From assembly GCF_009931435.1 (NCBI RefSeq), contig NZ_CP043414.1: a stretch of DNA of 64,000 nucleotides; one strand, written 5' to 3'. Of the stretch, positions 1 to 64,000 are shown one piece after another. The stretch is from Escherichia coli. Lineage in GTDB: Bacteria > Pseudomonadota > Gammaproteobacteria > Enterobacterales > Enterobacteriaceae. How positions within the stretch are numbered: the first letter of the stretch is position 1; each line of letters starts with the position of its first letter. The notes under the pieces were generated by a model. That model saw nothing but the letters and a program-made list of their open reading frames with translations. It was not told the origin of the DNA and did not search any database. The position numbers were made by a program, and so were the translations under genes.

Positions 1-985
1 TAAAACGCGGAGCCATCGTTGAAAGATAATCACACAGCGGTTTACCAATACCTCGGCGCGGCGGGTTAACCAGCACCAGCTCCGGCACCTCTCCCTGAGT
101 GGTGACAAACTGAGTGGAGTCCAGCGCCTGAAATTGCAAACGCGTTAAGCCCAGTTCAGCAGCTGACTGCTTCGCACAGGCAATGGCCTCTGGCGCAATT
201 TCGATCCCGGTTAACTGCATGTCAGGCGTCGCGCAGTGTAAACCAAAGCCGCCCACGCCACAGAACAGATCCCACATATGTTTAACCGGCAACTGTCGTA
301 CCCAGTCGCGCGCAGTAGCGTACAGCTGGCTGGCGACTACCGGATTAGTCTGGAAGAAACTTTGTGGACGGATCCACAGCGGCACATCGTTAAAACGCTC
401 AGCCAGCGCCTGTTGTTCGCTCAGATAAATCTCCGTCTCCCCTTCCATAATCGCCATATGTATCGGCTGAATATTGGCGGTAATGACTTTCAGCTGCGGC
501 AGTTGTTCCTGTAACCACGGCAGCGCCTTACGCAGTTGTGCCAGCTTGGTTTCGGAACGCAGTACAAAGCGCAACATCATGCCACCATCACTTTGGCTTT
601 CAGTCAGCAGAATGTATTTCAGTTCGCCACGCTTACGCGCCACATTGTAGGGGGTTAGCCCCGCACGGGCGATAAACGGTTTTAACGCCGCAAAAACGGG
701 CGCAAATGAGGAGGGATAAAGCGGACAATCGCAAAGGTCTTCTGGTGTGCCGTCGCGATGCAGCATACCGAGCAGTGGTTTTTCAACGCTACCACTCACC
801 ACCATTTTGGCTTTATTACGAAACCCTTGCTCCGGGCCTGACACCGGCTCGCACCATTCCTCAACCGAAAAGTCGGCGAGCAGATTTTTAAGATCGGCGG
901 TTTTAGCGGAGAGTTGCTCTGGAATCAGCTGCGTTATCCACTGACAGGAACGACAGCGACCCGCGTCGTAAAGTGCGCACTGCAT
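1..985 (-). CDS. rlmC: 23S rRNA (uracil747-C5)-methyltransferase RlmC (RumB), 5' part; 3' end lies outside the window
   Basis: Minus-strand frame open from ATG at about 985 to the window edge; translation starts [39 protein letters not shown] and contains the SAM-methyltransferase motif [10 protein letters not shown]. Missing from the ORF track because its stop is outside the window. Confidence 0.85.
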
Positions 986-1025
986 ACATTGACCTTCACA
1001 TCATCAGGGGCGACGATTATACACA

Positions 1026-1514
1026 TTATTGCAACTGGAAGAACCGCCGACTGGTCGAGGGAACGAACAGTAGCAACAGGATGAGCATATCCGGCAACTT
1101 CTGCAGCATCAGACTATGGAAGATTTCACGTTTTGATTCACCGGGAATGCTGAACAGCTCCGGATAACCATACCCCAGCGAAGCCGCCCACAAATAACTG
1201 GCGGCCGTGATTTGTGTCAACAGATACAGCCAGCGCGCCCAGCGACGCCCTTTCACCAGTGAAAACGCACACCAGATCTCAATGAAAACCAGCACCAGGC
1301 TGCTTAAAAAGACCAGTGTTAAACTCCAGGTTTGTACACTGCGATGAATGAACTCGCCAATACCGCGCACGCCCAGCGTATTGAAAATCATCAGCACGTC
1401 GAGGCCACGGATCATAATAATGGCGAGCGCCGCCACCTGCACCAGCGCAGGCACATTCAGGCGAGCATGAGATGAAGATGTTTTCTTAAAAAATCCCAAC
1501 GTTTCGTCTTCCAT
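1026..1514 (-). CDS. ybjO: Inner membrane protein YbjO
   Basis: 162-aa ORF, hydrophobic segments, conserved position between rlmC and potI. Confidence 0.8.
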   Translation of the reverse strand: MEDETLGFFKKTSSSHARLNVPALVQVAALAIIMIRGLDVLMIFNTLGVRGIGEFIHRSVQTWSLTLVFLSSLVLVFIEIWCAFSLVKGRRWARWLYLLTQITAASYLWAASLGYGYPELFSIPGESKREIFHSLMLQKLPDMLILLLLFVPSTSRRFFQLQ

Positions 1515-1573
1515 GAAAACAATGCCGCGACATGCGCGGCATTATGTAGCCAGGTTGGCAAATTTTAGTGTCT

Positions 1574-2419
1574 TCAGCCACGTCTTGCACGCTGGATGTC
1601 GCGTATCCGCTGTTTTTCTGCGCGCGCCATCAGATACCAGGCGATAAATCCGACAATTCCGACTGCGCCGAGGATTAATGTTGCCAGGGCGTTGATTTCC
1701 GGATTCACCCCCATCCGCACGCTGGAGAAGACCAGCATCGGTAACGTGGTGGCTCCTGGCCCGGAAACAAAGCTGGCAATCACCAGATCGTCGAGCGACA
1801 GAGTAAAAGCCAGTAACCAGCCAGAAATGATCGCGGGCATGATCATCGGTAGCGTAATGACGAAAAACACTTTCAGCGGCGTCGCACCGAGATCCATCGC
1901 TGCTTCTTCAATGGAACGGTCCAGCTCCCGCAGACGCGACGAAATAACGACTGCCACATAAGCCGTACAGAAAGTGACATGCGCCAGCCAGATGGTGAGC
2001 ATGCCTCGCTCCGCAGGCCAGCCGATGGCATGTGCAAGTGCGACGAATAACAACAACAGCGACAAGCCCGTGATGACATCTGGCATCACCAGCGGCGCGG
2101 TGATCATAAAGGCAAAACCATTTGATCCGCGAAACCTGCCAAAGCGCACCAGCACGACCGCCGCAATCGTCCCGAGGATCGCCGCCGCCGTTGCCGCACA
2201 GGCAGCTATTGTCAGGCTTAAACCAACCGCACTCATCATCGCGTCATCGCGCAATAATTCGCCATACCAGCGCGTTGACCAGCCGGCCCACACCGTCACC
2301 AGCTTCGAGCTGTTGAATGAATAGATCACCAGCATCAGCATTGGCGCGTAGAGAAAGGTGAAGCCCAACAGCAAAATCACAATTCGCCAGGGCGAACGAA
2401 CCACCGGTAAATTATTCAT
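1574..2419 (-). CDS. potI: Putrescine ABC transporter permease PotI
   Basis: ORF trimmed to internal start MNNLPVVRSPWRIV (281 aa); multi-TM ABC permease; start overlaps potH stop. Confidence 0.9.
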   Translation of the reverse strand: MNNLPVVRSPWRIVILLLGFTFLYAPMLMLVIYSFNSSKLVTVWAGWSTRWYGELLRDDAMMSAVGLSLTIAACAATAAAILGTIAAVVLVRFGRFRGSNGFAFMITAPLVMPDVITGLSLLLLFVALAHAIGWPAERGMLTIWLAHVTFCTAYVAVVISSRLRELDRSIEEAAMDLGATPLKVFFVITLPMIMPAIISGWLLAFTLSLDDLVIASFVSGPGATTLPMLVFSSVRMGVNPEINALATLILGAVGIVGFIAWYLMARAEKQRIRDIQRARRG

Positions 2420-3369
2420 CCGTGTTCTCCCACGCTTTTTTGCTGATGCTTGTGGAACCACATTATCGGCACAATTAGCAGCAACAACATGATGATCGCC
2501 ACTGCCGAGGCCACCGGCCAGTCACGGTTGTTAAAGAACTCCTGCCACAGCACGCGTCCGATCATGATGCTATCCGGACCGCCGAGCAGCTCCGGGATTA
2601 CAAACTCTCCCACTGCCGGAATAAAAACCAGCATCGATCCGGCAATAATACCCCCTTTGGTGAGCGGCACGATCACAGTAAAGAATGTTTTCAGCGGTCG
2701 AGCGCCGAGATCCAGTGCCGCTTCCACCAGCGAATAATCAATACGAATCAAGGCGGTGTAGATCGGCAGCACCATAAACGGTACATAGGCATAAACAATG
2801 CCAATATAAACGGCCAGGTTTGTATGCAGAATGGTCAGCGGCTGGTCGATAACCCCCAGCCACAGCAGAAAATTATTCAGCACGCCGTTATTTTTTAATA
2901 TTCCCATCCAGGCATAAACGCGGATCAGAAACGAGGTCCACGACGGCAGGATCACCAGCAGCAATAAGATATTGCGGGTCGAAGGCTTACTGTGCGCCAC
3001 CGCCCACGCCAGCGGATAGCCGATCAGTAAACAACAAATTGTCGAAATCGCCGCTACCTGTAACGACTGGAGATATGCATCGAAATAGAGCGGATCGTCA
3101 GTCAGTTGCAGGAAATTACCAAGATTGAGGGTGATGGAAAGTTGCCCGTCAGCCCACTCCATCAGTTCGGTATAAGGTGGAATAGCGCGCGCCATCTCCG
3201 CCAGACTTATTTTAAAGACGATCAGAAATGGCAGCAGAAACAGCAAGATCAACCAGATATACGGCAACGCAATGACCAGTTTGCGCCCATGCTTCATTTG
3301 CAGCTGCGACAACCACAGCTTAAATCCGCCCGGCGGTTTCGACTGGGCAGCAGGTTCAAGTGTACTCAT
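2416..3369 (-). CDS. potH: Putrescine ABC transporter permease PotH
   Basis: 317-aa ORF with ABC permease EAA-like loop (EAALDLGARPLKTFF); operon position. Confidence 0.9.
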   Translation of the reverse strand: MSTLEPAAQSKPPGGFKLWLSQLQMKHGRKLVIALPYIWLILLFLLPFLIVFKISLAEMARAIPPYTELMEWADGQLSITLNLGNFLQLTDDPLYFDAYLQSLQVAAISTICCLLIGYPLAWAVAHSKPSTRNILLLLVILPSWTSFLIRVYAWMGILKNNGVLNNFLLWLGVIDQPLTILHTNLAVYIGIVYAYVPFMVLPIYTALIRIDYSLVEAALDLGARPLKTFFTVIVPLTKGGIIAGSMLVFIPAVGEFVIPELLGGPDSIMIGRVLWQEFFNNRDWPVASAVAIIMLLLLIVPIMWFHKHQQKSVGEHG

Positions 3370-3378
3370 CTTTGCTCC

Positions 3379-4512
3379 TTAAACCGTCAGCACCACACAA
3401 CTGTCCACTTCCCAGCACAAGCGCACTTCATCGCCCCAGGTGGGTAATCCTTTACGATAACGATGGGCATTTTGTAGCTGGGCGCTGATCATCTGCCCGC
3501 TTTTCAGGCGAACGTGATAGACCGAAAGATCGCCGAGATAGGCAATGTGCATCACCTCCCCCACCGCGAAGTTACAACCATTGGCGGGCGGTTCTTCACA
3601 AAGCATGATTTTTTCCGGACGCAGCGCCACATGCACCGGCACGTTATCGACCACCGAAGCATCTACATCAACTTTCAGTGGATGCACCAGCCCCGGCGAA
3701 TAAAGCACCAGACCATCTTCCTGACGCTCTTTGAGTACACCTTCAAAGACGTTTACCGAACCGATAAATTCAGCACTGTAGCGCGTGGTCGGATGCTCGT
3801 AGATCTCTTCCGGCTCGCCAATCTGGACAAATTTCCCACGATTCATAATGGCGATGCGCCCCGCCATGGTCATCGCCTCTTCCTGATCGTGAGTGACCAT
3901 TACGCAGGTCACACCGACGCGCTCCAGAATATCCACCACTTCAAGCTGCATCCGGTCACGCAGCTTTTTATCCAGCGCGCCCATCGGCTCATCGAGCAGT
4001 AATAGTTTCGGGCGCTTGGCAAGGCTTCGGGCCAGCGCCACACGCTGTCGCTGACCGCCGGAAAGCTGGTGCGGTTTGCGTTTGGCGAACTCCTGCATAT
4101 GCACCAGCCCAAGCATCTCATTGACCCGGCTGGCAATTTCCGCTTTCGGTAGTTTGTCCTGTTTCAGGCCAAAAGCGATGTTCTGTTCCACGGTCATATG
4201 CGGAAACAGCGCGTAAGACTGAAACATCATATTGATGGGGCGCAGGTAAGGCGGCACCTGTGACAAATCGACGCCATCGAGCATAATCTGCCCGGCAGAA
4301 GGTTGTTCGAAACCTGCCAGCATACGCAGCAGCGTGGACTTGCCACAGCCGGATGCGCCCAGCAGCGCGAAGATTTCGCCTTTATAGATGGTCAGGCTGA
4401 CATCATCGACCGCATGCTGACCATCGTAAGATTTAGTCAGATTACGGATTTCTAATAGCGGCGTCAGCGCCTTACGGGTTTTCGCCTGGGGGCGAGGGAT
4501 AGCGTCATTCAC
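3379..4512 (-). CDS. potG: Putrescine ABC transporter ATP-binding protein PotG
   Basis: Walker A GASGCGKST, ABC signature LSGGQRQR, Walker B LLLLDEP. Start placed at in-frame GTG (VNDAIPRPQ, 377 aa) rather than the upstream ATG of the 404-aa ORF. Confidence 0.85.
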   Translation of the reverse strand: MNDAIPRPQAKTRKALTPLLEIRNLTKSYDGQHAVDDVSLTIYKGEIFALLGASGCGKSTLLRMLAGFEQPSAGQIMLDGVDLSQVPPYLRPINMMFQSYALFPHMTVEQNIAFGLKQDKLPKAEIASRVNEMLGLVHMQEFAKRKPHQLSGGQRQRVALARSLAKRPKLLLLDEPMGALDKKLRDRMQLEVVDILERVGVTCVMVTHDQEEAMTMAGRIAIMNRGKFVQIGEPEEIYEHPTTRYSAEFIGSVNVFEGVLKERQEDGLVLYSPGLVHPLKVDVDASVVDNVPVHVALRPEKIMLCEEPPANGCNFAVGEVMHIAYLGDLSVYHVRLKSGQMISAQLQNAHRYRKGLPTWGDEVRLCWEVDSCVVLTV

Positions 4513-4606
4513 GGCTGCTCTCCGGCATTGAATGTGTGCAAGCGCACCCTGATGGTGCGAATTGCCGGCGGGTGTGGTGCGCCCGTCCGGCATCTACGGC
4601 TGCGGA

Positions 4607-5719
4607 TTATTTTCCGCTCTTCACTTTGGTCCACGCGCGGGTGCGCACACGGTCGATTTTCGGATCCTGCACTTTCAGAGTGAACAGCTTCGCACGGACA
4701 TCCGCAGGCGGGTAAATACCGGGGTTATCACGCACTTCCGCGCTTACCAGCGGCGTAGCTTCTTTGTTCGCGTTGGCATAGAACACATGGTCAGAGATAT
4801 GCGCTACGACATCCGGACGCAGCAGGTAATTCAGGAACTGATAAGCTTCGTCTTTATTTTTGGCATCCGCAGGCATGGCAAATACATCAAAGAATGCCAT
4901 CGCCCCTTCTTTCGGAATCGAGAACGAGACATTCACGCCATTCTTTGCTTCCTTCGCGCGGTTTGACGCCTGCCAGACATCGCCCGCCCAGCCGATAGCG
5001 ACGCAAATATCGCCGTTTGCCAGGTCGTTAATGTATTGAGATGAATGGAAATAACGAATGTTCGGGCGCAGCTTTAACAGCAGATCGGTTGCCGGTCCGG
5101 TGTAATCATCTGCTTTAGTGCTGTTGGGATCTTTACCGAGATAATTCAGCATGGTAGCAAACACTTCTTCCGGTGCATCAAGGAAAGAGACGCCGCAGCT
5201 TTTCAGTTTTTCCAGATTTTCAGGTTTGAGGATCAAGTCCCAGCTATCGACGGGCGCGTTTTCACCCAGTACCGCTTTGACTTTATCGACGTTATAGCCA
5301 ATCCCGGTCGTCGCCCACATATAGGGCATAGCAAATTTATTATCCGGGTCATGTTTAGCGACCAGCTTCAGCAGTTCCGGGTCGAGATTCTTCCACTCCG
5401 GCAATTTGTTTTTATCCAGTGGCTGGAAAACTCCCGCAGTCAACTGGCGCTCCAGAAAGCTGGCAGATGGAACCACCAGGTCAAAGCCGGTGCTCCCCGC
5501 CATTAATTTTCCTTCCAGTACTTCGTTGGAATCGAAAACATCGTAAACGACTTTAATACCGGTTTCTTTTTCAAAATTGGCCACCGTATCCGGGGCGATA
5601 TAATCAGACCAGTTATAAATGTGGAGTGTTTTTTGTTCAGCCGCGAGCGTGCCGACAGAGACGGCCATCAGAGCACCCGCAACCAGACCCGATAGCCATT
5701 TTTTATTTAAGGCGGTCAT
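4607..5719 (-). CDS. potF: Putrescine-binding periplasmic protein PotF
   Basis: Trimmed to MTALNKKWLSGLVAGALMAVSVGTLAA (signal peptide), 370 aa; periplasmic polyamine-binding fold. Confidence 0.9.
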   Translation of the reverse strand: MTALNKKWLSGLVAGALMAVSVGTLAAEQKTLHIYNWSDYIAPDTVANFEKETGIKVVYDVFDSNEVLEGKLMAGSTGFDLVVPSASFLERQLTAGVFQPLDKNKLPEWKNLDPELLKLVAKHDPDNKFAMPYMWATTGIGYNVDKVKAVLGENAPVDSWDLILKPENLEKLKSCGVSFLDAPEEVFATMLNYLGKDPNSTKADDYTGPATDLLLKLRPNIRYFHSSQYINDLANGDICVAIGWAGDVWQASNRAKEAKNGVNVSFSIPKEGAMAFFDVFAMPADAKNKDEAYQFLNYLLRPDVVAHISDHVFYANANKEATPLVSAEVRDNPGIYPPADVRAKLFTLKVQDPKIDRVRTRAWTKVKSGK

Positions 5720-6068
5720 ATCTCTTTCCTTCTGAAAGTTCGTTAACAAACGAACAAAAGTTGTCACACTGAAAGATATGCAATATTCGTGCATATTTTT
5801 ATCGGCTCGGTGTAAGAAAAGAGAACTCTCTCCCGGCCAGCACTGCTCGCTATATAAAAGCATCGCAAGAATAACTTTAGCCAGGGTTTGAGACTATAGC
5901 TCGGATTAAAAAACGGTATTTAACAAATTTTTATGCGTATTTGCTCTATGTGATAAAGCCAAATCGGCACAAGAGAAGTGAAATAATCTTTAATAAAAGG
6001 TTAAAAACAGCAGATAATTTTGCAGCACGCAGTCACTGCGGCAGCGACTGCGTACTCGAAAGGAGTTA

Positions 6069-6545
6069 TCAGTGGAGGAAATAGTTTTCGGTAACGTTGT
6101 TTTGCCCTTCATCGTCAGTCGGTAACAGCAGTTGATGGGCATTAGCTTCAAGAATGACCATCGAAATCTGCTCTTCGCTCTGACGCACGAACCATGCAAA
6201 CTGCTCATAGGTTACGCCCTGCATAACGGATAAAGACTGGCAAACCACCAGCTTTGGCAGATTATCATCCTGCATATCAAGAAATGCTTTCACGGTCAGC
6301 GAACTGGCATTGATGGCGGATAAATCCGCCGCCAGCGGCAATACGGCTGAAGGTCGGACTTCCGCCATGGCAGAAAACAGGATCGTGTTATCGATCAGAT
6401 CGATTTTGGCATCAAAGACACCGTCGAAATTCTGCATATGGGGCAGATGCAGAGCCTGACAGTTATCACATTCAAAAAAACTCATCCCCAGGTCATCGAG
6501 CCATTGACGCAACGTATCCAGACCAGGAACGACCAGCGATGTCAT
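6069..6545 (-). CDS. ybjN: YbjN (putative sensory transduction regulator family)
   Basis: Trimmed to MTSLVVPGLDTLRQWLDD (158 aa); conserved position between potF and rimK. Confidence 0.85.
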   Translation of the reverse strand: MTSLVVPGLDTLRQWLDDLGMSFFECDNCQALHLPHMQNFDGVFDAKIDLIDNTILFSAMAEVRPSAVLPLAADLSAINASSLTVKAFLDMQDDNLPKLVVCQSLSVMQGVTYEQFAWFVRQSEEQISMVILEANAHQLLLPTDDEGQNNVTENYFLH

Positions 6546-6632
6546 AATTTTGTACAACCTCTTCCGATAAAAAGACCGGCACAGCTTACGCAAAAAGCGC
6601 AGGCAAAACCATGATCAGTAATGTGATTGCGA

Positions 6633-7535
6633 CTAACCACCCGTTTTCAGGCAATATTCTGTCGTGGCGTTGCGTTCGATCCAGCGGATCATTTTACTCG
6701 CGATGTCGATACCGGTGGTTTTTTCTATTCCTTCCAGCCCCGGCGACGCATTCACCTCCATCACCAATGGCCCGCGATTAGCACGCAGAATATCCACACC
6801 AGCAACGTCCAGCGCCATCGTTCGCGCGGCTTTTATCGCGATTTCACGCTCCTGTGGTGTGATACTGGCGACGCTTGCCGCGCCTCCACGATGCAAATTG
6901 GAACGAAAATCGCCCTCTTTCGCCCGCCGTTCAATCGCAGCGACCACTTCATCGCCAACAACCAGACAGCGGATATCGCACCCTTGCGCCTCTTTGATAT
7001 ATTCCTGCACCAAAATATGCGCGTTCAGACCGCGAAAGGCGTCAATCACGCTTTCCGCCGCCTGACGCGTCTCCGCCAGCACGACACCAATTCCCTGCGT
7101 ACCTTCAACCAGCTTAACCACCAGCGGCGCACCACCGACCATGTCGATTAAATCGCTGGTATCATCCGGCGAATGCGCAATGCCCGTGACAGGCAGGTCG
7201 ATGCCCTGACGCGCCAGCAGTTGCATGGAACGCAATTTGTCACGCGCCCGGGCAATGGCGACCGACTCATTGAGCGGATAGCTCCCCAGCATCTCGAACT
7301 GGCGCAGTGCCGCCGTCCCATAAAAGGTAATGGCGGTGCCAATACGCGGGATCACAGCGTCAAAATGGGGTAACTTGCGGCCTTTGTAGTGAATTGAAGA
7401 CGCCGCAGGATTTATGTTCATGTAGCAAGAAAGCGGATCAAGAATTTCAACCAGGTGACCACGCTGTATAGCGGCTTCACGCAGCCGCTTACACGAATAG
7501 AGCGTTCCATCCCGGGACAATATGGCAATTTTCAC
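6633..7535 (-). CDS. rimK: Ribosomal protein S6 glutaminyl ligase RimK (ATP-grasp)
   Basis: 300-aa [21 protein letters not shown]; ATP-grasp family features. Confidence 0.9.
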
Positions 7536-7595
7536 CCTGCACCTCTCTGTCAGACCTGGTCAAAAGCCCGCGTATCATACATCGGCGTGGCGATT

Positions 7596-8318
7596 TTAGC
7601 GCGTAGCCCAACCCTGTTTGTGCAAATAATCCAGTATAAATGGGCGGCTTTCTTTAATGATTGTTCGGCGGATATGATCGCTCCAGGTATCCCGGCGATT
7701 ATTGCTGCCACGGGTGAGGTAATATTCCGCCAGTTGTTCGTCATACTGCGCCAGTGCGTCTTTATCCAGCGGTTGATAGCTGTTTTCATGCACCAAAATG
7801 GAAGCCGGTAAACGCGGCTTAAGATCTGGATTATCCGCAGGCCAGCCAAGGCACAGCCCAAACAGCGGCAGAACATGCTGCGGTAATTTCAGCAGTTCCG
7901 TCACCGCTTCAATATTATTGCGCAGGCCGCCGATATATACCCCGCCCAATCCCAGCGATTCCGCTGCGGTTAACGCATTCTGCGCCATCATTGCCGTATC
8001 AACGACACCGAGCAACAGTTGTTCCGCCAGGCCAAGTTGTGCATCCGGACAGATCTGTAAATGGCGGTTAAAGTCGGCACAGAACACCCAAAACTCCGCC
8101 GCTTTCGCTACGTGTTTTTGCCCGCCGGTCAGCGTCACCAGTTCATCACGTAACGCTTTGTCGGTAATGCGAATAATGCTACTGCACTGCAAAAAACTGG
8201 AACTGGACGTCGCACGGGCGCTGTTAATAATCGCCTCACGCTGCGCTTCGGAAATGGGTTCATCAGTGAAATGGCGAATGGAGCGATGGCCACAAATAAG
8301 TTCAATGGTTGGCGTCAT
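7596..8318 (-). CDS. nfsA: Oxygen-insensitive NADPH nitroreductase NfsA
   Basis: 240-aa ORF MTPTIELICGHRSIRHFTDEPISEAQREAIINSARATSSSSFLQ. Confidence 0.9.
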   Translation of the reverse strand: MTPTIELICGHRSIRHFTDEPISEAQREAIINSARATSSSSFLQCSSIIRITDKALRDELVTLTGGQKHVAKAAEFWVFCADFNRHLQICPDAQLGLAEQLLLGVVDTAMMAQNALTAAESLGLGGVYIGGLRNNIEAVTELLKLPQHVLPLFGLCLGWPADNPDLKPRLPASILVHENSYQPLDKDALAQYDEQLAEYYLTRGSNNRRDTWSDHIRRTIIKESRPFILDYLHKQGWATR

Positions 8319-8589
8319 TATCTTTTTCTCTTTCTGAACGTGAATATTGCGGTGGACGGTTCATCAGCTGTGGGGCAAGACGTTTTGCCACCTGAAGAAT
8401 AACCACCACCGCAGCGGGAAGCATGAGCAAAACACCGAGAAAAATCATCAGAATCTGCACTTCTGGCCGAGAAAATGGCTCAGGCAGCGACAGGGAGTCG
8501 CTTACCGACAGCAGCGCCACCGCCAGCAACATCATTCCGATAAATTCCAGTATCAACACGCTTTTAGGCAATTTACCGATCGCGCGCAT
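8302..8589 (-). CDS. ybjC: Small membrane protein YbjC
   Basis: 95-aa ORF with two hydrophobic segments, overlaps nfsA start (operon). Confidence 0.8.
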   Translation of the reverse strand: MRAIGKLPKSVLILEFIGMMLLAVALLSVSDSLSLPEPFSRPEVQILMIFLGVLLMLPAAVVVILQVAKRLAPQLMNRPPQYSRSEREKDNDANH

Positions 8590-8748
8590 ACGCTTCCCTC
8601 TGCAAAGTGAGCCTTCAGTCTAAAACTTTTCACTGTATTGTGTTTAACAGTTATAGCTTTTAGCAATTAATGCAACAGGTTAAACCTACTTTCAGCGAAT
8701 ACATTTTAGCGTGATCATTACAGGCATAAGTCTATGAGGGGAGAAATA

Positions 8749-9006
8749 ATGCAAACCGTTATTTTTGGTCGTCCGGGTTGCCCTTACTGTGTGCGTGCAA
8801 AAGATCTGGCTGAGAAGTTGAGCAATGAACGCGATGATTTTCAGTATCAGTATGTAGATATTCGTGCGGAAGGGATCACTAAAGAAGATCTACAACAAAA
8901 GGCAGGTAAACCCGTAGAAACCGTGCCGCAGATTTTTGTCGATCAGCAACATATCGGCGGCTATACCGATTTTGCTGCATGGGTGAAAGAGAATCTGGAC
9001 GCCTGA
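8749..9006 (+). CDS. grxA: Glutaredoxin 1
   Basis: MQTVIFGRPGCPYCVRAKDLAEKL with CPYC active site; 85 aa after trimming 5 codons from the ORF. Confidence 0.9.
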   Translation: MQTVIFGRPGCPYCVRAKDLAEKLSNERDDFQYQYVDIRAEGITKEDLQQKAGKPVETVPQIFVDQQHIGGYTDFAAWVKENLDA

Positions 9007-9015
9007 GCGTCTGAC

Positions 9016-9048
9016 AAGCCCTCGTGTTGAGGGCTTAATTAATTTTTT
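9016..9048. terminator. Hairpin aagccctc-gtgtt-gagggctt followed by T-run; candidate bidirectional terminator between convergent grxA and ybjM
   Basis: Perfect 8-bp GC-rich stem then aattaatttttt; read directly from sequence. Confidence 0.6.
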
Positions 9049-9413
9049 CTGTGCTGTGATTTAAACAAACTGCTGATAAATAAGAAACACAATGCCCCCA
9101 ACGCACACCAGAACACCGCACTTAATAACCATGCCAGCTCTTGCCAGAATGAGCGCGTTGGTGAAAAAAACAGCCGCATTATGAGCATCGAACAGGGTGC
9201 CGCCAGCATTGCGCCAAACAGAGGTTTCAGGACTTCTCTACGCTGTGAAAAGAAGCTGGCAACCGCTCCAGGAAGAATGAAAAACAGCAAACCAATTTCA
9301 GGATGCCCGGCAGCCCGAAAAGCGCCTTTCATGTGCGTCGCCAGAAAAAGGCACACCACAATGAAGAGGACAAAACAGCAGATTGCCCCCGCCCAACGTT
9401 GTTTATGTTTCAC
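9039..9413 (-). CDS. ybjM: Inner membrane protein YbjM
   Basis: 124-aa hydrophobic ORF in the conserved position. Confidence 0.75.
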   Translation of the reverse strand: MKHKQRWAGAICCFVLFIVVCLFLATHMKGAFRAAGHPEIGLLFFILPGAVASFFSQRREVLKPLFGAMLAAPCSMLIMRLFFSPTRSFWQELAWLLSAVFWCALGALCFLFISSLFKSQHRKN

Positions 9414-9682
9414 TCGTTCCTCCTGACACTGCGTCTATCGAACACATTTTTCGCCAGTGTGGCGTTCAGTAAGATAAAGCCGCTTCGCATTCCATGCTAA
9501 TATAGGCCAACGCAATTCATATAGCCGTTGATACCTAATGTGATTACACTAGTAAAATATATTGTTACTTTACTATCGTTTAGGTGCGCTGAATGAATCT
9601 GCGCCCTGAATTCTGGTAAAAAACATTATCGTAAATTACCATTTCTTTCAACAGCTTACTAGTAAACAAGAAGTTAGCCTCC

Positions 9683-11368
9683 GTGAATATAAACGTCGCC
9701 GAATTGTTAAATGGGAATTACATTCTGTTATTATTTGTGGTCCTCGCGCTTGGGCTATGTCTCGGGAAATTACGACTTGGTTCGATCCAACTGGGTAATT
9801 CCATTGGCGTTTTAGTCGTATCGCTGTTATTAGGCCAACAACATTTCAGCATTAACACCGACGCGCTTAATCTTGGCTTTATGCTGTTTATTTTCTGCGT
9901 CGGGGTCGAAGCTGGACCGAACTTTTTTTCCATTTTTTTTCGCGATGGGAAAAATTACCTAATGTTAGCACTGGTGATGGTTGGCAGTGCGCTGGTGATC
10001 GCCTTAGGGTTAGGTAAGCTGTTTGGCTGGGATATTGGCCTGACGGCCGGTATGTTAGCAGGCTCTATGACGTCAACACCGGTTTTGGTCGGTGCTGGCG
10101 ATACACTGCGTCATTCCGGCATGGAAAGCAGGCAGCTCTCACTGGCACTGGATAATCTGAGCCTCGGGTATGCCTTAACCTATTTAATCGGTCTGGTGAG
10201 TTTGATTGTTGGTGCGCGTTACTTGCCGAAATTGCAGCATCAGGACTTACAGACCAGCGCCCAGCAAATCGCCCGCGAACGTGGCCTGGACACAGATGCC
10301 AACCGTAAGGTTTATTTGCCGGTGATCCGCGCCTACCGCGTCGGCCCGGAGCTGGTAGCCTGGACCGACGGCAAAAATCTGCGTGAACTGGGTATTTATC
10401 GACAAACTGGCTGTTACATTGAACGTATTCGTCGTAACGGGATTCTGGCAAATCCAGACGGTGATGCCGTACTACAAATGGGCGATGAAATAGCGTTGGT
10501 AGGCTATCCCGACGCCCACGCCCGACTCGATCCCAGTTTCCGTAATGGCAAAGAAGTTTTTGATCGCGACCTCCTCGACATGCGTATCGTCACTGAAGAA
10601 GTGGTCGTTAAAAACCATAACGCTGTTGGCAAACGTCTCGCACAACTGAAGTTGACCGATCACGGCTGCTTCCTCAACCGCGTCATTCGTAGTCAGATTG
10701 AGATGCCGATTGATGACAACGTCGTGCTTAACAAAGGTGACGTTTTACAAGTCAGCGGCGATGCCCGTCGCGTAAAAACCATCGCCGATCGCATCGGCTT
10801 TATCTCGATTCACAGCCAGGTCACTGACTTGCTGGCATTCTGCGCCTTCTTTGTTATTGGGCTGATGATCGGGATGATCACCTTCCAGTTCAGCACATTC
10901 AGTTTCGGCATGGGGAACGCTGCCGGGTTGTTATTCGCCGGAATTATGCTGGGCTTTATGCGCGCTAACCACCCGACCTTCGGTTACATTCCGCAGGGTG
11001 CATTAAGCATGGTGAAGGAGTTCGGCTTGATGGTGTTTATGGCAGGCGTTGGTCTGAGCGCTGGTAGCGGTATTAATAACGGCCTGGGCGCGATTGGCGG
11101 TCAAATGTTGATTGCCGGATTGATTGTCAGTCTGGTGCCAGTGGTTATCTGCTTCTTGTTCGGTGCTTATGTATTGCGAATGAACCGCGCACTGTTGTTC
11201 GGCGCAATGATGGGCGCACGCACCTGCGCGCCGGCAATGGAGATCATCAGTGATACAGCTCGCAGTAATATCCCGGCGCTGGGCTATGCGGGCACCTACG
11301 CAATCGCCAACGTTCTGCTAACGCTGGCTGGGACAATCATCGTCATGGTATGGCCAGGATTAGGATAA
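9683..11368 (+). CDS. ybjL: Putative transport protein YbjL (AAE family, two TrkA-C/RCK_C domains)
   Basis: 561-aa ORF with membrane halves flanking a soluble central region. Confidence 0.85.
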
Positions 11369-11409
11369 AACTGAAGTTGCCCTGAAAATGAAATTTTTTT
11401 GCACAACCG

Positions 11410-11440
11410 CAGAACTTTTCCTCAGGGCATCAGTCTTAAT
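11410..11440 (+). promoter_or_regulatory. Candidate sigma-E promoter of RybB (GAACTT -35-like, TCTTA -10-like)
   Basis: agaacttttcctcagggcatcagtcttaatt immediately upstream of the RybB 5' end; sigma-E dependence of rybB is established knowledge. Confidence 0.5.
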
Positions 11441-11444
11441 TAGT

Positions 11445-11523
11445 GCCACTGCTTTTCTTTGATGTCCCCATTTTGTGGAGCCCATCAACCCCGCCATTTT
11501 GGTTCAAGGTTGGTGGGTTTTTT
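11445..11523 (+). ncRNA. rybB: RybB small RNA (sigma-E-dependent, Hfq-binding regulator of outer-membrane protein mRNAs)
   Basis: gccactgcttttctttgatgtccccattttgtggagcccatcaaccccgccattttggttcaaggttggtgggttttttgtt matches the RybB sequence I recall almost base for base, including the 5' GCCACUGCUUUUCUUU seed and a terminator hairpin plus U-run; lies in the ybjL-rcdA intergenic region. Confidence 0.8.
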
Positions 11524-11542
11524 GTTATCTAAAATTTATCTA

Positions 11543-12079
11543 CTACCCTGCAACCCTCTCAACCATCCTCAAAATCTCCTCGCGCGATAGCGGCTTACGG
11601 TCGGTGACAAAATGCAGCGTCATCCCCTCAATAAACGCATCAAGCGCGCGGGCGGTTCCGGGTTCAAACCATTGTTCGAGCGTTTGCTGACTGCGCTGCA
11701 TCCAGTTTTGCATTACCGTTTTTAATAGCGGTTTTCGGCTAGCCAGCGCGTAGAGCTGGTACATCAGCTCCATGTTATCCGGCGTTGCAACCTGTGAGCT
11801 GTAGATCATATCGGTGATAGCCTGGCATGCGCCCGGAGCATCACTAACATCGCTAAAAAATGCCTGATATTGCCGGGACATGATCTCAGTAAAACTGCTG
11901 AACGCCTCCAGCAACAACTCATCAATTCCTGAAAAATAGTAGGTCATCGACCCCAACGGTACCCCGGCAAGGGTAGCAATTTTGCGGTGCGTAACGGCAT
12001 GTATTCCGTAAAGTTTCACCGCCTCCAGCGTGGCCTGGATAATTTTTTCTCGCCGTTGCGGATCGTTAGCGCGACGCAT
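11543..12079 (-). CDS. rcdA: TetR-family transcriptional regulator RcdA (YbjK)
   Basis: Trimmed to [21 protein letters not shown] (178 aa); N-terminal TetR-type HTH. Confidence 0.85.
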
Positions 12080-12162
12080 GTCATTTCCTCTCTCTGCAAT
12101 TGTGTACAAATGTACACAACCTTGCTAATGTTGTCTTCCCTCTTCTTATTTTGACGTGATCT

Positions 12163-13371
12163 ATGACCGTAAATTCTTCACGTAATGCATTGAAACGCCG
12201 AACCTGGGCGCTGTTTATGTTCTTCTTTTTGCCGGGCCTGTTAATGGCGTCCTGGGCAACTCGTACACCTGCTATCCGCGATATTCTTTCTGTTTCGATC
12301 GCTGAAATGGGCGGAGTCCTCTTTGGTCTGTCGATCGGTTCAATGAGCGGTATTCTCTGCTCGGCGTGGTTAGTGAAACGCTTTGGGACGCGTAATGTCA
12401 TCCTGGTCACGATGTCCTGCGCATTGCTCGGGATGATGATATTAAGCCTGGCGCTCTGGCTGACATCGCCCGTGCTCTTTGCCGTTGGTCTCGGCGTCTT
12501 TGGGGCTAGTTTTGGTTCTGCAGAAGTGGCGATAAACGTTGAGGGTGCCGCCGTTGAGCGAGAAATGAATAAAACGGTTTTACCGATGATGCACGGTTTT
12601 TATAGCCTGGGCACGCTGGCAGGCGCTGGTGTCGGGATGGCACTGACGGCCTTTGGCGTTCCGGCAACGGTGCATATTTTATTGGCGGCGCTGGTAGGCA
12701 TCGCGCCTATTTATATCGCCATTCAGGCAATCCCTGACGGTACGGGCAAAAATGCTGCCGATGGCACCCAGCATGGTGAAAAAGGCGTACCTTTTTATCG
12801 GGATATCCAGTTGCTGCTGATTGGTGTTGTGGTACTGGCGATGGCCTTTGCCGAAGGTTCTGCCAACGACTGGTTACCCTTATTAATGGTTGACGGTCAC
12901 GGTTTTAGCCCTACTTCCGGCTCGCTGATTTATGCCGGTTTTACCCTGGGGATGACTGTTGGACGCTTTACCGGCGGTTGGTTCATCGACCGTTATAGTC
13001 GCGTTGCCGTGGTTCGGGCCAGTGCACTGATGGGAGCGTTGGGTATTGGGCTGATTATTTTTGTCGATAGCGCCTGGGTCGCTGGGGTGTCTGTTGTACT
13101 TTGGGGACTGGGTGCCTCGCTGGGCTTCCCGCTGACCATTTCTGCCGCCAGCGATACCGGACCCGATGCACCAACCCGCGTCAGCGTAGTGGCAACGACC
13201 GGTTATCTGGCTTTCCTCGTCGGGCCTCCGCTACTGGGCTATCTCGGCGAACATTATGGATTACGTAGTGCAATGTTGGTTGTACTGGCGCTGGTTATTC
13301 TTGCGGCTATTGTCGCGAAAGCCGTCGCCAAACCCGATACCCAAACGCAGACGGCGATGGAGAATAGTTGA
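12163..13371 (+). CDS. ybjJ: MFS transporter YbjJ
   Basis: 402-aa, about 12 hydrophobic segments. Confidence 0.85.
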
Positions 13372-14186
13372 TGAGCATTAAATTAATTGCGGTAGACATG
13401 GATGGTACTTTCTTAAGCGATCAAAAAACCTATAACCGTGAGCGGTTTATGGCTCAGTATCAGCAGATGAAAGCACAAGGCATTCGCTTTGTGGTCGCCA
13501 GCGGGAATCAATATTATCAGTTGATCTCTTTCTTCCCTGAAATTGCTAATGAAATTGCCTTTGTGGCAGAAAACGGCGGTTGGGTAGTGAGCGAAGGCAA
13601 AGATGTTTTTAATGGCGAGCTGTCGAAGGATGCGTTTGCTACTGTCGTGGAACATTTGCTGACGCGCCCGGAAGTGGAAATTATTGCCTGCGGAAAAAAT
13701 AGCGCCTATACCCTCAAAAAATATGACGATGCCATGAAAACGGTGGCGGAAATGTATTATCACCGTCTGGAATACGTCGATAACTTTGATAATTTAGAAG
13801 ATATCTTCTTTAAGTTTGGCCTGAATCTTTCCGATGAACTGATTCCACAAGTGCAAAAAGCATTACATGAGACCATCGGCGATATTATGGTGCCGGTCCA
13901 CACCGGCAACGGCAGCATCGATCTGATTATCCCCGGCGTACATAAAGCGAATGGCCTGCGCCAACTTCAGAAATTATGGGGAATAGACGACAGCGAAGTG
14001 GTGGTCTTCGGCGATGGTGGTAACGATATTGAGATGCTGCGTCAGGCAGGCTTTAGTTTTGCGATGGAAAATGCCGGCAGCGCGGTCGTCGCAGCGGCAA
14101 AATACCGGGCAGGCTCCAATAATCATGAAGGTGTACTGGATGTGATCGATAAAGTTCTTAAACACGAAGCGCCTTTTGATCAATAA
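13371..14186 (+). CDS. ybjI: HAD-family (Cof-type) phosphatase YbjI
   Basis: [15 protein letters not shown] (DxDGT HAD motif I); 271 aa; stop/start overlap with ybjJ (TGATG). Confidence 0.85.
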   Translation: MSIKLIAVDMDGTFLSDQKTYNRERFMAQYQQMKAQGIRFVVASGNQYYQLISFFPEIANEIAFVAENGGWVVSEGKDVFNGELSKDAFATVVEHLLTRPEVEIIACGKNSAYTLKKYDDAMKTVAEMYYHRLEYVDNFDNLEDIFFKFGLNLSDELIPQVQKALHETIGDIMVPVHTGNGSIDLIIPGVHKANGLRQLQKLWGIDDSEVVVFGDGGNDIEMLRQAGFSFAMENAGSAVVAAAKYRAGSNNHEGVLDVIDKVLKHEAPFDQ

Positions 14187-14271
14187 AAACGGTAGCACGC
14201 CCGGCAACACAAAGCCTGAATGCAGGCTGCATAATTCGCGGAAATTAACCCGCTGCATTATTTCAGGCGAA

Positions 14272-14556
14272 ATGATTATGAAAAATTGTCTACTGTTGGG
14301 CGCGCTTTTAATGGGCTTTACTGGTGTGGCGATGGCGCAAAGTGTCACCGTCGATGTGCCGAGTGGATACAAAGTGGTTGTGGTTCCTGATTCAGTCAGC
14401 GTTCCACAAGCAGTCAGCGTCGCGACTGTGCCGCAAACCGTCTATGTGGCTCCTGCGCCAGCTCCGGCTTACCGCCCGCATCCGTATGTTCGCCATCTTG
14501 CCAGCGTAGGTGAAGGGATGGTTATCGAACACCAGATTGATGACCATCACCATTAA
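14272..14556 (+). CDS. ybjH: Secreted small protein YbjH
   Basis: Trimmed to MIMKNCLLLGALLMGFTGVAMAQ (signal peptide), 94 aa, His-rich C-terminus. Confidence 0.75.
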   Translation: MIMKNCLLLGALLMGFTGVAMAQSVTVDVPSGYKVVVVPDSVSVPQAVSVATVPQTVYVAPAPAPAYRPHPYVRHLASVGEGMVIEHQIDDHHH

Positions 14557-14559
14557 TTT

Positions 14560-14597
14560 GAAAATGCCTGATTGCTTTGCGCAACCAGGCATTTTTT
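14560..14597. terminator. Hairpin plus T-run between convergent ybjH and mdfA
   Basis: aaatgcctg...caggcattttttt read from sequence. Confidence 0.55.
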
Positions 14598-15829
14598 TAC
14601 CCTTCGTGCGAATTACCCATCTGTTTATCTTTTAAAAAGATAACCATCAGCAGCAGCCACAAAATCCCGTTGGCAAGGTTGAAGAGATTAAACAGGCCGT
14701 TGCCCCCATTCAGCCAGGCATGTTTGCTGATTTCAATACCGACGGTAAAAATAAGCATTTGCAACATTCCCATCGCCGCAGAAACCGTACCTTTACTCAT
14801 ATCGCTGGCAAACAGGGTCAATCGCACCAATCCCGCATTCGCCAGGCCAATACCGAAAGCATAAATACTTAACCCGGCGGTCATCCACAAATACGCGTGC
14901 GATGAGATAACCGTTGCCGCAGCAGCGACCAACAGGCCAATCATAATCGGCCAGCCGCCCATAATAATCAATGAACGTACGGTGCGGCGCGAGGTCAGAC
15001 GCGCTAGCAGCAAGTTACCCGCAATTAATGCCCCGAAAATAGGCACTTGCAGCAAGCCATATTCATAGCTACTCAACTGCTCGCCGGTAATGATGATAAT
15101 CGGCGACTGGGCGATCCACGCCAGCAACGGCAGGCTAACGAATCCCAGCGCCAGTGCCCCTGCCACAAAGCGACCGTTCTTCAGCACCAGCTTATAGTCA
15201 CGACCGAGTTCTTTCAGCGACAGTTTCTCGCCTATACGCGTCGCGGTTTCAGGCATGGCTCGTTGCAGACCGAAAAAGGAGATCGCTGCCAATGCGGCAA
15301 ACAAAACAAACATCCCCTCCCAGGGCAGCACATGGATCCACGCCGCGCCCACCAGCGGACCAAGTAGCGGAGCAATCAGCGCCACGTTCGCCATCAGCGC
15401 GGTGATCTTGATACAAACCGCCTCTTCGAAGGACTCCTGAATTGCGGCGTAACCCACAGCGCCAATGAAACAGAGGCTTATGCCCTGCAAGAAGCGCAAC
15501 AGCGTGAATTGTTCAATGTTTTGCGCCAGTAATATCGCCAGACAAGTGATGATAAACCACACTACTCCCGCCAGCATCACCGGACGGCGACCAATACGAT
15601 CCGACAGTGGTCCCAGCAGCCACTGTAAAAACATCCCGCCCGCCAGATACGCGGTCATCGAAGTAGGAACCCAATCAATGCCCGCCTGATATTGTTCCAC
15701 CACGGCCAACATACCGGGTTGAATCATATCGTTGCCGATATAGGTTGAAAATTCGTAAAGCACCAGACAGAGAGGGAAAAGTAACGCCTGACGTCCAAGC
15801 CTGGCACCGGAAGCTAATCTATTTTGCAT
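14597..15829 (-). CDS. mdfA: Multidrug efflux MFS transporter MdfA (Cmr)
   Basis: Trimmed to [40 protein letters not shown] (410 aa). Confidence 0.9.
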
Positions 15830-16114
15830 GCAATTTCTTCGCCAATAATAATCGCGCAAAGTTTAATAAAAGCGCAGCTAACGAGAAAGCGAATTTTGTA
15901 GCTGAAACTTCGGTTAAGCACATTCTTACATTATTGCGAGTATAGCTACGCTTTCTTTAAGTTTTATTTAACCTATGCTCGTTACAATCAGCCACCGTAA
16001 ACAGGGCCGCTTGAGGGAAATAAGACGATGCCGCTTTACCCAGTTTAACCTGCACTTTATTCTCAACGACTTGCCTGTATTGGCTCCCTTTTAATCACTT
16101 TGCGTCGGGAAGTT

Positions 16115-16711
16115 ATGCTGGAAAATTTGAATCTCTCTCTATTCTCTCTTATTAACGCGACGCCAGACTCTGCGCCGTGGATGATCTCGTTGGCGATTTT
16201 TATTGCTAAAGATTTGATTACCGTGGTGCCGCTGCTGGCCGCAGTACTTTGGTTGTGGGGGCTTACAGCACAACGGCAACTGGTGATAAAAATCGCAATC
16301 GCGCTAGTCGTCAGCCTGTTAGTGTCCTGGACGATGGGGCATCTTTTCCCACACGACCGACCCTTTGTCGAGAATATCGGCTATAACTTCCTGCATCATG
16401 CGGCGGATGACTCATTCCCGAGCGATCACGGTACGGTGATTTTCACCTTTGCACTGGCATTTTTATGCTGGCATCGCCTGTGGTCCGGCTCACTTTTAAT
16501 GGTGCTGGCCGTCGTCATTGCCTGGTCGCGCGTTTATCTTGGCGTCCACTGGCCGCTGGATATGCTCGGTGGATTGCTGGCAGGTATGATTGGCTGCCTT
16601 AGCGCCCAGATTATCTGGCAAGCGATGGGGCATAAACTCTATCAACGTCTGCAATCGTGGTATCGTTTCTGTTTTGCATTACCGATCCGCAAAGGCTGGG
16701 TGCGTGACTGA
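16115..16711 (+). CDS. ybjG: Undecaprenyl-diphosphate phosphatase YbjG (PAP2 family)
   Basis: Trimmed to MLENLNLSLFSLINATPDSAPWM (198 aa); PAP2 motifs PSDHG and SRVYLGVHW. Confidence 0.85.
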   Translation: MLENLNLSLFSLINATPDSAPWMISLAIFIAKDLITVVPLLAAVLWLWGLTAQRQLVIKIAIALVVSLLVSWTMGHLFPHDRPFVENIGYNFLHHAADDSFPSDHGTVIFTFALAFLCWHRLWSGSLLMVLAVVIAWSRVYLGVHWPLDMLGGLLAGMIGCLSAQIIWQAMGHKLYQRLQSWYRFCFALPIRKGWVRD

Positions 16712-16768
16712 TCTCTGCTAAAAAGTGTAGTATTGAGCGGCTCGCTTCAATAACTATTCAGAGGGATT

Positions 16769-17527
16769 ATGGAAACACGTCGCGAAGAGCGTATCGGGCA
16801 GCTGCTGCAAGAATTAAAACGCAGCGATAAGTTACATCTTAAAGACGCCGCCGCCCTGCTTGGGGTTTCGGAGATGACGATTCGTCGCGATCTGAATAAC
16901 CACAGCGCCCCCGTCGTTTTGCTTGGCGGCTATATTGTTCTGGAACCGCGCAGCGCCAGCCATTATCTGTTAAGCGATCAAAAATCCCGTCTGGTAGAGG
17001 AAAAACGCCGGGCGGCAAAACTGGCTGCGACGCTGGTAGAACCCGATCAGACCCTCTTTTTTGACTGTGGCACCACCACACCGTGGATTATTGAAGCGAT
17101 TGATAATGAAATCCCTTTTACCGCCATTTGTTATTCGCTAAATACCTTTCTGGCACTGAAAGAGAAACCTCATTGCCGCGCGTTTCTTTGCGGTGGTGAA
17201 TTTCACGCCAGCAACGCCATTTTCAAACCCATCGATTTTCAGCAAACGCTGAATAATTTTTGCCCGGATATCGCTTTTTATTCCGCGGCGGGGGTGCATG
17301 TCAGTAAGGGCGCTACCTGTTTTAATCTTGAAGAGTTGCCGGTAAAACACTGGGCCATGTCGATGGCGCAAAAGCATGTGCTGGTTGTCGACCACAGTAA
17401 ATTTGGCAAGGTGCGTCCGGCGCGCATGGGTGACCTGAAACGCTTTGACATTGTGGTGAGCGATTGTTGCCCGGAAGATGAGTATGTGAAGTACGCGCAG
17501 ACGCAGCGTATTAAGTTGATGTATTAA
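16769..17527 (+). CDS. deoR: DeoR-family deoxyribose operon repressor
   Basis: 252-aa ORF with N-terminal HTH (LLGVSEMTIRRDL) and DeoR C-terminal domain. Confidence 0.9.
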   Translation: METRREERIGQLLQELKRSDKLHLKDAAALLGVSEMTIRRDLNNHSAPVVLLGGYIVLEPRSASHYLLSDQKSRLVEEKRRAAKLAATLVEPDQTLFFDCGTTTPWIIEAIDNEIPFTAICYSLNTFLALKEKPHCRAFLCGGEFHASNAIFKPIDFQQTLNNFCPDIAFYSAAGVHVSKGATCFNLEELPVKHWAMSMAQKHVLVVDHSKFGKVRPARMGDLKRFDIVVSDCCPEDEYVKYAQTQRIKLMY

Positions 17528-17534
17528 TGATGCA

Positions 17535-17570
17535 TAACCGGATGACGTTTCCACGCCATCCGGTTATCAC
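17535..17570. terminator. Hairpin between convergent deoR and dacC
   Basis: aaccggatg-acgtttccacgc-catccggtt, 9-bp stem. Confidence 0.5.
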
Positions 17571-17574
17571 AAAA

Positions 17575-18777
17575 TCAAGAGAACCAGCTGCCGAACCACT
17601 GATGGAATTTCATCATCACGAAATCCCACATCCGACCAAAGAATCCACCCTCTTCCACATTTTCCATCACGATCAGCGGGCGCTGTTCAATGGATTTACC
17701 GTTAAGCTGGAAATCAATGGTGCCGACAACCTGACCTTTTTTCAGCGGTGCGGTAAGCTGCGGTTCCGTTAACGTATAACTCGCTTTCAGGTTTTTCAGC
17801 TGCCCACGCGGTATGGTCACGGATCCCGCTTCGCCTGCCCCGAGATTCACTTCGCTCTTATCACCAAACCAGACGCGCTGAGTCACAAAGGTGGCATCAG
17901 GTTTAATTGGCGTCACGGTTTCAAAGAAGCGGAAACCCCAGGTCAATAATTTCTCAGACTCATTAAAACGGATACGGTCAGTTTTCGCCCCCAGCACTAC
18001 GGAGATTAAACGCATATCGCCCTGGGTAGCCGAAGCAACCAGATTATATCCCGCGCCTGCCGTGGTTCCTGTCTTCATGCCATCAACATTCAGATTGCTG
18101 CTCCATAGCAGACGGTTACGGTTAGGCTGACGAATTTTGTTGAAGGTGAACTCTTTCTCTTTATGAATGGCGTACTCTTCTGGCACATCGTGAATCAGTG
18201 CTTTACCCAGCAATGCCATATCGCGCGCGGTACTGAACTGCCCCGGCGCATCCAGACCGTGCACCGTCTGGAAGGTCGTGTTGGTCAGCCCCAGTTTTTT
18301 GGCATAACCATTCATCAAACCAATAAATGACTCCTGGCTCCCGGCAACGTAATCAGCCAGCGCAATACAGGCGTCATTACCGGACTGGATAATCACGCCT
18401 TTGTTCAAGTCTGCCACCGAAACCTGATCGCCTGGTTTGAGGAACATTACCGACGAACCACGCAGTGCCGGGTTTCCCGTCGCCCAGGCATCTTTACCGA
18501 CCGTCACCATATCGGTGAGTTTAATCTTATCGGCCTTAAGCGCCTGCCCAACCACATAGCTGGTCATGATTTTAGTCAGGCTCGCGGGGTCCAGTTTCTC
18601 ATCCGCATTGCCTTCTGCCAGCACTTTACCGCTGGCGTAATCCATTAAAATCCATGCACGCGCATCCACGCTCGGCGCTTCAACGGTTTGTTCCGCCGCG
18701 AATGCCGTTGGGGCAAAAAGGAATAAAAATGCAGAACCCGCTGCAAGACCACGAAGGAGAGAGGAGTATTGCGTCAT
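17575..18777 (-). CDS. dacC: D-alanyl-D-alanine carboxypeptidase DacC (PBP6)
   Basis: Trimmed to [27 protein letters not shown] (400 aa); SxxK (SLTK), SGN and KTG motifs. Confidence 0.9.
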
Positions 18778-19023
18778 AAATGCCACCCGAGTATCCATTC
18801 AAAAAAAATACGTTATATCGCCGTATGATAAGTTCGGTGATTAATAACGCACACACAAACTTAAAGAAACCGTAAGTTGGTAAAGTTTTTAAAGTTTATG
18901 CAATATCCTGCCGCTTCGCTGCTTCTGCCGTCATTTTTTTGCCAGCTGTTGCTTAAAAGTTAACTTTACTTCACCATCAAAGTCCTGTTCAGCCTGTGGC
19001 TGCCTGTCGGAAAAGGAGTAAGT

Positions 19024-19650
19024 ATGATTACGCTGTGGGGTCGGAATAATTCAACCAACGTAAAAAAAGTATTGCTGACGCTCGAAGAACTGGAACTACC
19101 TTATGAGCAAATTCTCGCGGGCCGTGAGTTTGGGGTAAACCACGATGCTGATTTTCTGGCGATGAACCCTAACGGGCTGGTGCCGTTATTGCGTGACGAC
19201 GAAAGTGATCTCATTCTTTGGGAATCAAACGCCATTGTCCGCTATCTGGCGGCACAGTATGGGCAAAACCGCCTGTGGATCGACTCACCGGCACGCCGTG
19301 CAGAAGCGGAAAAATGGATGGACTGGGCAAACCAGACGCTCAGTAATGCCCATCGCGGGATCCTGATGGGATTAGTCAGAACACCACCGGAAGAGCGCGA
19401 TCAGGCCGCCATTGATGCCAGTTGCAAAGAGTGCGACGCCCTGTTTGCCCTGCTCGATGCGGAACTGGCAAAAGTAAAATGGTTCTCTGGCGACGAGTTT
19501 GGTGTGGGCGATATCGCTATCGCTCCGTTCATCTACAATTTATTTAACGTTGGCCTGACCTGGACACCGCGTCCAAATCTGCAACGCTGGTATCAGCAAC
19601 TCACTGAACGCCCCGCAGTGCGCAAAGTGGTGATGATCCCCGTTAGCTAA
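19024..19650 (+). CDS. gstB: Glutathione S-transferase GstB (YliJ)
   Basis: 208-aa ORF, GST N- and C-terminal domain pattern. Confidence 0.85.
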
Positions 19651-20762
19651 TTGCGTGGGCTAACTTTAAGTAATTCCCCACTGGACTCGTCGGTGAGAAC
19701 GTATAAATAACCGTCGGGTCCAGTGCGAACATCACGAATTCGCTGCCCTCTGTCCGTTAAAATACGGCCATCTTCTGTCACTTTGTCGCCGTTGACGCTC
19801 ATCACAATGACATCTTTATCTTTCAGCGCGCCAATAAATAATTTTTGCTGCCACTGGGGGAATTTATCGCTGTTATAGAAGGCCATGCCGCTCACGGCGG
19901 GCGAATCTTTCCAGTAAAAAATAGGTTGCTCGGTCCCGGCGACGATCTCCCCTTTCGCTTCCGGTATTTTAAAGCCTGAATAATTGATTCCCCAGGTTGC
20001 CAGCGGCCAGCCGTAGTTTTTGCCTTTTTGCGGGATATTAATTTCATCACCACCGCGTGGGCCATGTTCATTCAGCCACAGTGCATTACTCCACGGATTC
20101 ATCGCCATTCCTTGCGGGTTACGAATACCATAAGACCAGATCTCGGCGCGTGCATCGGATCTCCTGGCAAAAGGATTATCATCCGGGATCTCGCCCTGGT
20201 CAGTAAGACGCACCAGTTTGCCCTGTAATTTATCCAGATCCTGCGCCGTCGGGCGCTGATTGTTTTCGCCCAGAGCAATAAAAAGATAACCTTTACCGTC
20301 GAATACCAGCCGCCCGCCAAAATGGTTGCCGGTAGACAGTTTTGGCATCTGGCGAAAGACGGTGCGGAAGTCGGTCACTTTTGAGAGATCATCACTTAAG
20401 CGGCCATAACCCACAGCAGTTCCGGCTTTGCCATCATCGCCAACTTCGGAATAACTTAACCAGATGCGGCGCGACTGGGCAAAATCAGGCGCTAAAGCCA
20501 CGTCCAGCAGACCGCCCTGCCCGTGCGCCCAAACTTCCGGCACTCCGGAAAGCGGCGCAGATAATCCTTTTCCTGCTTGCCAGTGACGCAACTCGCCGCC
20601 GCGCAGAGTGATTAACATACCGTGATTATCGGGTAAAAAGGCCAGCGCCCAGGGGTGATCGAGTTTGTCTTGCAGTACTTCGACATTTACCGTTGCAGGA
20701 GCTGCCCAGAGAGCAGAAGAAAGACAGATAAGGGGCACAAGGAAAAAGGATTGTCTCTGCAT
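19647..20762 (-). CDS. yliI: Soluble aldose sugar dehydrogenase YliI (PQQ-dependent, beta-propeller)
   Basis: 371-aa ORF with signal peptide [23 protein letters not shown]. Confidence 0.85.
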
Positions 20763-20839
20763 AACGCCTCCAGATTGACTCTGGCTTAAAGCGTAGTCAG
20801 TGGAGGAGATAACAAATTCATTTTTACAAAAACTTAAAC

Positions 20840-20870
20840 ATGAAGGGGGAGACGCTTTCTCCCCCTTAGT
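20840..20870 (-). terminator. Strong hairpin just downstream of bssR stop
   Basis: gaagggggagacgctttctccccctt, 10-bp G/C stem. Confidence 0.5.
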
Positions 20871-20872
20871 TT

Positions 20873-21256
20873 TCAGGCCTTCTCAAGCATGGCGTGCTTC
20901 TGCAGGCTCTGGATACTCAGCGTTAAGCTCATCAGACAATTTTCAAGCTTATCGGCGTTGACGGTAATAACAGTCGGGCAATCATGGTGCCCACTCATCA
21001 AACATACTGCGGCTGTCGCTAATGCTTCTTCAGCATGATGAAGAGCACTCCACTCTTCCTGATCCAGATGAAGATTCAACCGCAGCGATTTATCGTGCAG
21101 TTCGCGATTCAGTTTAAAAAAGTTATCTCGTAGATGATTGCTTTCGCTGACGGACATGTATCCTTTTGCCTTCCTCAGTTGCACGTATGCAGCGAGGTCA
21201 ACGCGTGCGTCGATCAACCGGTTCAGCAGATCGATTCGCTGTCTGTCAACGAACAT
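20873..21256 (-). CDS. bssR: Biofilm regulator BssR (YliH)
   Basis: Trimmed to MFVDRQRIDLLNRLIDARVDLAAYV (127 aa). Confidence 0.8.
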   Translation of the reverse strand: MFVDRQRIDLLNRLIDARVDLAAYVQLRKAKGYMSVSESNHLRDNFFKLNRELHDKSLRLNLHLDQEEWSALHHAEEALATAAVCLMSGHHDCPTVITVNADKLENCLMSLTLSIQSLQKHAMLEKA

Positions 21257-21468
21257 ACTTCGATCCTCCTCTTTCCAGCCTTGTTGCAATTAAATAGTAT
21301 GGCTATTTATTGAGCAAAATGCTGTCCAGGATCAATTCTTCACGCCGAATTAACAAAATTTACATTTCCTTCGCCTCCGCCAGCGAATGAGATTGCGATA
21401 CAAATTTTATCCAGAACTCTGTAGAATCCCTGCCCTGACCTTTCCTGTAACTGAATATTTTTTAAGCT

Positions 21469-22794
21469 ATGAGCAAAGTAACTCCCCAGCCGAAAATCGG
21501 CTTTGTTTCCCTTGGCTGTCCGAAAAACCTTGTCGATTCAGAGCGAATTCTCACCGAACTACGCACCGAAGGTTATGACGTGGTACCGAGCTATGACGAT
21601 GCGGACATGGTGATCGTCAATACCTGCGGCTTTATTGACAGCGCGGTACAAGAATCACTGGAAGCCATTGGCGAAGCGTTGAATGAAAACGGCAAGGTAA
21701 TTGTGACCGGTTGTCTGGGGGCGAAAGAAGATCAGATCCGCGAAGTCCACCCGAAAGTGCTGGAAATCACCGGGCCTCATAGCTATGAGCAGGTTCTTGA
21801 GCACGTTCATCACTACGTACCAAAACCGAAACACAACCCATTCCTGAGCCTGGTGCCAGAACAAGGTGTGAAACTGACGCCGCGTCATTATGCCTATCTG
21901 AAAATTTCTGAAGGCTGTAACCACCGCTGCACCTTCTGCATTATTCCGTCTATGCGCGGCGATCTGGTGAGCCGTCCGATTGGCGAAGTGTTAAGTGAAG
22001 CGAAACGTCTGGTTGATGCGGGCGTTAAAGAGATTCTGGTGATCTCGCAGGATACATCCGCCTATGGCGTCGATGTTAAACATCGTACTGGCTTCCACAA
22101 CGGCGAGCCGGTAAAAACCAGCATGGTCAGCCTGTGTGAACAGTTATCGAAACTGGGGATCTGGACACGTCTGCACTACGTTTACCCTTATCCACACGTG
22201 GACGACGTCATCCCACTGATGGCGGAAGGCAAAATCCTGCCGTATCTGGATATCCCGTTGCAACACGCCAGCCCGCGCATTCTCAAACTGATGAAGCGTC
22301 CGGGTTCTGTAGATCGCCAACTGGCGCGCATCAAACAGTGGCGCGAAATCTGCCCGGAACTGACCCTGCGCTCAACCTTTATTGTCGGCTTCCCTGGCGA
22401 GACGGAAGAAGATTTCCAGATGCTACTCGATTTCCTGAAAGAAGCACGTCTGGATCGCGTTGGCTGCTTTAAATACAGCCCGGTTGAAGGCGCAGATGCC
22501 AATGCCCTGCCTGACCAGGTTCCGGAAGAAGTGAAAGAAGAACGCTGGAACCGTTTCATGCAGCTACAGCAGCAGATTTCCGCCGAGCGCCTGCAAGAGA
22601 AAGTGGGCCGTGAAATTCTGGTGATTATCGACGAAGTGGACGAAGAAGGTGCGATTGGCCGCAGCATGGCAGATGCACCAGAAATCGACGGCGCGGTTTA
22701 TCTCAATGGTGAAACTAACGTTAAGCCGGGTGATATCCTGCGAGTGAAAGTCGAGCACGCCGATGAGTACGATTTGTGGGGTAGCCGGGTTTAA
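21469..22794 (+). CDS. rimO: Ribosomal protein S12 methylthiotransferase RimO (radical SAM, MiaB-like)
   Basis: 441-aa; radical-SAM CxxxCxxC (CNHRCTFC) and N-terminal Cys triad. Confidence 0.9.
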
Positions 22795-22799
22795 TTAAT

Positions 22800-22835
22800 T
22801 CAGGCAGGGCAACATCATTTGCCCTGCCTGCTAAT
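22800..22835. terminator. Hairpin between convergent rimO and dgcI
   Basis: caggcagggcaa-catcat-ttgccctgcctg, 12-bp stem. Confidence 0.6.
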
Positions 22836-22840
22836 AATGA

Positions 22841-24169
22841 TTACTGCCAGCTAATCTGCGCCCTGCCGTTTTTCTTACTCTTATACAGCCGCTCATCCGC
22901 CAGCATTTTCAAACGTTCAACGGTGGTACATTCATTTGAATGCGCTACGCCGATACTGGTGCTCAAGTTAATACTCCCCACCTGGAAATGGACGATTTCT
23001 TTTAGAATCGATAGCAACTCCTCCAGCGTTCCGCCAGTATAAATCACCGCAAATTCGTCACCGCCGAAGCGGTAGACTTTACCTTTATCTACCGGGATCT
23101 GTGATTTAAGGATTTTCACCACTTTCATCAACACTTCATCGCCCAGCAAATGACCGAAGGTGTCGTTAATGTTTTTGAATTTATCGACATCAAAAAGACA
23201 CAGATAGCCCCCTTTTTCCGGCAGGGCTTTTAAATCTTCATCAAAGGATTTTCTGCCCATTGCTTTGGTCAGGTCGTCCAGAAACGCCGAGTTATACATA
23301 CTGTAGAGTTTTTTGACATCGGCAGCCGAGAAGAAAAGCCCACCGTCCAGGACGCGTTCAAAATGGTTATTAATAATGGCTTCTTTCTCCACAATGCCAC
23401 GATTAATCACTCTGCGCACCAGATAAAGGCAGCTAGCACCCGATATCACTGCCACCAATGCAGCAAAGAAAATAATCAACATACATACCTGAAAATAAAC
23501 GTCTTTTTTATACGAAAATACGTACAATCCGGTCGGCAAATAGGCGAAGTGCTCCATTGCTTCCGAAACGGTGAAGATGGCGTTTTTAGCATTATATTCA
23601 TCACCGGTCACCGGTTTACCGTTCTTAAACAGAGAGAACATCAGGTTCTCGCTATCCATCGCCAGCGATTTTGACAGTAAAGAAAAACGCTCCAGACCAA
23701 GCAAAAATATCAGACTGCGATTGTGAGTTACCGGATAGAGGTAATAGACGAAGGTTTTACCGTCAAAAGAGATAAACCCTGTATTTTTGACATGTCGATA
23801 CTTAACAACCTGCATAATATCTGCACAATAATTTTTCTCGAACTCCTTTACCTGAATACATTCGTCACTGGAAATCAGATAAGGACCGACATCGTACAAA
23901 TAAGAGGGTGAAACCGAGTCGGCGTAAGCTGTGCGCAAGCCAACCAACAGCTGTTCCTCCGTGGGATTTAGCGTGTTGATGAGATCAATTGCCACGCTAC
24001 GCCGATATTCAGCAATATTTGCCACCGCAAAAGCAGTATCAATAACGGACTGTTTCAGGCCATACACCCGTTCCTTTACCATTTGAGTGTAGATCCCGCA
24101 GGCAACTGCTGAAATCATGATAAAAATCAGCAGACTGACTGTAAGTACGAACTTATTGATTCTGGACAT
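22841..24169 (-). CDS. dgcI: Diguanylate cyclase DgcI (YliF), membrane-anchored GGDEF
   Basis: 442-aa; C-terminal GGDEF motif (RFGGDEF). Confidence 0.85.
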
Positions 24170-24176
24170 ACGTAAA

Positions 24177-26525
24177 CTACTCTTTTACTAATTTTCCACT
24201 TTTATCCCAGGCGGAGAACGGCATGGGTTTCTGGTACAGATACCCCTGAGCCTGAACACATCCTAATTTGATTAATTCGCGCGCAACGTCTTCGCTCTCT
24301 ACGCCTTCCGCAATCACCGGGATCCGGTTATAGCGTGCCAGATCGAAAATAATGCGCACAATTTTTCCCGCAGTACCGAAAATATCGCCGGTAAATTGTG
24401 AGTCCACTTTTATGCTATCTGGATTAATTTCATAAAAACGTTTCAGGTTTGACAAACCGGTGCCAAAGTCATCAATCGATATCCGTACCCCTTGTTTACG
24501 CAGTTGTTCAATATTGAGATAAAAATGTTCATTAATTCGCTCGATCACAGTTTCAGTGATCTCAACACAGAGGCTGTTCGCCTTCAGGCCATTTTCTTTC
24601 ATGATGGTGGTAAAACGCTCATGAAAGTGTGGTTCGTTTAACTGCCAGGGCGAAACATTAATATGCAGTAAGAAACCGTCCTTCAGCGACGCACGCTGAC
24701 TAAAATGTCTAAATTCACCCATTGCCGTTTTAATAATCTGATAACCCAGCTCATTGATAAACCCGATATCTTCAGCAATGGTAATGAACTTCAGCGGTGA
24801 AATGATCCCCCGCTCCGCAGACACCCAACGGCACAACGCCTCCGCGCCCAGAATGGCGCGGGTGTTAATATCAACGATCGGTTGATAGACCAGGAATAGT
24901 TCGCCAATTTCCATTGCATGGCGAATATTACGCGCAATCCAAATATTCTCTTCTATTTCGTTGAGTTTCGCGTCATCACAGAAAATAAACTCTGAGAACA
25001 TATGGTCACGGATGCTGGAAATCGCCAGTTTCAGTTTTTCTGCGTAACTCCAGGCGTTTTCTCCCTGCAAAGGTTCACAAATAGCAGACTTATGGATGCG
25101 CAGATTGCGGTAGCCAAAGCTGCTGTCAAAATCGTTTATCGTCGCTATCTTACGGGTAAACGTCTGGACATTTTCCCGGCACAGGAGTAAATAAAGATCG
25201 GCATTGAATGTCACGATATCGCAGCATTGTGCATATTTCTCGGCAATTCGCTGACACAGTTTTCTGACGATTTTATTACGCTCATCGACACCAAACACCG
25301 CTTCAACGGCTTCCAGGCCACACAGTTTGATGATCCCCACAGCCAGATACTGATTATTGTTGGACTCAATAATCGCCATATTTTTAATAAAACCGCTTTC
25401 TTGATCGTAAGAGATCAGCGAGAGCAATTTATTCGAACGTTCAATTTCGGCATCTTTCATTTCCGCGATCGAATTTTTGATGCTGATAATCTCTTTCGCA
25501 TCGCCTTCGCGAATTTTCAGAGCCTCGATTTGATCCGTTGAGTCGGGCAAAAATGCCAGCGTATTAACCAGCTCGGTCATTTCAGAAAATTGCCGACGGA
25601 ACACACGAGTGGTCATTAAATAAACCACCAGCAATACGATAATAATGAAAGCAAACGGCAGATAAAAAAGTTTATCTGATGCGTTCAATAAATTACCGCC
25701 AGGATAATAAAAATAGATTTCGAATAATGCGTTGTTTGGCACCGCTGATGTTTTTTCGATATATTCAGTATCGACAGAATCAATAATATTATAATTGCCT
25801 TCGCTATTATAAATAATCAGTTTTTCACGAGCGAGTTGATTCTTGGCAATGATCTCATGGCCTTGTTTCAAAAATAGAACTTCATCATTAGCGCTGATTT
25901 GATCAAGATACTCGTTCAGATATCGCCAGTTTAAATCGACATGAATTTTATCCACCACTAACAAATCGTGATCTTTGCCGTTGATGCGTAGCGTAAAAGA
26001 GATACATTTTTTACCCGGACGATCAAAGCAATTGTATGCCGGATTCCAGCTGTTGTTAGAGTCATCTGAAGCCACAGACCACGGTCGTTTCGATGGGTTA
26101 AAATCGGCAAAAATAACCCGCCCTGACTCGTCGACAAGCGGTCCATTTAATTGTTCCTGATGATAAACAACGATTTTATCATTTGCCCTCCGCGAAAAGA
26201 GATAATATTTATTATCATCAAGTACCAGTCCCACCGAGTCTAAAAATGGCATCATTTCCATTTTAAGGATCACAGCGCGTTGAATCTCCTCTGTATTTTT
26301 TAATAAATACAGTGAGTCCTTTAATGTCAGGGCCGAACGTTCAATATCTTTAAAGAAATAGCCAACGTTTTTCTGAATAAGTTCAAAGCGGCTATCGGCA
26401 CGTTTTACCGCGCGTTCCGATACCAGTTGATAGTTAATGATGAAAAAAAGGCCAATAAATGACAGTGCTGCCAATAAAAATAAAATTATCAGCCTTATCT
26501 TTATCTTTTCGTATAAACTCAGCAT
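24177..26525 (-). CDS. pdeI: c-di-GMP phosphodiesterase PdeI (YliE), EAL domain
   Basis: Trimmed to [23 protein letters not shown] (782 aa); EAL motif (EALCRW) in the C-terminal domain. Confidence 0.85.
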
Positions 26526-26702
26526 GTTAATACATTTAACAAAATAACTGTCTGAACGCTGTGCCGCTGCAAAAACAGTCCCTTGCTGCGGCTTTTTAAC
26601 CAAATTACCCGATTCTACAAAATCAGCAGAAAGTTACAACACTTGCTTAGGGCAATAATTTCCTGTGAGGTGATTACCCTTTCAAGCAATATTCAAACGT
26701 AA

Positions 26703-27614
26703 CTATCCTTTAATTTTCGGATCCAGCGCATCGCGTAAACCATCCCCCAGCAAATTGAACGCCAGTACAGTCAGAAAAATAGCCAGGGCCGGAAAAACAG
26801 CGACATGCGGCGCGATAACCATATCCGCTCGAGCCTCATTGAGCATCGCTCCCCACTCTGGTGTCGGCGGCTGCGCGCCGAGGCCGAGAAACGACAGGCT
26901 GGCCGCAGAGATAATCGAGGTGCCAATGCGCATGGTGAAAAACACCACGATAGAAGAGACGGTCCCAGGCAGAATATGACACAATAAAATGGTCATATCG
27001 CTGGCACCAATACTGCGTGCTGACTCAATAAAGGTTTGCTGTTTCAACACCAGCGTATTGCCGCGCACCAGTCGGGCAAACGCGGGGATGGAAAAAATGG
27101 CAACGGCGATAATCACGTTAGCGATGCCGCTTCCCAACACCGCAACAACAGCGATCGCCAGTAAAATACCCGGGAAGGCAAACAGCACATCGCAAATGCG
27201 CATGATCAGCCGATCCCACCAGCCTTCATAATATCCCGCCAGCAAGCCCAGCAACGTCCCGATCGCCGCACCGATAAACACGGCAAACACGCCCGCCGCC
27301 AGCGAGATTTGCGCACCAACCAGGACACGGCTGAAAATGTCGCGTCCCAGTGAATCGACGCCAAACCAGTGCTGCAAAGAAGGTCCGTTATTCAGATTGT
27401 CATAATCGAAAAAATTTTCGGCGTCATAGGGGGCGATCCAGCGTGCAAAAATGGCCACCACAATCAATAAAATGACGAATAATGCGGCGGCCATCGCCAT
27501 ATGCTGATGGCGAAATCGTCGCCAGAATTCATGCCACGGTGTACGTACCTGGTCAGGTTTAACCAATGGCATGGCGTTTAACACCGCCTGACGTCGCCAG
27601 TTAAATATTCGCAT
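26703..27614 (-). CDS. gsiD: Glutathione ABC transporter permease GsiD
   Basis: 303-aa ABC permease (DppC-like). Confidence 0.9.
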
Positions 27615-27616
27615 CC

Positions 27617-28537
27617 TTACTTGTACCTGATAGCCGGGTTAATGGCGGCATAAAGCACATCCACCACTAAGTTGATAAGAATAAATTCCAGCGAGAAAAG
27701 CAGAATTTCCGCCTGAATCACCGGGTAATCGCGCATTTCTACGGAGTCGACGAGTAAGCGTCCAAGTCCGGGCCAGTTGAAGACTTTCTCCACCACAATG
27801 GAACCACCGAGTAAAAAGCCAAACTGTAAGCCCATCATGGTCACTACCGGGATCATCGCATTGCGTAACCCGTGTTTGAGGATGACCCAGGTTTCGCTCA
27901 CCCCTTTCGCCCTCGCGGTACGCATATAATCTTCGCTTAAAACGTCGACAAACGATGCGCGGGTAAAGCGCGCCATCACGGCTGCCACTGCCGCGCCGAG
28001 CGTCAGGGAGGGTAAAATGTAGTGCTGCCAACTGTCTGCACCAACGGTGGGTAACCAGTCAAGTTCAACTGAGAAAACCTGAATCAACAGTATTCCTAAC
28101 GCAAATGCCGGGAATGAAATCCCTGATACCGCGATAGTCATACTTAATCGATCCGGCCAACGGTTACGCCAGACGGCGGCGATAATTCCCGCCGCCATAC
28201 CAAATATCACTGCCCAGACCATACTGGTTATGGTCAGCCACAGCGTTGGCATAAAGCGGCTGGCAATCTCATTGGCAACGGGACGACGCGACACCATCGA
28301 CAGGCCAAAATCCCCCTGCACAGCATTGCTGATATAGTGCCAGAACTGGTGATACATCGGCTGATCCAACCCCAGCTGCTGACGCACCAGTTCTATAACC
28401 TGCGCATCAGCTTCGGGCCCGGCAATCAATCGCGCCGGATCGCCGGGCAGCATATGGACAAATAAAAACACCAGCACCGAGACGATAAACAGCGTCGGAA
28501 TCAACCCCAGTAAGCGTTTGATAACGTAATTAAGCAT
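27617..28537 (-). CDS. gsiC: Glutathione ABC transporter permease GsiC
   Basis: 306-aa ABC permease (DppB-like). Confidence 0.9.
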
Positions 28538-28554
28538 TCCACTCCCTGCGTTGC

Positions 28555-30093
28555 TTATTGCAAATCCGCGTCTTCAAAGCTGAAACCGGTGTCTGGCATG
28601 ATCCAAAAACCGGTCAGGTTTTTACTGTGTGCCGACACCAGTTTTTCTACCACCAGCGGGATCCACGGCGACTCTTGCCAGATGATATCCTGCACCGCCT
28701 TATATAAACGGGTCTTTTCTGCCGGATCGTTGGTTTTCAGCGCCTGGGCAAGCTCGTCATCCACCTGCTTATTGCTGTAAAACGCAGTATTAAACAGCGT
28801 CGGCGGCCAGTTCTGCGAGGCGAACAGTGGCGATAGCGCCCAGTCAGCTTCACCAGTCGAGGCCGACCAGCCAGTGTAGAACATTCTCACGCCGCTCTCT
28901 TTTTGCCCTTTACCTTCAACTTCTGCCGCCCGCTGCCCGGCATCCATCGCAGTCACCTGGGCTTTAATCCCGACCTGCGCTAACTGCTGCTGGGTAAATT
29001 GCAGCACTTTCTGCGCGGTGCTGTGGTTATGTGACGACCACAGCGTGGTGCTGAAACCGTTGGGATATCCCGCCTCTTTCAGTAATTCGCGCGCTTTCAC
29101 TGGATCGTAAGGCCACGGTTTATAACTTTGCGCGTAGGCGATACTCGGCGGTACCACACCAGTAGCTGGCGTTGCATAGCCCGCGAAGGCTACTTTCACC
29201 AGCGCCGGGCGGTTAATGGCGTAATTCAGCGCCTCACGGACCTTCGGGTTATCGAACGGCTTTTGCGTCACGTTCATACTGATATAACGCTGCATAATTG
29301 ACGGACTGGCCATCAACTCGATATTTTTGTTTTTCTCCAGCAGTGCGGCCTGCTCGTAGGGAATGGGGAAAGCAAACTGCGCTTCACCGGTTTGCAGCAT
29401 TGCCGCGCGGGTGTTGTTATCCGCCACCGGACGCCAGGTTATGCTGTCCAGTTTGGGCAATCCTGGCTGCCAGTAACCCGCGAATTTTTTCACTTTCACA
29501 AAATCGGTCTGATTCCAGGTATCCAGTTCATACGGCCCGGTTCCCACCGGATGAAAACCAATATCCTTGCCATATTTTTCCAGCGCTGCCGGTGAAATCA
29601 TCGCGGTCGCCGGATGGGCAAGAATATTAATAAACGCTGAAAACGGCTGTTTGAGGGTAATCTTTACCGTTGTCGGATCGATCGCTTCCGTTTTGGCAAT
29701 ATTCTTATACAGGTTATAGCGTTTAAGATGATTCGCCGGATCGCTGGCCCGGTCCAGATTCGCTTTTACCGCTGCTGCGTTGAAATCGGTGCCATCCTGG
29801 AATTTAATTCCTTCCCGCAGTTTCACGGTGTAAGTAAGGCCGTCATCGGAAACGGTATAACTCTCCGCCAGCACGTTTTTCAGTTTCATCTCTTTATCGA
29901 GACCGAACAGCCCCTGGTAAAACGATTTCGCTACGGCCTGAGATAACGTGTCATTCGCGTCATATGGATCGAGCGTGGTGAAGTTCGATCCTACCGCCAC
30001 CACCACATCTTTGGCAGCGAATGCACAAGATGCCATCAACGCTGTCGCAATGCCCAGCGCCACTAACCCACTACGGTGTACAGCTCTTGCCAT
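28555..30093 (-). CDS. gsiB: Glutathione-binding periplasmic protein GsiB
   Basis: Trimmed to [26 protein letters not shown] (signal peptide), 512 aa; the 601-aa ORF has no plausible N-terminal extension. Confidence 0.9.
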
Positions 30094-30112
30094 TTTATTC
30101 TCCGCCTGAATG

Positions 30113-31984
30113 TTATCTACGCATGAATGCGTATTCTGATTGTGGTTGTGCGACGTAATGCCCCGGCCCGACGCATTGCAACGAGACGGCTGCAACCTCT
30201 TCGCCACGCAGATGAATATTGCTGGGAAGATCGTCCGACAGCAGTACACGCTGCGGTCGTTGTCGGGACGGTTCAGCGACCGGAACTGCCGCCAGTAATT
30301 TACGCGTATAAGGATGCTGCGGGTTTTCAAAGACCGCGCGCCGTGGACCAATTTCAACAATTTGTCCGAGATACATCACCGCCACACGATGACTAATCCG
30401 CTCTACCACGGCCATATCGTGGGAGATAAACAGATACGCAATGCCGAAATCACGCTGGAGATCGAGCAACAAGTTGATAATCTGCCCGCGAATAGATACA
30501 TCCAGCGCCGAGACGGCTTCGTCGGCAATGATCACTTTTGGATTCAATGCCAACGCGCGAGCAATGCAGATGCGCTGGCGCTGACCGCCGGAAAACTCAT
30601 GCGGGTAACGCCAGGCATGTTCAGGTAACAGGCCCACGCGCTCCAGCAACCACGCAACGCGTGCAGCCGCTTCTTTACCTGGCAATAAACCGTGTACGCG
30701 CAGCGGTTCGATAATCGAATCACCGATGGTCTGACGTGGGTCCAGCGAAGCGTAAGGGTCCTGAAAAATAAACTGAATATCGCGACGCAATGCCTGAAGT
30801 TTGCCGGGTGACAAAGTATCGATTCGCTGACCGTTAAAGATAATTTCGCCGCCCTGCGATTCGACCAGGCGCAGCAACGCCCGCCCGGTAGTGGATTTAC
30901 CGCTGCCAGACTCACCCACCAGCGATAGCGTTTCGCCAGGCCAGAGATCAAAACTGACTTTCTCAACGGCATGCACTTCCCGCGTCACGCGATTCAACAA
31001 ACCACTGCGCAAAGGGAAACGGGTAACCAGATTACGCACCCGTAAAACAGGTTCGCCATCCACTACCGTCTTCTGCTCGATGGGTGGTTCCTGTTTCACT
31101 GGATGTTCAAGCGATATCAATGGGAAACGTCGGGGATAATCTCTCCCTTTCATCGCACCAAGCTGCGGGACAGCAGCTAACAGCGCACGGGTGTAAGGAT
31201 GTTGTGGTGCATGAAAAATCTGTTTGACGCTACCCGTTTCCACCGCCTCGCCCTGATACATCACCAGTACCCGATCGGCAATCTCTGCCACCACACCCAT
31301 ATCGTGAGTGATAAAGATAACGCCCATCGACATCTCTTTTTGCAATACTTTGATTAATTGCAGGATCTGCGCCTGAATAGTGACATCCAGCGCGGTGGTT
31401 GGCTCATCGGCAATCAGCACCGCCGGGCGGCATGACAGTGCCATCGCAATCATCACTCGCTGGCGCATCCCGCCAGAGAGTTGATGCGGATAACGTGAAA
31501 GAATGGTTTGTGCCTCCGGAATGCGTACCTGATCCAGCATCCGCTTCGCCTCGACCATTGCTTCTTCACGACTGGCGTTTTGATGCAGACGAATTGATTC
31601 GGCAATCTGTTCACCCACAGTAAATACCGGGTTCAGCGATGTCATCGGCTCCTGAAATATCATTGCCATATCCGCACCGCGCACATGGCGCATTTGTGCA
31701 GCGCTCTGCTCGCTAAGTTCAATCACTTCGCGAGTGCGCCGCCGCAACAGCATTTGATCGCACTGCACTAAACCGCCCGCCTGTTCCAACAGGCGCATCA
31801 GTGCCAGCGCAGTCACTGACTTACCAGAGCCGGATTCGCCAACAATTGCCAGCGTCTTACCACGTTGTAGGCTAAAAGAGAGATTGCGGACCGCAGCTAT
31901 TTTCTGCTGGTCCTGCCTAAAGGCAATATTCAGATTTTCAACCGCCAGCACATCACCGGCATCAAGTTCATCACTGTGTGGCAA
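30113..31984 (-). CDS. gsiA: Glutathione import ATP-binding protein GsiA (duplicated ABC ATPase)
   Basis: Two Walker A motifs (GESGSGKS twice) and two LSGG signatures. Start placed at in-frame TTG giving [18 protein letters not shown] (623 aa); overlaps the 3' end of iaaA. Confidence 0.85.
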
Positions 31985-32936
31985 CGGTGTCCCCTTTTTC
32001 ACGGTAGATACCGGTGGTTGGCGTATCGCCTGCGTAGCCCCAGGCGCGATACATTCCTTCGGTGTTAAACGGTAGCGCGACGTTACCTTCATGGTCGATA
32101 GCGATTAAGCCACCGTTACCACCAAGCGCAGGGAGTTTTTCCATTACTACCCGCTCGCAGGCTTCCGCGAGACTTAATCCGCCGTAATCCATTAACGCGG
32201 CGATGTCATATGCCGCCAGCGCGCGGATGAAGACTTCGCCCGTGCCGGTACAAGAAACCGCCACACTGGCGTTATTGGCGTAGCATCCGGCGCCCACTAA
32301 GGGACTATCGCCAACTCGTCCGGGTAATTTATTGGTCATTCCGCCTGTGGACGTGGCTGCCGCCAGATTGCCGTCTAAATCCAACGCCACGGCACCCACG
32401 GTGCCCATTTTCTGTTTTTCATCCAGTGGCGCACCGCTATGGTCGAGAACCGTTGCCCCTTCCTCGCGCGCTGCCAGGAGTTGTTCATAACGCAAAGGCG
32501 TGGAGAAAATCTCCGGCGAGACGCGCTCCATGCCATGAGCAAACGCAAAATTTTCTGCCCCTTCGCCAATCATCATCACATGCGGGCTTTGCTCCATCAC
32601 CAGGCGGGCAGCAAGAACCGGATTACGCAGATGACTCACGCCCGCCACCGCACCGGCTTTCAGGGTGTTACCATCCATCACACAGGCGTCGAGTTCATGC
32701 GTTTCATCTCGCGTAAAGACTGCGCCAATTCCGGCGTTAAACAGTGGACACTCTTCCAGCAGACGCACCGTTTCCGTCACCACATCCAGCGCACTTTCGC
32801 CCGCTTCCAGCATTTTCTGCCCGGTTTCAACAATGGCAGACAACGCCTCAATGTAGCGTAATTCCTGTTGCAGACTCATCTGCGCGCGGCTAATTGCACC
32901 TGCGCCACCATGAATTGCAATGACTGCTTTGCCCAT
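31971..32936 (-). CDS. iaaA: Isoaspartyl peptidase / L-asparaginase IaaA (Ntn hydrolase)
   Basis: 321-aa; [15 protein letters not shown]-terminus and autoproteolytic GTVGAVALD site. Confidence 0.9.
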
Positions 32937-33139
32937 AGTATTCGTCCATTAAGGATGGCTCGCCACTTTTGCTATAAATATCAGAATTTTTATGAATTAC
33001 TCATTCAATTTTTGAATATAGAAAGATGGATATGGCATGTAAAGGCAGGAGCCAGCGCTACGCCCGAGGTGGCATACAGTCTGTGGCGTTTTTCTGACAT
33101 AATAGGCAAATTCGATTTTGCCTCCGCAGGAGTGTTTTC

Positions 33140-34375
33140 ATGGAATTTACCACCGGATTGATGTCGCTCGACACCGCGCTTAATGAGATGCTTTCTCGCG
33201 TTACCCCACTGACCGCCCAGGAAACGCTGCCACTGGTACAGTGTTTTGGTCGTATTCTGGCGAGCGATGTCGTTTCGCCACTGGATGTCCCGGGGTTTGA
33301 TAACTCCGCTATGGACGGCTACGCGGTGCGTTTAGCCGATATCGCCTCCGGGCAACCGCTGCCCGTTGCCGGTAAATCCTTTGCCGGTCAGCCGTACCAT
33401 GGTGAATGGCCTGCGGGTACCTGCATTCGTATTATGACCGGTGCGCCGGTGCCGGAAGGCTGCGAAGCGGTGGTGATGCAGGAACAGACCGAACAGACTG
33501 ACGCTGGCGTGCGTTTTACTGCTGAAGTGCGTAGCGGGCAAAATATTCGCCGTCGCGGTGAAGATATCTCTGCGGGTGCGGTTGTTTTCCCAGCGGGAAC
33601 ACGCCTGACTACCGCAGAGCTGCCAGTAATTGCTTCACTGGGGATTGCCGAAGTTCCGGTGATTCGTAAAGTGCGTGTAGCGCTGTTTTCTACCGGTGAT
33701 GAACTCCAGTTGCCAGGCCAGCCACTGGGCGACGGCCAAATCTACGATACCAACCGTCTCGCCGTACACCTGATGTTAGAACAGCTGGGATGCGAGGTAA
33801 TCAACTTAGGGATTATCCGCGACGATCCCCATGCCCTGCGCGCCGCTTTTATTGAAGCCGATAGCCAGGCAGATGTGGTGATCAGTTCCGGCGGTGTTTC
33901 AGTGGGTGAAGCGGATTACACCAAAACCATTCTTGAAGAGCTGGGGGAGATCGCCTTCTGGAAGCTGGCGATTAAACCAGGTAAACCGTTCGCGTTCGGT
34001 AAACTCAGCAATAGCTGGTTCTGCGGCCTGCCGGGTAATCCGGTTTCAGCAACGCTGACCTTCTATCAACTGGTACAGCCGTTACTGGCAAAATTGAGCG
34101 GCAACACCGCCAGCGGCCTGCCAGCGCGTCAGCGCGTACGCACGGCTTCTCGCCTCAAGAAAACGCCTGGTCGCCTTGATTTCCAACGTGGTGTGCTGCA
34201 ACGTAATGCTGACGGTGAACTGGAAGTCACCACCACCGGGCATCAGGGCTCACATATATTTAGCTCTTTTAGCCTCGGCAACTGCTTTATCGTACTGGAA
34301 CGCGAGCGCGGCAATGTAGAAGCGGGCGAATGGGTGGAAGTAGAACCGTTTAACGCGTTATTCGGAGGCCTGTAA
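33140..34375 (+). CDS. moeA: Molybdopterin molybdenumtransferase MoeA
   Basis: 411-aa [18 protein letters not shown]. Confidence 0.9.
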
Positions 34376-35124
34376 TGGCGGAACTCAGCGATCAGGAGAT
34401 GCTGCGCTACAACCGGCAAATCATTCTGCGCGGTTTTGATTTTGACGGTCAGGAGGCGCTAAAAGATTCTCGTGTGCTGATCGTCGGCCTCGGTGGACTC
34501 GGCTGTGCAGCTTCGCAGTATCTGGCAAGCTCCGGTGTCGGCAACCTGACGCTGCTCGACTTCGACACGGTTTCGCTCTCGAATCTGCAACGCCAGACTC
34601 TGCACAGTGATGCCACGGTCGGGCAACCGAAGGTGGAATCCGCCCGAGACGCACTGGCGCGGATCAATCCACATATCGCGATTACGCCGGTAAATGCGTT
34701 GCTTGATGACGTGGAGCTTGCTGCATTGATCGCTGAACACAATCTGGTGCTCGACTGCACGGATAACGTTGCGGTACGTAATCAATTGAACGCTGGCTGT
34801 TTTGCCGCAAAGGTGCCGCTGGTTTCCGGGGCGGCAATTCGTATGGAAGGACAAATCACGGTCTTCACTTATCAGGACGGCGAACCGTGCTACCGCTGCC
34901 TTAGCCGTTTGTTTGGCGAGAACGCGCTAACCTGCGTAGAAGCAGGCGTGATGGCACCGTTGATCGGCGTAATTGGTTCGTTGCAGGCAATGGAGGCGAT
35001 CAAACTGCTGGCAGGTTATGGCAAACCGGCCAGCGGGAAAATCGTCATGTACGATGCGATGACCTGCCAGTTTCGCGAAATGAAACTGATGCGTAACCCG
35101 GGGTGTGAGGTGTGCGGGCAGTAA
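34375..35124 (+). CDS. moeB: Molybdopterin-synthase adenylyltransferase MoeB
   Basis: 249-aa; GLGGLGC nucleotide-binding motif and C-terminal CxxC pairs; TAATG overlap with moeA. Confidence 0.9.
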   Translation: MAELSDQEMLRYNRQIILRGFDFDGQEALKDSRVLIVGLGGLGCAASQYLASSGVGNLTLLDFDTVSLSNLQRQTLHSDATVGQPKVESARDALARINPHIAITPVNALLDDVELAALIAEHNLVLDCTDNVAVRNQLNAGCFAAKVPLVSGAAIRMEGQITVFTYQDGEPCYRCLSRLFGENALTCVEAGVMAPLIGVIGSLQAMEAIKLLAGYGKPASGKIVMYDAMTCQFREMKLMRNPGCEVCGQ

Positions 35125-35135
35125 TTGCCAGCCCC

Positions 35136-35220
35136 AGGCCTGATAAGTTGCGACAAGCGTCGCATCAGGCATTTGCTCCAGACGCCAGATGCGGCGTGAA
35201 CGCCTTATCTGGCCTACGGT
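35136..35220. repeat. REP/BIME elements downstream of moeB
   Basis: gcctgataagttgcgacaagcgtcgcatcaggc and gccagatgcggcgtgaacgccttatctggcc, typical REP palindromes. Confidence 0.6.
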
Positions 35221-35302
35221 TCGGGCGCAGATTTCCAGGCGCGGCAAGCGTTGGTGCACTCCACCACGTTATCAGCAATTGATGAGGATGCAGAACGTCC
35301 TG

Positions 35303-35965
35303 TTAAATCGACGTTCTGCCAAAAGCCCCCTGCCAGTCCTGCTCAAACTTCGCCACGGCGGCGTCAACTGCCGGATAGCTAATCATCTGCTGCGCCACAT
35401 CCAGTGGCAGAGTAATTGATTCACATCCTGCCAGTAAGCAGTCCAGCGCCTGACGCGGGGTTTTAAAACTCGCGGCTAACACTTTCGCCTGCGGCGCATG
35501 CATTTTCAATAACTGGTGTAAATCGGTCACAGTTTGCATACCGCTACCGCCCTGAGCATCAATTCGGTTGACGTAAGGTGCAACGTACTCCGCACCTGCC
35601 AGCGCCGACAGCAGCCCTTGTGCCGCGCCATACACTGCCGTACCCAGCGTCGGAATACCTTCTGCTTTTAACATTTTAATAGCAGCCAGCCCCTCGGCAG
35701 TCACCGGAACTTTCACCACGATATCTGCAATAATAGAACGCAGTTTACGTGCATCATTCACCATCCCTTCGGCAGTGGTAGCCATTACCTGGGCAAACAG
35801 ACGCCCCTGACCGCCCATCGCTTCGTGAAGCTCCGGAAGTACCACCTCCAGCGGTTTTTTACCCGCGGCGATAATACTTGGGTTAGTGGTCACACCCGCC
35901 AGCGGAAAAATACGTGACAGTGTCTTCACCGCAACAACGTCTGAAGTATCCAGATACAGTTCCAT
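35303..35965 (-). CDS. fsaA: Fructose-6-phosphate aldolase 1
   Basis: Trimmed to [14 protein letters not shown] (220 aa); transaldolase-like fold. Confidence 0.9.
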
Positions 35966-36095
35966 AACCATCCTCAAAATGTACTTTTTGTCTGAATGTA
36001 GACTATCACGGGAAAACTCTCTGAACAGTTGACGCACATCAATCTAACTTTCATTCGAAAGTATTTTAATGTTTGAACGAAACAGAGAGGCAACT

Positions 36096-36995
36096 ATGAT
36101 TTTCAATATTCAGCGCTACTCGACCCATGACGGCCCCGGTATCCGCACGGTCGTTTTTCTTAAAGGCTGTTCACTGGGCTGCCGCTGGTGTCAGAACCCG
36201 GAAAGCCGCGCCCGCACGCAGGATCTTCTGTATGACGCACGTCTGTGTCTGGAAGGCTGCGAGCTGTGCGCTAAGACCGCGCCGGAAGTGATTGAGCGCG
36301 CGCTGAATGGTTTGCTTATTCATCGGGAAAAGTTAACCCCGGAGCATCTGACGGCGTTAACCGACTGCTGCCCGACACAGGCGTTAACCGTGTGTGGTGA
36401 AGTGAAAAGCGTTGAGGAGATCATGGCGACCGTTCTGCGCGACAAACCGTTTTACGATCGCAGCGGCGGCGGCTTAACGCTTTCCGGTGGTGAGCCGTTT
36501 ATGCAGCCGGAAATGGCGATGGGGCTACTGCAAACCAGCCACGAAGCCGGTATTCATACTGCGGTAGAAACCTGTCTGCATGTGCCGTGGAAATACATCG
36601 CCCCTTCTCTGCCGTATATCGATCTGTTTCTTGCCGATTTAAAACACGTTGCCGACGTGCCGTTTAAACAGTGGACCGACGGTAACGCCGCCAGAGTGCT
36701 GGATAACCTGAAAAAACTCGCAGCGGCGGGGAAAAAAATCATCATCCGCGTGCCGTTGATTCAGGGCTTTAATGCCGATGAAACCTCTGTGAAAGCCATT
36801 ACCGATTTTGCCGCCGACGAGCTGCACGTCGGCGAAATTCATTTCCTGCCCTACCACACGCTGGGCATCAACAAATATCACTTACTTAATCTGCCCTATG
36901 ACGCCCCGGAAAAACCGCTTGATGCGCCAGAACTGCTCGACTTTGCCCTGCAGTATGCCTGCCAGAAAGGGTTAACCGCGACCTTACGAGGATAA
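36096..36995 (+). CDS. ybiY: Glycyl-radical enzyme activating protein YbiY (PflE)
   Basis: [36 protein letters not shown] (radical-SAM CxxxCxxC); 299 aa from the internal start, 308 aa if the upstream ATG at 36069 is used. Confidence 0.85.
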
Positions 36996-37000
36996 CAACC

Positions 37001-39433
37001 ATGACCACACTGAAACTGGACACGCTCAGCGACCGCATTAAAGCGCACAAAAATGCGCTGGTGAATATTGTGAAACCGCCGGTCTGTACCGAGCGCGCGC
37101 AGCACTATACCGAGATGTATCAACAACATCTCGATAAGCCGATCCCGGTACGTCGCGCTCTGGCGCTGGCCCATCACCTGGCGAATCGCACTATTTGGAT
37201 CAAGCACGATGAGTTGATCATCGGCAACCAGGCAAGCAAAGTTCGCGCCGCGCCGATCTTCCCGGAATATACCGTCTCCTGGATCGAAAAAGAGATTGAT
37301 GATCTGGCGGATCGTCCGGGTGCAGGTTTTGCGGTGAGCGAAGAGAACAAACGCGTTCTGCATGAAGTGTGCCCGTGGTGGCGCGGTCAGACGGTACAGG
37401 ATCGCTGCTATGGCATGTTTACCGATGAGCAAAAAGGCCTGCTGGCGACCGGTATCATTAAAGCGGAAGGTAATATGACCTCCGGCGATGCGCACCTGGC
37501 GGTCAATTTCCCACTGTTGCTGGAAAAAGGGCTTGATGGTTTGCGCGAGAAAGTGGCGGAGCGCCGCTCGCGTATTAACCTGACCGTGCTGGAAGATCTG
37601 CACGGCGAGCAGTTCCTGAAAGCGATTGATATCGTGCTGGTGGCGGTCAGTGAACATATTGAACGTTTCGCTGCCCTGGCGCGTGAAATGGCCGTTACCG
37701 AACCCCGCGAAAGCCGTCGCGATGAACTGCTGGCGATGGCCGAAAACTGCGACCTTATCGCCCACCAGCCGCCGCAGACTTTCTGGCAGGCGCTGCAACT
37801 GTGCTACTTCATCCAGTTGATTTTGCAGATCGAATCCAACGGACACTCGGTATCGTTTGGTCGTATGGACCAGTATCTCTACCCGTACTATCGCCGCGAC
37901 GTTGAACTGAACCAGACGCTGGATCGCGAACACGCCATCGAGATGCTGCATAGCTGCTGGCTGAAACTGCTGGAAGTGAACAAGATCCGCTCCGGCTCGC
38001 ACTCAAAAGCCTCTGCGGGAAGTCCGCTGTATCAGAACGTCACCATTGGCGGGCAAAATCTGGTTGATGGTCAGCCGATGGACGCGGTGAATCCACTCTC
38101 TTACGCGATCCTTGAATCCTGCGGTCGCCTGCGTTCGACGCAGCCTAACCTCAGCGTGCGCTACCACGCGGGAATGAGTAACGATTTCCTCGATGCCTGC
38201 GTACAGGTGATTCGCTGCGGCTTCGGGATGCCCGCGTTCAACAACGACGAAATCGTCATCCCGGAATTTATTAAACTCGGTATTGAACCGCAGGACGCTT
38301 ACGACTACGCGGCGATTGGCTGTATCGAAACCGCCGTCGGTGGCAAATGGGGCTATCGCTGCACCGGGATGAGCTTTATCAACTTCGCCCGCGTGATGCT
38401 GGCGGCGCTGGAAGGCGGTCGTGATGCCACCAGCGGCAAAGTGTTCCTGCCACAAGAAAAAGCGTTGTCAGCGGGTAACTTCAACAACTTCGATGAAGTG
38501 ATGGACGCGTGGGACACGCAAATCCGTTATTACACCCGTAAATCAATCGAAATCGAATATGTCGTCGACACCATGCTGGAAGAGAACGTGCACGATATTC
38601 TCTGCTCGGCGCTGGTGGATGACTGCATTGAGCGAGCGAAAAGTATCAAGCAAGGCGGCGCGAAATATGACTGGGTATCGGGCCTGCAGGTCGGCATTGC
38701 TAACCTCGGCAACAGCCTGGCGGCAGTGAAGAAACTGGTGTTTGAACAGGGCGCGATTGGTCAGCAACAACTGGCTGCCGCACTGGCGGATGACTTCGAC
38801 GGCCTGACGCACGAGCAGCTGCGTCAGCGGCTGATTAACGGCGCGCCGAAGTACGGCAACGACGATGATACTGTCGATACGCTGCTGGCTCGCGCTTATC
38901 AGACCTATATCGACGAACTGAAGCAGTACCATAATCCGCGCTACGGTCGTGGTCCGATTGGCGGCAACTATTACGCGGGTACGTCGTCTATCTCCGCTAA
39001 CGTACCGTTTGGCGCGCAAACTATGGCAACGCCGGACGGGCGTAAAGCCCACACCCCGCTGGCAGAAGGCGCAAGCCCGGCTTCCGGTACTGATCATCTT
39101 GGCCCTACTGCGGTCATTGGCTCGGTGGGTAAACTGCCTACGGCAGCGATTCTCGGCGGCGTGTTGCTCAACCAGAAACTGAATCCGGCAACGCTGGAGA
39201 ACGAATCTGACAAGCAGAAACTGATGATCCTGCTACGTACCTTCTTTGAGGTGCATAAAGGCTGGCATATTCAGTACAACATCGTTTCCCGCGAAACGCT
39301 GCTGGAAGCGAAAAAGCATCCGGATCAGTACCGCGATCTGGTGGTGCGCGTAGCGGGTTATTCCGCCTTCTTCACTGCGCTCTCTCCAGACGCACAGGAC
39401 GATATCATCGCCCGTACTGAACATATGCTGTAA
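37001..39433 (+). CDS. ybiW: Glycyl radical enzyme of PFL family, YbiW (PflF)
   Basis: 810-aa; C-terminal glycyl radical motif RVAGYSAFF. Confidence 0.9.
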   Translation: MTTLKLDTLSDRIKAHKNALVNIVKPPVCTERAQHYTEMYQQHLDKPIPVRRALALAHHLANRTIWIKHDELIIGNQASKVRAAPIFPEYTVSWIEKEIDDLADRPGAGFAVSEENKRVLHEVCPWWRGQTVQDRCYGMFTDEQKGLLATGIIKAEGNMTSGDAHLAVNFPLLLEKGLDGLREKVAERRSRINLTVLEDLHGEQFLKAIDIVLVAVSEHIERFAALAREMAVTEPRESRRDELLAMAENCDLIAHQPPQTFWQALQLCYFIQLILQIESNGHSVSFGRMDQYLYPYYRRDVELNQTLDREHAIEMLHSCWLKLLEVNKIRSGSHSKASAGSPLYQNVTIGGQNLVDGQPMDAVNPLSYAILESCGRLRSTQPNLSVRYHAGMSNDFLDACVQVIRCGFGMPAFNNDEIVIPEFIKLGIEPQDAYDYAAIGCIETAVGGKWGYRCTGMSFINFARVMLAALEGGRDATSGKVFLPQEKALSAGNFNNFDEVMDAWDTQIRYYTRKSIEIEYVVDTMLEENVHDILCSALVDDCIERAKSIKQGGAKYDWVSGLQVGIANLGNSLAAVKKLVFEQGAIGQQQLAAALADDFDGLTHEQLRQRLINGAPKYGNDDDTVDTLLARAYQTYIDELKQYHNPRYGRGPIGGNYYAGTSSISANVPFGAQTMATPDGRKAHTPLAEGASPASGTDHLGPTAVIGSVGKLPTAAILGGVLLNQKLNPATLENESDKQKLMILLRTFFEVHKGWHIQYNIVSRETLLEAKKHPDQYRDLVVRVAGYSAFFTALSPDAQDDIIARTEHML

Positions 39434-39572
39434 TCTCCTTCGCCCGGTAACGGTTGTTGCCGGGCGAAAATACTCATCCCATCGATATTATTTTAATCCG
39501 AAATAAATTTGTGCTCCGCGTCACATTGTCATTACACTGTGGCGGTTTGCATTCATTGTCAGGAGCACATCT

Positions 39573-40388
39573 ATGAGCGTAAAAGTTATCGTCACAGACA
39601 TGGACGGTACTTTTCTGAGCGACGCCAAAACGTACAACAATGAGCGTTTTATGGTGCAATATCAGGAACTTAAAAAGCGCGGCATTGAGTTCGTTGTCGC
39701 CAGCGGTAATCAGTATTACCAGCTTATTTCGTTCTTTCCTGAGCTAAAGGATGAGATCTCTTTTGTCGCGGAAAACGGCGCACTGGTTTACGAACATGGC
39801 AAGCAACTGTTCCACGGCGAACTGACCCGACATGAATCAAGAGTTGTCATTGGTGAACTGCTGAAAGACAAGCAGCTCAATTTTGTTGCCTGCGGTTTGC
39901 AAAGCGCGTATGTCAGTGAGAATGCGCCAGAAGCATTCGTCGCGCTAATGGCAAAACACTACCATCGTCTGAAACCTGTGAAAGATTACCAGGATATTGA
40001 TGATGTACTGTTCAAGTTTTCGCTCAACCTGCCTGACGAACAAATCCCGTTAGTGATCGACAAACTGCATATTACGCTCGATGGCATTATGAAGCCCGTC
40101 ACCAGTGGTTTTGGCTTTATCGACCTGATTATTCCTGGCCTGCATAAAGCGAATGGTATTTCGCGGTTACTGAAACGCTGGGATCTGTCACCGCAAAATG
40201 TGGTAGCGATTGGCGACAGCGGTAACGATGCGGAGATGCTGAAAATGGCGCGTTATTCCTTTGCGATGGGCAATGCTGCGGAAAACATTAAACAAATCTC
40301 CCGTTACGCTACCGATGATAATAATCATGAAGGCGCGCTGAATGTGATTCAGGCGGTGCTGGATAACACCGCTCCTTTCAATAAGTAA
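39573..40388 (+). CDS. ybiV: Sugar phosphatase YbiV (SupH), Cof-type HAD
   Basis: [17 protein letters not shown]; 271 aa; paralogous to ybjI in this window. Confidence 0.85.
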
Positions 40389-40539
40389 CCTTTTCCCGGC
40401 CGGAGCAATCGTTCCGGCATCTCTCTTTTTTGCTCACTTTGTGCACTTACTCAAGATTTTCATCTTGCGTTAACTTATTTTTAACTTAAAGTATCAATCA
40501 TAACTATTTTCACTTTCGAACGAAAGTTGTGAGGTTGAT

Positions 40540-41799
40540 ATGACTTTTACCTATGAGACACTGCCAACAGATGCGAAAACGGCTATCCGTAAGATGAAAG
40601 CGGAGCTGCGACAACAGATCGGCGATGTACAACAGGTCTTCGATAAACTCTCTGCAAAAATCGAAGCACGTGTAGCAGAAATAGACGCCCTCAAAGGGCA
40701 AGGATTACCGGTTTGGCCGGAAGTCCCATATAGCGACGTTGCAGCAGGTACAGTGAGTGAAGCCACGCGCAATGAAATTAAACGTCGCGGCTGTGCAGTA
40801 ATTAAAGGCCATTTCCCCCGCGAACAGGCACTGGCATGGGATCGCGCAATGCTTGACTATCTTGATGCCAATCATTTTGATGATGTTTATAAAGGTCCCG
40901 GCGACAGCTTCTTTGGATCGCTGGAGGCATCTCGTCCTGAAATCTACCCTATTTACTGGTCGCAGGCACAAATGCAGGCGCGACAAAGTGACAATATGGC
41001 GGCGCTGCAATCTTTCCTTAACCGCCTGTGGAAGTCTGAAAGCAACGGCAGGCAGTGGTTTGATCCCGATATTAGCGTGATCTATCCGGACAGGATCCGC
41101 CGCCGCCCACCAGGCACGACGTCTAAAGGTCTGGGTGCACACACTGATTCTGGGGCGCTGGAACGTTGGTTATTACCCGCTTATCAGCGTGTTTTTGCCC
41201 ATGTTTTCAACGGTAATGTCGACGATTACGATCCGTGGGATGCTGCATACCGTACTGATGTTGAAGAGTACACGGTAGATAACACCACAAAATGTTCGGT
41301 GTTCCGCACTTTTCAAGGCTGGACGGCGCTTTCCGATATGTTACCAGGACAGGGATTATTGCATGTGGTGCCAATCCCGGAAGCGATGGCGTATGTTTTA
41401 TTGCGCCCACTGCTGGATGACGTACCGGACGATGAGTTGTGTGGGGTCGCTCCTGGCAAAGTTCTGCCCATTTCAGAGAGATGGCATCCACTACTGATTA
41501 AAGCACTCACTTCCATTCCAGCTATTACAGCGGGGGATTCCGTCTGGTGGCACTGCGACGTGATCCACTCCGTCGCACCGGTAAATAATCAACAAGGCTG
41601 GGGGAATGTGATGTATATCCCTGCCGCGCCGATGTGTGAGAAAAACCGGGCTTATGCGCATAACGTCAGGAAAGCACTGGAAAAAGGGGCATCACCGGGC
41701 GATTTCCCTCGAGAAGATTATGAAGCAAACTGGGATGGCCGATTTACGCTGGATGATCTGAACATTCACGGTAAGCGCGCGCTGGGCATGGATGTTTGA
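40540..41799 (+). CDS. ybiU: YbiU (DUF1479 family protein)
   Basis: 419-aa ORF in the conserved position. Confidence 0.8.
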   Translation: MTFTYETLPTDAKTAIRKMKAELRQQIGDVQQVFDKLSAKIEARVAEIDALKGQGLPVWPEVPYSDVAAGTVSEATRNEIKRRGCAVIKGHFPREQALAWDRAMLDYLDANHFDDVYKGPGDSFFGSLEASRPEIYPIYWSQAQMQARQSDNMAALQSFLNRLWKSESNGRQWFDPDISVIYPDRIRRRPPGTTSKGLGAHTDSGALERWLLPAYQRVFAHVFNGNVDDYDPWDAAYRTDVEEYTVDNTTKCSVFRTFQGWTALSDMLPGQGLLHVVPIPEAMAYVLLRPLLDDVPDDELCGVAPGKVLPISERWHPLLIKALTSIPAITAGDSVWWHCDVIHSVAPVNNQQGWGNVMYIPAAPMCEKNRAYAHNVRKALEKGASPGDFPREDYEANWDGRFTLDDLNIHGKRALGMDV

Positions 41800-41884
41800 G
41801 AGGTGATGGATTAGTAGAAGTGAATTGATGTGAGGTTAAGAAAGCAGGTTCGGTGTTGCTCTGATTGCTGACAAAGTGCGCTTT

Positions 41885-42045
41885 GTTCATGACGGATGCG
41901 GCGTTAACGCCTTATCCGGTCTACAAAGTCCTGAAAATTCAATATATTGCGATACGCTGTCAGGCCTGATAAGCGTAGCGCATCAGGCAATTTTGCATTT
42001 GTCATCAGTTTCAGTAGCCCTGACCCTATCAGGGCTACTGATAAT
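41885..42045. repeat. REP elements plus an 11-bp-stem hairpin between ybiU and ybiT
   Basis: cggatgcggcgttaacgccttatccggtctac, ctgtcaggcctgataagcgtagcgcatcaggca and agtagccctga-ccctat-cagggctact. Confidence 0.6.
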
Positions 42046-42048
42046 AAC

Positions 42049-43641
42049 TTACTCGATCCCTTTACTACGCAGGTAATCTTCGTAATTACCGCTAAAGTCG
42101 ATCACGCGTTCCGGGGTGATTTCCAGAATGCGGGTCGCCAGGGAGCTTACAAACTCACGGTCGTGAGAAACAAAGATCAGCGTTCCCTGATACAGTTCCA
42201 GCGCCATGTTCAGCGACTCGATAGATTCCATATCCAGGTGGTTGGTCGGTTCGTCCATGATTAGAATATTTGGTTTCTGCATCATTAACTTACCAAACAG
42301 CATCCGCCCTTTTTCCCCACCGGAAAGCACATTAGCTGGTTTTTTGATGTCGTCCTGGCTGAACAGCAAACGACCGAGAATGCTGCGTACCGCCTGCTCG
42401 TCATCGCCTTCCTGCTTCCACTGACTCATCCATTCGAATACGGTCAGATCATTTTCGAACTCATATTCGTGGTCCTGGGCGTAGTAACCAATGCGCGCGT
42501 TTTCAGACCATTTTACGGTGCCGCTGTCCGGTTGCAGATCGCCCACCAGCGTTTTCAGCAGCGTTGATTTACCGACGCCGTTGGTACCCAGTACCGCCAG
42601 TTTTTCACCCACTTCCAGCAGCAGGTTGAGATTTTTAAACAGGGGACCGTTATCAAACCCTTTGGTCAGACCTTCCACTTCCAGCGCGTTACGGAACAGT
42701 TTCTTATCCTGTTCAAAACGGATGAACGGGTTCTGACGGCTGGAGGCTTTCACCTCTTCAAGTTTGATTTTATCAATCTGGCGTGCGCGCGAAGTTGCCT
42801 GGCGAGATTTCGAGGCGTTGGCACTAAAGCGGCTAACGAAAGATTGCAACTCAGCAATCTGCGCTTTCTTCTTGGCGTTATCAGCCAGCAGACGTTCACG
42901 CGCCTGAGTCGCCGCCGTCATGTACTCATCGTAGTTGCCCGGATAAACGCGCAGTTCACCGTAATCCAGATCCGCCATGTGGGTACAAACCATGTTAAGG
43001 AAGTGACGGTCGTGCGAGATGATGATCATGGTGCTGTCACGCTCGTTCAGCACCTGTTCCAGCCAACGAATGGTGTCGATGTCGAGGTTGTTGGTCGGTT
43101 CGTCGAGCAGGAGAATGTCCGGATCAGCAAACAGCGCCTGCGCCAGCAGCACACGCAGCTTCCAGCCAGGAGCAACTTCACTCATCGGGCCGTAGTGCTG
43201 TTCCACTGGAATTCCCACGCCAAGCAACAGTTCACCGGCGCGAGCTTCCGCAGAGTAACCGTCCATTTCGCCGTATTTCACTTCCAGATCGGCCACTTTA
43301 TAGCCGTCTTCTTCACTCATTTCCGGCAAAGCATAGATGCGGTCGCGCTCCTGCTTCACTTCCCACAACTCTTTATGCCCCATGATCACCGTATCCAGCA
43401 CGGTGAACTCTTCAAAGGCAAACTGATCCTGACGCAATTTACCAATGCGCTCGTTGGGATCGAGGGAAACGTTACCCAGCGTCGGCTCTAAGTCGCCGCC
43501 GAGGATCTTCATAAAGGTGGATTTACCACTACCGTTCGCGCCAATCAGGCCGTAACGGTTGCCGCCGCCAAACTTGACGGAAATGTTTTCAAACAACGGC
43601 TTACTGCCGAACTGCATGGTGACGTTACTGGAAACTAACAC
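42049..43641 (-). CDS. ybiT: ABC-F family ATPase YbiT
   Basis: 530-aa with two ABC cassettes (GANGSGKST and GTNGVGKST). Confidence 0.9.
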
Positions 43642-43859
43642 AGGCGTATCCTGAAAAGAGATATGACAAACCGCGTATTATGCCATAAGTCTGAAAGAAG
43701 ATCCCGTCCCCCGCTTAAGGTCTACACTCTTCCCAAAGGCAAAAAATGTGATTTCGTACACATCTGATTTCACTGTGAGCTGGAATGAACTTATAATGCG
43801 CTTCCAATACTCTAATATTCTCAACCCAATGGCCTGCCAGGCACTAAATCTCGCTTAAC

Positions 43860-44780
43860 ATGAATATGAAATTGAAAACATTATTCGCAGCGGCCTTCGC
43901 TGTTGTCGGCTTTTGCAGTACCGCCTCTGCGGTAACTTATCCTCTGCCAACCGACGGGAGTCGCGTGGTTGGTCAGAATCAGGTGATCACCATTCCTGAA
44001 GGTAACACTCAGCCGCTGGAGTATTTTGCCGCCGAGTACCAGATGGGTCTTTCCAACATGATGGAAGCTAACCCGGGTGTGGATACCTTCCTGCCGAAAG
44101 GCGGTACTGTACTGAACATTCCGCAGCAGCTGATCCTGCCGGATACCGTTCATGAAGGCATTGTCATTAACAGCGCAGAGATGCGTCTCTATTACTATCC
44201 GAAAGGCAGCAACACCGTTATCGTGCTGCCCATCGGCATTGGTCAGTTAGGCAAAGACACGCCTATCAACTGGACCACCAAAGTTGAGCGTAAGAAAGCA
44301 GGCCCGACCTGGACGCCGACCGCAAAAATGCACGCAGAGTACCGCGCTGCGGGCGAACCGCTTCCGGCTGTCGTTCCGGCAGGTCCGGATAACCCGATGG
44401 GGCTGTATGCACTCTACATCGGTCGCCTGTACGCTATCCATGGCACCAACGCCAACTTCGGTATCGGTCTGCGTGTAAGTCATGGCTGTGTGCGTCTGCG
44501 TAACGAAGACATCAAATTCCTGTTCGAGAAAGTACCGGTCGGTACTCGCGTACAGTTTATTGATGAGCCGGTAAAAGCGACCACCGAGCCTGACGGCAGC
44601 CGTTATATTGAAGTCCATAACCCGCTGTCTACCACCGAAGCCCAGTTTGAAGGTCAGGAAATTGTGCCAATTACCCTGACCAAGAGCGTGCAGACAGTAA
44701 CTGGTCAGCCTGATGTTGACCAGGTTGTTCTGGATGAAGCGATCAAAAATCGTTCCGGGATGCCGGTTCGTCTGAATTAA
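43860..44780 (+). CDS. ldtB: L,D-transpeptidase LdtB (YbiS)
   Basis: 306-aa; signal peptide; catalytic SHGCVRL motif. Confidence 0.9.
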
Positions 44781-44794
44781 TCGTCAAAACGTAA

Positions 44795-44830
44795 AACAGA
44801 GGCGGACTCATCATCCGCCTTTTTTATTTG
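44795..44830. terminator. Hairpin plus T-run between convergent ldtB and ybiR
   Basis: aggcggactcatcatccgcct followed by tttttattt. Confidence 0.6.
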
Positions 44831-44837
44831 CCAGACC

Positions 44838-45956
44838 CTACCAGGCCGGGAGCATAACGAATAAAACGTATCCCACCAGCGCCGCCCACAACAGCATCGG
44901 TATCGAATAAAGATGAAAACGCCACCAGATACGGCGATCGTTCGCCATCCGTAATGCAATCAAATTTGCCAGCGATCCGGGTAATAAACCAAAGCCACCG
45001 ACGTTTACCGCCCATGCCAGTAATAAAGACGGTGGCACATAATTGAGGAGCAAAATCGTGCTCGGCACATTACTGATCACCTGCGATAAACCAATTGCCG
45101 TTAACCATAATCCGGGTTCGGATAAATGGCTCACATTGCTCAACACGCCCTGCAAAGCTGGCAGTTGGGTCAGCAAATGGACGTCGATAAACATCGCCAT
45201 AAATACCAGCAGCAGCGTCCAGTCCACGCTGATCACCACGCGACGAGCCAGCAGCGCAAAGCCCGCCGCTACAATCACCAGTCCCCACAGCTCTTGTTTT
45301 AACTCCAGCGCCGTCAGAAAGACGATATACAGCCCCAGACAACTCCACACCAGCCGCGGTTTCCACTCAGGTGTTTGCGCCCCCGTATGATATTGCAGCG
45401 CCTTTCCAGGGAAACAACACCAGCACAGTAGCAGGAGTGTCAGCATCATTGCGCCAGCCAGCGGTGCCATTTGGGCAATAAACCCGGCAAACGAAAGACC
45501 AGAACGACCCCAGATAAGAATATTTTGCGGGTTGCCAATCGGCGTCAGTAGCGAACCCGCATTGACTGCCAGCGCCTCAAAAATAATCAGTCGATTAACC
45601 GGGATCTCACACAGTCTTTTTAGCGTGATGGTCAGCGGAACAACTATAAACAGCGCGACATCGTTGGTCAGAAAGGTAGAAAGTAGCGCCGCCGCCAGCA
45701 CCATAAACATCGCCAGCCGTCGCTCCGTAGCAAAGCGGCGCACCATTTTGCGCCCCAGCACATCAAAATAACCGCTTAACTCCACACCTTTGGTCAGCAG
45801 CATCAGACCGCTTAAGGTGATGATGGTGTGCCAGTCGATAGCAGCAGGCCAGGATTTCGGTGCAAAGGGAACAAAAAAACTTAATCCGATGCCAACAAGA
45901 ATTAATAACTGAAAAAAACGATCGCCTTGCAGCGTGCGTAAAAAAGGCAGGCTCAT
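44838..45956 (-). CDS. ybiR: Putative anion transporter YbiR
   Basis: 372-aa polytopic membrane protein. Confidence 0.85.
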
Positions 45957-46420
45957 TTGGCACCGTGTTTCTGGGTAAACAAACGAAAGGCATCCAGCGT
46001 CTCTTCACTAACATGGTGCTCCATGCCTTCCGCGTCGCGACGGGCGATTTCCGGACTGACGCCCAACACCAACAAGAAATTTTCGACTATCTGATGTCGC
46101 TCGCGGCTTTCCTGCGCCAGTTTCTCTCCTTCTGCCGTTAAAAACACGCCACGCCAGGGGATCATTTCAATCAGCCCCATGGTTGCCAGTCGTTTGAGCA
46201 TTTTAGCCACCGTCGGTTGCGAAACGCCCAGACGAGCAGCCATGTCCACCTGACGAGCTTCCCCCACTTCCCTGATCAAGTCAGAAATCAGCTCAACGTA
46301 ATCATCAATAAGCTCGCGCCGGTGTGCCTCTCTGACCTGGCGGAACCCTTCAACGTGCTCTTCCACATTCACTAACTGCGTCACTTTTTTTGCTGTTGGC
46401 GTACCTGCGCGACGACTCAT
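45953..46420 (-). CDS. mntR: Manganese-responsive transcriptional regulator MntR (DtxR family)
   Basis: 155-aa [43 protein letters not shown]; 4-nt overlap with ybiR. Confidence 0.9.
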
Positions 46421-46511
46421 TGTGCTTCCTCATTATGGTGACGCATACATAGCGTTCTCATTTCGTGCGCACATTGTAAACCAGAGTTGCGAAGGTACAA
46501 AAAATTAACGT

Positions 46512-46546
46512 TTTAGCAATAGCTATATAATATAGCCATTGCTAAA
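46512..46546. promoter_or_regulatory. 35-bp near-perfect palindrome about 95 bp upstream of mntR; candidate operator
   Basis: tttagcaatagctatat-a-atatagccattgctaaa, 17-bp arms with one mismatch, read directly; centre is TATA-rich. Confidence 0.4.
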
Positions 46547-46824
46547 TACATAAAATCAAATAAAATCATAATGTTAACAAAACAAAAAAAATAATCAATG
46601 TCGCAAAAATGTCTCACAAAACAAAAGCCATAACTTATTTGCTTGTTTTTTTATAGTGTCAGTATTAATCTAGTATATCAAAATGTTATCACTTCAATTA
46701 TTCTCTGCTTAACATTTATTTAAGAAATAATATTTTTAAGCTCTTTAAAAAAACCTTAAATAACGCTGATAGTTTCTTAGGAAAACTTAACGATAGTGGT
46801 AAATTAATCCCAAAGGACTAAAAA

Positions 46825-48060
46825 ATGGTATTAAGTAACTGTATTCAATGTCAGTCATGCAAATTTATATATAGAGTTAGGGTTGGTATTGGGTTTGATA
46901 AATACCAAAGACATTATATGGACTGTTTTGAGTGTAATATTCCTATTGTTTTTGCTATACGAACAGACCCACCAAATGCTTATCTTGAAGCGGAAGAAAA
47001 CTGCCTAATTGTTGAACATAGTACAGACCACAAGGTTGTTAACTTCCATCCGGGATGTGCTTTTAATAAAGATGAGATACATCAGTCACTGATATTCCCA
47101 TCTATTGAATTGACACAAATGATTCATAAACATATGAGGATGCCGAAAGGACAACGCCTTATAAGTGCCTCTCATCAATTTGATATTCCCAACGCCCCCT
47201 CCAAATGGAATTATTTAAAATCAATAATAAAACTTATTAATGAAGGAAAGAAAGACAAAGCTCAGAATACAGCAAAGCTTTATATGCAATCAAGAAATAA
47301 AGAGTTACCTTTGTATAATGAAGATGATAGCTATTCCTCTACATCTCTAATCTATGAGTTTTTAGATTGGCTTTTCTATCCTCGAGTACATGATATAGCC
47401 GATTCCATTAAAAAAACAATTGATGACCTTAAAGAACAAAATTTGTTGGATGATTTTTACGCTTTCTATAAAGAAAATTTAAAATCCGAAAATGAACAAA
47501 GATACATCAATATAATATCAGATTTCATGGCTCGTAGAGATCATTTCGGGCAGTTAATCTATTACGCAAGAATTAACAACGATGCAATAGACGATAAGAT
47601 AATTAGCTCTAAGAACTTCGATAATGTAAGAAATTATTATGGAGATGCTTATGAAAGTCTGACATCTAACATGACTATTTTAGCATGTATTAATAACATC
47701 GTCAGTGGAAGGGCATTCGATCAGTTCAAGCAAATGACATTGAATAAATACATAAAGGATGTAAATAAAGACAGTAAAACAAACCCATTTAAGGACAACC
47801 CTTTATTTAGCGCATTTTGTGAAGATGATTTAGAGTCAGCAATAAGAAATGGTTCTCATCATGCCTCTATATGGCATGACGGAGAGAGTATTCGATATAG
47901 AAGTGGCGGAACTGGCGCAGAAAGAGAAATAAGCTATACAAAATATATTCACCTTTGTAATAAGCTAACTCTTAAAATCGTAAGTTTGTGGTTAATTGAA
48001 CTTCATATCCAACATATTTACGAAAAAGATGATAATAGCTATGCATGGTTTCATCTTTAA
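46825..48060 (+). CDS. Hypothetical protein, 411 aa, AT-rich cargo gene with N-terminal Cys cluster (possible zinc ribbon); function unknown
   Basis: Long ORF with AAGGA RBS 8 nt upstream of ATG; sampled lines are about 28-37 percent G+C versus about 50 percent in flanking genes; N-terminus CIQCQSC...CFEC; rest rich in K/N/D/E/Y; no family recognised by eye. Confidence 0.6.
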   Translation: MVLSNCIQCQSCKFIYRVRVGIGFDKYQRHYMDCFECNIPIVFAIRTDPPNAYLEAEENCLIVEHSTDHKVVNFHPGCAFNKDEIHQSLIFPSIELTQMIHKHMRMPKGQRLISASHQFDIPNAPSKWNYLKSIIKLINEGKKDKAQNTAKLYMQSRNKELPLYNEDDSYSSTSLIYEFLDWLFYPRVHDIADSIKKTIDDLKEQNLLDDFYAFYKENLKSENEQRYINIISDFMARRDHFGQLIYYARINNDAIDDKIISSKNFDNVRNYYGDAYESLTSNMTILACINNIVSGRAFDQFKQMTLNKYIKDVNKDSKTNPFKDNPLFSAFCEDDLESAIRNGSHHASIWHDGESIRYRSGGTGAEREISYTKYIHLCNKLTLKIVSLWLIELHIQHIYEKDDNSYAWFHL

Positions 48061-48116
48061 GTTAAATATTTGATTCACTAATTTTCAGTTTCTACTCACT
48101 CTAATGATTGTACATA

Positions 48117-48143
48117 GCCCGCACCATTCTTGGTATTGCGGGC
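48117..48143 (+). terminator. Weak hairpin downstream of the 411-aa gene
   Basis: gcccgca-13 nt loop-tgcgggc followed by ttt. Confidence 0.3.
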
Positions 48144-48553
48144 TTTCAGCCGTTTATATCACTTAACGCAATTAGATCATGCAACTTTACACAATATGGT
48201 TTTTTCTATTATTTTTCAGTTGGTTGAATGGATTAGCCATCACACAACTGATCTATAAAACTGAAAAACACTGAAATTCTTTTCAATCTTTTCAGTGGCA
48301 GCTCTCCGGCAAACCGCCAACAGTGGCGCAGCCTGACGCTCACGTTTGTAGAAAAATAAAACTGAAAAATTTTATCGATCCAGAAACCGCAGGCGGGTGC
48401 GGTGTAGTGCCATTTTGGTCTGCGAAAGATTTATTTTGTCAGTGCGTAGTGCCGTCAGCGCAACGTGACAGCACAGATCCTTTTGTGGTGTTACGGGATG
48501 GTGGTCAGAGAAAAAAAGTGCTTAGAATGCTTCTGGTTGCGTGAGAATACAGG

Positions 48554-48579
48554 TATAAAAAACCCGCACTAGGCGGGTA
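48554..48579 (-). terminator. Rho-independent terminator of the 84-aa gene (minus strand)
   Basis: Plus strand reads aaaaaa-acccgc-actag-gcgggt; on the minus strand this is a perfect 6-bp GC stem followed by a T-run, directly after the ORF stop. Confidence 0.55.
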
Positions 48580-48589
48580 CTAAAGAGAG

Positions 48590-48844
48590 CTATTTCATTT
48601 CGTTAAGTGCGTACGCACCTCTATCAGTGAGTGCAAAAAAGCCATCCCTTACGCTGGGTTGAATCAACCCAAACATACGCAATTCACCCAGTATTTGTTC
48701 TGAGCGACTACCAGCACCAGAATGCTTAATTAGTGCAAATTCAGGCTGTGCTTCTTCACTGAGCAAAGTCAATATTTTGACAATGGCGTCACGTTTGCTT
48801 TCATCTGCAATGTCATGGTATGGATTGATGGAACAGGTTACCAT
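48590..48844 (-). CDS. Hypothetical small protein, 84 aa, monocistronic
   Basis: ORF MVTCSINPYHDIADESKRDAIVKILTLLSEEAQPEF... bounded by terminator-like hairpins on both sides; separate transcription unit from the tail operon. Confidence 0.45.
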   Translation of the reverse strand: MVTCSINPYHDIADESKRDAIVKILTLLSEEAQPEFALIKHSGAGSRSEQILGELRMFGLIQPSVRDGFFALTDRGAYALNEMK

Positions 48845-48984
48845 AGTGTTTTCCTTTTTTTATGAAAATCATATTTTACCATATCCCAACACGCCATATT
48901 GAAGTGCTCAATATTCACTCACCCTAAAAGGTATCTGTTGTGCAATCAGTTCCCCTACTCCCAGGTATCGCGGTTAAACAGGTA

Positions 48985-49010
48985 TCAAAAAGCCGCATTA
49001 TGCGCGGGCT
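48985..49010 (-). terminator. Candidate terminator of the prophage tail operon
   Basis: Imperfect GC hairpin (gcccgcgcataatgcggc on the minus strand) followed by a T-run, a few bases after the stop of the 567-aa gene. Confidence 0.4.
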
Positions 49011-49020
49011 GATGGGATGA

Positions 49021-50724
49021 TCAGGCGATGATTTTCTGGTACTTACTTCGGGTCTGTCCTGCTTTCTCTGCTGTCTGGGTAAATGCTCCGGCATTGGTTG
49101 GCGTACCAACACTGGGGTGCGAATGACTCGCACATTGCTGCGCCAGCTCTGCCAGTAAATCAATGGTGTCCAACATCATGGTCAGCGTGTTTACACTCTC
49201 ACTGCCGATATGGATGGTTGGCCCCATAATCTGCTGACCGCCCGATGCTACCGATTTGCGTAATGCAGTAATCTTTTCAGTCAGGCTTTCGCCAACCTCC
49301 ACGGCTACAGCACCGCCCACTTTAATGGACTGCTGTCCTGCTATGTCCGTTTCTTCGTTTCCTTCAATGCTGGCCAGCCTGTTACCTTTCACGGCCTGGC
49401 TAAAATCCCCGGCACTGACCTGCTGAATGGCTCCGGCTAGCAGGGTGGCGGTCCCCACCACAATGGTTTTATCCGTGGCTTTAACCGTGGTTTCGCGACT
49501 GACCAGATCACGTTGTTCTGTATCTGCTTTTACCGTTCGCACCATCGATGTTTCACTGATGGTCTGATCGGTCTGCCTTACCCAGTCACCCGCCAGAGTC
49601 ACCCTCTGGGATACTTCTTCCCGCTGCTGCTGCAATTGCTCACCGGGTTTAACGTCCGGCAGACTGGTGCCATCCGGTAGCGTCTGCCTGATAAAAGGTT
49701 TATCCGGTCTGCCTCCTGTGAATGCGACCTCAACCAGCGTCCCTTCTGGCGGGAACTGAAACATACCTGAATCATTCCCGGCCATTGGTACCGGCAGCGG
49801 CACCGCTGAATAAACAGGCGTCTGATTGTCCGGATTTCCGTCTGCGTCAAGCAGCTGCACGTCCACGGCGTAACGTGGCCGGAAGGGATCGGCAAAGTTA
49901 CCGCTTTTTACCGGCTCTGAATGCGCCACGACTCTGGCCATCTTTGGCAAATGAAGCCCGGATGCCAGTTCCGGGTAATGGCTTTCAATCTGCCGTTGCG
50001 CTGGTGTTTTCTGCAAAGGTTTACCCGTTGCGCGGTTTCTCGGCGTCCATGTGATCGCCATCGTGTCATTAGTCAGGTGAACTTTAGTCACGCGTTCACC
50101 GTTCATCTCCACCCCTGGCCGCATAGTCTGGATCACTGGTAATGTCACAGAGTTACCGCCAGCAGCCCCCTGGCTGAACTCTGACGGGATTTCTACTGGA
50201 CGACCGGCAAACAATGACTTTTCTGCGCCGCCGACGTAAAGCGAACCATCAGGTAACTGGTACCAGATGTAATCCTGGATACTGAACGCCCTGCCCAGAT
50301 TGTTCAGCAACTGATAACCAGTACCGTTATGGGTAAAATGTGGGATGGGGGTATCGCTGTACTGTGCATCAGGCACACTGACCGTGATCCCGCTGTTTTC
50401 TTCCAGCCAGCCCGCAATTTCACGCAAAGTCGGGTGTTGAAACGAACATGGCCACATCCTTTCAAACACACCTACCAGCTCACGAATGAATAGGCGCTGA
50501 AAACCGTTTTCAGCGGGCTGCGATCGCTCCACATACCCCGTAAACCAGCGCAAAAGCAGATCGGTATACCCCACATCCAGCCGCACCAGTTTTCCGGTGT
50601 AATCGGTTGTTGTCTCTGCGGTGATGAAGCCCCGGCCGCAGCTGTTCAGCTCCAGTACCAGGCTGACATCCACCAGGTGAACTTCATCCGTTGAAAGGTA
50701 AAGACGTTTTACTGGTTTCATCAT
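49021..50724 (-). CDS. Phage baseplate hub/spike protein (gpD/VgrG-like), 567 aa
   Basis: Last gene of the tail operon; C-terminal third is a low-complexity V/T/G/S-rich repeat region typical of beta-helical spikes; call is by architecture and context only. Confidence 0.5.
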   Translation of the reverse strand: MMKPVKRLYLSTDEVHLVDVSLVLELNSCGRGFITAETTTDYTGKLVRLDVGYTDLLLRWFTGYVERSQPAENGFQRLFIRELVGVFERMWPCSFQHPTLREIAGWLEENSGITVSVPDAQYSDTPIPHFTHNGTGYQLLNNLGRAFSIQDYIWYQLPDGSLYVGGAEKSLFAGRPVEIPSEFSQGAAGGNSVTLPVIQTMRPGVEMNGERVTKVHLTNDTMAITWTPRNRATGKPLQKTPAQRQIESHYPELASGLHLPKMARVVAHSEPVKSGNFADPFRPRYAVDVQLLDADGNPDNQTPVYSAVPLPVPMAGNDSGMFQFPPEGTLVEVAFTGGRPDKPFIRQTLPDGTSLPDVKPGEQLQQQREEVSQRVTLAGDWVRQTDQTISETSMVRTVKADTEQRDLVSRETTVKATDKTIVVGTATLLAGAIQQVSAGDFSQAVKGNRLASIEGNEETDIAGQQSIKVGGAVAVEVGESLTEKITALRKSVASGGQQIMGPTIHIGSESVNTLTMMLDTIDLLAELAQQCASHSHPSVGTPTNAGAFTQTAEKAGQTRSKYQKIIA

Positions 50725-51269
50725 TAATCCAAAGCATCATTGACGGGCTTCAGCACCTTGCGTTCAAACCACGTCAGTTTTTCTTCATCCTCTCCGGCAG
50801 ACTGGCCACCGAACTGCCCCGCACTACCGGCAGTCTGTTTTTTTGCGGTCGTCTTACCTGTTGCCCTGGCCTCTCGCTTTTCCTGCACGCTGATATGTTC
50901 AGCCAGTGTGAATGTCACCAGCCAGGACATTTTCCCGTCCTGCTGGGGCGCATCCAGCATTCCGCTGAACGTTGCTTCACGAAAATTAACAGCACGGGCA
51001 ACTTCATGCGCCACGCGGTACTTCTGACGATTACCACTGGCATCGGTAGCACTGGCCAGCTCAAAAATACGCTTCAGTATTTCAGGCTGTTTAAAAGGTA
51101 TTTCACCGCTGATCCGCAGTTCCTTTCCCTTTGCTCCCTGCTCTGATTTTGTTGTGGCACTGGTCTGGCCGGACTGATCTTTATCCTGAAATTGCTGTGA
51201 AACAGTCACCCGCATGTTTTTCAGCTGGATGGCCTCGCCATTAAGCGCCAGTGTCGGGATCGAAGTCAT
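50724..51269 (-). CDS. Phage tail-associated protein, unknown function (181 aa)
   Basis: ORF translationally coupled (ATGA overlap) to the hub gene; no family recognised. Confidence 0.4.
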   Translation of the reverse strand: MTSIPTLALNGEAIQLKNMRVTVSQQFQDKDQSGQTSATTKSEQGAKGKELRISGEIPFKQPEILKRIFELASATDASGNRQKYRVAHEVARAVNFREATFSGMLDAPQQDGKMSWLVTFTLAEHISVQEKREARATGKTTAKKQTAGSAGQFGGQSAGEDEEKLTWFERKVLKPVNDALD

Positions 51270-52002
51270 GAATCATTCCCTTTATTCCATCAAGATTATC
51301 GCCAACCAGCATCATGGCTGCGGTGTAAACGGCAGACTGCTGCGGAATGTCCTTCACCAGTTCCAGTAACGTTGTGCCGGTGTCTCCGCTGGCAGTAAAA
51401 ACCCACGCTCTGGCACTCTTCCCCTGTAAGTCATTCAGGCCGCTGGCCACATCACTGATAAGCTGGTCACGCAGCTGCGTGAACTCGCCCAGCTGTTTTT
51501 TCAGCCCTTCGATATCAAATCCGGCACCCGCCACCTTTTGTGCCTGGTTGATTGCCGCAGCAGATAAAGCTGCCCTGCTGGTTGGTACAGACAGTGGAAT
51601 GGACGCAGGTAACGCTGCGGCGGTTTTCGCCGGGATCTGCATCTTTTCAATAGCCAGCGCTGCGGCGGATTGCGCCAGCCGTTTTACCTGCGTGAATGCC
51701 GGGGCGGGGAAAATCCCGACCAGGTTATTCAGGCTGGCCATAAAGTTTTCCTGCGTCTGTCCGGTGACCATCATAATCACCACGTCCACATTCCCCCCAG
51801 TTCCGGCCAGGCGTTCAGCAAGATAGCGAACAGCATTAACCGGGCTGAGATATGCCCCGTTCGCTGTCTGCTGTCCCAGCCCATAAATCCACGGATGCGC
51901 AGGGACGATCGAACAGTTCAGCGCAGCAACAGAATCCGTGAAGGCCAGACGTGCTTCACGCCACATTTCCAGGCACCTCCGGCCACACAATTTCCGGCGC
52001 AT
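51241..52002 (-). CDS. Phage tail-associated protein, unknown function (about 240-253 aa)
   Basis: Ala-rich ORF overlapping both neighbours in the tail operon; true start may be the internal MWREARLAF. Confidence 0.4.
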   Translation of the reverse strand: MRRKLCGRRCLEMWREARLAFTDSVAALNCSIVPAHPWIYGLGQQTANGAYLSPVNAVRYLAERLAGTGGNVDVVIMMVTGQTQENFMASLNNLVGIFPAPAFTQVKRLAQSAAALAIEKMQIPAKTAAALPASIPLSVPTSRAALSAAAINQAQKVAGAGFDIEGLKKQLGEFTQLRDQLISDVASGLNDLQGKSARAWVFTASGDTGTTLLELVKDIPQQSAVYTAAMMLVGDNLDGIKGMIHDFDPDTGA

Positions 52003-52543
52003 CTTCCGCTTGAATACGATTCAGTAAAACGCGGTATTTTTTCCATGCGGTAAGTAACAATGTTTCTTCCTGGCTCGCCATGCCTAAAACAACAGCATCC
52101 TGCAATGTGGCAATGGCAGTATGGGCCTGTTTAAGCAGTCTTATCTTTTCCAATTCTGCCTCACGGGTTAATGCAACTCGCATAGACTCAGCATCATCCT
52201 CCCATTTACTGCCATTCCATTTTTGCCATGCGTTTTCAGGCTCCAGAGTAGTTGTTCCAGCTGGATAATCCCCTGGTGCTGTTATCACGAACCTTCTAGC
52301 GTCTTTCGTATCAAATACAATTTCGCCACGGTGATCTTTAATAGCAATCCATTTCTGTTTTTCTGTATTAAAAATTGCCACGAATCCGTCTTTTGTTAAT
52401 GGAGGTTTAATTGTGGTGCAATTGGCTGGTAGTCCTGTGTGAGCGGGAATAAAAGCGTTATCACTACCAATAAACTCATTCGTCTCAGAATGAAGTTTAT
52501 AAACAGTAACTGTTTGATCGATATCACTCATTTTAAATATCAT
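51956..52543 (-). CDS. Tail fibre assembly protein (Tfa/Mu U-like)
   Basis: [43 protein letters not shown]... and C-terminal EETLLLTAWKKYRVLLNRIQAEDAPEIVWPEVP closely resemble K-12 cryptic-prophage Tfa proteins. Confidence 0.8.
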   Translation of the reverse strand: MIFKMSDIDQTVTVYKLHSETNEFIGSDNAFIPAHTGLPANCTTIKPPLTKDGFVAIFNTEKQKWIAIKDHRGEIVFDTKDARRFVITAPGDYPAGTTTLEPENAWQKWNGSKWEDDAESMRVALTREAELEKIRLLKQAHTAIATLQDAVVLGMASQEETLLLTAWKKYRVLLNRIQAEDAPEIVWPEVPGNVA

Positions 52544-54150
52544 TAAGCGAGTCTCACGATATAGTTTAATGCAATGTTTTTAACAGTGTTTTCTGAAGTA
52601 CCCGCAGCATTAACCGTAATGGTGTGTCCATGCGAACCAATCGCAACAGAGTGCGTATGAGCACCAATACCGACAGTATGTTTATGCTCCCCAGCACTTG
52701 CTGCAGTACCTGATACCGAGTGGGTGTGTGCGCCCGCAGAATTCGTTGCACCTAAGTGAGTTTGAGCAGAGTTCGACGAAGCTACTCTACCGGAGCTAAC
52801 GTTAGCATTATCTCCCTGAGATATCGGATGTGTATGTGCACCTGCTGAAGCAGCTGTTCCGCTAACACTATGGGTATGAGCACCAGTGTTATTCGTAGAT
52901 TTAGTTCCATAATCAAACGATGATGTGGTTTTTGTCCCTAAATCGGTATTTGAGGCACTGGCGCTATGGGTATGTGACTTAATATTATCCTGTTCATAAG
53001 ATAATACGGCACGTCCGCTGTTAGGCTTACCTTTAATCGTCTGCCCGCGCATATCAGGAATAACACCCAATGGATACGCAGCAGCCAATAATGGATATAC
53101 TGCCTTATCAAAAGACTGCCCCTGCATAATTGCCCAGCCAGGAGGTGGAATATCTGCTGGCCATGGAAGTGGAACACCAACCGGCAGAACATCACTACGA
53201 CTTAAAACGGCCAGTTCACCCAGCTCCAGGCTTTTTCTTGCTTTCACCTTGTCGCTAACATCAGCAAGGTTTGCATCCTTACGCAAAAAATCGCTGCTGG
53301 CCTGCTGTTCTCCCAGGCTACCCTTTGGCCGTAAATCCGTGATGTTGCCATCCGCATCAATGCTGGCCACAGCAAACACATAATGCTGAACCCCGTTCTG
53401 AACATAATCAGCAAGATTTGCTGCCACCGTGATTTTGCTCTGCACATTCCAGACACTGGTCAGTGTCCCTGTCCAGCACACATCCAGCCAGACTTTTACC
53501 GGCTTTGTCGTTACCGTAATATTCTGATTCGCAGCCAGTGACGCACGAAGTCCAGCCACATACCCCGTGCCTTTCGTGACAAAAAACTGATTGCCGGTTT
53601 TGGCTACCAGATACCCGTTACCAAAAAACGCCGCCGCGCCATAAATATCCATATTTTCCAGGCGCTGGCGTTCATCCATTCCGGCCAGACGTGCAGTAAA
53701 ATCAATCTGCCATGTTTCAGCGGGTGTATTAATCCCGGTTTCCGTTTGTGCGCCATTGTACTCCATCAGAAACGAGCGGGTCAGCACGTTCCCCTGTTGA
53801 CCTTCTTTTGTTTTCAGTTTCTGCTGTGATGGTGCATGGACAATCATTGCCAGCGTACCGCTGGCCTTATTGAGCAGACCGATCCAGTTAAAACTGAAAT
53901 CACCCACATCTGCGCCCAGCACTACGGAATAGACCACACCGTTTTCATCCACCACACCGGTGCGGGTAACAGACTGCCGGTGAACAATCTGTGCAGCCGG
54001 TGGTAATGTTTCATTGCGGTCAACAGGTGTATCCGGGTTTAAATCCGGCACACTGGCAAAAACAAATTCATCCAGTAGTACCGGTTCACCCGTTGCGCCC
54101 TGCTGCGCTTTCCAGTTTTCAAACGCCAATGTGATGGCTGTCTGTGACAT
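52543..54150 (-). CDS. Tail fibre protein (gpH / side-tail-fibre family) with His-rich receptor-binding tip
   Basis: 535-aa; C-terminus ...[23 protein letters not shown]...[63 protein letters not shown] matches the conserved Stf/Mu-S type C-terminal domain. Confidence 0.8.
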
Positions 54151-54160
54151 AAAAACCTCC

Positions 54161-54754
54161 TTACAAACTCGCGCTGAATGTTGCGCTGCGGGCTTCCGTC
54201 CCTGCTAACGTCGCCGGGTAAACCACATATTCCCCCTGACCCCACCCGGCCCTGATAACCAGGCTTTCAGGCGTGATCACCTCAAACTGATAACGGCGGC
54301 ATGTTCGCCCGTACTGGCGGATTATCTGGATCAGCAGCTGCGTGTTGTCTGCAATCTGGCTGTCTGTAACCCGAACCAGAATCACATCCCAGTCGATATC
54401 CGGTTGCCGTTCGAACAGCTCCACATAACCAATTCCCAGCCGTTCAAAGATATTGATAAACCCCTCAACTGAACCAGCATCCCGCGCATTCACGAAGGCA
54501 AAAGCCACACGTTTGCGGAACAGGGTCAACGGTTCACCATCAAAGCGGGTGATATCCCGGTCATAAGCCAGCAGGTTCAGTAATGCCGGTGTACACGTCA
54601 GCGGATCAAACTGATTCATTGGCCAGGTAATCCAGCCGTAAACCTCAGCCCAGAACCGCCGCGCCGTTTTCAGCAATTTCCCCGGTTCGCCTTTATTCAT
54701 CCAGGACGGCAGGAACATCCCGGCCAGCTTTTTCATGAACTCATTCATTCTCAA
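54161..54754 (-). CDS. Phage tail protein I-like (baseplate component)
   Basis: 197-aa ORF between the J-like and tail-fibre genes; [11 protein letters not shown] motif resembles gpI-family proteins. Confidence 0.55.
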
Positions 54755-55925
54755 TATTCACCGTCAGTGATTTCAGACGCGGCACGCTCAGTTCACTGGT
54801 AATGTCTCCCAACGAAAATGTCAGTGATTCCGTCTGTGCAAAGGTTTTATGAATTTCCCGCCCCAGTTGCGAAAAGGAAAACCGCGAATATGGCCACGTC
54901 TTTCTGACGTCATAATCAGCATTTTCACGAAAGGCACAGCGGATCATGTTTTCAATGCCGCCCTTCAGCGTTTTCACCTCTTCGTCACTGAAGTTGTTCA
55001 GATTTTTGACATAAACTGTGACGGCCAGATCGTGAAGAGTTTCCGGCATGGGATAGCACTGCATATCATCACCATGCCCGTGGTGCCCCAGCGTGTTGAT
55101 ATAGTCATTCACCGCATCCACGAACGGCGCTGATGCCACCCCACTGTCCAGTAATAAAAAGGCGTTGGCTGTTCCTGGCCCCCTCGGTGCTTCATGCTCA
55201 AAGAAAATCCGATCGATACTCAACCCGGCAACACTGGCGATCATTGAGCGATAAACCGCATCAGTGTGGTAATTCCCCACCAGATTGAACTGATTGCGGC
55301 AACGCTCGCGCAATTCATCATCACTTTCCTCGTCAGCCCCCGGCACTGTCAGCCAGTTTTCCTCACTGGCCACATGGCTGATACCACTGACCGCCATCGG
55401 CAGAATGCGGTAATATCCGGGCGCAAGGTTATATGCGCCCCCGGTGCCAGTGGCTTTCACCGGCAGTAATGCGCTGGCCGCGCCGGAAGCGATCACCACA
55501 TCCTCAGTGGTGGCCAGCTCATACACTCGCCCGTTAATGCGTTCTGTCTGGATAACCGTCCCGGCGTTGACCGTCACAACGGCCTTTGCATCTTCTTTGA
55601 AGAACCGAATAACCCCCTGCGCAGCGCTCGCTGGTTTTGCCGTGACGTTCACCGCCCATGCCAGCAAACGCAACATGCTCCCGCTGGCTGTGGCCACAAA
55701 CATATTGGCCAGCACGGTTAACACCAGAACGTCTTTAAGCCACATCACCGGGGCGGTCACAATGGCGGTGATTAATCGCCAGAACGGTGACATTCGGGAT
55801 GTATTGGTGATAATTCCCTCATCTGCTGCAATTGCATTGAAGCGTTCCCGCACTTCGGCTTCCGTTACCGGCATACCGCTGTCTTTCACCACTTCTTCAA
55901 AATCAACCTGCGGTTTTTCCGTCAT
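54741..55925 (-). CDS. Baseplate J-like protein (gpJ/gp47 family)
   Basis: Start placed at MTEKPQVDFEEV, which forms an ATGA overlap with the upstream W-like gene; size and position typical of baseplate J. Confidence 0.7.
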   Translation of the reverse strand: MTEKPQVDFEEVVKDSGMPVTEAEVRERFNAIAADEGIITNTSRMSPFWRLITAIVTAPVMWLKDVLVLTVLANMFVATASGSMLRLLAWAVNVTAKPASAAQGVIRFFKEDAKAVVTVNAGTVIQTERINGRVYELATTEDVVIASGAASALLPVKATGTGGAYNLAPGYYRILPMAVSGISHVASEENWLTVPGADEESDDELRERCRNQFNLVGNYHTDAVYRSMIASVAGLSIDRIFFEHEAPRGPGTANAFLLLDSGVASAPFVDAVNDYINTLGHHGHGDDMQCYPMPETLHDLAVTVYVKNLNNFSDEEVKTLKGGIENMIRCAFRENADYDVRKTWPYSRFSFSQLGREIHKTFAQTESLTFSLGDITSELSVPRLKSLTVNIENE

Positions 55926-56269
55926 AAATCCACCTGCGCAGAGATCCCGCCAAAATCGTATGTACTCGCGGTTACCCACAACCGCTTCTGACTTTCTTCA
56001 CTGATTTCCACCGTACCCGGCACAATGCGTTCATCATCTTCAATCAGTAATTCCATGCGGGTAAAAATATCCGCTCTCATTGTCGGGCTACGTTCGGCAA
56101 TTAATTCCGTCGCTAACCCACTTTCAATAATGGAATGAATAATGTCCTGCCCGATACTTTTTCGGTTATTACATAATTCAGGTTCATTACCGGTATTCAG
56201 AACAAAGTCACCGCCCTGAATCAGCAAATCGATATAAAGAACATCACTCATGCGCCAAGCTCCTGCCAT
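55922..56269 (-). CDS. Baseplate W-like (gp25-like) small protein, 115 aa
   Basis: Size and position immediately upstream of the J-like gene; assignment by context. Confidence 0.45.
   Translation of the reverse strand: MAGAWRMSDVLYIDLLIQGGDFVLNTGNEPELCNNRKSIGQDIIHSIIESGLATELIAERSPTMRADIFTRMELLIEDDERIVPGTVEISEESQKRLWVTASTYDFGGISAQVDL

Positions 56270-64000: not shown

Follow-up and report, generated by a model that had tools for sequence, protein, structure and literature searches.

The rybB small RNA gene in the ybjL-rcdA spacer of an Escherichia coli strain: a two-base minority allele overlapping an empty prophage attachment site

The ybjL-rybB-rcdA locus

The window analysed here is a stretch of 64,000 nucleotides of Escherichia coli DNA, in which the spacer between ybjL and rcdA carries the gene of the small RNA RybB (Table 1). 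The gene lies on the same strand as ybjL, whose stop codon at 11368 is 76 nt upstream and whose product matches the NCBIfam model NF003440 (1178 bits, against a cutoff of 645), and the stop codon of rcdA, on the opposite strand, begins at 11543, i.e., 19 nt past the 3' end of rybB. Coordinates and strands thus agree with the initial annotation, which had described the gene as directly downstream of ybjL and convergent with rcdA.

The same annotation had claimed a RybB gene of about 79 nt in this spacer and had named a Rfam scan and an alignment to the K-12 gene as means of checking it, both of which confirm the claim. With gathering thresholds applied throughout the window, the scan returned two matches. 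The RybB model RF00110 was found at 11448-11526 (+) with 104.8 bits (E 1.7e-20), far over its gathering score of 40 bits, and the match is full-length, covering model positions 1-79 of 79 with no truncation. The rybB of K-12 MG1655 (b4417) is an ncRNA of 79 nt on the minus strand of NC_000913 (887979-888057), between rcdA and ybjL, to which positions 11445-11523 of the window align without gaps, with 77 of the 79 nt identical. The two sequences are the same over nt 1-55, so that no substitution falls in the 16-nt seed or elsewhere in this segment. The description of the RNA as essentially invariant therefore stands for all of the target-contacting sequence, as far as the alignment indicates, but it does not hold literally, given the two substitutions further downstream. 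The span initially proposed, 11410-11523, starts 2 nt before the -35 element (11412) and ends at the last U of the tail. Judged by its sequence, the window carries an intact rybB at its usual position between ybjL and rcdA, which is an already known and ordinary arrangement.

The gene had also been said to be invisible to ORF-based annotation, and this is supported by the public records: among the matches listed, the E. coli records annotated by PGAP hold no feature in the ybjL-rcdA spacer (11369-11542; e.g., positions 3001-3174 of locus L001), and the rybB ncRNA is annotated only in the curated K-12 record. ORF-based pipelines consequently overlook a regulator that is conserved and whose gene is, in addition, a frequent site of prophage insertion, and the value of annotating it lies here.

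The second Rfam match of the window is naRNA4 (RF02564, a REP-type nucleoid-associated RNA), at 35137-35214 (-), with 68 bits (threshold 59.5). The match falls in a stretch of 108 nt (35148-35255) that is unaligned to K-12, between colinear blocks near fsaA/moeB, and this stretch probably represents a strain-variable REP/BIME element.

Table 1. Features of the rybB locus and differences from K-12 in the ybjL-rcdA spacer (window coordinates)
Feature	Position	Strand	Description
ybjL CDS	9683..11368	+	Aspartate:alanine antiporter family; 561 aa, 100% identical to K-12 YbjL
-35 element GAACTTT	11412..11418	+	Positions -33 to -27; cross-species invariant
Substitution G->T (K-12 to window)	11422		Position -23, between the promoter blocks
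-10 element AGTCTTAA	11432..11439	+	Positions -13 to -6; cross-species conserved
rybB transcript	11445..11523	+	79 nt, +1 G to last tail U; K-12 b4417 alignment, RF00110
16-nt 5' seed GCCACUGCUUUUCUUU	11445..11460	+	Identical to K-12; target-recognition domain
Terminator hairpin	11479..11519	+	12-bp stem, 11479-11490 with 11508-11519; Rfam consensus structure, MFE folds
Substitution C->U (K-12 to window)	11500		RybB nt 56, terminator loop
Substitution A->G (K-12 to window)	11513		RybB nt 69, 3' arm
Empty attB	11513..11539		P2-like/Felsduovirus prophages; overlaps the last 11 nt of rybB
U-rich tail UUUUUUGUU	11518..11526	+	Termination signal; read from sequence
Substitution C->T (K-12 to window)	11535		12 nt downstream of the RNA
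rcdA (ybjK) CDS	11543..12079	-	TetR-family regulator; 178 aa, 100% identical to K-12 RcdA

The locus in other species

For the comparison across species, an exact-match scan with nt 4-25 of RybB, taking one genome per species, gave 120 loci, which span Escherichia, Salmonella, Citrobacter, Enterobacter, Klebsiella, Serratia, Yersinia, Xenorhabdus, Proteus, Providencia and others. Given that the loci were chosen through the seed, the set is uninformative on the conservation of the seed itself, and the promoter and the terminator were free to vary.

Of the 109 Enterobacterales loci with enough upstream sequence, 91 have a gene similar to ybjL on the strand of rybB, with its end 64-101 nt before the small RNA gene. 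In the loci from Xenorhabdus, Proteus and Providencia (Morganellaceae), rybB is present with no detectable ybjL homologue upstream. Downstream, the distance between rybB and a gene similar to rcdA ranges between 8 nt and about 10 kb, and it was this wide spread that led to the role of the locus as an attachment site, treated below.

The sigma-E-type promoter

The motif GAACTT-N16-TCTTA is found at 11412-11438, ending 6 nt before the +1 position (G 11445), in a context that reads aGAACTTTT at 11411-11419 and aGTCTTAa at 11432-11439. Taken alone, a loose sigma-E pattern is not significant in a sequence of this size, with one match in 64 kb against 1.23 expected by chance, and the promoter was for this reason judged by its conservation across species instead.

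In 106 distinct 45-nt upstream sequences from the Enterobacterales, the positions -33 to -27 (GAACTTT), -12 to -10 (GTC), -7 (A) and -1 (T) are invariant or conserved at 99-100%, and the A at -13 at 95%, with almost no information in the unconserved 16-nt spacer between the two blocks. The window agrees with every one of the conserved positions, and its only promoter difference from K-12, at 11422, falls in an unconserved spacer column of 0.13 bits. The blocks also agree with the published sigma-E consensus, which has GGAACTTTT as the -35 element and GTCAAA as the -10 element (PMC1804206). The weight of the motif would thus come from its position and its conservation across species, which speak for it much more strongly than the bare pattern does, and the sigma-E-type promoter proposed in the initial annotation is borne out by blocks held at a fixed distance from +1 in all 106 sequences. 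In published work, the rybB promoter is strictly dependent on sigma-E, with its activity at background level in a strain deleted for rpoE (PMC1804206).

A sigma-70-like site on the minus strand (11562-11533, 9 of 12 matches) was considered as well and set aside, given that one such site found against 0.5 expected is indistinguishable from chance.

The terminator and the independence of the gene

The intrinsic terminator that had been proposed is present as a 12-bp hairpin, which encloses a loop of 17 nt with a small inner helix, followed by a run of six U (UUUUUU, 11518-11523) that closes the RNA and whose DNA counterpart is nearly invariant across species. A simple terminator scan of 11300-11650, limited to loops of at most 8 nt, reported no terminator; this is because the loop of rybB exceeds that limit, and the hairpin is brought out instead by folding and by covariation.

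In an alignment of 65 distinct RNA bodies, 97.9% of the cells of the 12-bp stem are paired and compensatory double changes are seen in seven of its 12 pairs, values that were equalled in none of 500 shuffles, and sliding one partner by 1-3 columns lowers the pairing to 15-52%. The inner 4-bp helix is weaker, being paired in 89.8% of cells and absent in Providencia, and the z-score of the fold of the whole RNA is modest (-2.2). By analogy with other sRNAs (PMC9486967, PMC11979758), the U-tail is predicted to serve as the 3' Hfq-binding site.

These data also bear on the reading in which there is no independent gene here at all, and the signal comes either from the 3' untranslated end of ybjL together with its terminator or from a short protein-coding ORF. 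The former finds some support in the fact that ybjL stops shortly before rybB, on the same strand and with nothing terminator-like between them, and the latter in three mechanical ORFs of 43-71 aa that overlap the gene, at 11360-11497 (-), 11459-11590 (+) and 11475-11690 (+). Neither agrees with a promoter whose -35 and -10 blocks are invariant and keep their distance from +1 in 106 distinct sequences, with the annotation of the K-12 locus as a separate ncRNA or with published work that mapped a +1 proper to rybB and demonstrated its dependence on sigma-E (PMC1804206). The Xenorhabdus, Proteus and Providencia loci, which have rybB but no detectable ybjL upstream, argue further against an extension of ybjL, and indels of 1 and 2 nt, together with paired compensatory changes, fit a structured RNA but not a reading frame. 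The protein-coding reading of the overlapping ORFs is ruled out by these frame-breaking indels and compensatory substitutions, and the probability that rybB is no gene of its own is practically nil.

The two-base minority allele

As an independent small RNA gene, the rybB of the window is distinguished from that of K-12 by two of the four substitutions that separate the spacers of the two strains (Table 1). The first, C56U, lies in the loop of the terminator, within the inner helix, and the second, A69G, converts a U:A pair of the stem into U:G. The predicted fold energies are nearly equal (-25.0 kcal/mol for the RNA of the window and -25.2 kcal/mol for that of K-12), since the little that the wobble costs is offset by an A:U pair that the inner helix gains through U56.

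The exact 79-nt allele of the window occurs in 151 of the 5420 matching complete E. coli records, against 4497 of 5420 for the allele of K-12, and its 151 genomes come from varied hosts. The spacer of 174 nt was matched in 5418 of the 5426 complete E. coli genomes and, among the matches listed, it is 100% identical in only a few strains, such as R32_14_1F (goat). Overall, the window and K-12 are colinear and about 97% identical, with 98.1% in the kilobase that contains rybB, so that two changes in 79 nt are no more than the divergence usual in this region, and they fall at positions that tolerate change.

A region of lower identity lies elsewhere in the window, at 40000-42000, where the identity to K-12 is 80-84%, compared with about 97% in the rest. 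It comprises ybiU, part of ybiV and the ybiT-ybiU intergenic region, and by its divergence it looks like an allele acquired through recombination. At its end, 41860-42013 weakly matches two further intergenic regions of K-12, rlmC-artJ and ybiO-glnQ, which suggests a dispersed intergenic repeat at this point.

Given the allele of rybB described above, a weakened or inactive RNA must be considered, in which C56U and A69G would impair termination, RNA stability or Hfq binding. This would be in keeping with the exchange of a U:A pair for a U:G wobble inside the stem, with the retention of the A at position 69 in all sampled Enterobacteriaceae outside E. coli and with the rarity of the exact allele (151 of 5420). 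Set against this, the RNA is predicted to be as stable as that of K-12, and U:G counts as a standard pair. Position 56 is free to vary from species to species, G69 is shared with other E. coli lineages, and the allele has been retained in 151 complete genomes. With the seed, the promoter and the U-tail unaltered as well, an impaired rybB is very unlikely.

The folding predictions and the variation among species favour the view that C56U and A69G are functionally neutral. There is a slim chance, slightly above that of an impaired gene and still low, that the combination of U56 and G69 is not neutral and that it shifts the half-life of the RNA, the binding of Hfq, the read-through of the terminator into the antisense of rcdA or the efficiency of P2-like integration, effects that are conceivable on the basis of the longer inner loop helix and of the wobble at the edge of the prophage attachment core. 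The loop change C56U finds no support as a functional alteration of the terminator loop, given that the regulatory terminator loops described in the literature are those of SdsR, RseX and ArrS, and not that of RybB (PMC11979758).

A prophage attachment site at the 3' end of rybB

P2-like prophages integrate at an attachment site that includes the last bases of rybB. The site is empty in the window, where rcdA directly follows rybB. The strain EH09-18-41 has rybB and rcdA separated by an entire P2-like prophage, which measures about 34 kb and extends from the integrase to ogr. Its attL reads ...GGTTGATGGGTTTTTTGTT followed by GCCTGA..., and its attR reads ...CATAAATGGGTTTTTTGTT followed by ATCTAAAAC..., so that the core common to both is ATGGGTTTTTTGTT, the last bases of rybB. 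In the lysogens, rybB stays intact. Besides the window, these observations concern 8140-8170 of locus L005, at 3520-3560 and 37670-37700 of L127 and at 150-190 of L128.

A probe for the junction was covered to at least 80% in 1113 of the 5426 complete E. coli genomes. The arm on the phage side, GCCTGAAATTTAT, resembles the sequence that follows rybB at the empty sites of E. albertii, Citrobacter, Enterobacter and Serratia, and the empty sites of E. coli read ATCTAAAA(T/C)TTAT. By this resemblance, the homology core may extend over about 27 nt, of which E. coli would hold the diverged partner.

The attachment site at rybB is already published. "Rybb*" P2 prophages are present in E. coli W, B and Crooks, and the one in Crooks carries the retron Ec86 (PMC3032704); the defence hotspot #29 is occupied by Felsduovirus prophages (PMC10121019); and an island of Klebsiella is on record as well (PMC4048246).

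The relation between the allele of the window and integration was considered through the junctions. The search of the E. coli genomes gave no lysogen junction that combines U56 with G69, an absence of the double allele that is confounded by lineage structure, and a lysogen with G69 and C56 exists, which indicates that G69 does not block integration. The idea that the allele of the window is refractory to P2-like prophages is for these reasons unsupported.

Seven matches to rybB are located on records labelled as plasmids, including NZ_CP148327.1 (42 kb, locus L005) and NZ_CP019246.1 (45 kb). In the one that was inspected, the chromosomal segment from potH to ybjL and rybB is joined to a P2-like prophage in a circle of 42 kb, and this looks like an assembly artefact or an excised prophage circle with flanking DNA, and not a true plasmid.

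A separate P2-family prophage with no counterpart in K-12 occupies 46548-64000 of the window, adjoining mntR. Its genes encode a tail fibre, baseplate J, a tape measure, a holin, DUF2586, a head completion protein and gpM, and the capsid genes lie just past this stretch in the matching genome NZ_CP106924 (99.9% identity). The colinearity with K-12 ends at 46547, which corresponds to K-12 position 853056 and lies some 9 nt into the rybA/mntS transcript, counted from its 5' end, and the stretch is covered to at least 80% in only 22 genomes.

The seed and its predicted targets

The first 16 nt of RybB have been described as an autonomous multi-target seed, mounted on a scaffold formed by the Hfq site and the terminator hairpin (PMC9486967), and the core CRCUGCUUUU is common to RybB and to the sigma-E sRNAs MicV and VrrA of Vibrio (PMC6694218). 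This conserved motif is found at 11447-11456, inside the seed, and nt 6-30 are unpaired in the MFE fold of the RNA of the window.

The pairing of the first 25 nt of the RNA of the window was calculated against ompC and ompW sequences taken from K-12, not from this genome. With the 5'UTR of ompC (-64 to -41, where GCAGUGGC stands opposite the 5' end of RybB), the predicted energy is -24.4 kcal/mol, and none of 500 shuffled seeds was as good; with the early coding sequence of ompW (about +13 to +20), it is -22.3 kcal/mol, and 12 of 500 shuffled seeds were as good. The pairing predicted in silico to these two K-12 targets is consistent with the repression of omp mRNAs.

A model of RybB action in this strain

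Taken together, the best explanation of the locus, and one that is almost certainly correct, is a chromosomal E. coli rybB whose 79-nt RNA is a sigma-E-induced, Hfq-dependent repressor of omp mRNAs. Envelope stress would free sigma-E, and RNA polymerase carrying it would start transcription at G 11445 from GAACTTT-N-AGTCTTAA. Transcription would then end at the hairpin and U-tail, at 11523, yielding the RNA of 79 nt. As the 76 nt that separate ybjL from rybB show nothing terminator-like, the same terminator probably also ends the transcripts that read through from ybjL.

The RNA would bind Hfq through the module of the 3' hairpin and U-tail, and its single-stranded seed, GCCACUGCUUUUCUUU, would be expected to pair with many mRNAs of outer-membrane proteins, such as ompC and ompW. 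Such pairing would block translation and hasten the decay of the mRNA, resulting in fewer unfolded porins and in feedback on the activity of sigma-E. From the sequence comparisons, all of the determinants of this mechanism appear to be present and intact in the window, and by analogy with the published work on K-12 and Salmonella, the dependence on sigma-E, the binding of Hfq and the repression of the targets are expected to hold in this strain as well.

In the published work, RybB accelerates the decay of omp mRNAs under envelope stress, and the deletion of rybB raises the activity of sigma-E (PMC1804206), a factor that drives about 100 genes in addition to MicA, RybB and MicL (PMC6694218, PMC4102768). 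RybB is thus a central regulator of envelope stress, through which sigma-E can quickly stop the synthesis of porins. An intact rybB means that the strain has the standard circuit, and it leaves the knowledge of RybB unchanged.

Comparison with known systems

The closest relative is the RybB of K-12 (b4417), which shares with that of the window the ybjL-rybB-rcdA locus, the length of 79 nt, nt 1-55, the -35 and -10 elements, the +1 and the U-tail, and which differs from it by C56U and A69G and, outside the RNA, at position -23 and at 11535. In Salmonella enterica and other Enterobacterales, RybB agrees with that of the window in its seed, its sigma-E promoter blocks and the architecture of its hairpin, and the RNA body of the Salmonella arizonae locus (L084) is identical to that of K-12. 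It was in Salmonella that the function of RybB, i.e., the sigma-E-dependent acceleration of omp mRNA decay, was established (PMC1804206).

In the RybB of Yersinia, Serratia, Xenorhabdus, Proteus and Providencia, on the other hand, the stem is replaced by compensatory pairs (e.g., CCCGAUAGUC/GACUAUCGGG), and the loop varies in both length and sequence. Finally, MicA and MicL of E. coli and MicV and VrrA of Vibrio cholerae resemble RybB in that a sigma-E promoter gives rise to an Hfq-dependent sRNA that represses the mRNAs of abundant envelope proteins, but these are other genes, with other loci and other scaffolds, whereas the element of the window is RybB itself.

Follow-up and report, generated by a model that had tools for sequence, protein, structure and literature searches.

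Where does translation of gsiA and potG begin, and how far is it coupled to translation of the genes that precede them? The question is raised by a stretch of 64,000 nucleotides of Escherichia coli DNA (the window), in which a caller that takes the longest open reading frame opens both genes with an ATG. According to the original prediction, these frames run upstream into sequence that is not part of the proteins, the starts are a TTG for gsiA, 14 nt inside the 3' end of iaaA, and a GTG for potG, and the genes are tightly coupled across iaaA-gsiABCD and potFGHI. We find that the two codons are very probably ordinary, correctly annotated non-ATG starts in E. coli ABC-transporter operons. The claim of coupling fares differently from junction to junction.

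The window is a piece of the E. coli chromosome, and its positions 1 to 46544 match a complete E. coli genome with 98% identity. The gene order is rlmC-ybjO-potIHGF ... gsiDCBA-iaaA-moeAB, with both the gsi and the pot operon on the (-) strand (Table 1). We asked how unusual the starts and the overlap are within this region. Among its 46 backbone coding sequences 40 start with ATG, five with GTG and one with TTG, and the annotated start differs from that of the longest open reading frame in 17 of the 46. Neighbouring genes on the same strand overlap in 6 of 25 pairs (by 1, 1, 4, 4, 14 and 17 nt, the last being ybjC/nfsA). The gsiA and potG starts and the iaaA/gsiA overlap are no statistical oddity; they represent ordinary bacterial gene organisation. 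A scan of the whole window against Rfam gave RybB and naRNA4 as the only matches, with no match at the iaaA/gsiA or the potF/potG junction.

Table 1. Coordinates of the iaaA/gsiA and potF/potG start regions, rejected starts and distances between neighbouring genes (negative distances are overlaps; energies of Shine-Dalgarno (SD) duplexes in kcal/mol)
Feature	Position	Strand	Remarks
iaaA CDS, 321 aa	31971..32936	(-)	isoaspartyl peptidase
iaaA codon 314, AAA	31995..31997	(-)	position of the TAA stop in most related genera
iaaA stop TGA	31971..31973	(-)	made of gsiA codons 4-5 (aGT GAt)
iaaA/gsiA overlap	31971..31984	(-)	direct reading; 14 nt including stop codon, 11 nt of sense codons
gsiA CDS, 623 aa	30113..31984	(-)	glutathione ABC transporter, double ATPase
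gsiA Shine-Dalgarno AAGGGG	31991..31996	(-)	6 nt before TTG; within iaaA codons 314-315
gsiA start codon TTG	31982..31984	(-)	best SD duplex, orthologue conservation, TetRP
Rejected gsiA start ATG, longest ORF	32090..32092	(-)	SD -1.5; not conserved; stops in relatives
Rejected gsiA start GTG, 6 codons above TTG	32000..32002	(-)	SD -3.0; GCG in two species
Rejected gsiA start GTG, 11 codons below TTG	31949..31951	(-)	start in 2006 K-12 annotation
potG CDS, 377 aa	3379..4512	(-)	protein starts (M)NDAIPRPQ
potG Shine-Dalgarno GGAGAG	4518..4523	(-)	duplex -6.6; 5 nt before GTG
potG start codon GTG	4510..4512	(-)	conservation, SD, RefSeq
Rejected potG start ATG, longest ORF	4591..4593	(-)	27 codons above GTG; duplex +1.1, no SD
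potF-potG spacer, 94 nt	4513..4606	(-)	stem-loop 4591-4564 (GCCGGaCGGG / CCCGCCGGC)
iaaA/gsiA junction			-14 nt
gsiA/gsiB junction			+19 nt
gsiB/gsiC junction			+17 nt
gsiC/gsiD junction			+2 nt
potF/potG junction			+94 nt
potG/potH spacer	3370..3378	(-)	+9 nt; potH SD AAGGAG across potG stop; upstream 25 nt ggtgctgacggtttaaggagcaaag
potH/potI junction	2416..2419	(-)	-4 nt, ATGA overlap

The start codon of gsiA

On the (-) strand iaaA ends with ...GAA AAA GGG GAC ACC GTT GCC ACA CAG TGA. Read from the TTG inside this end, the gsiA frame runs TTG CCA CAC AGT GAT GAA and encodes (M)PHSDELD. It is the +1 frame to that of iaaA and is open upstream. The protein has 623 aa if it begins at the TTG and 659 aa if it begins at ATG 32092, 36 codons above. 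Of 5426 complete E. coli genomes, 5422 carry a junction segment of 70 nt with an identity of 98.5% or more, and the RefSeq/PGAP annotation of three other E. coli genomes gives identical coordinates, with the overlap of 14 nt and a gsiA of 1872 nt. At the protein level, GsiA of the window is 99.4% identical to RefSeq WP_001354869.1 and 97.8% identical to GsiA of a K-12 derivative, from which it differs in strain-level substitutions only (e.g. D11 for N11). The K-12 gene (b0829, formerly yliA; U00096.3/RefSeq; Nakahigashi et al. 2016, PMC4909307) has the TTG, the 14-nt overlap and the N-terminus MPHSDELD in common with the window.

Among the four in-frame NTG candidates, the TTG has the best Shine-Dalgarno sequence. 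The energy of its duplex is -7.8 kcal/mol, compared with -1.5 for ATG 32092 and -3.0 for each of GTG 32002 and GTG 31951, and its spacing of 6 nt lies within the range of 5-9 nt. The motif is conserved in the orthologues, where it reads AAGGGG, AAGGAG or TAAGGGGG.

For the comparison of start codons we used 80 orthologous loci with one genome per species, Salmonella not being among them. In most Enterobacterales loci the position of the TTG is occupied by a start codon, be it a TTG (Escherichia, Citrobacter, Superficieibacter, Pseudocitrobacter), a GTG (Enterobacter, Lelliottia, Phytobacter, Siccibacter) or an ATG (Leclercia, Pluralibacter, Cedecea, Rahnella, Serratia), and the conservation of the protein, PHS[DE]EL, starts directly after it. 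A stop codon interrupts the gsiA frame a few codons above the start in Enterobacter, Lelliottia and several further genera. We also analysed the codon positions of the 30 variable sites that seven Escherichia/Citrobacter sequences contain in the 108 nt above the TTG. Since 25 of these 30 sites are third positions of iaaA, which correspond to second positions of the gsiA frame, the stretch above the TTG evolves as iaaA only.

These results bear directly on the longest frame, which would overlap iaaA by 122 nt. No ATG of the open gsiA frame precedes ATG 32092, and most sequences from E. coli and Citrobacter have it. On the other hand, its duplex is the weakest of the four, E. albertii has ACG in its place, the extension is broken by in-frame stops in Enterobacter, Lelliottia and others, and the distribution of the substitutions leaves no coding constraint on it. 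It is not the RefSeq start either, and we consider a GsiA of 659 aa practically impossible.

A main or secondary start at one of the two GTG codons is only marginally more credible and still very improbable. Both are in-frame NTG codons in the window, and GTG 31951 was the official K-12 start in 2006. However, their duplexes are weak, two other Escherichia species have GCG instead of GTG 32002 (a change that is synonymous in iaaA), and GTG 31951 is replaced by GTA or GTT in two relatives. Moreover, published start-site mapping separates the TTG from the 2006 start. In tetracycline ribosome profiling (TetRP) of K-12, yliA (gsiA) was assigned a new start at the TTG, 33 nt above the 2006 start, with densities in three samples of 46/140/71 at the TTG as opposed to 0/0/3 at GTG 31951 (PMC4909307 Table S2), and this call matches the GenBank record of 2014 (PMC4909307). 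Note that TetRP compared in-frame NUG codons within 60 nt, a range that leaves ATG 32092 outside, and that the signal at the TTG falls inside the iaaA coding sequence, a situation in which, as the authors warn for some genes, the signal may be confounded (PMC4909307).

Initiation of gsiA at the TTG is thus strongly supported by the Shine-Dalgarno sequence, comparative genomics, curated annotation (including RefSeq) and published TetRP; the codon-position analysis agrees, and the original prediction is borne out on this point. We were not able to find N-terminal peptides of GsiA or PotG in searchable published supplements. The TRAINSPOTTER supplement (PMC13245402) lists IaaA only, with a 16-residue N-terminal peptide from K-12.

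We also considered a programmed +1 frameshift at GAA-AAA-GGG-G, which would produce an IaaA-GsiA fusion. Judged from the sequence only, it is very unlikely: a canonical shift site, with a slow or a stop codon in the A site, is lacking, and the relatives have TAA at that codon.

The start codon of potG

The longest potG frame gives 404 aa from ATG 4593, the longer product that the original sequence report of 1993 reportedly deduced. In RefSeq, two other E. coli genomes have a potG of 1134 nt that starts with GTG 94 nt after potF, and the reference E. coli potG (b0855, 377 aa) has the same GTG, Shine-Dalgarno sequence and 94-nt spacer, with no substantive difference from the window. Within the species the spacer is about 98% conserved without indels in seven sequences, and all seven keep ATG 4593. 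Since the E. coli spacer is therefore uninformative about the extension, we compared other genera.

The comparison covered nine sequences from eight genera: E. coli, Salmonella, Cedecea, Buttiauxella, Pantoea, Erwinia, Rahnella and Pectobacterium. At the position of the GTG, seven of the nine have GTG and the other two TTG (six and two of the eight genera, respectively); none has ATG. The motif 'ccggaga' before it is invariant in 9/9 sequences, and above the motif the DNA of different genera no longer aligns. Beyond the start the frame is closed upstream by stops, at codon -9 in Salmonella, at codon -1 in Rahnella and between codons -15 and -24 in the other genera. Some database entries from other genera do call a longer potG; at the start position these have V, and they have nothing in common with the E. 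coli extension.

If potG were translated from ATG 4593, the protein would have 404 aa and start 14 nt after potF, which would make the potF-potG junction a tight one. This ATG opens the longest frame and is conserved in the seven aligned E. coli sequences. Against it, the codon has no Shine-Dalgarno sequence and is located at the foot of a stable stem-loop. Salmonella, Rahnella, Buttiauxella, Pantoea, Cedecea, Erwinia and Pectobacterium either lack the extension or have stops in it, its sequence does not align from one genus to another, with conservation setting in abruptly at 'ccggaga', and the RefSeq start is the GTG. We regard this alternative as extremely improbable.

Initiation at GTG 4512-4510 is strongly supported, as far as can be judged from the Shine-Dalgarno duplex (-6.6), its conservation in eight genera, the stops upstream and the curated RefSeq annotation; the original prediction appears to hold here as well. 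In the literature and in searchable supplements we found no initiation signal for potG and no relevant paper. We also found no terminator-like or promoter-like site in the potF-potG spacer above the expectation from shuffled sequences. As a mechanism we propose that potG would be initiated at this GTG through GGAGAG, 94 nt after the potF stop and hence independently of potF.

For both genes, the longest frames overshoot the real proteins, as had been predicted (659 instead of 623 aa and 404 instead of 377 aa). They would be read-through artefacts of an open frame. Alignment of the orthologues confirms that the start positions are conserved across genera, whereas the upstream ATG codons are lost or separated from the genes by stops. 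Note that the two non-ATG starts are already known: they are the current standard annotation and, for gsiA alone, have been seen by published start-site profiling in K-12, where the TetRP signal lies at the TTG (PMC4909307). Their significance is mainly one of annotation hygiene, as a longest-ORF caller makes GsiA too long by 36 residues and PotG by 27. The window illustrates why start calling needs Shine-Dalgarno and comparative evidence.

Origin of the iaaA/gsiA overlap

Next, we asked how the overlap of 14 nt came about. We were able to locate the end of IaaA in loci that range from Enterobacterales to Burkholderiales, and in nearly all of these the protein ends with ...IYR* or ...IYRE*. 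Seven genera (Enterobacter, Leclercia, Lelliottia, Phytobacter, Superficieibacter, Pseudocitrobacter and Siccibacter) have the junction gaaTAAgg(g/a)g..., followed by 10-11 nt and the gsiA start. Their IaaA ends with ...IY(R/Q)E*, and the stop codon is fused to the Shine-Dalgarno sequence. Altogether, TAA stands at the codon homologous to iaaA codon 314 in at least 12 loci from several Enterobacteriaceae genera, and the relatives that lack the overlap have iaaA/gsiA spacers of +9 to about +70 nt. Escherichia and Citrobacter, on the other hand, have gaaAAAgg(g/a)g... and eight additional IaaA residues, KGDTVATQ, a tail that is confined to these two genera. The junction reads, for example, gaaTAAggagacgccgTTG in Superficieibacter and gaaAAAggggacaccgTTG in E. 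coli.

By parsimony, these data suggest that the overlap is the derived state and that it goes back to a single substitution of TAA by AAA in the Escherichia/Citrobacter lineage. The ancestral junction would have consisted of IaaA...GIYRE-TAA, a spacer of 10-11 nt containing the Shine-Dalgarno sequence, and the gsiA start. With the change to AAA the iaaA stop would have been lost, and the frame would have gained eight more codons up to a TGA inside gsiA. Such an origin by stop loss is one small addition beyond the existing annotation.

Since the typical Salmonella junction is not in the comparison, the loss of the stop can be placed in time only roughly. A record labelled Salmonella Derby (a label that is unverified) does contain the overlap and is Citrobacter-like, with 85% DNA identity. 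A paper on the structure of EcAIII is silent on IaaA residues 314-321.

Loss of an upstream stop codon is a general mechanism by which gene overlaps arise in bacteria, known from comparative studies of such genes. The iaaA/gsiA junction would be a plain example of it, with a single-base change, a short lineage-specific tail and a stop inside the neighbouring gene. The layout from which it probably started is a common one: E. coli has 203 gene pairs with a junction of about 9-12 nt and a Shine-Dalgarno sequence in the spacer (PMC10666635). The putative ancestral layout belongs to this class and is still present in Enterobacter, Leclercia and others, and potG/potH (+9) fits it as well. The window differs from the class in that the iaaA stop is lost and the former spacer is now coding.

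Junction distances and translational coupling

Finally, we examined the original claim of tight coupling along both operons. The short junctions (-14, +2, +9 and -4 nt) speak for it; the intermediate ones (+17 and +19 nt) and the +94 nt between potF and potG speak against it, so that the claim is only partly supported. Every downstream gene is preceded by a Shine-Dalgarno sequence of its own, with duplex energies of -3.8 to -8.4, and independent initiation is therefore possible everywhere. A literature search gave no paper that measures coupling at these junctions.

What is known of other E. coli pairs allows the distances to be graded. In reporter assays with three pairs, reinitiation was reduced by 80-100% at +38 nt, and about 20 nt nearly abolished coupling (PMC10666635). 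Measured in this way, the distances at iaaA/gsiA, gsiC/gsiD and potH/potI are compatible with termination-reinitiation, that at potG/potH is borderline, and those at potF/potG, gsiA/gsiB and gsiB/gsiC exceed the few nt that it calls for. Coupling by termination-reinitiation is accordingly graded as plausible, from sequence, at the first three junctions. At potG/potH it may perhaps occur, while at gsiB/gsiC (+17) and gsiA/gsiB (+19) it would be doubtful. Given the loss of 80-100% at +38 nt, the spacer of 94 nt is too far for termination-reinitiation, and for potF/potG, which lies outside the range with observed coupling (PMC10666635), this mode of coupling can be considered excluded on the ground of distance.

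Known coupled pairs overlap in the ATGA or TGATG manner (Huber et al. 2019, 2023; PMC6728339, PMC10666635), and the overlaps in the window are like them in that both genes lie on the same strand and the downstream start and its Shine-Dalgarno sequence lie inside the upstream gene. While potH/potI is a textbook ATGA pair like those studied there (PMC6728339, PMC10666635), the iaaA/gsiA overlap has 14 nt instead of 4 or 1. According to the mechanism that we propose, gsiA would be initiated at TTG 31984-31982 through AAGGGG, both elements lying within the last iaaA codons, and ribosomes that finish iaaA would cross the gsiA start and terminate 11 nt past its first base. To reinitiate at the TTG, such a ribosome would need to move backward. 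Translation of iaaA may nevertheless assist the initiation of gsiA, either by termination-reinitiation or by unfolding the mRNA. Weak start codons may help to hold the output of the ATPases modest.

We also folded positions 31925-32064 and found a stem of 10 bp (32016-32007 with 31963-31954) that encloses the gsiA Shine-Dalgarno sequence and the TTG (z = -1.5). As an element that couples or masks gsiA this stem was rejected, since z is only -1.5 and its 3' arm is not conserved in Citrobacter.

Does the overlap then have a function? With the starts as annotated, it could be a neutral by-product of the stop mutation, gsiA being initiated de novo at its own Shine-Dalgarno sequence. We regard this as a serious possibility that falls somewhat short of being probable. 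Only Escherichia and Citrobacter have the overlap, and relatives manage with spacers of +9 to about +70 nt; the gsiA Shine-Dalgarno sequence is strong in all relatives, and the stem around the E. coli start has no conserved counterpart in Citrobacter. On the other hand, the E. coli pairs that were assayed do show termination-reinitiation when they overlap or lie very close together (PMC10666635), and TTG is a weak initiator, for which help from upstream ribosomes is plausible. The evidence presented here fits a neutral overlap as well as a role in coupling.

A bolder reading, which we consider rather unlikely, takes the overlap as a young, lineage-specific rewiring and sees in it, together with the non-ATG starts of the two ATPase genes, the result of selection for a fixed ratio of ATPase output to that of the upstream gene, and not neutral accidents. 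If the rewiring did take place, every ribosome that translates iaaA runs over the gsiA ribosome-binding site, and IaaA has gained a tail of eight residues. A spacer of +10 and an overlap of -14 with the same Shine-Dalgarno sequence form a natural pair of junctions that is usable for studying the effects of overlap geometry on coupling.

Start codons of potG and gsiA

The potG start at window position 4510-4512 is non-ATG, either GTG or TTG, in all of the 8 genera that we compared (the window and the orthologous potG loci L089-L095, taken from genera other than Escherichia), with PotG protein identities of about 87-93% over the same genera. Unlike potG, the orthologues of gsiA interchange TTG, GTG and ATG freely at their start. 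The start of potG may, on this comparison, be kept weak by selection.

The N-terminal part of GsiA is a fast-evolving stretch. In codons 6-41 of gsiA (window 31862-31970), half of the sites (54/108) are variable among seven Escherichia and Citrobacter sequences, and 29 of these 54 variable sites fall on codon position 1 or 2. GsiA of the window shares only about 93% identity with its counterpart in another Escherichia species, as compared to about 97% for IaaA. Note that the iaaA/gsiA overlap singled out in the original prediction is shorter than that of ybjC and nfsA, which amounts to 17 nt (window ~8302-8318, minus strand, as annotated by RefSeq in the matching genome).

Stem-loop and RNA features

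The spacer between potF and potG contains a stem-loop that is kept in E. coli, where only the bulge and a neighbouring base vary; it is not present in the potF-potG spacers of the other genera. The stem-loop is not followed by a U-tract. Its putative roles might be the stabilisation of the potF message or the attenuation of read-through. Apart from the two RNAs listed in the table, no Rfam matches were found within the window.

Features located in the window
Feature	Position	Strand	Remarks
Stem-loop GCCGGaCGGG-N9-CCCGCCGGC	4564-4591	-	inside the 94-nt potF-potG spacer
RybB sRNA	11448-11526	+	Rfam match, 104.8 bits
naRNA4, REP-derived nucleoid-associated RNA	35137-35214	-	downstream of moeB; Rfam, 68 bits
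411-aa ORF	46825-48060	+	beyond the backbone break

A doubtful Salmonella label

In the record GCA_016412015.1, labelled Salmonella enterica Derby, an aadA-like nucleotidyltransferase gene lies between moeA and iaaA (1523-2311 of locus L100). The iaaA-gsiA DNA of this record is 85% identical to Citrobacter in a megablast search, whose settings yielded no alignment of it with either E. coli or E. albertii. Because of both results, the Salmonella label may be wrong.

Departure from the E. coli backbone

The usual E. coli backbone ends at position 46544, between mntR, which lies just before it, and mntS. This junction has a 100% match in one complete E. coli genome only (NZ_CP106924.1); at the same spot, other strains carry different cargo, namely an AIPR family protein, DUF6338 or a serine acetyltransferase. 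The 411-aa ORF has no match in Pfam or PADLOC. From ~48,980 to the end of the window there is a myovirus-type prophage, which is about 95% identical to the Escherichia phages ESSI2_ev129, ev015 and ev040.

Follow-up and report, generated by a model that had tools for sequence, protein, structure and literature searches.

The ybiY-ybiW operon of Escherichia coli as a very probable anhydroglycolysis locus with predicted FNR and YciT sites

Introduction

Which substrate does the glycyl radical enzyme YbiW act on, and what links it to the aldolase whose gene, fsaA, lies next to the ybiY-ybiW operon? This question is raised by a stretch of 64,000 nucleotides of the E. coli contig NZ_CP043414.1, referred to here as the window. 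Public annotation still lacks the function of YbiW and can mislead: RefSeq names the protein 'glycyl radical protein' or 'putative pyruvate formate lyase', and a 2026 preprint still terms ybiYW functionally unannotated. The physiological role of the fructose-6-phosphate aldolases (FSA) was called 'enigmatic' in 2020 (PMC7767278). An earlier note, made from the sequence of the window, described YbiW as functionally unassigned with an unknown substrate, an understandable error in view of the generic RefSeq and NCBIfam labels and the preprint, and named literature with a definite substrate as evidence that would speak against this description. Such literature exists: Ma et al. (J Am Chem Soc 2024;146:26187, pmid 39283600) assigned 1,5-anhydroglucitol-6-phosphate (1,5-AG6P), as summarised in PMC12441222, and the description is out of date. 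Since the substrate was published in 2024, the function of YbiW is no longer an open question; the roles of YbiW and YbiY are already known, and the window adds nothing new on the enzyme itself. With a probability of roughly nine in ten, the operon serves the published pathway termed 'radical-mediated glycolysis' or anhydroglycolysis.

Gene organisation and family membership

The operon and the divergent aldolase gene comprise the following features:

35303..35965, minus strand: fsaA, fructose-6-phosphate aldolase 1 (220 amino acids; assigned by NF009296 and identity to K-12)
36096..36995, plus strand: ybiY, radical-SAM activase of the glycyl radical enzyme (299 amino acids; assigned by TIGR02494, CX3CX2C and identity to K-12)
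37001..39433, plus strand: ybiW, glycyl radical enzyme, 1,5-anhydroglucitol-6-phosphate ring-opening C-O lyase (810 amino acids; function assigned by K-12 orthology)
39439..39468, plus strand: strong stem-loop without a U tract directly after the ybiW stop codon (-24.4 kcal/mol, z-score -5.3)

The operon extends exactly from the ybiY ATG at 36096, with GAGAGG 6 nt ahead of it, to 39433, the last base of the ybiW TAA (39431-39433). An upstream ATG at 36069 is formally possible as start of the ybiY reading frame; however, it lacks a Shine-Dalgarno sequence and RefSeq uses the 299-amino-acid form. A gap of 5 nt separates ybiY from ybiW, whose Shine-Dalgarno sequence is GAGGA. The hairpin behind ybiW was not called by the terminator scan and possibly acts as a 3' end stabiliser or a weak terminator. 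As the earlier note had stated, fsaA is a neighbour of the operon; it is transcribed divergently from ybiY, with 130 bp in between. FsaA reaches 451 bits with NCBIfam model NF009296 (cut-off 306), is 97.7% identical to its K-12 counterpart and contains the catalytic Schiff-base lysine K85.

The proposed activase and enzyme also stood up to profile searches. YbiY belongs to the glycyl radical enzyme activases (TIGR02494, PFLE_PFLC: 364 bits, cut-off 174) and contains the radical-SAM motif CX3CX2C (C25/C29/C32) as well as a second cysteine cluster (C51/C55/C58). YbiW is a member of the PFL2/glycerol-dehydratase subfamily (TIGR01774: 1402 bits, cut-off 678) with the Pfam domains PFL-like and Gly_radical (PF02901 and PF01228). 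The motif RVAGYSAFF spans residues 783-791, with G786 as the radical glycine, and the Cys loop GCIE provides C441 and E443; loss of the catalytic glycine or cysteine, the other finding named as contrary evidence, was thus not seen. Several more specific models were not reached by YbiW, namely those for HypD (528 bits, cut-off 1100), CutC (461 bits, cut-off 1050), sulfopropanediol dehydratase (518 bits, cut-off 1000) and PflD (PRK09983: 579 bits, cut-off 1109), and NCBIfam release 20 holds no equivalog model for YbiW.

Orthology and conservation

The genes of the window are intact, near-identical orthologs of the K-12 genes. YbiW matches K-12 YbiW (b0823) over its full length with 802 of 810 residues identical (99.0%), and YbiY is 98.0% identical to K-12 YbiY (b0824), with six substitutions; gene order, the 5-nt spacing, the divergent fsaA and the intergenic motifs are likewise the same in K-12. 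The eight differences in YbiW (positions 22, 80, 184, 232, 235, 474, 653 and 769) are conservative, none lies in or beside a catalytic motif, and V653I is also present in the close homolog 6xs4. A PDB search retrieved 8id7 and 8yjn, two crystal structures of the K-12 enzyme named 'Probable dehydratase YbiW', as matches along residues 1-810 with E = 0. Nucleotide divergence from K-12 amounts to 3.4-4.5%, which is above the usual value for core E. coli genes. The ybiW codons differ by 100 synonymous and eight non-synonymous changes, which indicates strong purifying selection. The operon is carried by 5425 of 5426 complete E. coli genomes, in line with the core-genome status that had been proposed. 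The fsa/ybiY-ybiW module is also kept across Enterobacterales: fsa lies divergently beside ybiY-ybiW in six of seven other genera, in each case in an unrelated genomic context. In Kosakonia, fsa is absent and the FNR-type box described below is degenerate.

Function in anhydroglycolysis

FsaA and FsaB reportedly cleave the product of YbiW and of its paralog PflD, and a GldA step is reported, too; the hint that had been drawn from the aldolase neighbour, an anaerobic pathway for a sugar or sugar derivative, was therefore right, and it agrees with the 1,5-anhydroglucitol (1,5-AG) pathway as summarised in PMC12441222. According to this summary, Ma et al. found that YbiW converts 1,5-AG6P to 1-deoxyfructose-6-phosphate by ring opening, that PflD forms the same product from 1,5-anhydromannitol-6-phosphate (1,5-AM6P), that cleavage of the anhydrohexitol phosphates needs the glycyl radical and that the pathway enables anaerobic growth on 1,5-AG. 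Moreover, hydroxyacetone is accepted as a donor by FSA (PMC7767278). The substrate assignment made here is based on the secondary summary PMC12441222, the 'probable dehydratase' names in the PDB and the reported FsaA and GldA steps, and conversion of 1,5-AG6P by the YbiW protein of the window is predicted from orthology to K-12.

In the proposed mechanism, YbiY would use its [4Fe-4S] cluster and S-adenosylmethionine to generate a stable radical at G786 in YbiW, from where it would move to C441. The C441 thiyl radical may then take the C2 hydrogen of 1,5-AG6P, and the ketyl radical formed in this way could lose the ring oxygen at C1 by beta-elimination, as in diol dehydratases. E443 and H165 are the putative acid and base of this ring opening. 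Return of the hydrogen would yield 1-deoxyfructose-6-phosphate. Its cleavage by FsaA would give hydroxyacetone and, as the fragment that enters glycolysis, glyceraldehyde-3-phosphate. Expression is proposed to be under the control of FNR, as anaerobic activator, and of the DeoR-type repressor YciT, acting at a conserved palindrome.

A comparable system is the paralogous K-12 cluster pflD-pflC (b3951/b3952; PDB 8yjo), which also codes for a glycyl radical enzyme and its activase and adjoins fsaB, gldA and frw PTS genes, so that an Fsa aldolase gene is clustered in both cases. PflD and YbiW yield the same product (PMC12441222, a summary of the original work); however, they share just 40% identity, PflD acts on the C2 epimer of the YbiW substrate, and pflD lies before the gene of its activase, the opposite of the arrangement in ybiY-ybiW. 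In addition, the pflD cluster includes frw PTS genes and adjoins yijO, which codes for a putative DNA-binding regulator, whereas the ybiYW cluster contains no transporter gene.

It is improbable, albeit the best of the alternatives, that 1,5-AG6P is merely a good substrate in vitro and that another anhydro- or deoxy-hexitol phosphate is the main substrate in the gut. With its sugar phosphatase of broad specificity and its uncharacterised dioxygenase, the regulon would be compatible with this; however, growth on 1,5-AG depends on the pathway, and the existence of a separate paralog for the C2 epimer argues for tight specificity (both as summarised in PMC12441222). The 87-93% identity of YbiW across Enterobacterales also fits a single conserved substrate.

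Even less probable is the function at which the label 'probable dehydratase' might hint, namely that YbiW is a B12-independent dehydratase of glycerol or 1,2-diols. The nearest characterised non-orthologous structures are indeed the glycerol dehydratase of Clostridium butyricum (1r8w, E 5.7e-163) and a diol dehydratase (5i2a), and all three enzymes share the Cys/Glu/His/SNGHS framework. In the proposed comparison of the active site with characterised glycyl radical enzymes, G786, C441/E443, H165 and SNGHS of YbiW align with the catalytic residues of 1r8w, which also has the same fold, glycyl radical and Cys-x-Glu loop. The chemistry, a beta-elimination from a ketyl radical, would be analogous as well, yet the leaving group of YbiW is a ring ether, whereas 1r8w acts on a small diol and has no aldolase partner. 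The pocket segment behind the Cys loop differs, too (WGYRCTGMSF in YbiW, GWH--DSAFF in glycerol dehydratase), and its Asp is not conserved. Furthermore, no dehydratase equivalog model was reached at its cut-off, and the conserved neighbour of ybiYW is an aldolase for C6 phosphates rather than a propanediol or glycerol utilisation cluster.

PflB and PflA belong to the same superfamily and have the RVxGY motif and radical-SAM activation in common with YbiW and YbiY; however, PflB performs C-C cleavage, its Cys loop, like that of pyruvate formate-lyases (PFL) in general, contains a Cys-Cys pair, and PflA lacks the extra ferredoxin-like Cys clusters found in YbiY. A formate-lyase function of YbiW with pyruvate or 2-ketoacids, implied by the K-12 RefSeq name, by several PDB and NCBI entries termed formate C-acetyltransferase and by the Pfam architecture, is the least credible reading: the equivalog TIGR01255 gave 161 bits (cut-off 994), PFL structures, including PflB, align only partially, from residue 254 onward (E about 1e-43), GCIE with its single Cys and Glu is of the eliminase/dehydratase class, and a different substrate has been published (summarised in PMC12441222). 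Taken together, 1,5-AG6P ring opening in anhydroglycolysis is the preferred function of YbiW.

Predicted control by FNR and YciT

The region between fsaA and ybiY contains the following candidate elements, whose arrangement as promoters is a prediction from conservation in an eight-genus alignment:

36002..36007, minus strand: candidate -10 of fsaA, GATAGT (TATACT in other genera)
36029..36042: FNR-type box TTGACgcacATCAA, with a 9/10 match to TTGAT-N4-ATCAA
36047..36062: operator O1, palindrome ACTTTCATTCGAAAGT, predicted YciT (DeoR-type) site upstream of ybiY
36065..36073, plus strand: candidate -10 region of ybiY (TTTAAT / TAATGT, choice of the hexamer ambiguous), based on conservation

The half-sites TTGA and TCAA of the box are identical in seven of eight genera, while the four middle bases vary. 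Judged by its sequence, the TTGAC...ATCAA box is a candidate FNR site for anaerobic activation. A CRP site in its place was ruled out because the half-site reads TTGA and not GTGA in all genera. In the candidate -10 of fsaA, which lies 31 nt from the box (centre to centre), the positions matching A2 and T6 are invariant across the eight genera; in the -10 region of ybiY, this holds for T36065, A36068, A36069 and T36070. TTTAAT is located 32 nt from the box (centre to centre), which corresponds to class II geometry and would place the transcription start of ybiY near 36077. A generic sigma-70 scan returned a sole hit, which is weak and shares bases with the start codon. No paper linking ybiY with FNR was found in the literature searched. 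The ybiYW promoter was active anaerobically in a Reg-Seq preprint, which also reported a pair of footprints near -5 and -20 relative to a predicted start site. These footprints fit the FNR-type box and O1 only if the start used there lies about 20 nt upstream of the one predicted here near 36077.

The core of O1, CTTTC-TTCGAAA, is invariant in eight genera, whereas the surrounding intergenic region has a mean identity of 66%. The full ACTTTC-N4-GAAAGT palindrome is kept in six of the eight; Mixta (GCTTTC) and Brenneria (GAAATA) differ at outer positions. It is predicted to be the operator of the DeoR-type regulator YciT: ChIP-exo revealed YciT binding at the fsaA/ybiY region, with ybiV as a further target in K-12, deletion of yciT led to elevated ybiY and ybiW expression, and YciT-like genes adjoin the module in four genera.

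Downstream genes and a possible regulon

Further features are located downstream of the operon:

39573..40388, plus strand: ybiV, Cof-type HAD sugar phosphatase (271 amino acids; TIGR00099, 216 bits)
40399-40418: terminator-like hairpin after ybiV, found by the terminator scan
40512..40527: operator O2, second exact copy of the palindrome, ACTTTCGAACGAAAGT, 13 nt upstream of the ybiU start codon
40540..41799, plus strand: ybiU, Gig2-like/DUF1479 protein (419 amino acids; Fe(II)/2-oxoglutarate dioxygenase fold)

In the window, ACTTTC-N4-GAAAGT occurs solely as O1 and O2, even if two mismatches are allowed. In K-12, Yokenella, Mixta and Pantoea alhagi, genes similar to ybiU are preceded by matching sites; ybiU is probably part of the same regulon as ybiYW. 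The ybiU gene of the window is a rare, foreign-looking allele, a difference from K-12. Among the orphan genes close to the prophage, scans with PADLOC and Pfam revealed no defence system.

A profile search of the PDB with YbiU retrieved DUF1479 entries only, and fold comparison was used instead. It was done with an AlphaFold model built from a 46-sequence alignment, as a 6-sequence alignment gave a pLDDT of 41 and was discarded. The model has the double-stranded beta-helix fold and the HxD...H metal triad of PhyH-type Fe(II)/2-oxoglutarate dioxygenases. Distant homologs of YbiU sit on short contigs with uninformative neighbourhoods, and no function of YbiU was found in the literature searched. 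YbiU may take the place of the oxygen-sensitive YbiW under aerobic conditions; a possible reaction is the C1 hydroxylation of 1,5-AG or 1,5-AG6P to a hemiacetal, i.e. glucose or glucose-6-phosphate. The complete proposal, in which fsaA, ybiYW, ybiV and ybiU form one YciT-controlled 'anhydrohexitol' regulon with the FNR box on the fsaA/ybiYW arm and YbiU as O2-dependent counterpart of YbiW, is a long shot. An aerobic enzyme that degrades 1,5-AG has not been identified so far according to the summary in PMC12441222; if the proposal were true, YbiU would be this missing enzyme.

Conclusions

The pathway of YbiW, established in 2024, explains what the Fsa aldolases do in the cell, a physiological role that had long been a puzzle. 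Its substrate derives from 1,5-AG, a food- and host-derived sugar analogue, which exceeds all other polyols of human blood in abundance and serves as a clinical marker of glycaemia, and whose 6-phosphate is toxic in two inherited neutropenias. YbiW allows gut Enterobacterales to ferment this compound, and what the locus still offers is a testable hypothesis that would place the orphan dioxygenase YbiU in one pathway with YciT and FNR as regulators.

The ybiY-ybiW operon and its conservation

The interval 36096-39433 extends exactly from the ybiY start codon to the ybiW stop codon, and the operon lies next to the gene for fructose-6-phosphate aldolase 1:

35303-35965, minus strand: fsaA, with K85 present; divergent from ybiY, 130 bp apart
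36096-36995: ybiY, radical-SAM activase, 299 aa; GAGAGG Shine-Dalgarno sequence 6 nt upstream
37001-39433: ybiW, glycyl radical enzyme, 810 aa; GAGGA Shine-Dalgarno sequence; starts 5 nt past the ybiY stop codon

An in-frame ATG at 36069, which lacks a Shine-Dalgarno sequence, is another possible ybiY start. YbiW carries the glycyl radical motif RVAGYSAFF (G786) and the cysteine loop GCIE (C441, E443), and reaches 1402 bits on the NCBIfam model TIGR01774 (cut-off 678); YbiY contains the CX3CX2C motif (C25/C29/C32) and a second cluster (C51/C55/C58), and scores 364 bits on TIGR02494 (cut-off 174). Both proteins thus exceed their subfamily cut-offs twofold. The operon is found in 5425 of 5426 complete E. 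coli genomes. The earlier note's description of a PFL-family glycyl radical enzyme with a dedicated activase, encoded in the core genome beside fsaA, is therefore real and confirmed in full, and its reading of the aldolase neighbour was insightful. Assignment of YbiW as PFL itself is ruled out by a score of 161 bits on TIGR01255 (cut-off 994), and no other equivalog cut-off is reached among the NCBIfam profiles.

YbiW is identical to its K-12 counterpart at 802 of 810 residues, and the genes differ by 100 synonymous and only eight non-synonymous codons, which argues for strong purifying selection. Across the Enterobacterales, YbiW orthologues are 87-93% identical and bear generic names throughout. 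The divergent fsa/ybiY-ybiW module is also present in Yokenella, Yersinia, Mixta, Brenneria, Pantoea alhagi and Enterobacillus, in each case in an unrelated genomic context; fsa is absent at the Kosakonia ybiY-ybiW site. In K-12, the paralogous pflD-pflC genes are clustered with fsaB, gldA and frw PTS genes. The recurrence of the fsa module and the location of pflD-pflC beside fsaB support a functional unit of radical enzyme, activase and aldolase.

The segment 33000-40400 (moeA-moeB-fsaA-ybiYW-ybiV) shows 89-97% nucleotide identity to K-12, a divergence exceeding that of typical E. coli core DNA, with proteins 96-99% identical; ybiYW has at most 99.0% identity in every complete E. coli genome. 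A 1047-aa database protein (P0009) matches 92% of the YbiW query at 99% identity and additionally contains YbiV-like HAD domains. It probably stems from read-through of ybiW into ybiV, or from an artefact of assembly or a frameshift, and is unlikely to be a genuine fusion.

Substrate and catalytic mechanism of YbiW

The substrate question was answered in 2024, so the function of ybiYW is already known. According to a summary of that study (Ma et al., JACS 2024) in PMC12441222, 1,5-anhydroglucitol (1,5-AG) and 1,5-anhydromannitol enter the cell and are phosphorylated through a PTS, and 1-deoxyfructose-6-phosphate is produced from 1,5-AG-6-phosphate (1,5-AG6P) by YbiW and from 1,5-anhydromannitol-6-phosphate by PflD. 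The summary also states that cleavage of the anhydrohexitol phosphates requires the glycyl radical, and that the pathway enables anaerobic growth on 1,5-AG in E. coli as well as in many gut bacteria. The earlier note had called the substrate unknown and would have given this up on publication of a definite one; with 1,5-AG6P assigned, according to that summary, the statement is outdated.

YbiW residues 1-810 match PDB entries 8id7 and 8yjn ('Probable dehydratase YbiW'), and the structure of the paralogue PflD has been solved (8yjo). FsaA and FsaB reportedly split 1-deoxyfructose-6-phosphate into glyceraldehyde-3-phosphate and hydroxyacetone, the latter being reduced to 1,2-propanediol by GldA. 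These steps agree with the acceptance of hydroxyacetone as a donor by FSA, whose physiological role was still 'enigmatic' in 2020 (PMC7767278).

YbiW and the B12-independent glycerol dehydratase 1r8w share the glycyl radical motif, the Cys-x-Glu loop, a histidine (H165) and SNGHS; past the cysteine loop, however, YbiW reads WGYRCTGMSF and the dehydratase GWH--DSAFF. By analogy with what is established for glycyl radical eliminases, the activase YbiY would generate the radical at G786, from where it would be relayed to C441. Abstraction of hydrogen at C2 of the substrate would yield a ketyl radical, which would expel the ring oxygen from C1, and return of the hydrogen would give the 1-deoxy-2-ketose.

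Annotation lags behind the literature: RefSeq NC_000913.3 still lists b0823 (K-12 ybiW) as 'putative pyruvate formate lyase', and NCBIfam release 20 contains no equivalog for the functions of YbiW or PflD. The 2026 version of a preprint describes ybiYW as lacking functional annotation (bioRxiv 10.1101/2025.05.13.653802).

Predicted regulation in the fsaA-ybiY intergenic region

Aligning the sequences that precede ybiY in eight genera (mean identity 66%) revealed three conserved features, the first two being:

36029-36042: FNR-type box TTGAY-N4-RTCAA; half-sites identical in seven of eight genera, centre freely variable
36047-36062: palindrome ACTTTCwTTCGAAAGT; core invariant in all eight genera

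The third consists of candidate -10 hexamers in both orientations, at a centre-to-centre distance of 31-32 nt from the FNR-type box; the invariant positions of the fsaA-side hexamer are exactly A2 and T6. Such an arrangement corresponds to the class II type of FNR promoter, and one box may thus act on both fsaA and the divergent ybiY.

The ybiYW promoter is active only anaerobically and is repressed by the DeoR-type regulator YciT, which overlaps the RNA polymerase footprint; an activator footprint, to which no factor is assigned, lies about 15 nt further upstream (Reg-Seq preprint). YciT was also located at ybiY/fsaA and ybiV (ChIP-exo study). The spacing of box and palindrome is predicted to be right for the two Reg-Seq footprints, a match that requires the Reg-Seq start site about 20 nt upstream of the start predicted here. 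Furthermore, a DeoR-type gene adjoins the module in Yersinia, Mixta, Brenneria and Pantoea alhagi. In the first three, its products are 57-60% identical to YciT and score 373-387 bits on the YciT model, below the strict cut-off of 450 and far above the next family (about 150 bits). Such comparative evidence links YciT to the ybiYW module.

Other features of the window

The ybiU allele (40540-41799) is rare: among 5426 complete E. coli genomes, only 16 carry it at an identity of 99% or more, and 228 others match it at 80-90%. The common K-12-type allele (4086 genomes) shares about 74% nucleotide and 82% protein identity with it, and 1096 genomes lack a ybiU match. When 40400-41900 is compared with K-12, identity falls from 92-97% in the flanks to 62-76%, and the drop coincides exactly with ybiU, a pattern that resembles xenologous allele replacement. 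Further features are:

11448-11526, plus strand: RybB sRNA gene
35137-35214, minus strand: naRNA4/CssrE-type REP element between moeB and fsaA
41880-42040: REP/BIME-like repeats between ybiU and ybiT, which cause multiple BLAST places per genome
about 46400-64000: P2/HP1-like prophage inserted directly after mntR, with tail, baseplate, tape measure, holin, terminase and capsid genes

At least 80% of 43901-64000 is found in only 24 of 5426 genomes (best NZ_CP106924.1, 99.4%). Orphan ORFs at the mntR-proximal prophage end (46825-48060, 411 aa; 48590-48844, 84 aa) have no Pfam or PADLOC match.

A second copy of the predicted operator, and YbiU

Another copy of the palindrome precedes ybiU, and further ACTTTC-N4-GAAAGT sites occur in the compared loci:

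40512-40527 (window): exact half-sites, 13 nt before the ybiU start codon
L004: 4078-4093 and 5098-5113
L005 (Yokenella): 9490-9505
L007: 4125-4140
L011: 4129-4144

The 64-kb window contains no third site, even with two mismatches. The palindrome also lies upstream of ybiU-like genes in K-12, Yokenella, Mixta and Pantoea alhagi, and it precedes ybiV in K-12. The motif upstream of ybiY and ybiU, conserved across genera, is predicted to be the YciT operator.

In Yokenella (L005 10783-14433) and Kosakonia (L010 11085-14433), ybiU is followed by genes encoding a LacI-type regulator, a sugar transporter of the MFS type and a GH31 glycoside hydrolase; an alpha-amylase and/or a glucose-type PTS EIIBCA is encoded nearby in Mixta and Pantoea alhagi. 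Since GH31 includes the alpha-glucan lyases that yield 1,5-anhydrofructose, these neighbours could represent upstream steps supplying anhydro-sugars.

Crystal structures exist for YbiU, a Gig2-like/DUF1479 protein, and an HxD...H motif is almost fully conserved among 46 diverse members of the family; no assigned function was found in the literature searched, and no FNR-like box upstream of the gene. Since an oxygen-requiring enzyme shares the predicted operator with the oxygen-sensitive YbiW, YbiU might form an aerobic branch on the same substrate pool, an idea we consider rather improbable. The shared predicted operator would place this orphan dioxygenase in the anhydroglucitol-pathway regulon, and of everything described here only the predicted operator, the FNR-type box and YbiU, all of them outside the original finding, might deserve more work.

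Follow-up and report, generated by a model that had tools for sequence, protein, structure and literature searches.

In Escherichia coli K-12 MG1655 the small-protein gene mntS (b4705) lies inside rybA (b4416), adjacent to mntR and divergent from it. Manganese-loaded MntR dimers at the mntS operator block RNA polymerase, and Waters, Sandoval & Storz 2011 reportedly mapped the MntR site at mntS. Repression of mntS by manganese-bound MntR has been described (Martin et al. 2015, PMC4361602; PMC9806134). In the RefSeq annotation the 5' end of rybA is placed at 853064, 118 bp from the mntR ATG, and across the operator the K-12 sequence reads ...AACGTTTTAGCAATAGCTATATAATATAGCCTGTGCTATATCTGTATG... 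in the orientation used here. The native operator consists of two abutting 18-bp units, box 1 (TTTTAGCAATAGCTATAT) and box 2 (ATATAGCCTGTGCTATAT), with a single A between them; relative to the rybA 5' end box 1 covers approximately -28 to -11 and box 2 covers -9 to +9, the two together reaching from about -28 to +9. The TATAAT hexamer at -13 to -8 lies 7 nt upstream of the annotated 5' end. The second group of systems relevant to this locus is formed by the P2-like phages P2, 186 and HP1, the attachment sites of which have a short common core and arm-type Int sites, with int located beside attP.

We analyzed a window of 64 kb (64,000 nucleotides) of E. coli DNA where a palindrome upstream of mntR is very probably the left attachment junction (attL) of a P2-like prophage, which would have been integrated by its tyrosine integrase at the mntS promoter and within the tandem MntR operator. 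As in P2, 186 and HP1 a tyrosine integrase adjoins the site, a short core is embedded in imperfectly similar flanks, a motif is repeated on both arms, the gene order is that of the Peduoviridae, and cargo is carried beside the att site. Unlike P2, which uses the intergenic locI, and unlike 186 and HP1, which use a tRNA gene, the element here targets the operator and -10 region of a gene for a small protein. Both this operator and the way it is regulated are already known, and short-core integration of a P2-like phage is an ordinary event; the mntS promoter as attB is a new site, and our literature search found no description of the mntS promoter or the MntR operator in this role.

In the window mntR is encoded on the minus strand at positions 45953 to 46420 (155 aa; every matching E. 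coli genome has it annotated as mntR) and is followed by ybiR at 44838 to 45956. A repeat search returned two palindromic arms, 46512-46528 (TTTAGCAATAGCTATAT) and 46530-46546 (ATATAGCCATTGCTAAA), which are complementary at 16 of 17 positions around a spacer of 1 nt, the sole mismatched pair being A46521 and C46537. When the 64 kb were scanned for 17-nt arms with loops of 0 to 5 nt, 46512-46546 was the only 16/17 palindrome, and such a palindrome was found in 0 of 100 dinucleotide-preserving shuffles of the window. The first-pass annotation of this DNA had pointed to a near-perfect palindrome with 17-bp arms and a single mismatch about 95 bp upstream of mntR, and had suggested that it could be an MntR box. 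The palindrome is indeed real and unique in the window, and it does lie upstream of mntR, at a distance that we measure as 91 nt from its start to the ATG; the suggestion of an MntR box is supported by a motif scan, which found two ATAGC-N4-GCTAT boxes here, as at mntH and mntP.

The 35-bp palindrome (46512-46546) is made up of box 1, a central A (46529) and a hybrid box that we call box 2'. Box 1 (TTTTAGCAATAGCTATAT, 46511-46528) is entirely host DNA, is identical to K-12 and invariant across genera, and matches the motif ATAGC-N4-GCTAT at 9 of 10 positions. Box 2' (ATATAGCCATTGCTAAAT, 46530-46547) consists of host or core DNA from 46530 to 46537 and of phage DNA from 46538 onwards, and also scores 9/10. 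In K-12 the motif occurs once in the mntH promoter (10/10, as AAACATAGCCTTTGCTATGTTT), twice upstream of mntP (9/10 and 10/10), and twice at mntS (10/10 and 9/10, with centres 19 bp apart), where native box 2 is a perfect 7-4-7 inverted repeat that accounts for the 10/10 match. The mntH sequence is said to be the reverse complement of the MntR site in Patzer & Hantke 2001. Six sites in the 64-kb window score at least 9/10, and two of these six are box 1 and box 2'. The double box has hardly changed in E. fergusonii, Salmonella and two Citrobacter, with the DNA nearer to mntR diverging. We take both boxes as the putative MntR operator on the basis of motif recurrence and cross-genus conservation. 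Like the MntR operators of mntH, mntP and mntS in E. coli, the site is a 7-4-7 inverted repeat; it lies over the mntS promoter with mntR adjacent, and its box 1 is that of K-12. Unlike the native mntS operator, it has a chimeric box 2 (9/10 against 10/10) and a higher symmetry (16/17 against 13/17), and the controlled gene is not found downstream: the promoter and operator have remained beside mntR while mntS has been moved off.

The chimeric nature of the palindrome follows from the alignment with K-12, to which the window is identical base for base from mntR through 46537, with unrelated prophage DNA from 46538. At this position 5421 of 5426 complete E. coli genomes match the window only to approximately 46547, and MFDS1016424 alone matches throughout. 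The host and core part of the palindrome comprises box 1, the central A and ATATAGCC (46530-46537); ATTGCTAAA (46538-46546), the 9 bp at the outer end of the right arm, belongs to the P' arm of the phage. The sequence TATAATATAGCC (46526-46537), situated in the -10 region of mntS, is the same in attL of the window, in attR of MFDS1016424 and in attB of K-12, and is therefore assigned as the common core. Because the K-12 identity ends at 46537 and the core is shared with the far end of the prophage, we read the palindrome as attL. Right attachment in MFDS1016424 reads ...GTTAATGCTT-TATAATATAGCC-TGTGCTATATCTG...mntS and, in a longer reading, ...GTAGATAGTTAATGCTT-TATAATATAGCC-TGTGCTATATCTGTATG...ATGAATGAG (mntS). 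The two copies of TATAATATAGCC are 30,869 bp apart in that genome, which by collinearity would place the window's own attR near 77,400, beyond the window.

The mntS gene is missing from the window. A tblastn search of the 64 kb with the 42-aa MntS protein, which is identical to the K-12 translation, gave a best E-value of 0.5, and no MntS-like reading frame was present among the ORFs of at least 20 aa between 45000 and 48500. Several expectations of the first-pass annotation can be judged from this comparison. It had failed to find an mntS frame, and there is no intact mntS in the window. It had expected mntS with an MntR-bound promoter next to mntR, which is right about the adjacency in K-12 and wrong about the orientation, the two genes being divergent and not co-directional. 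Its proposal that the palindrome is part of the insertion junction agrees with the K-12 alignment, where identity ends inside the right arm at 46537. Where it had the prophage displacing or disrupting mntS, only displacement holds, as mntS is intact in every lysogen examined, and its alternative, that it had the local arrangement wrong, gives way to the displacement supported by K-12 and MFDS1016424. Finally, it had named the reference strains as a check on the palindrome; their native operator has it in a poorer form (13/17 against 16/17), the right arm here owing its outer 9 bp to the phage.

The first 17.5 kb of the prophage, which continues past the window end, are covered by the window from 46538 to 64000 and carry cargo, tail-fibre, baseplate, tail, lysis and head genes of a Peduoviridae (P2-like, Quadragintavirus-like) element. 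Genome MFDS1016424, the nearest to the window, is collinear with positions 41962-64000 at 99.1-99.4% identity and has a prophage of 30.9 kb that separates mntR from mntS, the latter being intact. Reading from mntR, this prophage has a gene for a 411-aa hypothetical protein, followed by tail-fibre, baseplate, tape-measure, lysis, sheath and head genes, and then by terminase, portal, ogr-like, replication endonuclease, cII, cI and tyrosine integrase genes; beyond it lie intact mntS, opgE and ompX. The integrase of 351 aa has the Pfam domains Int_N (E 5e-31) and Phage_integrase (E 2e-24), and approximately 1 kb separates its gene from attR in MFDS1016424; in most other lysogens the gene lies approximately 170 nt away from mntS. 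Six of the 29 lysogens, including MFDS1016424 (L003, 9876-10457), carry an extra gene between the integrase gene and attR, encoding a hypothetical protein of 193 aa with no Pfam match and only a marginal PHROG match, which may mark a second small cargo slot. Structural genes are approximately 95% identical to those of the Escherichia phages ESSI2_ev129 and ev040 (Quadragintavirus) across 10 kb, and the element resembles ESSI2_ev129, ev040 and ev015 in its tail, lysis and head genes at this level of identity and in its genome organisation. It differs from these three phages in the integrase and attachment module and in the cargo: its integrase shares only 51% identity with the integrase of ESSI2_ev129 and ev040, two phages that lack the TATAATATAGCC core, and the integrase/attP module had no megablast match in 50,697 phage records.

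The first prophage gene at attL, located at 46825 to 48060 on the plus strand, encodes an uncharacterised cargo protein of 411 aa and is co-directional with the mntS promoter left behind at this junction. The slot beside attL (46538-48300 in the window; loci L006-L009 and L019-L022) is a variable cargo hotspot, which in other lysogens is filled with an AAA ATPase and a serine acetyltransferase, an AIPR protein, an ATPase together with STAS-like and PIN proteins, DUF6680 and DprA, a reverse-transcriptase-domain protein, DUF6338, or other hypotheticals. Among 9 distinct lysogen arrangements, 7 have their first cargo gene in the direction of the stranded mntS promoter, and no terminator is predicted between this promoter and the cargo gene.

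On the other side of mntR the collinearity with MFDS1016424 ends at approximately 41950-41962, the position of a frameshifted IS621 that MFDS1016424 carries between ybiU and ybiT, and a 15/17 palindrome (AGTTTCAGTAGCCCTGA...TCAGGGCTACTGATAAT) is found at 42007-42045 beside the break (window 41948-42045). Positions 27554-41948 of the window (gsi, moe and ybiW-ybiU) are only 96% and 89% identical to MFDS1016424, compared with 99% for the segment from mntR into the prophage. This would mean either that the history of the prophage region is distinct from that of the backbone, or that the host lineage is divergent; the collection contains no complete E. coli genome that matches the entire window.

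To see how widely the site is used we turn to the distribution of the two halves of the junction. A contiguous mntS-mntR site is present in 5392 of 5421 complete E. coli genomes, and the P arm of the phage is found beside mntS at 96-100% identity in exactly 29 genomes, the same number as lack the contiguous site. The four integrases that were compared are 96% identical, and the four attR junctions compared are essentially identical. Some elements are remnants: that of PSS-07 (L013) has been reduced to 8.5 kb, keeping the integrase, cI, cII, early genes and cargo while the structural genes are gone, and that of strain 573 (L008/L014) to approximately 13 kb. A Citrobacter amalonaticus genome has the same attR. 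In IMG/VR, 16 contigs are of the attR type, and in some of them the mntS leader is unlike that of E. coli. A further IMG/VR contig of 29.6 kb (L038) has the P arm, the core and P'-like sequence contiguous, as attP would be; over the 32 nt past the core that were compared, its P'-like part resembles attL of SC477. Two of the three matches in the genome-contig search, to a Spirochaete MAG and to Frischella, were dismissed as chance matches of AT-rich sequence.

Further observations concern the two arms. On the AT-rich P' arm of attL (46538-46824) the sequence ATGTCGCAAAAATGTC at 46598-46613 has a single occurrence in the window, at 60 bp from the core, and the P arm has a near copy at 93 bp, beside the integrase gene (L003 10713-10734, MFDS1016424); we regard both as candidate arm-type integrase sites, and most of the other attL junctions have a similar repeat. 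The break falls after TATAATATA(GC) in each of the ten attL junctions examined, and TATAATATA (46526-46534) is the minimal core over these ten lysogen junctions. The core-proximal stretch of about 25 nt of the P' arm (46538-46562) is hypervariable across the attL junctions, among elements with integrases that are 96% identical where compared, and the remaining arm including ATGTCGCAAAAATGTC is approximately 78% conserved. The junctions also differ in score: the palindrome reaches 13/17 in native attB, 16/17 in attL of the window and 10-14/17 in the nine other lysogen junctions, and the motif score of box 2' is 9/10 in the window against 4-8/10 in the other lysogens.

In the explanation that we favour, the crossover took place within TATAATATAGCC, in the -10 region of the mntS promoter and in the middle of the pseudo-palindromic operator. 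At attL mntR has kept box 1 beside it, together with the -10 hexamer and the inner half of box 2, while phage DNA takes the place of the outer half of box 2 and in this phage happens to complement box 1, giving the 16/17 palindrome and the 9/10 box. The mntS promoter stranded in this way faces the prophage cargo gene. The right junction of the window is predicted to consist of TATAATATAGCC-TGTGCTATAT and an intact mntS, approximately 30.9 kb to the right of 46526 and following int and the P arm; judging from the genome that is 99% collinear, the window's own mntS is most likely intact about 31 kb away, beyond the window. The attR of MFDS1016424 keeps the native box 2, the TATAAT, the transcription start, the 5' UTR and the mntS ORF, and has the -35 region and box 1 replaced by P-arm DNA with an 8/10 box mimic in the same register. 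With these elements in place mntS at attR is most likely still expressed and repressible by manganese through box 2, in an altered upstream context that may affect promoter function. The arrangement resembles that of tRNA-targeting phages and of phage 21 in icd, where phage sequence keeps the target usable, in that the -10 hexamer, the start and box 2 are regenerated at attR. It differs in that the rebuilt part is a 5' regulatory end and not the 3' end of a coding region or tRNA, and in that the -35 region and box 1 are rebuilt only loosely, with an 8/10 mimic of the box, such that regulation may change. The dyad symmetry of the operator together with its strong conservation may be what makes it a suitable attB. 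The comparisons establish the sequence anatomy, the junctions, the core, the distribution and the conservation; binding of MntR, promoter activity at attL and attR, and the place of the window's own attR are inferred.

The promoters around the junction were considered separately. TATAAT at 46526 to 46531 on the plus strand is assigned as the -10 hexamer of the mntS (rybA) promoter from its position in K-12, and would now be directed into the prophage. In none of K-12, attL and attR was the mntS promoter picked up by a sigma-70 consensus scan, because its -35 is weak, and since the scan is blind to this promoter even in K-12 it is no judge of promoter retention. For mntR itself, the block CATTGTAAACCAGAGTTG (46472-46489), which separates it from the operator, shows no change across E. 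coli, E. fergusonii, Salmonella and two Citrobacter, in contrast to the variable intergenic DNA around it. Read on the opposite strand, the block includes TTTACA, a possible -35 of mntR or part of a site for another regulator; if this block, on the mntR side of the junction, is the mntR -35, integration would leave mntR unaffected. K-12 also has a promoter-like site facing mntR, ATTACA-18-TATATT, that straddles the att core (L001 5046-5075 on the plus strand, corresponding to about 46529-46558 on the minus strand in the window), and no equivalent of it is found in the window. It was set aside as the mntR promoter with a score of only 9/12; if it were real, the prophage would take away its -35. 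Rfam scans of the junction region and of the K-12 rybA locus returned no relevant family, and RybA had no match to an Rfam model.

Integration as such accounts for a hybrid box, and leaves unaccounted for the finding that the phage bases 46538-46546 complement 46512-46520 at nine of nine positions, those of the box spacer included. The chance of this complementarity is about 1.7e-5 from local composition. Specificity of the integrase was rejected as the cause of the perfect right arm: the other lysogens compared have a 96%-identical integrase and unrelated sequence at these positions, which means that integrase specificity does not require the 9/9 match. Template switching, selection and chance are all candidate explanations. 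We consider it possible, if rather unlikely, that a quasi-palindrome at attL was "corrected" by intramolecular template switching during replication, such that the complement of box 1 was copied into the outer 9 bp and subsequently became phage-borne. In favour of such a copying event, the complementarity extends over spacer bases that are needless for a repressor half-site, the nine other junctions have unrelated sequence there and score 10-14/17, and the core-proximal part of the P' arm is hypervariable. Against it, the internal mismatch 46521/46537 was left as it is and no intermediate sequence was found among the junctions compared; moreover, the P' arm of this type is known in two sequences only, the window and MFDS1016424, and the direction of change can therefore not be read from them. 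Selection for a second MntR box, or chance, could also have produced the match. A bolder reading, which we regard as distinctly doubtful, is that the phage has been wired into the manganese regulon of the host, either with the attL promoter, furnished with box 1 and box 2', driving the cargo gene when manganese is scarce, or with Mn-MntR on the boxes over the crossover core at attL and attR hindering Int and Cox so that excision becomes manganese-responsive. If this were true, the near-perfect reconstruction of the box would be selected and not accidental.

Other readings of the palindrome were weighed against site-specific integration. That it is a regulatory site of the phage, a repressor operator or a core site for Cox or Int with a merely coincidental likeness to an MntR box, appears very unlikely to us. 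Tyrosine integrases do need inverted core-type sites flanking the crossover, and attP has a weak dyad symmetry about the same centre, but the best conserved part of the palindrome is host DNA that is present in phage-free genomes and conserved in Salmonella and Citrobacter, its motif recurs at mntH and mntP, and lysogens with a shared integrase differ freely in the phage-side half. This reading is partly compatible with the palindrome being attL, since Int must also bind here. The terminator scan offered another role, an RNA hairpin on the minus strand with a stem of 16 pairs (46546 to 46512) followed by ACGTTAATTT, which as an intrinsic terminator would halt transcription leaving the prophage before it reaches mntR. 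With only 4 of 16 pairs being G-C, a poor T-run in ACGTTAATTT, most of the stem being a DNA motif conserved in genera free of the prophage, and no such hairpin in the other lysogens or in the K-12 scan nor any Rfam match, we find this role highly improbable. Hardly credible, finally, is a purely native host operator from which mntS was lost or moved by an unrelated insertion or deletion that was not site-specific. Host DNA does make up the left arm and 8 nt of the right one; the last 9 nt, however, are unlike every unoccupied E. coli site, both ends of the prophage carry a copy of a 12-bp core adjacent to which a tyrosine integrase is encoded, and 29 genomes as well as Citrobacter share the break point.

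With integration at the mntS promoter as the preferred reading, the apparent loss of a gene is explained, in that mntS was most likely relocated by approximately 31 kb and not deleted. For annotation the locus carries the caveat that a striking palindrome can be a chimera made by integration and not a native operator. A conserved promoter and operator is identified as the attachment site for a family of P2-like elements, which occupies it in about 0.5% of complete E. coli genomes (29/5421) and also in Citrobacter. Splitting of a metal-responsive promoter in this manner means that lysogens may have altered MntS expression, and as MntS inhibits the manganese exporter MntP, the handling of manganese could change in these lysogens.

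Follow-up and report, generated by a model that had tools for sequence, protein, structure and literature searches.

A predicted zinc-ribbon-HEPN protein encoded beside attL of a P2/186-like Escherichia coli prophage is a candidate solo anti-phage RNase

The window analysed here is a stretch of 64,000 nt from Escherichia coli MFDS1016424 (contig NZ_CP043414.1). Its most AT-rich 1.7-kb stretch (z = -6.3 compared with all other 1.7-kb windows) is a cassette at positions 46548-48257, which has a G+C content of 31.3% versus 50.7% in the whole window. The cassette carries a gene, hereafter the cargo gene, whose 411-aa product bears the RefSeq label "hypothetical protein". A sequence-only reading of the locus had described this gene as strikingly AT-rich, preceded by a good ribosome binding site, and placed between mntR and the prophage tail operon on the opposite strand. 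These points were all borne out by base composition (32.6% G+C and 27.7% GC3 in the open reading frame), by the Shine-Dalgarno sequence and by the mapped neighbour genes. The features of the locus are the following (window coordinates).

45953-46420, minus strand: mntR, left neighbour of the cargo gene
46512-46546, unstranded: inverted repeat with 17-nt arms (TTTAGCAATAGCTATAT / ATATAGCCATTGCTAAA) in the mntR-mntS intergenic region, overlapping the att core
46522-46547, unstranded: attL core of about 26 bp, repeated at the two ends of the prophage and single in the empty K-12 site
46548-46672, unstranded: core-adjacent phage sequence, common to prophages with other cargo (blastn, five loci)
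46548-46824, plus strand: AT-rich leader of the cargo gene, 23.5% G+C
46813-46817, plus strand: AAGGA as Shine-Dalgarno sequence, with a spacing of 7 nt to the ATG (direct reading of the letters)
46825-48060, plus strand: cargo gene, ATG start, 411-aa zinc-ribbon-HEPN family protein WP_088445653.1
48116-48144, plus strand: GC-rich hairpin AGCCCGCACC...GCGGGCT, 56 nt past the stop codon, RNA fold z = -2.3
48255-48260, unstranded: sharp right edge of the variable slot, where homology resumes in every sister prophage compared
48590-48844, minus strand: 84-aa ORF, right neighbour of the cargo gene
49021-50724, minus strand: baseplate hub gene, 567 aa (phrog_2258, E = 3.5e-276), last conserved tail gene

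The tail operon comes after the baseplate hub gene, and mntR, the 84-aa ORF, the hub gene and the tail genes all lie on the strand opposite to the cargo gene. The hub gene is outside the cargo and serves as a marker of the prophage type. The leader presumably carries the cargo gene's own promoter; a promoter scan of the leader gave promoter-like matches at or below the shuffled expectation in such AT-rich DNA. The hairpin downstream of the gene is a probable weak terminator, lacking a long T tract. A second low-G+C patch of the window (~25-26.7 kb) corresponds to the unrelated core gene pdeI.

The prophage is about 30 kb long, P2/186-like and inserted in the mntS promoter. Its ends were delimited by comparison with the empty K-12 site in the intergenic region: the reverse-complemented K-12 positions 1-244 align to the window up to 46547, and positions 219-700 align to the integrase-side junction. 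Given the position of the attL core, the cargo gene is thus the first gene inside the prophage, so that its earlier description as a prophage-edge cargo on its own strand could be confirmed and made more precise. The inverted repeat that overlaps the core may be the MntR operator of the mntS promoter, and the core-adjacent phage sequence is probably an attP arm.

Comparison with five sister loci by blastn placed the left edge of a variable slot between ~46537 and 46672, depending on the allele. The right edge at 48255-48260 also showed in a further search, whose matches start at query position 1858-1861. Ten distinct slot contents were seen across prophages, and four of them match PADLOC defence or candidate models, namely an AbiU/AIPR allele (AbiU, 4.5e-26), PDC-S64 (4.7e-42), a HEC-04/OLD-like ATPase (8e-33) and Shosta (ShosA at 2e-52 plus ShosT). 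A PIN protein and acyltransferases were found as further alleles in sister prophages; several slot alleles have no annotation at all. The flanks of the locus are thus constant while the cargo between them is exchanged and, in related elements, includes known defence systems; the cargo gene is best read as a horizontally acquired gene in this attL-proximal hot spot of a P2/186-like prophage. The proposal that the gene occupies a moron or defence position was strengthened by the sharp slot edges and by the AbiU/AIPR, Shosta, OLD/HEC-04-like, PDC-S64 and PIN alleles. Since the slot also holds acyltransferases, position by itself is no proof of defence. Of 5426 complete E. coli genomes, 49 carry the hub gene and 1 carries this cargo.

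Similarly to the P2/P4 hot spots described previously (Rousset et al. 2022, PMC9122126), this is a sharply bounded variable locus in a P2-family prophage, with defence systems in sister elements. The present slot is at the att-proximal tail-hub end, is associated with a different tail module and also contains acyltransferases. Bounded in this way, the slot could be mined for further systems in this prophage type.

The cargo gene is intact and aligns over its full length with its homologues. A Salmonella allele occupies the same slot in a related prophage at a different chromosomal site, and its comparison with the E. coli gene gave a dN/dS of 0.05 (dS 0.23), indicating that the gene is under strong purifying selection. 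Neither the full-length alignment nor the dN/dS shows a sign of pseudogenisation. The gene is also intact in prophage remnants trimmed to as little as 2.9 kb. Since no nucleotide differs between the copies in decayed prophages, the deletions may be recent and this retention is a weaker argument for selection.

The AlphaFold model of the 411-aa protein has a pLDDT of 89.8 and a pTM of 0.91, and the following parts are distinguished.

46825-47049, plus strand: N-terminal beta-rich domain, residues 1 to ~75, predicted zinc ribbon with an invariant Cys4 set
47101-47574, plus strand: middle all-helical domain, residues ~93-250, with low conservation except W128
47578-48024, plus strand: C-terminal HEPN-like domain, residues ~252-400, a helical bundle with a beta insertion
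47845-47862, plus strand: R341-N342-G-S-H345-H346, an RNxxxH (Rx4H) HEPN motif, with R341, N342 and H346 invariant in 93 of 93 family members

The N-terminal cysteines follow the pattern C6xxC9xxC12...C34xxC37. The Cys cluster noticed at first sight was retained as a zinc-ribbon-type Cys4 set, since C9, C12, C34 and C37 are invariant in all 93 family members, including those with as little as 21% identity; C6, which had been counted in the cluster, is not conserved. At E≤0.1, Pfam Cys_rich_CPXG was matched weakly by 25 of the 43 members in a first set, and in the set of 93 Pfam likewise gave no more than weak zinc-ribbon models. The middle domain may act as a regulatory or sensor scaffold. In the C-terminal domain, E277, N291 and Y374 are likewise invariant in the 93 sequences down to 21% identity, and R341, N342 and H346 also stay unchanged across the 17 remotest members and a domain-only alignment. 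The beta insertion (residues 349-370) separates the motif helix from the long last helix in the model.

We then compared the model with other structures. Foldseek against AFDB50 returned full-length matches to a Cthe-2314-like HEPN protein (E = 1.2e-19, TM 0.74), to LA2681-like HEPN proteins (1.3e-15) and to proteins with an ApeA N-terminal domain (8e-16), with a probability of 1.0 to three separately annotated HEPN families. The closest solved structures to the AlphaFold models include HepT and Csm6 (6tug), and a search with the C-terminal domain alone placed HEPN domains in all of the top three ranks. The signature of the superfamily, an Rx4-6H in which the arginine is followed by a polar residue (N/D/H), is present as R341, N342 and H346, and the predicted model shows an all-alpha up-down bundle with this motif just ahead of the last core helix.

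Sequence models behaved differently. No Pfam HEPN model (clan KNTase_C) matched at E≤0.1 among 43 or 93 family members, and neither NCBIfam nor Pfam gave a significant match to the window protein. PADLOC, whose model set is presumed to include ApeA and PD-T7-3, returned nothing for the window protein at E≤1 nor for 10 remote members at E≤10. When PDB sequences were searched with profiles of the full-length alignments and of the domain alignment, nothing meaningful was matched. A search of a set of 5.8 billion proteins, with a profile built from the 17 remotest members, brought back only further unannotated family members and hence no sequence-level bridge to the Pfam HEPN families. The initial verdict of "no recognisable family" therefore holds for the sequence-model libraries. 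It does not hold at the level of structure, where the proposed AlphaFold and Foldseek check produced a confident model with HEPN proteins as nearest annotated matches. On the strength of structure prediction and the invariant RNxxxH, assignment of the C-terminal ~160 aa to the HEPN superfamily is probable. Members of this superfamily characteristically dimerise to form a composite active site and have metal-independent RNase activity.

The two best annotated structural neighbours, the Cthe_2314-like and LA2681-like proteins, represent bacterial HEPN families that are still uncharacterised and share a conserved Rx4-6H, for which the fusions listed are "None detected" and TPR, respectively, and no zinc-ribbon N terminus is described (Anantharaman et al. 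2013, PMC3710099). Their sequence models matched none of the 93 family members of the cargo protein.

The WP_088445653.1 family comprises at least 281 clusters at 50% identity and is previously undescribed though widespread. It spans many phyla with a patchy distribution; members were found in enterobacteria, Vibrio, Haemophilus, cyanobacteria and Bacteroidota, on rhizobial plasmids and in phages. One member adjoins Gabija and an integrase, another is ICE cargo beside PDC-S33 and anti-restriction genes (ArdC, Antirestrict), and a third lies in an island with a Fic/Phd pair; others are within prophages and some on plasmids. PHROGs v4 contains a group without functional annotation, phrog_13366, whose 413-position profile aligns colinearly to 9 of 10 remote members, with E values down to 2.4e-12, as well as to an IMG/VR family member; it reaches the window protein itself at E = 0.28 only. 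By these profile matches, phrog_13366 is probably a phage-borne branch of the family. No homologues were found in 50,697 deposited phage genomes, which are mostly lytic.

We also looked for a partner of the cargo gene. A two-gene system was rejected, since the genes downstream of orthologues in Enterobacter (257 aa), Oscillatoria (297 aa) and Nitrobacteraceae (246 aa) are unrelated to one another and gave no PADLOC match. No supported small ORF of ≥20 aa was found in either flank of the cargo gene, and no adjacent MNT antitoxin gene of the HEPN-MNT type (II/VII) was found in the flanks or in the orthologue neighbourhoods. A repeat-based or structured RNA antitoxin or riboregulator in the leader (type III, AbiF-like) was rejected as well: the leader holds just one 10-nt repeat of 1.9 copies and no repeat array, and Rfam gave no match at E≤1 on the leader and flanks; a novel unstructured RNA could still be present. 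The cargo gene is thus a solo gene, without a conserved partner.

An independent prediction of function exists for this gene. In DefensePredictor (Science 2026, Table S10), the cluster of WP_088445653.1 is listed as a predicted, unvalidated novel defence gene with a mean log-odds of 5.87 (range 4.79-6.70), above the strict cut-off of 4, and without any connection to known defence proteins by HHblits or Foldseek. In the accessible part of the tables of that study, the cluster does not appear among the 42 validated systems; 45% of the cloned predictions were validated overall, and fewer at low log-odds. The HEPN reading supplies a mechanistic hypothesis for a gene that this machine-learning screen had flagged without a homology-based rationale. 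Should the gene prove not to be defensive, it would still be a useful negative control for hot-spot and machine-learning-based prediction.

The hot-spot position, the predicted fold and the machine-learning prediction together suggest, with a probability of roughly 0.55, that the cargo gene encodes a solo ApeA-like HEPN RNase that is activated by infection and acts by abortive infection or exclusion. ApeA is a single-gene system (Gao et al. 2020) and an abortive-infection tRNA anticodon nuclease that comprises N-terminal, Mid and split HEPN domains in ~580 aa, has an insertion between H3 and H4 of its HEPN domain, forms doughnut-shaped oligomers and is activated through a ligand pocket (bioRxiv 10.64898/2026.01.26.701840). 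In its predicted layout the cargo protein resembles ApeA, being a single polypeptide in which a non-catalytic N-terminal part and a helical middle precede a split HEPN domain; this domain carries an Rx4H motif and, ahead of its final helix, an insertion. The proteins annotated with an ApeA N-terminal domain are full-length Foldseek neighbours (TM 0.64-0.70, E ~1e-15). In contrast to ApeA, it is ~170 aa shorter and has the invariant Cys4 zinc ribbon, a feature undescribed for ApeA; at the sequence level, neither the Pfam Apea-like HEPN and ApeA_NTD1 models nor PADLOC gave a match. A second point of comparison is DARNA/PD-T7-3 (bioRxiv 10.64898/2026.02.22.705581), which is a single-protein defence borne on prophages or islands; like the predicted cargo protein, it joins a catalytic HEPN domain to a large non-catalytic sensor domain, and its closest solved HEPN match is the same Csm6 structure. 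DARNA differs in the reversed order of its domains, the HEPN domain being N-terminal, and in having no zinc ribbon, and PADLOC detected no sequence similarity between the two.

Under the ApeA-like reading, the AT-rich leader would drive expression of the cargo gene in the lysogen without any need of the late operon of the phage, and the protein would be kept inactive, probably as a HEPN dimer or higher oligomer. The protein would be activated when its non-catalytic N-terminal and middle domains detect a cue from an infecting phage, and we infer that it would then act as an RNase on cellular RNA. The most probable targets are tRNA anticodon loops or mRNA, as is the case for ApeA, DARNA and PrrC. 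Translation would halt and the infection would abort, which would protect the lysogen population and the resident prophage and would be seen as an anti-phage phenotype. If this prediction holds, the gene provides a compact, 411-aa, partner-free RNase defence with a new sensing module.

A broader proposal is that solo zinc-ribbon-HEPN nucleases form an unrecognised multi-phylum defence family in which the Cys4 ribbon and the middle domain sense a new cue, with the cargo gene as its E. coli representative; this would be a new pairing of sensor and effector in HEPN immunity. We put this forward tentatively, at a little under even odds. The family spans many phyla yet escapes Pfam, NCBIfam and PADLOC. 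The new cue would differ from that of ApeA, which is 5'-phosphorylated deoxydinucleotides, and from that of DARNA, which is ssDNA bound by phage SSB.

The cargo protein could instead be a selfish toxin or addiction module that mainly stabilises the prophage or island by killing cells that lose it, or that is activated by stress, with no meaningful anti-phage benefit. The antidote would then lie within the protein itself or be a host factor that has escaped recognition. The classical HepT/MNT toxins are small proteins of the HEPN type and rank among the top structural matches, and the gene moves on integrative elements, ICEs and plasmids and persists in decaying prophages, as would be fitting for such a module. 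HepT and the minimal HEPN toxins (PDB 7ae2, 8xdj, 5yep) are nevertheless proteins of ~130 aa that are neutralised by an adjacent MNT antitoxin, whereas the cargo protein has no partner gene and 250 extra N-terminal residues. The lack of an adjacent antitoxin, MNT gene, conserved partner or RNA repeat array, a conserved non-catalytic N-terminal part of 250 aa that suits a sensor better than a bare toxin, and allelic slot-mates that are defence systems make a toxin unlikely.

We judge it slightly less likely again that the gene is a non-defence moron, that is, a zinc protein that binds nucleic acids, or an enzyme with a role in RNA processing or regulation. Such a protein would tune host physiology or the lysis-lysogeny or superinfection behaviour of the prophage itself, like the lysogenic-conversion genes at prophage ends. 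The acyltransferase-type conversion genes in the slot, which are more typical of surface-modifying lysogenic conversion, would agree with this, as would the use of HEPN domains in RNA processing (Las1, Swt1, Roquin) and the missing sequence-level link to any validated defence family. Against it stand the patchy cross-phylum spread of the family, almost always as mobile-element cargo beside defence or toxin-antitoxin genes, the invariance of the catalytic-type residues and the machine-learning prediction of defence.

There is also a small chance that the protein is not a HEPN enzyme at all, its C-terminal helices having no more than a likeness to HEPN bundles, while the invariant residues (R, N, H, E, N and Y) form some other site. 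That alternative site might act on DNA or on a small molecule. The motif is, however, RNxxxH to the letter, including the HEPN-typical polar residue next to the arginine, and it directly precedes the long last helix, which is also its place in HepT and ApeA; the domain-only ranking and the Foldseek probabilities reported above argue for a HEPN domain as well. A counter-defence role, with the HEPN domain degrading defence RNAs or cyclic-oligonucleotide immune signals that belong to the host or to competing elements, is very improbable: some HEPN domains, such as that of Csm6, do degrade cyclic oligoadenylates (bioRxiv 10.64898/2026.02.22.705581), Csm6 is among the best structural matches and one ICE copy lies near anti-restriction genes, but the cargo protein has no CARF or other nucleotide-sensor domain, homologues are absent from the mostly lytic deposited phage genomes, and its slot-mates are defence systems rather than anti-defence genes.

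We read the cargo gene, a 411-aa ORF at the prophage edge, as a prophage-borne abortive-infection or exclusion gene that encodes a stand-alone ApeA-like HEPN RNase, with a probability of roughly 55%. Its product is annotated as a "hypothetical protein" in RefSeq (strain E. coli MFDS1016424). To its left lie ldtB, ybiR and mntR, and to its right, on the opposite strand, an 84-aa ORF, the baseplate-hub gene (49021-50724; phrog_2258, E 3.5e-276) and the tail operon. The att core was located by aligning both prophage junctions with the unoccupied K-12 site between mntS and mntR; since it maps just upstream of the leader, the cargo gene is the first gene inside attL. The last two features below lie outside the window on L020, a part of record NZ_CP106924.1 that carries the integrase end of the same prophage.

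Features of the cargo locus and of the distal prophage end
46512-46547, unstranded: attL palindrome, mntS promoter region
46522-46547, unstranded: attL core of about 26 bp (K-12 empty-site alignment), within the palindrome with 17-nt arms
46548-46824, plus: cargo-gene leader, 23.5% G+C
7 nt before the cargo-gene start, plus: Shine-Dalgarno AAGGA, read from the sequence
46825-48060, plus: cargo gene, ATG start, WP_088445653.1
48590-48844, minus: 84-aa ORF with its own terminator-like hairpin (48578-48562)
L020 20876-21457 (NZ_CP106924.1 3152875-3153456): 193-aa protein WP_071290238.1
L020 ~21820-21850: attR

The sequence-only reading had called the gene and its leader strikingly AT-rich, and the measured composition agrees: the ORF has 32.6% G+C (GC3, 27.7%), and the entire cassette, at 31.3% versus 50.7% for the window, is the most AT-rich 1.7-kb stretch in it (z = -6.3). 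A GC-rich hairpin lies 3' of the stop codon. The second-lowest G+C patch (~25000-26750, 38-41%) falls within the core gene pdeI, which encodes an EAL-domain protein, and looks ordinary.

The P2/186-like prophage, about 30 kb long, carries P2-family capsid, GPO scaffold and terminase genes, an ogr/Delta-like gene, a replication endonuclease, CII, Fil and a CI-type repressor, with its integrase past the window end. It integrated in the palindrome between mntR and mntS, so that this divergent pair is now ~30 kb apart. The attL palindrome is nearer perfect than K-12's (94% complementary), owing to the phage-derived arm. The hub gene, our marker of this prophage type, was found in 49 of 5426 complete E. 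coli genomes; only one of the 49, the source strain, has the cargo at the DNA level.

The cargo gene stands alone. Its flanks in the window contain no credible small ORF, repeat array or Rfam RNA, and orthologues in Enterobacter, Oscillatoria and a Nitrobacteraceae genome have downstream genes that bear no relation to one another. Where the identical protein occurs in E. coli, the order is always mntR, cargo gene and 84-aa ORF, after which the hub gene, whole or fragmentary, comes next except in the most decayed remnant. The Salmonella allele, 95.5% identical at the nucleotide level, occupies the same slot (the variable locus holding the cargo) in a related prophage integrated elsewhere in the chromosome, and comparison of the two gave a dN of 0.011, a dS of 0.23 and a dN/dS of 0.05; the cargo gene is under purifying selection, and is real, intact and constrained. 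An orthologue 59% identical fills the same slot on an IMG/VR contig, and one 45% identical adjoins the tape-measure gene of another phage. The gene is also untouched in three decayed prophages of other E. coli assemblies (L033, L038 and L039), but because the copies are nucleotide-identical this survival is weak evidence for selection. L038 and L039 have several internal deletions, and L033 is down to 2.9 kb (cargo gene, 84-aa gene and hub fragment), joined straight to the mntS side.

Other family members are cargo of mobile elements too: beside Gabija and an integrase, in an ICE adjoining PDC-S33 and anti-restriction genes, within a conjugative element, in an integrative island that also holds a Fic/Phd pair and within a Pikeienuella prophage. 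An addiction-type toxin is the most probable of the alternatives, though unlikely. Assignment to a HepT/MNT or an RNA-antitoxin system was rejected, no partner having been found for either.

The Enterobacter orthologue (L004-L007; 70% identical) belongs to a small remnant of P2/186-like type (CI repressor, CP76, M15 peptidase) that adjoins the host dnaG-rpoD-UDG genes; in every case a 257-aa gene without a family lies 43 bp downstream of the orthologue (L004 9279-10052). The Nitrobacteraceae member likewise lies directly after dnaG-rpoD, which may point to a common insertion hot spot or be chance.

Comparison with sister prophages placed the left edge of the slot at ~46537 to 46672 and its sharp right edge at 48255-48260. 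We observed ten distinct contents, the cargo gene included, four of which match known or candidate defence models.

Alternative slot contents and their PADLOC matches
Strain 573: AIPR/AbiU protein; AbiU, 4.5e-26
Two strains: 345-aa protein; PDC-S64, 4.7e-42
Two strains: AAA ATPase and O-acetyltransferase; HEC-04, 8e-33, also OLD, Gabija and PtuA families
20KM0223N: Shosta-like pair and DUF6680; ShosA, 2e-52, and ShosT, 4.7e-10
mip270_05: 470-aa PIN-domain protein and 193-aa membrane protein; none
SC477: three small genes including DUF6338; none
EcPF15, prophage at the ybjL site: two small hypothetical genes; only marginal Cas1 matches, E about 0.004-0.01
Many strains: acetyl- or acyltransferases; none

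The slot is thus a moron site with a theme of defence and exclusion, though not exclusively defensive. We consider a non-defence moron for RNA processing or regulation somewhat less probable still than a toxin.

Between the slot and the 84-aa gene, ~330 bp of non-coding DNA (48258-48589) are 82-97% conserved among sister prophages despite differing cargo. No Rfam family matches this stretch, and the one ORF in it, a GTG frame of 73 aa, is unconvincing. Two copies of the motif ATAAAACTGAAAAA are present, at 48255, exactly on the slot boundary, and at 48356; the stretch could be a recombination or regulatory site. Searches of PADLOC, NCBIfam and PHROGs gave no family for the 84-aa ORF. Regardless of the cargo allele, some sister prophages have it and others lack it, and in some (L045, L046) another ORF, of 110 aa, takes its position. 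WP_071290238.1, at the integrase end, has hydrophobic segments at both ends, and its cluster is a predicted novel defence gene of DefensePredictor (log-odds 5.87). A 71% identical homologue lies beside the PIN protein in the tail-end slot of mip270_05; the same cargo therefore moves between both prophage-end hot spots.

By sequence similarity, the cargo protein is no orphan: a word-indexed search gave 176 relatives, and when 1.84 billion representative proteins were scanned exhaustively with HMMER, 281 clusters matched at E<=0.001. Almost all of these are ~400 aa in length and align colinearly with it. Hosts include Enterobacteriaceae, Vibrio, Shewanella, Aeromonas, Haemophilus, cyanobacteria, Bacteroidota, Variovorax, Gallionella, Desulfovibrio, Nitrospira and rhizobial plasmids. 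Named members carry no Pfam domain and are "hypothetical protein" or "uncharacterized" at source, except for two generic zinc-ribbon labels (DUF1610), one ABC-transporter label (MlaC) from JGI and generic zinc-finger/thioredoxin-domain labels among AFDB matches. The PHROGs profile phrog_13366 (413 positions, unknown function) gave colinear matches to nine of ten remote members and only E 0.28 with the window protein; it appears to be a distant phage-borne branch of the family. No homologue was found among 50,697 deposited phage genomes.

The textbook HEPN motif is R-N-x-x-x-H, with a polar residue after the arginine. C9, C12, C34, C37, E277, N291, R341, N342, H346 and Y374 are invariant across 93 aligned sequences with identities as low as 21%, and R296 is kept in 92 of the 93; the invariant set amounts to a putative Cys4 zinc-ribbon signature plus this HEPN motif. 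From 43 sequences, AlphaFold2 gave a confident model (pLDDT 89.8, pTM 0.91) with three domains.

Domains in the AlphaFold2 model
Residues 1 to about 75: beta domain, seven strands, four cysteines
Residues about 93-250: middle domain, helical
Residues about 252-400: C-terminal domain, helical, with the motif helix (338-345), then a three-strand insertion and a long last helix

In Foldseek searches against AFDB50, unannotated family members ranked first, followed by proteins annotated as Cthe-2314-like HEPN (E 1.2e-19, TM 0.74) and LA2681-like HEPN (1.3e-15), and further by ApeA N-terminal domain proteins (8e-16) and SEC-C-motif proteins. Since no HEPN sequence model matches in Pfam (93 members), PADLOC, NCBIfam or PDB sequence profiles, the assignment rests on the invariant motif, the fold and the annotated structural neighbours together, which make a HEPN protein highly probable. 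That it is not a true HEPN enzyme is improbable, more so than either alternative discussed so far.

DefensePredictor (Science 2026, PMC13092281) lists in Table S10 a cluster, WP_088445653.1, that is exactly the cargo protein, as a "Predicted novel defense gene", with a mean log-odds of 5.87 (range, 4.79-6.70; strict cut-off, 4). Its HHblits and Foldseek columns are empty; DefensePredictor therefore found no link to a known defence protein. The validated systems in the tables consulted do not include the cluster; 45% of cloned predictions were validated overall, at a rate rising with log-odds (PMC13092281). The protein was thus already flagged in a large machine-learning supplement, without a mechanism. 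Candidates of this kind are numerous, but for the cargo gene a specific mechanism can now be proposed for testing, and its hot spot is well defined.

ApeA (~580 aa; N-terminal, Mid and split-HEPN domains) is an abortive-infection tRNA anticodon nuclease activated by 5'-phosphorylated deoxydinucleotides (bioRxiv 10.64898/2026.01.26.701840). Phage SSB-bound ssDNA activates DARNA (PD-T7-3), a tRNase whose HEPN domain is N-terminal (bioRxiv 10.64898/2026.02.22.705581). By analogy, these two would be the closest functional counterparts of the cargo protein, which may work like ApeA; filing it in the ApeA family was rejected, since its sequence did not match that family. In the ApeA-like reading, the zinc ribbon and helical part would form the sensing module of a HEPN RNase, carried by the prophage for abortive infection or exclusion; its RNase activity, oligomerization, trigger, RNA target and phenotype are all predicted from this model. 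A signal nuclease for counter-defence is very improbable, even with anti-restriction genes near one relative. The cargo protein probably represents a single-protein HEPN conflict or defence enzyme of distinctive architecture, without a curated family.

Elsewhere in the window, ybiU and ybiT are separated by a transposase copy of IS621 (IS110 family) on the minus strand (~40791-41770; L001 3391-4370) that carries a frameshift; at least one other strain (L002) has an intact copy at the same place.

Follow-up and report, generated by a model that had tools for sequence, protein, structure and literature searches.

A putative moron-type cassette encoding a predicted winged-helix protein beside the cos site of an ESSI-2/HP1-type prophage of Escherichia coli

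Introduction

The moron concept of Hendrix and Juhala is exemplified by the old, tin and fun(Z) genes of phage P2, by neaT of a CFT073 prophage and by ctx of phage phiCTX. The gene considered here encodes a protein of 84 amino acids and belongs to a prophage of Escherichia coli, within a stretch of 64,000 nucleotides (contig NZ_CP043414.1 of assembly GCF_009931435.1) that was analysed as a whole and is referred to below as the window. It resembles morons in that a promoter, an open reading frame and a terminator, as predicted from the sequence, form one unit between conserved backbone elements; in addition, this unit is absent from close relatives, its base composition differs and lytic growth takes place without it. 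Unlike the examples given above, its product is no recognisable conversion, exclusion or toxin protein. By its predicted layout, the unit is a moron-type accessory cassette. The classical moron positions of P2 lie between A and Q and between G and FI (PMC3573123), and the slot described here, which runs from the last baseplate gene to cos, differs from both.

In parallel, a hotspot of variable accessory genes adjacent to cos was described in 2022 for P2-like and P4-like elements (PMC9122126). The present locus shares with it the presence of variable accessory genes directly beside cos, and the slot on the opposite side holds known or candidate defence genes, namely AbiU/AIPR, PDC-S64, a reverse transcriptase and an Abi-family protein. 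Unlike in the P2/P4 hotspot, cos is located here between the baseplate gene and attP/int, in the HP1-type order, and not between gpA and gpQ, and both of its flanks are variable in the ESSI-2/HP1-type lineage. Moreover, the 84-aa gene is no known defence gene, as no PADLOC model matches it, and it is inherited vertically.

A third comparison is offered by Ogr of P2 and Delta of P4, which are likewise small genes located just past the last tail gene, with separate transcription being predicted for the 84-aa gene. Unlike Ogr and Delta, the 84-aa protein lacks a Cys4 zinc motif and has a different predicted fold. The preliminary description of this locus had already set it apart from Ogr-type zinc-finger activators for having a single cysteine, and this view holds: the lone Cys is C4, it is replaced by Arg in relatives (alignment of variants) and the protein has no Pfam match. 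The true ogr/Delta homologue of the prophage is a separate gene (WP_089708991.1) located after the portal gene.

The prophage and its cos site

The host element is an ESSI-2/HP1-type prophage of the Peduoviridae (P2 family) located between mntR and mntS. It spans from about 46.5 kb to beyond the end of the window, with its chromosomal end at mntS, and its order in the chromosome is tail, lysis, head, terminase, portal, ogr/Delta-family gene, replication, cII, cox, repressor and integrase. The 181-aa protein encoded upstream of the baseplate gene matches the Pfam family HP1_ORF34 (E 2e-53). Among sequenced phages, the closest are ESSI-2 of Cronobacter (Seongnamvirus) and the ESSI2_ev phages of Escherichia (Quadragintavirus), the latter being temperate coliphages that were recovered from infant viromes as plaque formers (PMC6969025). 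The features that define the surroundings of cos are the following.

46825..48060, plus strand: 411-aa cargo gene (32.6% GC), in the slot between cos and attR
48258..48495, no strand: conserved non-coding cos-flanking region with AAAACTGAAAAA repeats, 80-90% conserved where the genes on the sides differ
48393..48407, no strand: cos cleavage region or cohesive-end sequence, the 15-nt GCGGGTGCGGTGTAG, placed by the ESSI-2 termini, an adapter artefact and conservation
49021..50724, minus strand: baseplate/spike protein gene (567 aa), last of the late tail/baseplate operon (phrog_2258, E 3.5e-276)

Several observations converge on this cos assignment. The linear ESSI-2 record starts and ends with GCGGGTGCGGTGTAG as a direct repeat, and in the virome-derived assembly of ESSI2_ev040 a Nextera adapter (TCGTCGGCAGCGTCAGATGTGTATAAGAGACAG) is inserted at exactly this spot, as expected from a physical DNA end there. 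The 15-mer is unchanged in all relatives as well as in one P4-like satellite, and several metagenomic contigs terminate at it. The cos region of the window has no significant similarity to the canonical P2/P4 cos GGCGAGGCGGGGAAAGCAC and therefore represents a distinct cos type. A 73-aa open reading frame on the plus strand (48323-48544) was judged by inference to be spurious, since it has no Pfam match and extends across cos and the conserved non-coding sequence around it, which a P4-like satellite has in common with the prophage.

On the circular map the order is int, attP, slot 1 with the 411-aa gene, cos, slot 2 with the 84-aa gene, and the baseplate gene. The 84-aa gene is the nearest gene to cos on its own side, at a distance of about 190 bp, and cos is found about 155 bp beyond the terminator that follows it. 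Both flanks of cos are variable: the 84-aa slot occurs in four states, and across cos more than eight cargoes were seen. Since cos lies between them, virion DNA has the 84-aa gene at one end and the 411-aa gene at the other, and the two are neighbours solely when the DNA is circular or integrated. The preliminary description had referred to small standalone genes at prophage ends; the landmark that matters is the cos site, which it had overlooked.

An insertion between the baseplate gene and cos

Comparison with the empty-site prophage L007 delimits an insertion: the two sequences part at 48495 and align again from 48981, and the 485 bp of the window are represented by 56 bp in L007. Cronobacter phage ESSI-2, too, has an empty slot between its baseplate gene and cos. 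The GC content of the cassette is 41.9-42.7%, whereas the baseplate gene reaches 53.8% and the tail region 52.4%. Its elements, together with the terminator that precedes it, are listed below.

48496..48980, minus strand: inserted accessory cassette, comprising promoter, 84-aa open reading frame and a terminator copy (comparison with L007)
48556..48578, minus strand: terminator 3' of the 84-aa gene, with a hairpin at 48578-48562 and a T-run (scan, folding and conservation)
48590..48844, minus strand: 84-aa open reading frame with an ATG start (RefSeq WP_000255618.1, hypothetical protein)
48852..48855, minus strand: Shine-Dalgarno sequence AGGA, 7 nt ahead of the ATG, (G)AGGAAA being conserved in all loci
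48873..48881, minus strand: predicted extended -10 promoter element TGGTAAAAT, invariant in nine upstream regions
48993..49007, minus strand: late-operon terminator, the backbone copy, with a hairpin and a T-run (terminator scan; sequence common to relatives without the cassette)

Phages with an empty site have one terminator between the baseplate gene and cos, whereas in the window two similar copies bracket the cassette, each of them followed by (G/T)ATACCTGT. The sequence past the downstream copy parallels that past the single terminator of ESSI-2 and L007, which points to the downstream terminator as the ancestral one shielding cos and to the upstream one as that of the late operon.

The 84-aa gene directly follows the baseplate gene in every examined locus with an intact 566/567-aa baseplate gene. 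The 567-aa product of this gene in the window also shows weak matches to Phage_base_V and Gp5. Three deletion derivatives keep only the 3' end of the baseplate gene. In L024 and L021 most of the phage has been lost, and the 84-aa gene persists along with cos and the cargo of slot 1. L024 is reduced to the 411-aa and 84-aa genes with cos between them and a 460-nt piece of the baseplate gene; in L021, the 84-aa gene and cos come after a fusion of int-CI-cox-cII with the terminal ~190 nt of the baseplate gene. L028 carries a smaller deletion, which runs from 49210, in the 3' end of the baseplate gene, into the tail genes and spares both the 84-aa and 411-aa genes as well as cos.

The slot has other occupants elsewhere. 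Among 5,426 complete E. coli genomes, the 84-aa gene was found in seven, while in about 13 the slot held an unrelated signal-peptide protein of 110 aa and in about eight it was empty; in ESSI2_ev040 it is occupied by an acetyltransferase gene. As the 110-aa occupant, found for instance in L005, is unrelated, position alone gives no functional clue. Within its sub-lineage, the 84-aa gene has been inherited vertically, with two clades in one slot, and has not been swapped.

Plaque-forming relatives without the gene indicate that it is dispensable for phage growth. This bears on the idea that the 84-aa protein, for which a winged helix is predicted (see below), would be a packaging accessory factor acting on the adjacent cos, in the manner of the winged-helix DNA-binding domains of small terminase subunits or of centromere binders such as TubR. 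Such a role is very improbable: ESSI-2, ESSI2_ev040, L007 and L005 have the same cos and repeats without the 84-aa gene, and the ev isolates, at least, form plaques without it (PMC6969025). Furthermore, the prophage has a small terminase of its own, gpM, and the P4-like satellite with the same cos has no gene resembling the 84-aa one.

Terminators and promoter

The preliminary description had noted a hairpin with a T-run on either side of the 84-aa open reading frame on the minus strand. Both were found again, at 49007-48993 and 48578-48562, and across all nine diverged homologous loci their place and their stems are preserved while the loops vary. The upstream hairpin lies just past the stop codon of the 567-aa baseplate gene; in the window strain the 3' arm of its stem has lost one nucleotide, which makes it weak (-6.7 kcal/mol, z -0.5); in relatives this terminator reads GCCCGCG...GCGGGCTTTTT. 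The downstream hairpin, which starts 12 nt past the stop codon of the 84-aa open reading frame, is stronger (-9.7 kcal/mol, z -2.0), and in clade B its stem has an additional G:C pair through compensatory change on both arms. A scan of 6 kb returned 10 terminator-like sites against 6.6 +/- 2.9 in shuffled sequences, which is not above chance, so that the support for both hairpins comes from their conservation in diverged loci and not from the raw count.

The element TGGTAAAAT is invariant in nine of nine upstream regions from both clades, while its flanks diverge. Over the nine loci, what is conserved within an otherwise diverging spacer is ATGGTAAAAT, the stem of the late terminator, the Shine-Dalgarno sequence and the downstream terminator. 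About 110 nt separate the upstream hairpin from the TGGTAAAAT box. A promoter consensus scan did not call this box, for which a -35 match is absent, and the weak -35 accounts for the miss. Neither a P2-type late promoter (TGT-N12-ACA) nor the GTTCGG-N13-CCGAAC dyad that lies between the scaffold and terminase genes of this phage was found upstream of the 84-aa gene. The gene appears to have a housekeeping-type sigma-70 extended -10 promoter that would be independent of late activation. The absence of a late-type dyad, along with the housekeeping-type -10, argues that the 84-aa gene is probably transcribed on its own, and its bracketing by predicted terminators also fits the independent transcription unit that had been proposed earlier.

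Two dyads were considered as a possible operator and neither was retained. One of them, ATATTGA-N5-TCAATAT, has 7-bp arms, lies upstream of the promoter in the window and is not kept in relatives. The other, AAAAT-N3-ATTTT, covers the -10/start region and is conserved, but is short and AT-rich. More generally, a search of the regions upstream of the 84-aa gene gave no convincing conserved operator. A 79-aa open reading frame (48924-49163) that overlaps the end of the baseplate gene was judged to be spurious, and Rfam and tRNA scans of the region found no RNA gene.

A coding gene with a small family

The family of WP_000255618.1 consists of about eight clusters in exhaustive protein searches, all of them from enteric ESSI-2-like phages, and every member has exactly 84 residues. 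Two clades are distinguished, with 76-100% and 42-45% identity to the query. No family match was obtained in Pfam, PHROGs, PADLOC or NCBIfam, the query having no Pfam match at E<=1, and neither phmmer nor profile searches of the PDB gave a match. In the same way, tblastn of 50,697 phage records found nothing past this small family, which is also the only source of homologues among 5.8 billion clustered proteins and among 1.84 billion representatives that were read exhaustively. A 548-aa match, P0006, was dropped, being a low-complexity repeat protein.

The length of 84 codons is unchanged across eight variants, down to 42% identity. Given that it is held over a dS of up to ~1.5-2, with a dN/dS of 0.24-0.64, these codon comparisons show a real coding gene under purifying selection. 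The possibility that the open reading frame is a spurious or non-functional remnant, with hairpins that arose by chance, would agree with the lack of a family match in any library and with a count of terminator-like sites that does not exceed that of shuffled sequences. It is barely credible in view of the constant length at a dN/dS below 1, of the joint conservation of promoter box, Shine-Dalgarno sequence and terminators, of a confidently predicted fold and of the intact gene in the three prophages decayed by deletion.

The 84-aa protein evolves faster than its structural neighbours. In the genome pairs where it has 42-44% identity, the baseplate protein has 77% and the ORF34-like protein 70%.

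Relation to the 411-aa cargo gene

The 411-aa protein, encoded in the slot across cos, belongs to no Pfam, PHROG or PADLOC family. In relatives, this cargo slot holds AbiU/AIPR, PDC-S64, reverse transcriptase, PIN and other genes. The identical 84-aa protein is encoded beside at least four cargoes: a 345-aa PDC-S64-like gene that matches the PADLOC candidate PDC-S64 (E 4.7e-42), AIPR/AbiU, PIN_8 and the 411-aa gene. For close or distant variants of it, the neighbours are a DUF6338 cluster, a reverse transcriptase and genes for proteins of 491, 165 and 366/395 aa.

It had been suggested that the 84-aa protein may work together with the convergent 411-aa gene, as the regulator, antitoxin or immunity partner in a single system. 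In this prophage the two genes lie side by side and converge, the 84-aa gene is present in every examined E. coli context of the exact 411-aa protein, and the remnant L024 has kept just these two genes plus cos. Nevertheless, the linkage in E. coli is accounted for by a single prophage lineage, and in the assembly collection 1,809 indexed blocks contain the exact 84-aa protein, which occurs beside several other cargoes, as against 303 that contain the 411-aa protein. On the other side, the 411-aa family comprises at least 176 clusters, against about eight for the 84-aa protein, and extends to Enterobacter, Pantoea, Vibrio, Shewanella, Aeromonas, cyanobacteria and Bacteroidota. An Enterobacter homologue with 70% identity has a co-directional 257-aa neighbour and lies in a prophage remnant without any 84-aa homologue. 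Moreover, cos lies between the two genes. A co-occurrence check had been proposed along with the suggestion, and it turned out that the 84-aa gene is missing from most carriers of the 411-aa family, the very outcome that had been named in advance as speaking against it. Given the varied cargoes and the far wider 411-aa family, the partnership is not supported. Based on these comparisons it may be regarded as largely refuted, and one joint system is highly improbable.

Predicted fold and possible function

AlphaFold models of the 84-aa protein reached a pLDDT of 67 with an alignment of four sequences, and a pLDDT of 82.9 with a pTM of 0.72 when eight sequences were used. The predicted topology is H1 (15-30), a beta strand, H2 (35-42), H3 (45-57), two further strands (61-63 and 69-72) and H4 (74-83), so that the protein is predicted to be a canonical winged helix-turn-helix with a C-terminal helix. 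This model agrees with the earlier suggestion that small standalone genes of this kind are often regulators.

According to the model, the fold is shared with Sso10a and Sso10a-2, PadR subfamily 2, F93 of STIV and the MarR core. Identity of the 84-aa protein to Sso10a, PadR subfamily 2, F93 and MarR is 13-18%, with no significant profile match. Among the eight 84-aa members the best Pfam match is HTH_45 (E 0.05), and no significant match by sequence profile assigns the protein to MarR, PadR or HTH_45. A Foldseek search of viral predicted structures returned generic winged-helix matches only, none of them at E<=0.001. Among the matches listed, nearly all strong structural neighbours are DNA binders, and in the light of the predicted structure the 84-aa protein most likely binds DNA as a dimer.

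Unlike minimal winged-helix DNA binders, the protein is acidic and has no conserved basic wing tip. Seven of the eight variants carry a net charge of -2 to -9, the remaining one being at +1. Arg66 at the wing tip is changed to Glu in two variants of clade B, and the exposed positions of the putative recognition helix, H3, differ from one clade to the other. The acidic variants and the unconserved Arg66 and H3 surface, together with the lack of a conserved operator and of membership in a regulator family, were counted against a DNA-binding regulator.

The mechanism that is favoured here can be outlined as follows. The late tail/baseplate operon ends in a predicted terminator, after which an AT-richer cassette of ~485 bp has been inserted. 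The 84-aa gene would be transcribed on its own, both in the lysogen and straight after infection, and probably not with the late genes. Its product, a winged-helix dimer, would bind DNA and act as a transcriptional regulator, and the benefit that it may bring to the phage or to the lysogen would be independent of the cargo across cos. We give a little better than an even chance to this reading, in which the 84-aa product is a small dimeric DNA-binding regulator, independent of the cargo and expressed from its own promoter.

The reading regarded as its main rival is that the winged helix binds a protein. The gene would then be an early inhibitor, acting in anti-defence, against satellites or in host take-over, and located near the end of the virion DNA that is first to enter the cell. 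The acidity of seven variants, down to a net charge of -9, the poor conservation of the wing-tip basic residue and of the recognition-helix surface, and the faster divergence relative to the baseplate protein would all fit a protein binder, as would the housekeeping-type predicted promoter and the position of the gene closest to cos on its side. Furthermore, what P4-like satellites have in common with this prophage is limited to the cleavage site and the side of cos away from the 84-aa gene; by analogy with cosB of lambda, this shared side suggests that the end bearing the 84-aa gene may be the last to be packaged and the first to be injected. On the contrary, nearly all strong structural neighbours among the matches listed bind DNA, the protein bears no likeness to a known anti-defence protein or to a PADLOC model, and many genuine winged helix-turn-helix regulators are acidic overall. 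Altogether, a protein-binding inhibitor is considered unlikely.

By analogy, the cassette might even be a cargo-independent 'first-in' gene, the protein of which would be made before other phage products and would neutralise a host or satellite factor. This is rather improbable. Examples of targets would be a defence sensor, a function of the P4-like satellite or the H-NS-type silencing of AT-rich cargo flanking cos. If true, such a cassette would be the P2-family counterpart of Ocr of T7 or of the pre-early genes of T5, and its retention in the independently decayed prophages L024, L028 and L021 would reflect selection for a host-beneficial activity.

Concluding remarks

The 84-aa cassette is a real but fairly ordinary phage add-on, one among thousands of small accessory genes, and the value of the finding resides mainly in its resolved context, that is to say cos and the slots beside it. 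Its gene need no longer be presumed to be the partner of the 411-aa candidate defence gene. The predicted winged-helix protein that it encodes is conserved and cargo-independent, and, being small (84 aa) and easy to purify, it is a tractable candidate for a regulator or inhibitor expressed from the prophage. In addition, the invariant 15-nt cos and the baseplate gene provide an anchor for mining the cargo of the ESSI-2/HP1-type lineage. Finally, the rule drawn from P2 and P4 that variable genes flank cos extends to the ESSI-2/HP1-type branch, in which cos is placed differently and both of its sides are variable.

Retention and spread of the tail-end module

The 84-aa gene, cos and the cargo lying between cos and the attachment site are all intact in three independently decayed prophages, and in all three a deletion endpoint falls within the 3' end of the last gene of the tail operon, which encodes the baseplate protein.

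L024 (GCA_017730315.1): what remains is limited to the 411-aa gene, cos, 84-aa gene and 3' part of the baseplate gene
L028 (GCA_047312545.1): deletion that reaches the tail genes from the baseplate 3' end
L021 (contig from Logan SRR12284447): int-CI-cox-cII remain together with the 84-aa gene and cos

Selection may account for the retention of these genes; alternatively, the decayed prophages may be on the way to a mini-element that bears cos. In L011, from a different E. coli assembly, the module was composed of the baseplate gene, the 84-aa gene, cos and a 165-aa cargo, and it adjoined the sRNA gene rybB (L011 9479-9557, minus strand; window 11448-11526, plus strand) beside ybjL rather than mntR. 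In L029, a further comparison locus, it was found beside cobU/cobS/cobT. Since its flanks can be rybB/ybjL, cobU/cobS/cobT or mntR, the tail-end module is carried with different integration specificities.

Surroundings of the 84-aa gene

In this strain, the late-operon terminator (window 48993-49007) is one nucleotide short in its 3' arm, which reads GC-GGC versus GCGGGC in relatives. Its stem is weakened by this deletion, which may let some late read-through reach the 84-aa gene. In sister prophages, the same position between the baseplate gene and cos is occupied by a gene for a protein unrelated to the 84-aa protein.

L005 6363-6695, minus strand: 110-aa protein, found in E. coli XYEH3934 plus about 12 further genomes

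This protein has a clear signal peptide (MKNFIILAVGAAVSFNVFA/AE...), and its gene has a promoter region of its own, with a terminator that resembles the one of the 84-aa cassette.

The cos site and its flanks

The phage cos site can be recognised in the window and also stands at both ends of Cronobacter phage ESSI-2 (L016), and repeated motifs lie on its slot-1 side, that is toward the attachment site.

48393-48407: cos, GCGGGTGCGGTGTAG
48211-48221, 48255-48268 and 48356-48369: AAAACTGAAAAA-type motifs, two direct copies and one inverted

These motifs are kept in relatives as well as in a P4-like satellite and are candidate binding sites for terminase or a host factor. Escherichia phage ESSI2_ev040 (L017, NC_049393.1, 29624-29664) has the Nextera adapter TCGTCGGCAGCGTCAGATGTGTATAAGAGACAG built into its cos site in RefSeq, an assembly artefact in a reference genome.

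Cargo genes

46825-48060: 411-aa cargo, 32.6% GC, with a weak CPXCG-like match, N-terminal and Cys-rich
L018 14876-15457, minus strand (NZ_CP106924.1 3152875-3153456, outside the window): 193-aa gene between the integrase and the attachment site on the mntS side

The uncharacterised family of the 411-aa cargo is broad, with at least 176 clusters in many phyla (with loci L031-L033). In the Enterobacter cloacae complex, a 257-aa gene lies downstream of a homologue, in the same direction, in a prophage remnant adjoining rpoD-mug. The cargo is a candidate defence system of one or two genes. The 193-aa gene, for which no family match was obtained, may mark a third cargo position of the prophage.

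A P4-like satellite with the same cos

The ESSI-2-type cos, together with about 135 bp of its flank, was also present in a P4-like satellite of E. coli 4/4 (L006 6001-6165, NZ_CP023826.1), whose cos is not of the canonical P2/P4 type. This satellite carries Icd-like, DUF927 primase and ogr/Delta-like genes and a sce7725/7726 cargo, with its integrase at tRNA-Arg. The same genome search returned about 448 E. coli genomes besides 4/4. With one example inspected, these data suggest that P4-like satellites matched to ESSI-2-type helpers make up a large class, with ST131-type strains among their hosts.

Follow-up and report, generated by a model that had tools for sequence, protein, structure and literature searches.

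The window analysed here, a stretch of 64,000 nucleotides from Escherichia coli (contig NZ_CP043414.1), runs from the chromosome into a P2-family prophage. Genes outside it were read from the annotation of an identical genome record, that of E. coli strain MFDS1016424 (100% identity). The prophage/chromosome junction lies in the mntR-mntS intergenic region (Table 1), and alignment to the empty K-12 site places the end of K-12 homology at 46547. The attR core sits in a 35-bp palindrome of this intergenic region (46512-46546), so that insertion breaks up what is probably a regulatory or terminator element upstream of mntS/rybA. The same 12-mer (TATAATATAGCC) is present at both ends of the element found in E. 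coli PSS-07. On the chromosomal side, a frameshifted IS621 (IS110-family) transposase gene is annotated in the identical record at ~40791-41770, between ybiU and ybiT. On the prophage side, a cargo gene occupies a position at which relatives carry different genes (a serine acetyltransferase, a DprA-type system, or sce7725/6). It is followed by an intergenic region, by an intrinsic terminator whose hairpin is also kept in ev015 and ESSI-2, and by an 84-aa gene; neither the 411-aa cargo protein nor the 84-aa protein matches a Pfam or PHROG family. The 84-aa gene is missing from ESSI2_ev015, ev129 and ESSI-2, so that cargo is inserted on this other side of the proposed cos site too. P2-family tail genes follow to the right on the minus strand. 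The rest of the prophage, partly past the window, comprises the gpM-type small terminase subunit, the capsid, and the large terminase subunit and portal genes annotated just past the window, along with an Ogr-like gene, a replication endonuclease, a Dam methylase, cII, a repressor and an integrase; mntS comes next. This ESSI-2/Quadragintavirus-like (P2-family) prophage between mntR and mntS looks intact.

Table 1. Features of the locus, in window positions; offsets are counted from the start of the cohesive-end block, 48392.
Feature	Position	Strand	Remarks
ldtB, ybiR, mntR	43860-46420		left of the prophage junction
attR core TATAATATAGCC	46526-46537		prophage/chromosome junction, mntR-mntS intergenic region
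Cargo gene, 411 aa	46825-48060	+	between attR and the proposed cos site; variable hotspot position
Distal repeat array	48258-48297		left arm of the proposed cos site; holds the inverted repeat
Central G+C-rich block CCGCCAnnnnTGGCGCnGnCTGnCG / CCAGnnnnnGGCGCGGnCTGGCG	48316-48339		in all cos classes compared; high information in class A
73-aa ORF	48323-48544	+	spurious; spans the proposed cos cut
Proximal left arm	48345-48373		GTTTGTAG, an A-tract and the fifth word (TGAAA at 48363, offset -29)
GATC (Dam site)	48377-48380		offset -15; conserved
Cohesive-end (nicking) block GGCGGGTGCGGTGTAGTGC	48392-48410		aligned to the 19-nt cohesive end of P2; cut predicted
Right arm of the proposed cos site CATTTTGGTCTGCGAAAGATTTATTTTGTC	48411-48445		class A information high to about 48441
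Intrinsic terminator	48562-48578	-	from a terminator scan; stops leftward transcription before the proposed cos site
84-aa gene	48590-48844	-	between the right arm and the last tail gene
gpM-type terminase small subunit	63224-63928	-	PF05944, E = 1.9e-39; phrog_74; annotated gpM in the identical record

The intergenic region downstream of the cargo gene had been singled out in a preliminary description for its clustered CTGAAAA words (48230-48380) and for a cactgaaa...tttcagtg inverted repeat, and both are borne out. Exact CTGAAAA is found at 48261-48267 and 48362-48368 on the plus strand and at 48289-48295 on the minus strand, with a CTGAAAT at 48271-48277 (plus strand). The 8-bp inverted repeat is formed by CACTGAAA (48269-48276) and TTTCAGTG (48290-48297), separated by a 13-nt spacer. 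Two extra CTGAAAA lie farther left on the minus strand, at 48213-48219 and 48082-48088. That such words might be no more than low-complexity DNA that arose by chance gains some credit from the genome itself, in which CTGAAAA is over-represented (43 per 64 kb, as against 11.3 in shuffles). However, 48230-48380 holds four CTGAAA on the two strands where 0.23 are expected, a count that none of 5000 dinucleotide-preserving shuffles of this same stretch reached, and it is the sole place in the window with at least three CTGAAAA within 156 bp.

For comparison, the neighbourhoods of the exact cut core were drawn from a viral contig collection. The resulting 120 distinct sequences split into class A (n = 105) and class B (n = 15, including the Salmonella phages SI7, SW3 and SW5). 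A core of ~170 bp is conserved, about 48256-48440. Its distal part, which apart from the cut block contains the highest-information columns of the class A alignment, carries TGAAA at 48262 and 48272 and TTTCA at 48281 and 48290 (offsets -130, -120, -111 and -102); the four copies are about one helical turn apart, the first two pointing rightward and the last two leftward. A motif search in relatives, which the preliminary description had recommended, recovers the words at fixed offsets in the 105 distinct class A sequences: TGAAA at -130 (89%), -120 (83%) and -29 (95%), and TTTCA at -111 (87%) and -102 (90%). An unbiased search for recurrent 5-mers at fixed positions returns the same words in each type of site, with TGAAA ranking top for class A. 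Farther to the left, a stretch at 48207-48226 (TTA..TTTCA....GTTA; in class B GTTAACCAnnnGGTTA; offsets of about -185 to -165) is weakly conserved and is seen in satellites as well; conservation beyond the array suggests that the arm may reach farther left than marked in Table 1.

Such position-specific conservation among 105 relatives is not what chance would leave. An open reading frame of 73 codons can also be drawn across the region, but the doubt already cast on it was justified: its homologues have a start codon in only 25 of 105 cases and in-frame stops in 59, and substitutions are spread evenly over the three codon positions (1588/1606/1578). Missing starts, in-frame stops and the lack of a third-position bias (n = 105) thus rule out a coding role. 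Rfam covariance models gave no match at E <= 1 between 45500 and 50000, which speaks against a small RNA. Whether put down to chance, to a gene or to an RNA, the region is scarcely explained in this way, and we leave these readings almost no weight.

The inverted repeat might be thought to fold. The distal 35 bp (48261-48295) do form a nested quasi-palindrome, with a single-stranded DNA fold of -7 kcal/mol (z = -3.6). This fold is modest, almost no compensatory changes are found in the arms among the 105 relatives, and the outer two pairs of the 8-bp repeat are often unpaired in them. A hairpin or cruciform was therefore rejected, and the absence of compensatory changes makes the inverted repeat better read as a symmetric arrangement of sites. 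Judging from the alignment, conservation applies to the word in each arm and not to the pairing.

The same layout returns in other cos lineages with a different word. Class B shares the cut block and the central G+C-rich block with class A, and has TTGCAA/TGCAA in place of TGAAA, TGCAA being found at -130, -120, -101 and -29 (at this last offset in 100%). In P2/P4-type sites (n = 109), TGCAT stands at -124, -111, -101 and -29; the -29 copy is present in 94%, and the distal copies are less constant (39-69%). The 186-type sites (n = 110) carry TGCAT at these same four offsets, plus ATGCA at -121 and -36. P2, 186 and P4 share helpers, and they have the same word. Unlike the repeats, the central block is constant across lineages, being kept in class A, in class B, and in the P2/P4-type and 186-type consensus. 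The repeat offsets agree with those of P2 in one register of the cohesive-end block only. On sequence comparison, then, the architecture is family-wide and the identity of the word is lineage-specific. Host genera overlap between classes, A and B both occurring in Salmonella and A and the P2 type both in E. coli, and the word differences are thus not explained by a host factor. A position-locked, lineage-specific word array of this kind may have gone undescribed so far: in a literature search that extended to sources other than Ziermann and Calendar (1990), no account of repeated words in P2-type cos was found.

Five Peduoviridae phage records end inside the element. In the linear record of Cronobacter phage ESSI-2, each terminus carries the 15-mer GCGGGTGCGGTGTAG, and an identical 15-mer is present in the window at 48393-48407. 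The virion-derived assemblies ESSI2_ev015, ev129 and ev040 and the record of Salmonella phage SW5 all break within the cohesive-end block, and ev015, ev129 and ev040 carry a sequencing adapter at the break. The public records NC_049395, NC_049394 and LR597638 retain adapter sequence, which we take to be of the Nextera type, at or between genome ends; in the extracts used here it is seen in L008 at 1-48, in L013 at both ends, and in L012 at about 3152-3192. Virion DNA therefore ends within the element in close relatives with an identical core, and the cut position given in Table 1 is the one predicted by transfer from them. The mature genome order in those phages is end, tail genes, terminase, int, attP, cargo, end. 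Once integrated, such a genome has cos flanked by the cargo on one side and the tail genes on the other, which is the arrangement seen in the window; the left arm becomes the right end of the mature genome, adjoining the cargo hotspot.

The element is not confined to phages. It is present in 481 of 5426 complete E. coli genomes: a few copies belong to full prophages at mntR-mntS, others to remnants, and most to ~10-kb satellites at tRNA-Arg, where it lies between an Ogr/Delta gene and variable cargo beside the integrase. One of the remnants, the 8.5-kb prophage remnant of E. coli PSS-07 (L003, 2387-11023), occupies the same mntR-mntS site. The early region from integrase to exonuclease is still present in it, along with the cos element and a DprA-type cargo; the virion genes are all gone, as is the replication gene, and one of the deletion ends falls in the right arm of cos. 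The tRNA-Arg satellite (E. coli SaT040, L004 1-10500; also L006 and L007) is found in ~450 of the 5426 genomes, with ST131 well represented among these. It has a P2-family major capsid homologue of its own (PF05125), 48% identical to the capsid of ESSI2_ev015 and 25% to P2 gpN, together with an Icd-like gene, a DUF927 primase, Ogr/Delta, a class-A cos and variable cargo; for Sid and Psu, it yielded no match. At the DNA level, the homology between satellite and phage is limited to the cos element and a capsid gene, and this sharing is the signature expected of a packaging signal. Satellites retain the exact word of their own phage class, and keep the right arm in part, to about 48422-48440.

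This distribution bears on what the preliminary description had suggested, namely an array of protein-binding sites of the operator or iteron kind, or else the remnant of an attachment or recombination site at the prophage boundary. Short repeated words near a prophage end, within 2 kb of its boundary, are indeed what arm-type integrase sites look like. However, the att core and the end of K-12 homology put the array 1.7 kb inside the prophage, with a variable 1.2-kb cargo gene between. The array also recurs in satellites that have different integrases and are inserted at tRNA-Arg. Arm-type sites are expected within about 150 bp of the core and with the cognate integrase, and the array conforms to neither. 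The comparison with the empty K-12 site, also recommended at the outset, settles the matter in the same sense, since the array has no alignment there. An attachment-site remnant is accordingly refuted for all practical purposes. As for operators and iterons, phased short repeats with a palindrome do resemble them, but the array is common to elements whose repressors are unrelated, as are their replication proteins (the phage has a replication endonuclease and the satellites a DUF927 primase), and it lies ~20 kb from the phage replication endonuclease gene. Since the repressors, replicases and integrases that accompany the array are unrelated from element to element, all these proposals fail, and we see hardly any chance for an operator or an origin. 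What stands of the protein-binding suggestion, on comparative evidence, is a conserved array of a type typically bound by proteins.

A transcription control region common to phages and satellites, such as an Ogr/Delta late promoter or a cargo promoter, would account for the sharing in another way. Phages and satellites alike encode Ogr/Delta-family activators, and the satellites have the element immediately downstream of the Ogr/Delta gene. The late promoter of P2 is marked by the dyad TGT-N12-ACA, but this is missing from the class A, class B and P2 consensus. Moreover, cargo genes occur in either orientation, virion DNA ends within the element, and a promoter scan of 2.8 kb (46300-49100) gave 11 hits for 10.1 expected, that is, chance level. 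Control of transcription is therefore a very improbable function for the array.

Virion ends, genome layout, sharing with satellites and the known P2/P4 cos core all converge on cos, with the array as its left arm. We therefore consider it highly probable that 48258-48445 is the cos site of the prophage, and propose that its words contact terminase, likely a gpM-type oligomer. The same element codes for the matching P2-type terminase, as homologues of gpM and gpP. Terminase would nick both strands within the cohesive-end block, leaving cohesive ends of 15-19 nt. The five words (TGAAA, mostly CTGAAA[A/T]) would be its contact points, made most likely by an oligomer of the gpM-type small subunit, which would hold the left arm and bring the nuclease to the cohesive-end block. 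Which DNAs a given terminase packages would depend on the identity of the word, and satellites would copy the whole arm so as to be packaged. We infer that the words are read by terminase and not by some other protein, and that they determine specificity: since the word changes at all positions together, one co-evolving protein probably reads every copy. The small subunits of classes A and B are 56% identical, in a range of 55-64% for the other virion proteins, and their N-termini are similar once the start codon of SI7 is corrected. The small subunit being no more diverged than other virion proteins, these figures give no specific signal of co-variation. A search for solved structures of this small-subunit family found none. 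The minimal functional cos of P2 is reportedly ~125 bp, which might leave out the distal copies.

A different mode of action can be considered for the same cos site, in which the A/T-rich words act through intrinsic curvature or through the host proteins IHF, HU or Fis. Lambda cos relies on IHF and bending, the words here lie in A-tracts about one helical turn apart, and the lack of special divergence in the small subunit is in keeping with this idea. Yet lineages infecting the same genera differ in the word at every position at once, the words found at the same offsets include TGCAT and TTGCAA, neither of which is an A-tract, and satellites hold the exact word of their own phage class. Curvature or host proteins as the main agent thus appear unlikely, but A/T-rich words could work partly by bending DNA alongside recognition by terminase.

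The cos sites of P2, 186 and P4 were treated by Ziermann and Calendar (1990, as cited in PMC9122126 and PMC9594776). A cos core is known to be common to P2 and P4, and cargo hotspots are known to adjoin cos (PMC9122126; PMC9594776). The element described here resembles them in several ways. Like the P2/P4 core, it has an AAACCGC flank and a central G+C block. Its short words are at offsets matching those of P2, 186 and P4 (about -124/-130, -111, -101 and -29). As in these phages, it is common to helper phages and satellites and adjoins a cargo hotspot, and its predicted reader is a P2-family terminase (gpM/gpP homologues). The cohesive-end blocks are in register, GGCGGGTGCGGTGTAGTGC here and GGCGAGGCGGGGAAAGCAC in P2, with 10 of 19 positions identical and 9 different. 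Other features set it apart from P2: the word is TGAAA and not TGCAT, the P2 hairpin just left of the cut (CCGCCCCGTGAAGCGGGCG) is absent, a GATC is present at -15, and cos lies between the tail genes and attP/int, whereas that of P2 lies between gene A/old-tin and the portal gene. The hotspot agrees with those described in 2022 (PMC9122126) in that cos has variable cargo, of either orientation, as its immediate neighbour, with a conserved gene or att site on the other side of the cargo. It differs from them in being placed between cos and the phage's own attP/int, and its 411-aa cargo has no known family.

In lambda, the R sites of cosB are bound by the small subunit gpNu1 and differ between lambda and phage 21. 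The resemblance is one of principle, several copies of a short, lineage-specific word beside a nicking site, which set packaging specificity in lambda and would do so here. Repeat number, spacing and side are different, and there is no homology of sequence or protein: the small subunit belongs to PF05944 (the P2 gpM family), and its words are unrelated to R sites.

The conserved GATC recalls yet another system. It is present at -15 in 64% of class A, in 87% of class B and in none of the P2 type, and phages of the classes that have it encode Dam-type methylases. Two other GATC are found in the region, at 48251-48254 and 48477-48480. Cleavage of P1 pac is controlled by Dam methylation (Sternberg and Coulby, 1990, as cited in PMC10359639). 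The likeness, a resemblance only, is that of a conserved GATC close to a cleavage site in a phage that encodes a Dam-type methylase, but here there is a single conserved GATC instead of clusters of hexamers, and cos packaging is not headful. These data hint that methylation might affect cos cleavage, as it does at P1 pac.

The element is thus of a known kind, an ordinary, previously unannotated P2-family cos site beside a cargo hotspot, and the modestly new point is its position-locked, word-swapped repeat array. An unannotated intergenic stretch gains a definite role as the packaging site of the prophage, and this identity explains why variable cargo adjoins the region. A further step can be proposed only tentatively, and the odds are somewhat against it: the word (TGAAA, TTGCAA or TGCAT) at five position-locked contacts may constitute a code that matches DNA to terminase, in which case satellites with TGAAA would be packaged only by ESSI-2/Quadragintavirus-like helpers and not by P2 or 186. 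A matching terminase is found in about 27 of the 5426 genomes, as against about 450 with the satellite. If the proposal is true, the capsid-encoding satellites that are common in E. coli, those of ST131 among them, would be tied to ESSI-2-like helpers that are rare as residents. The word comparison yields a simple, testable rule as to which satellites use which helper phages. It also provides a sequence signature by which cos, and cargo hotspots beside it, can be sought in P2-family prophages laid out differently from P2, and may possibly aid the design of cosmid delivery particles with orthogonal packaging signals.
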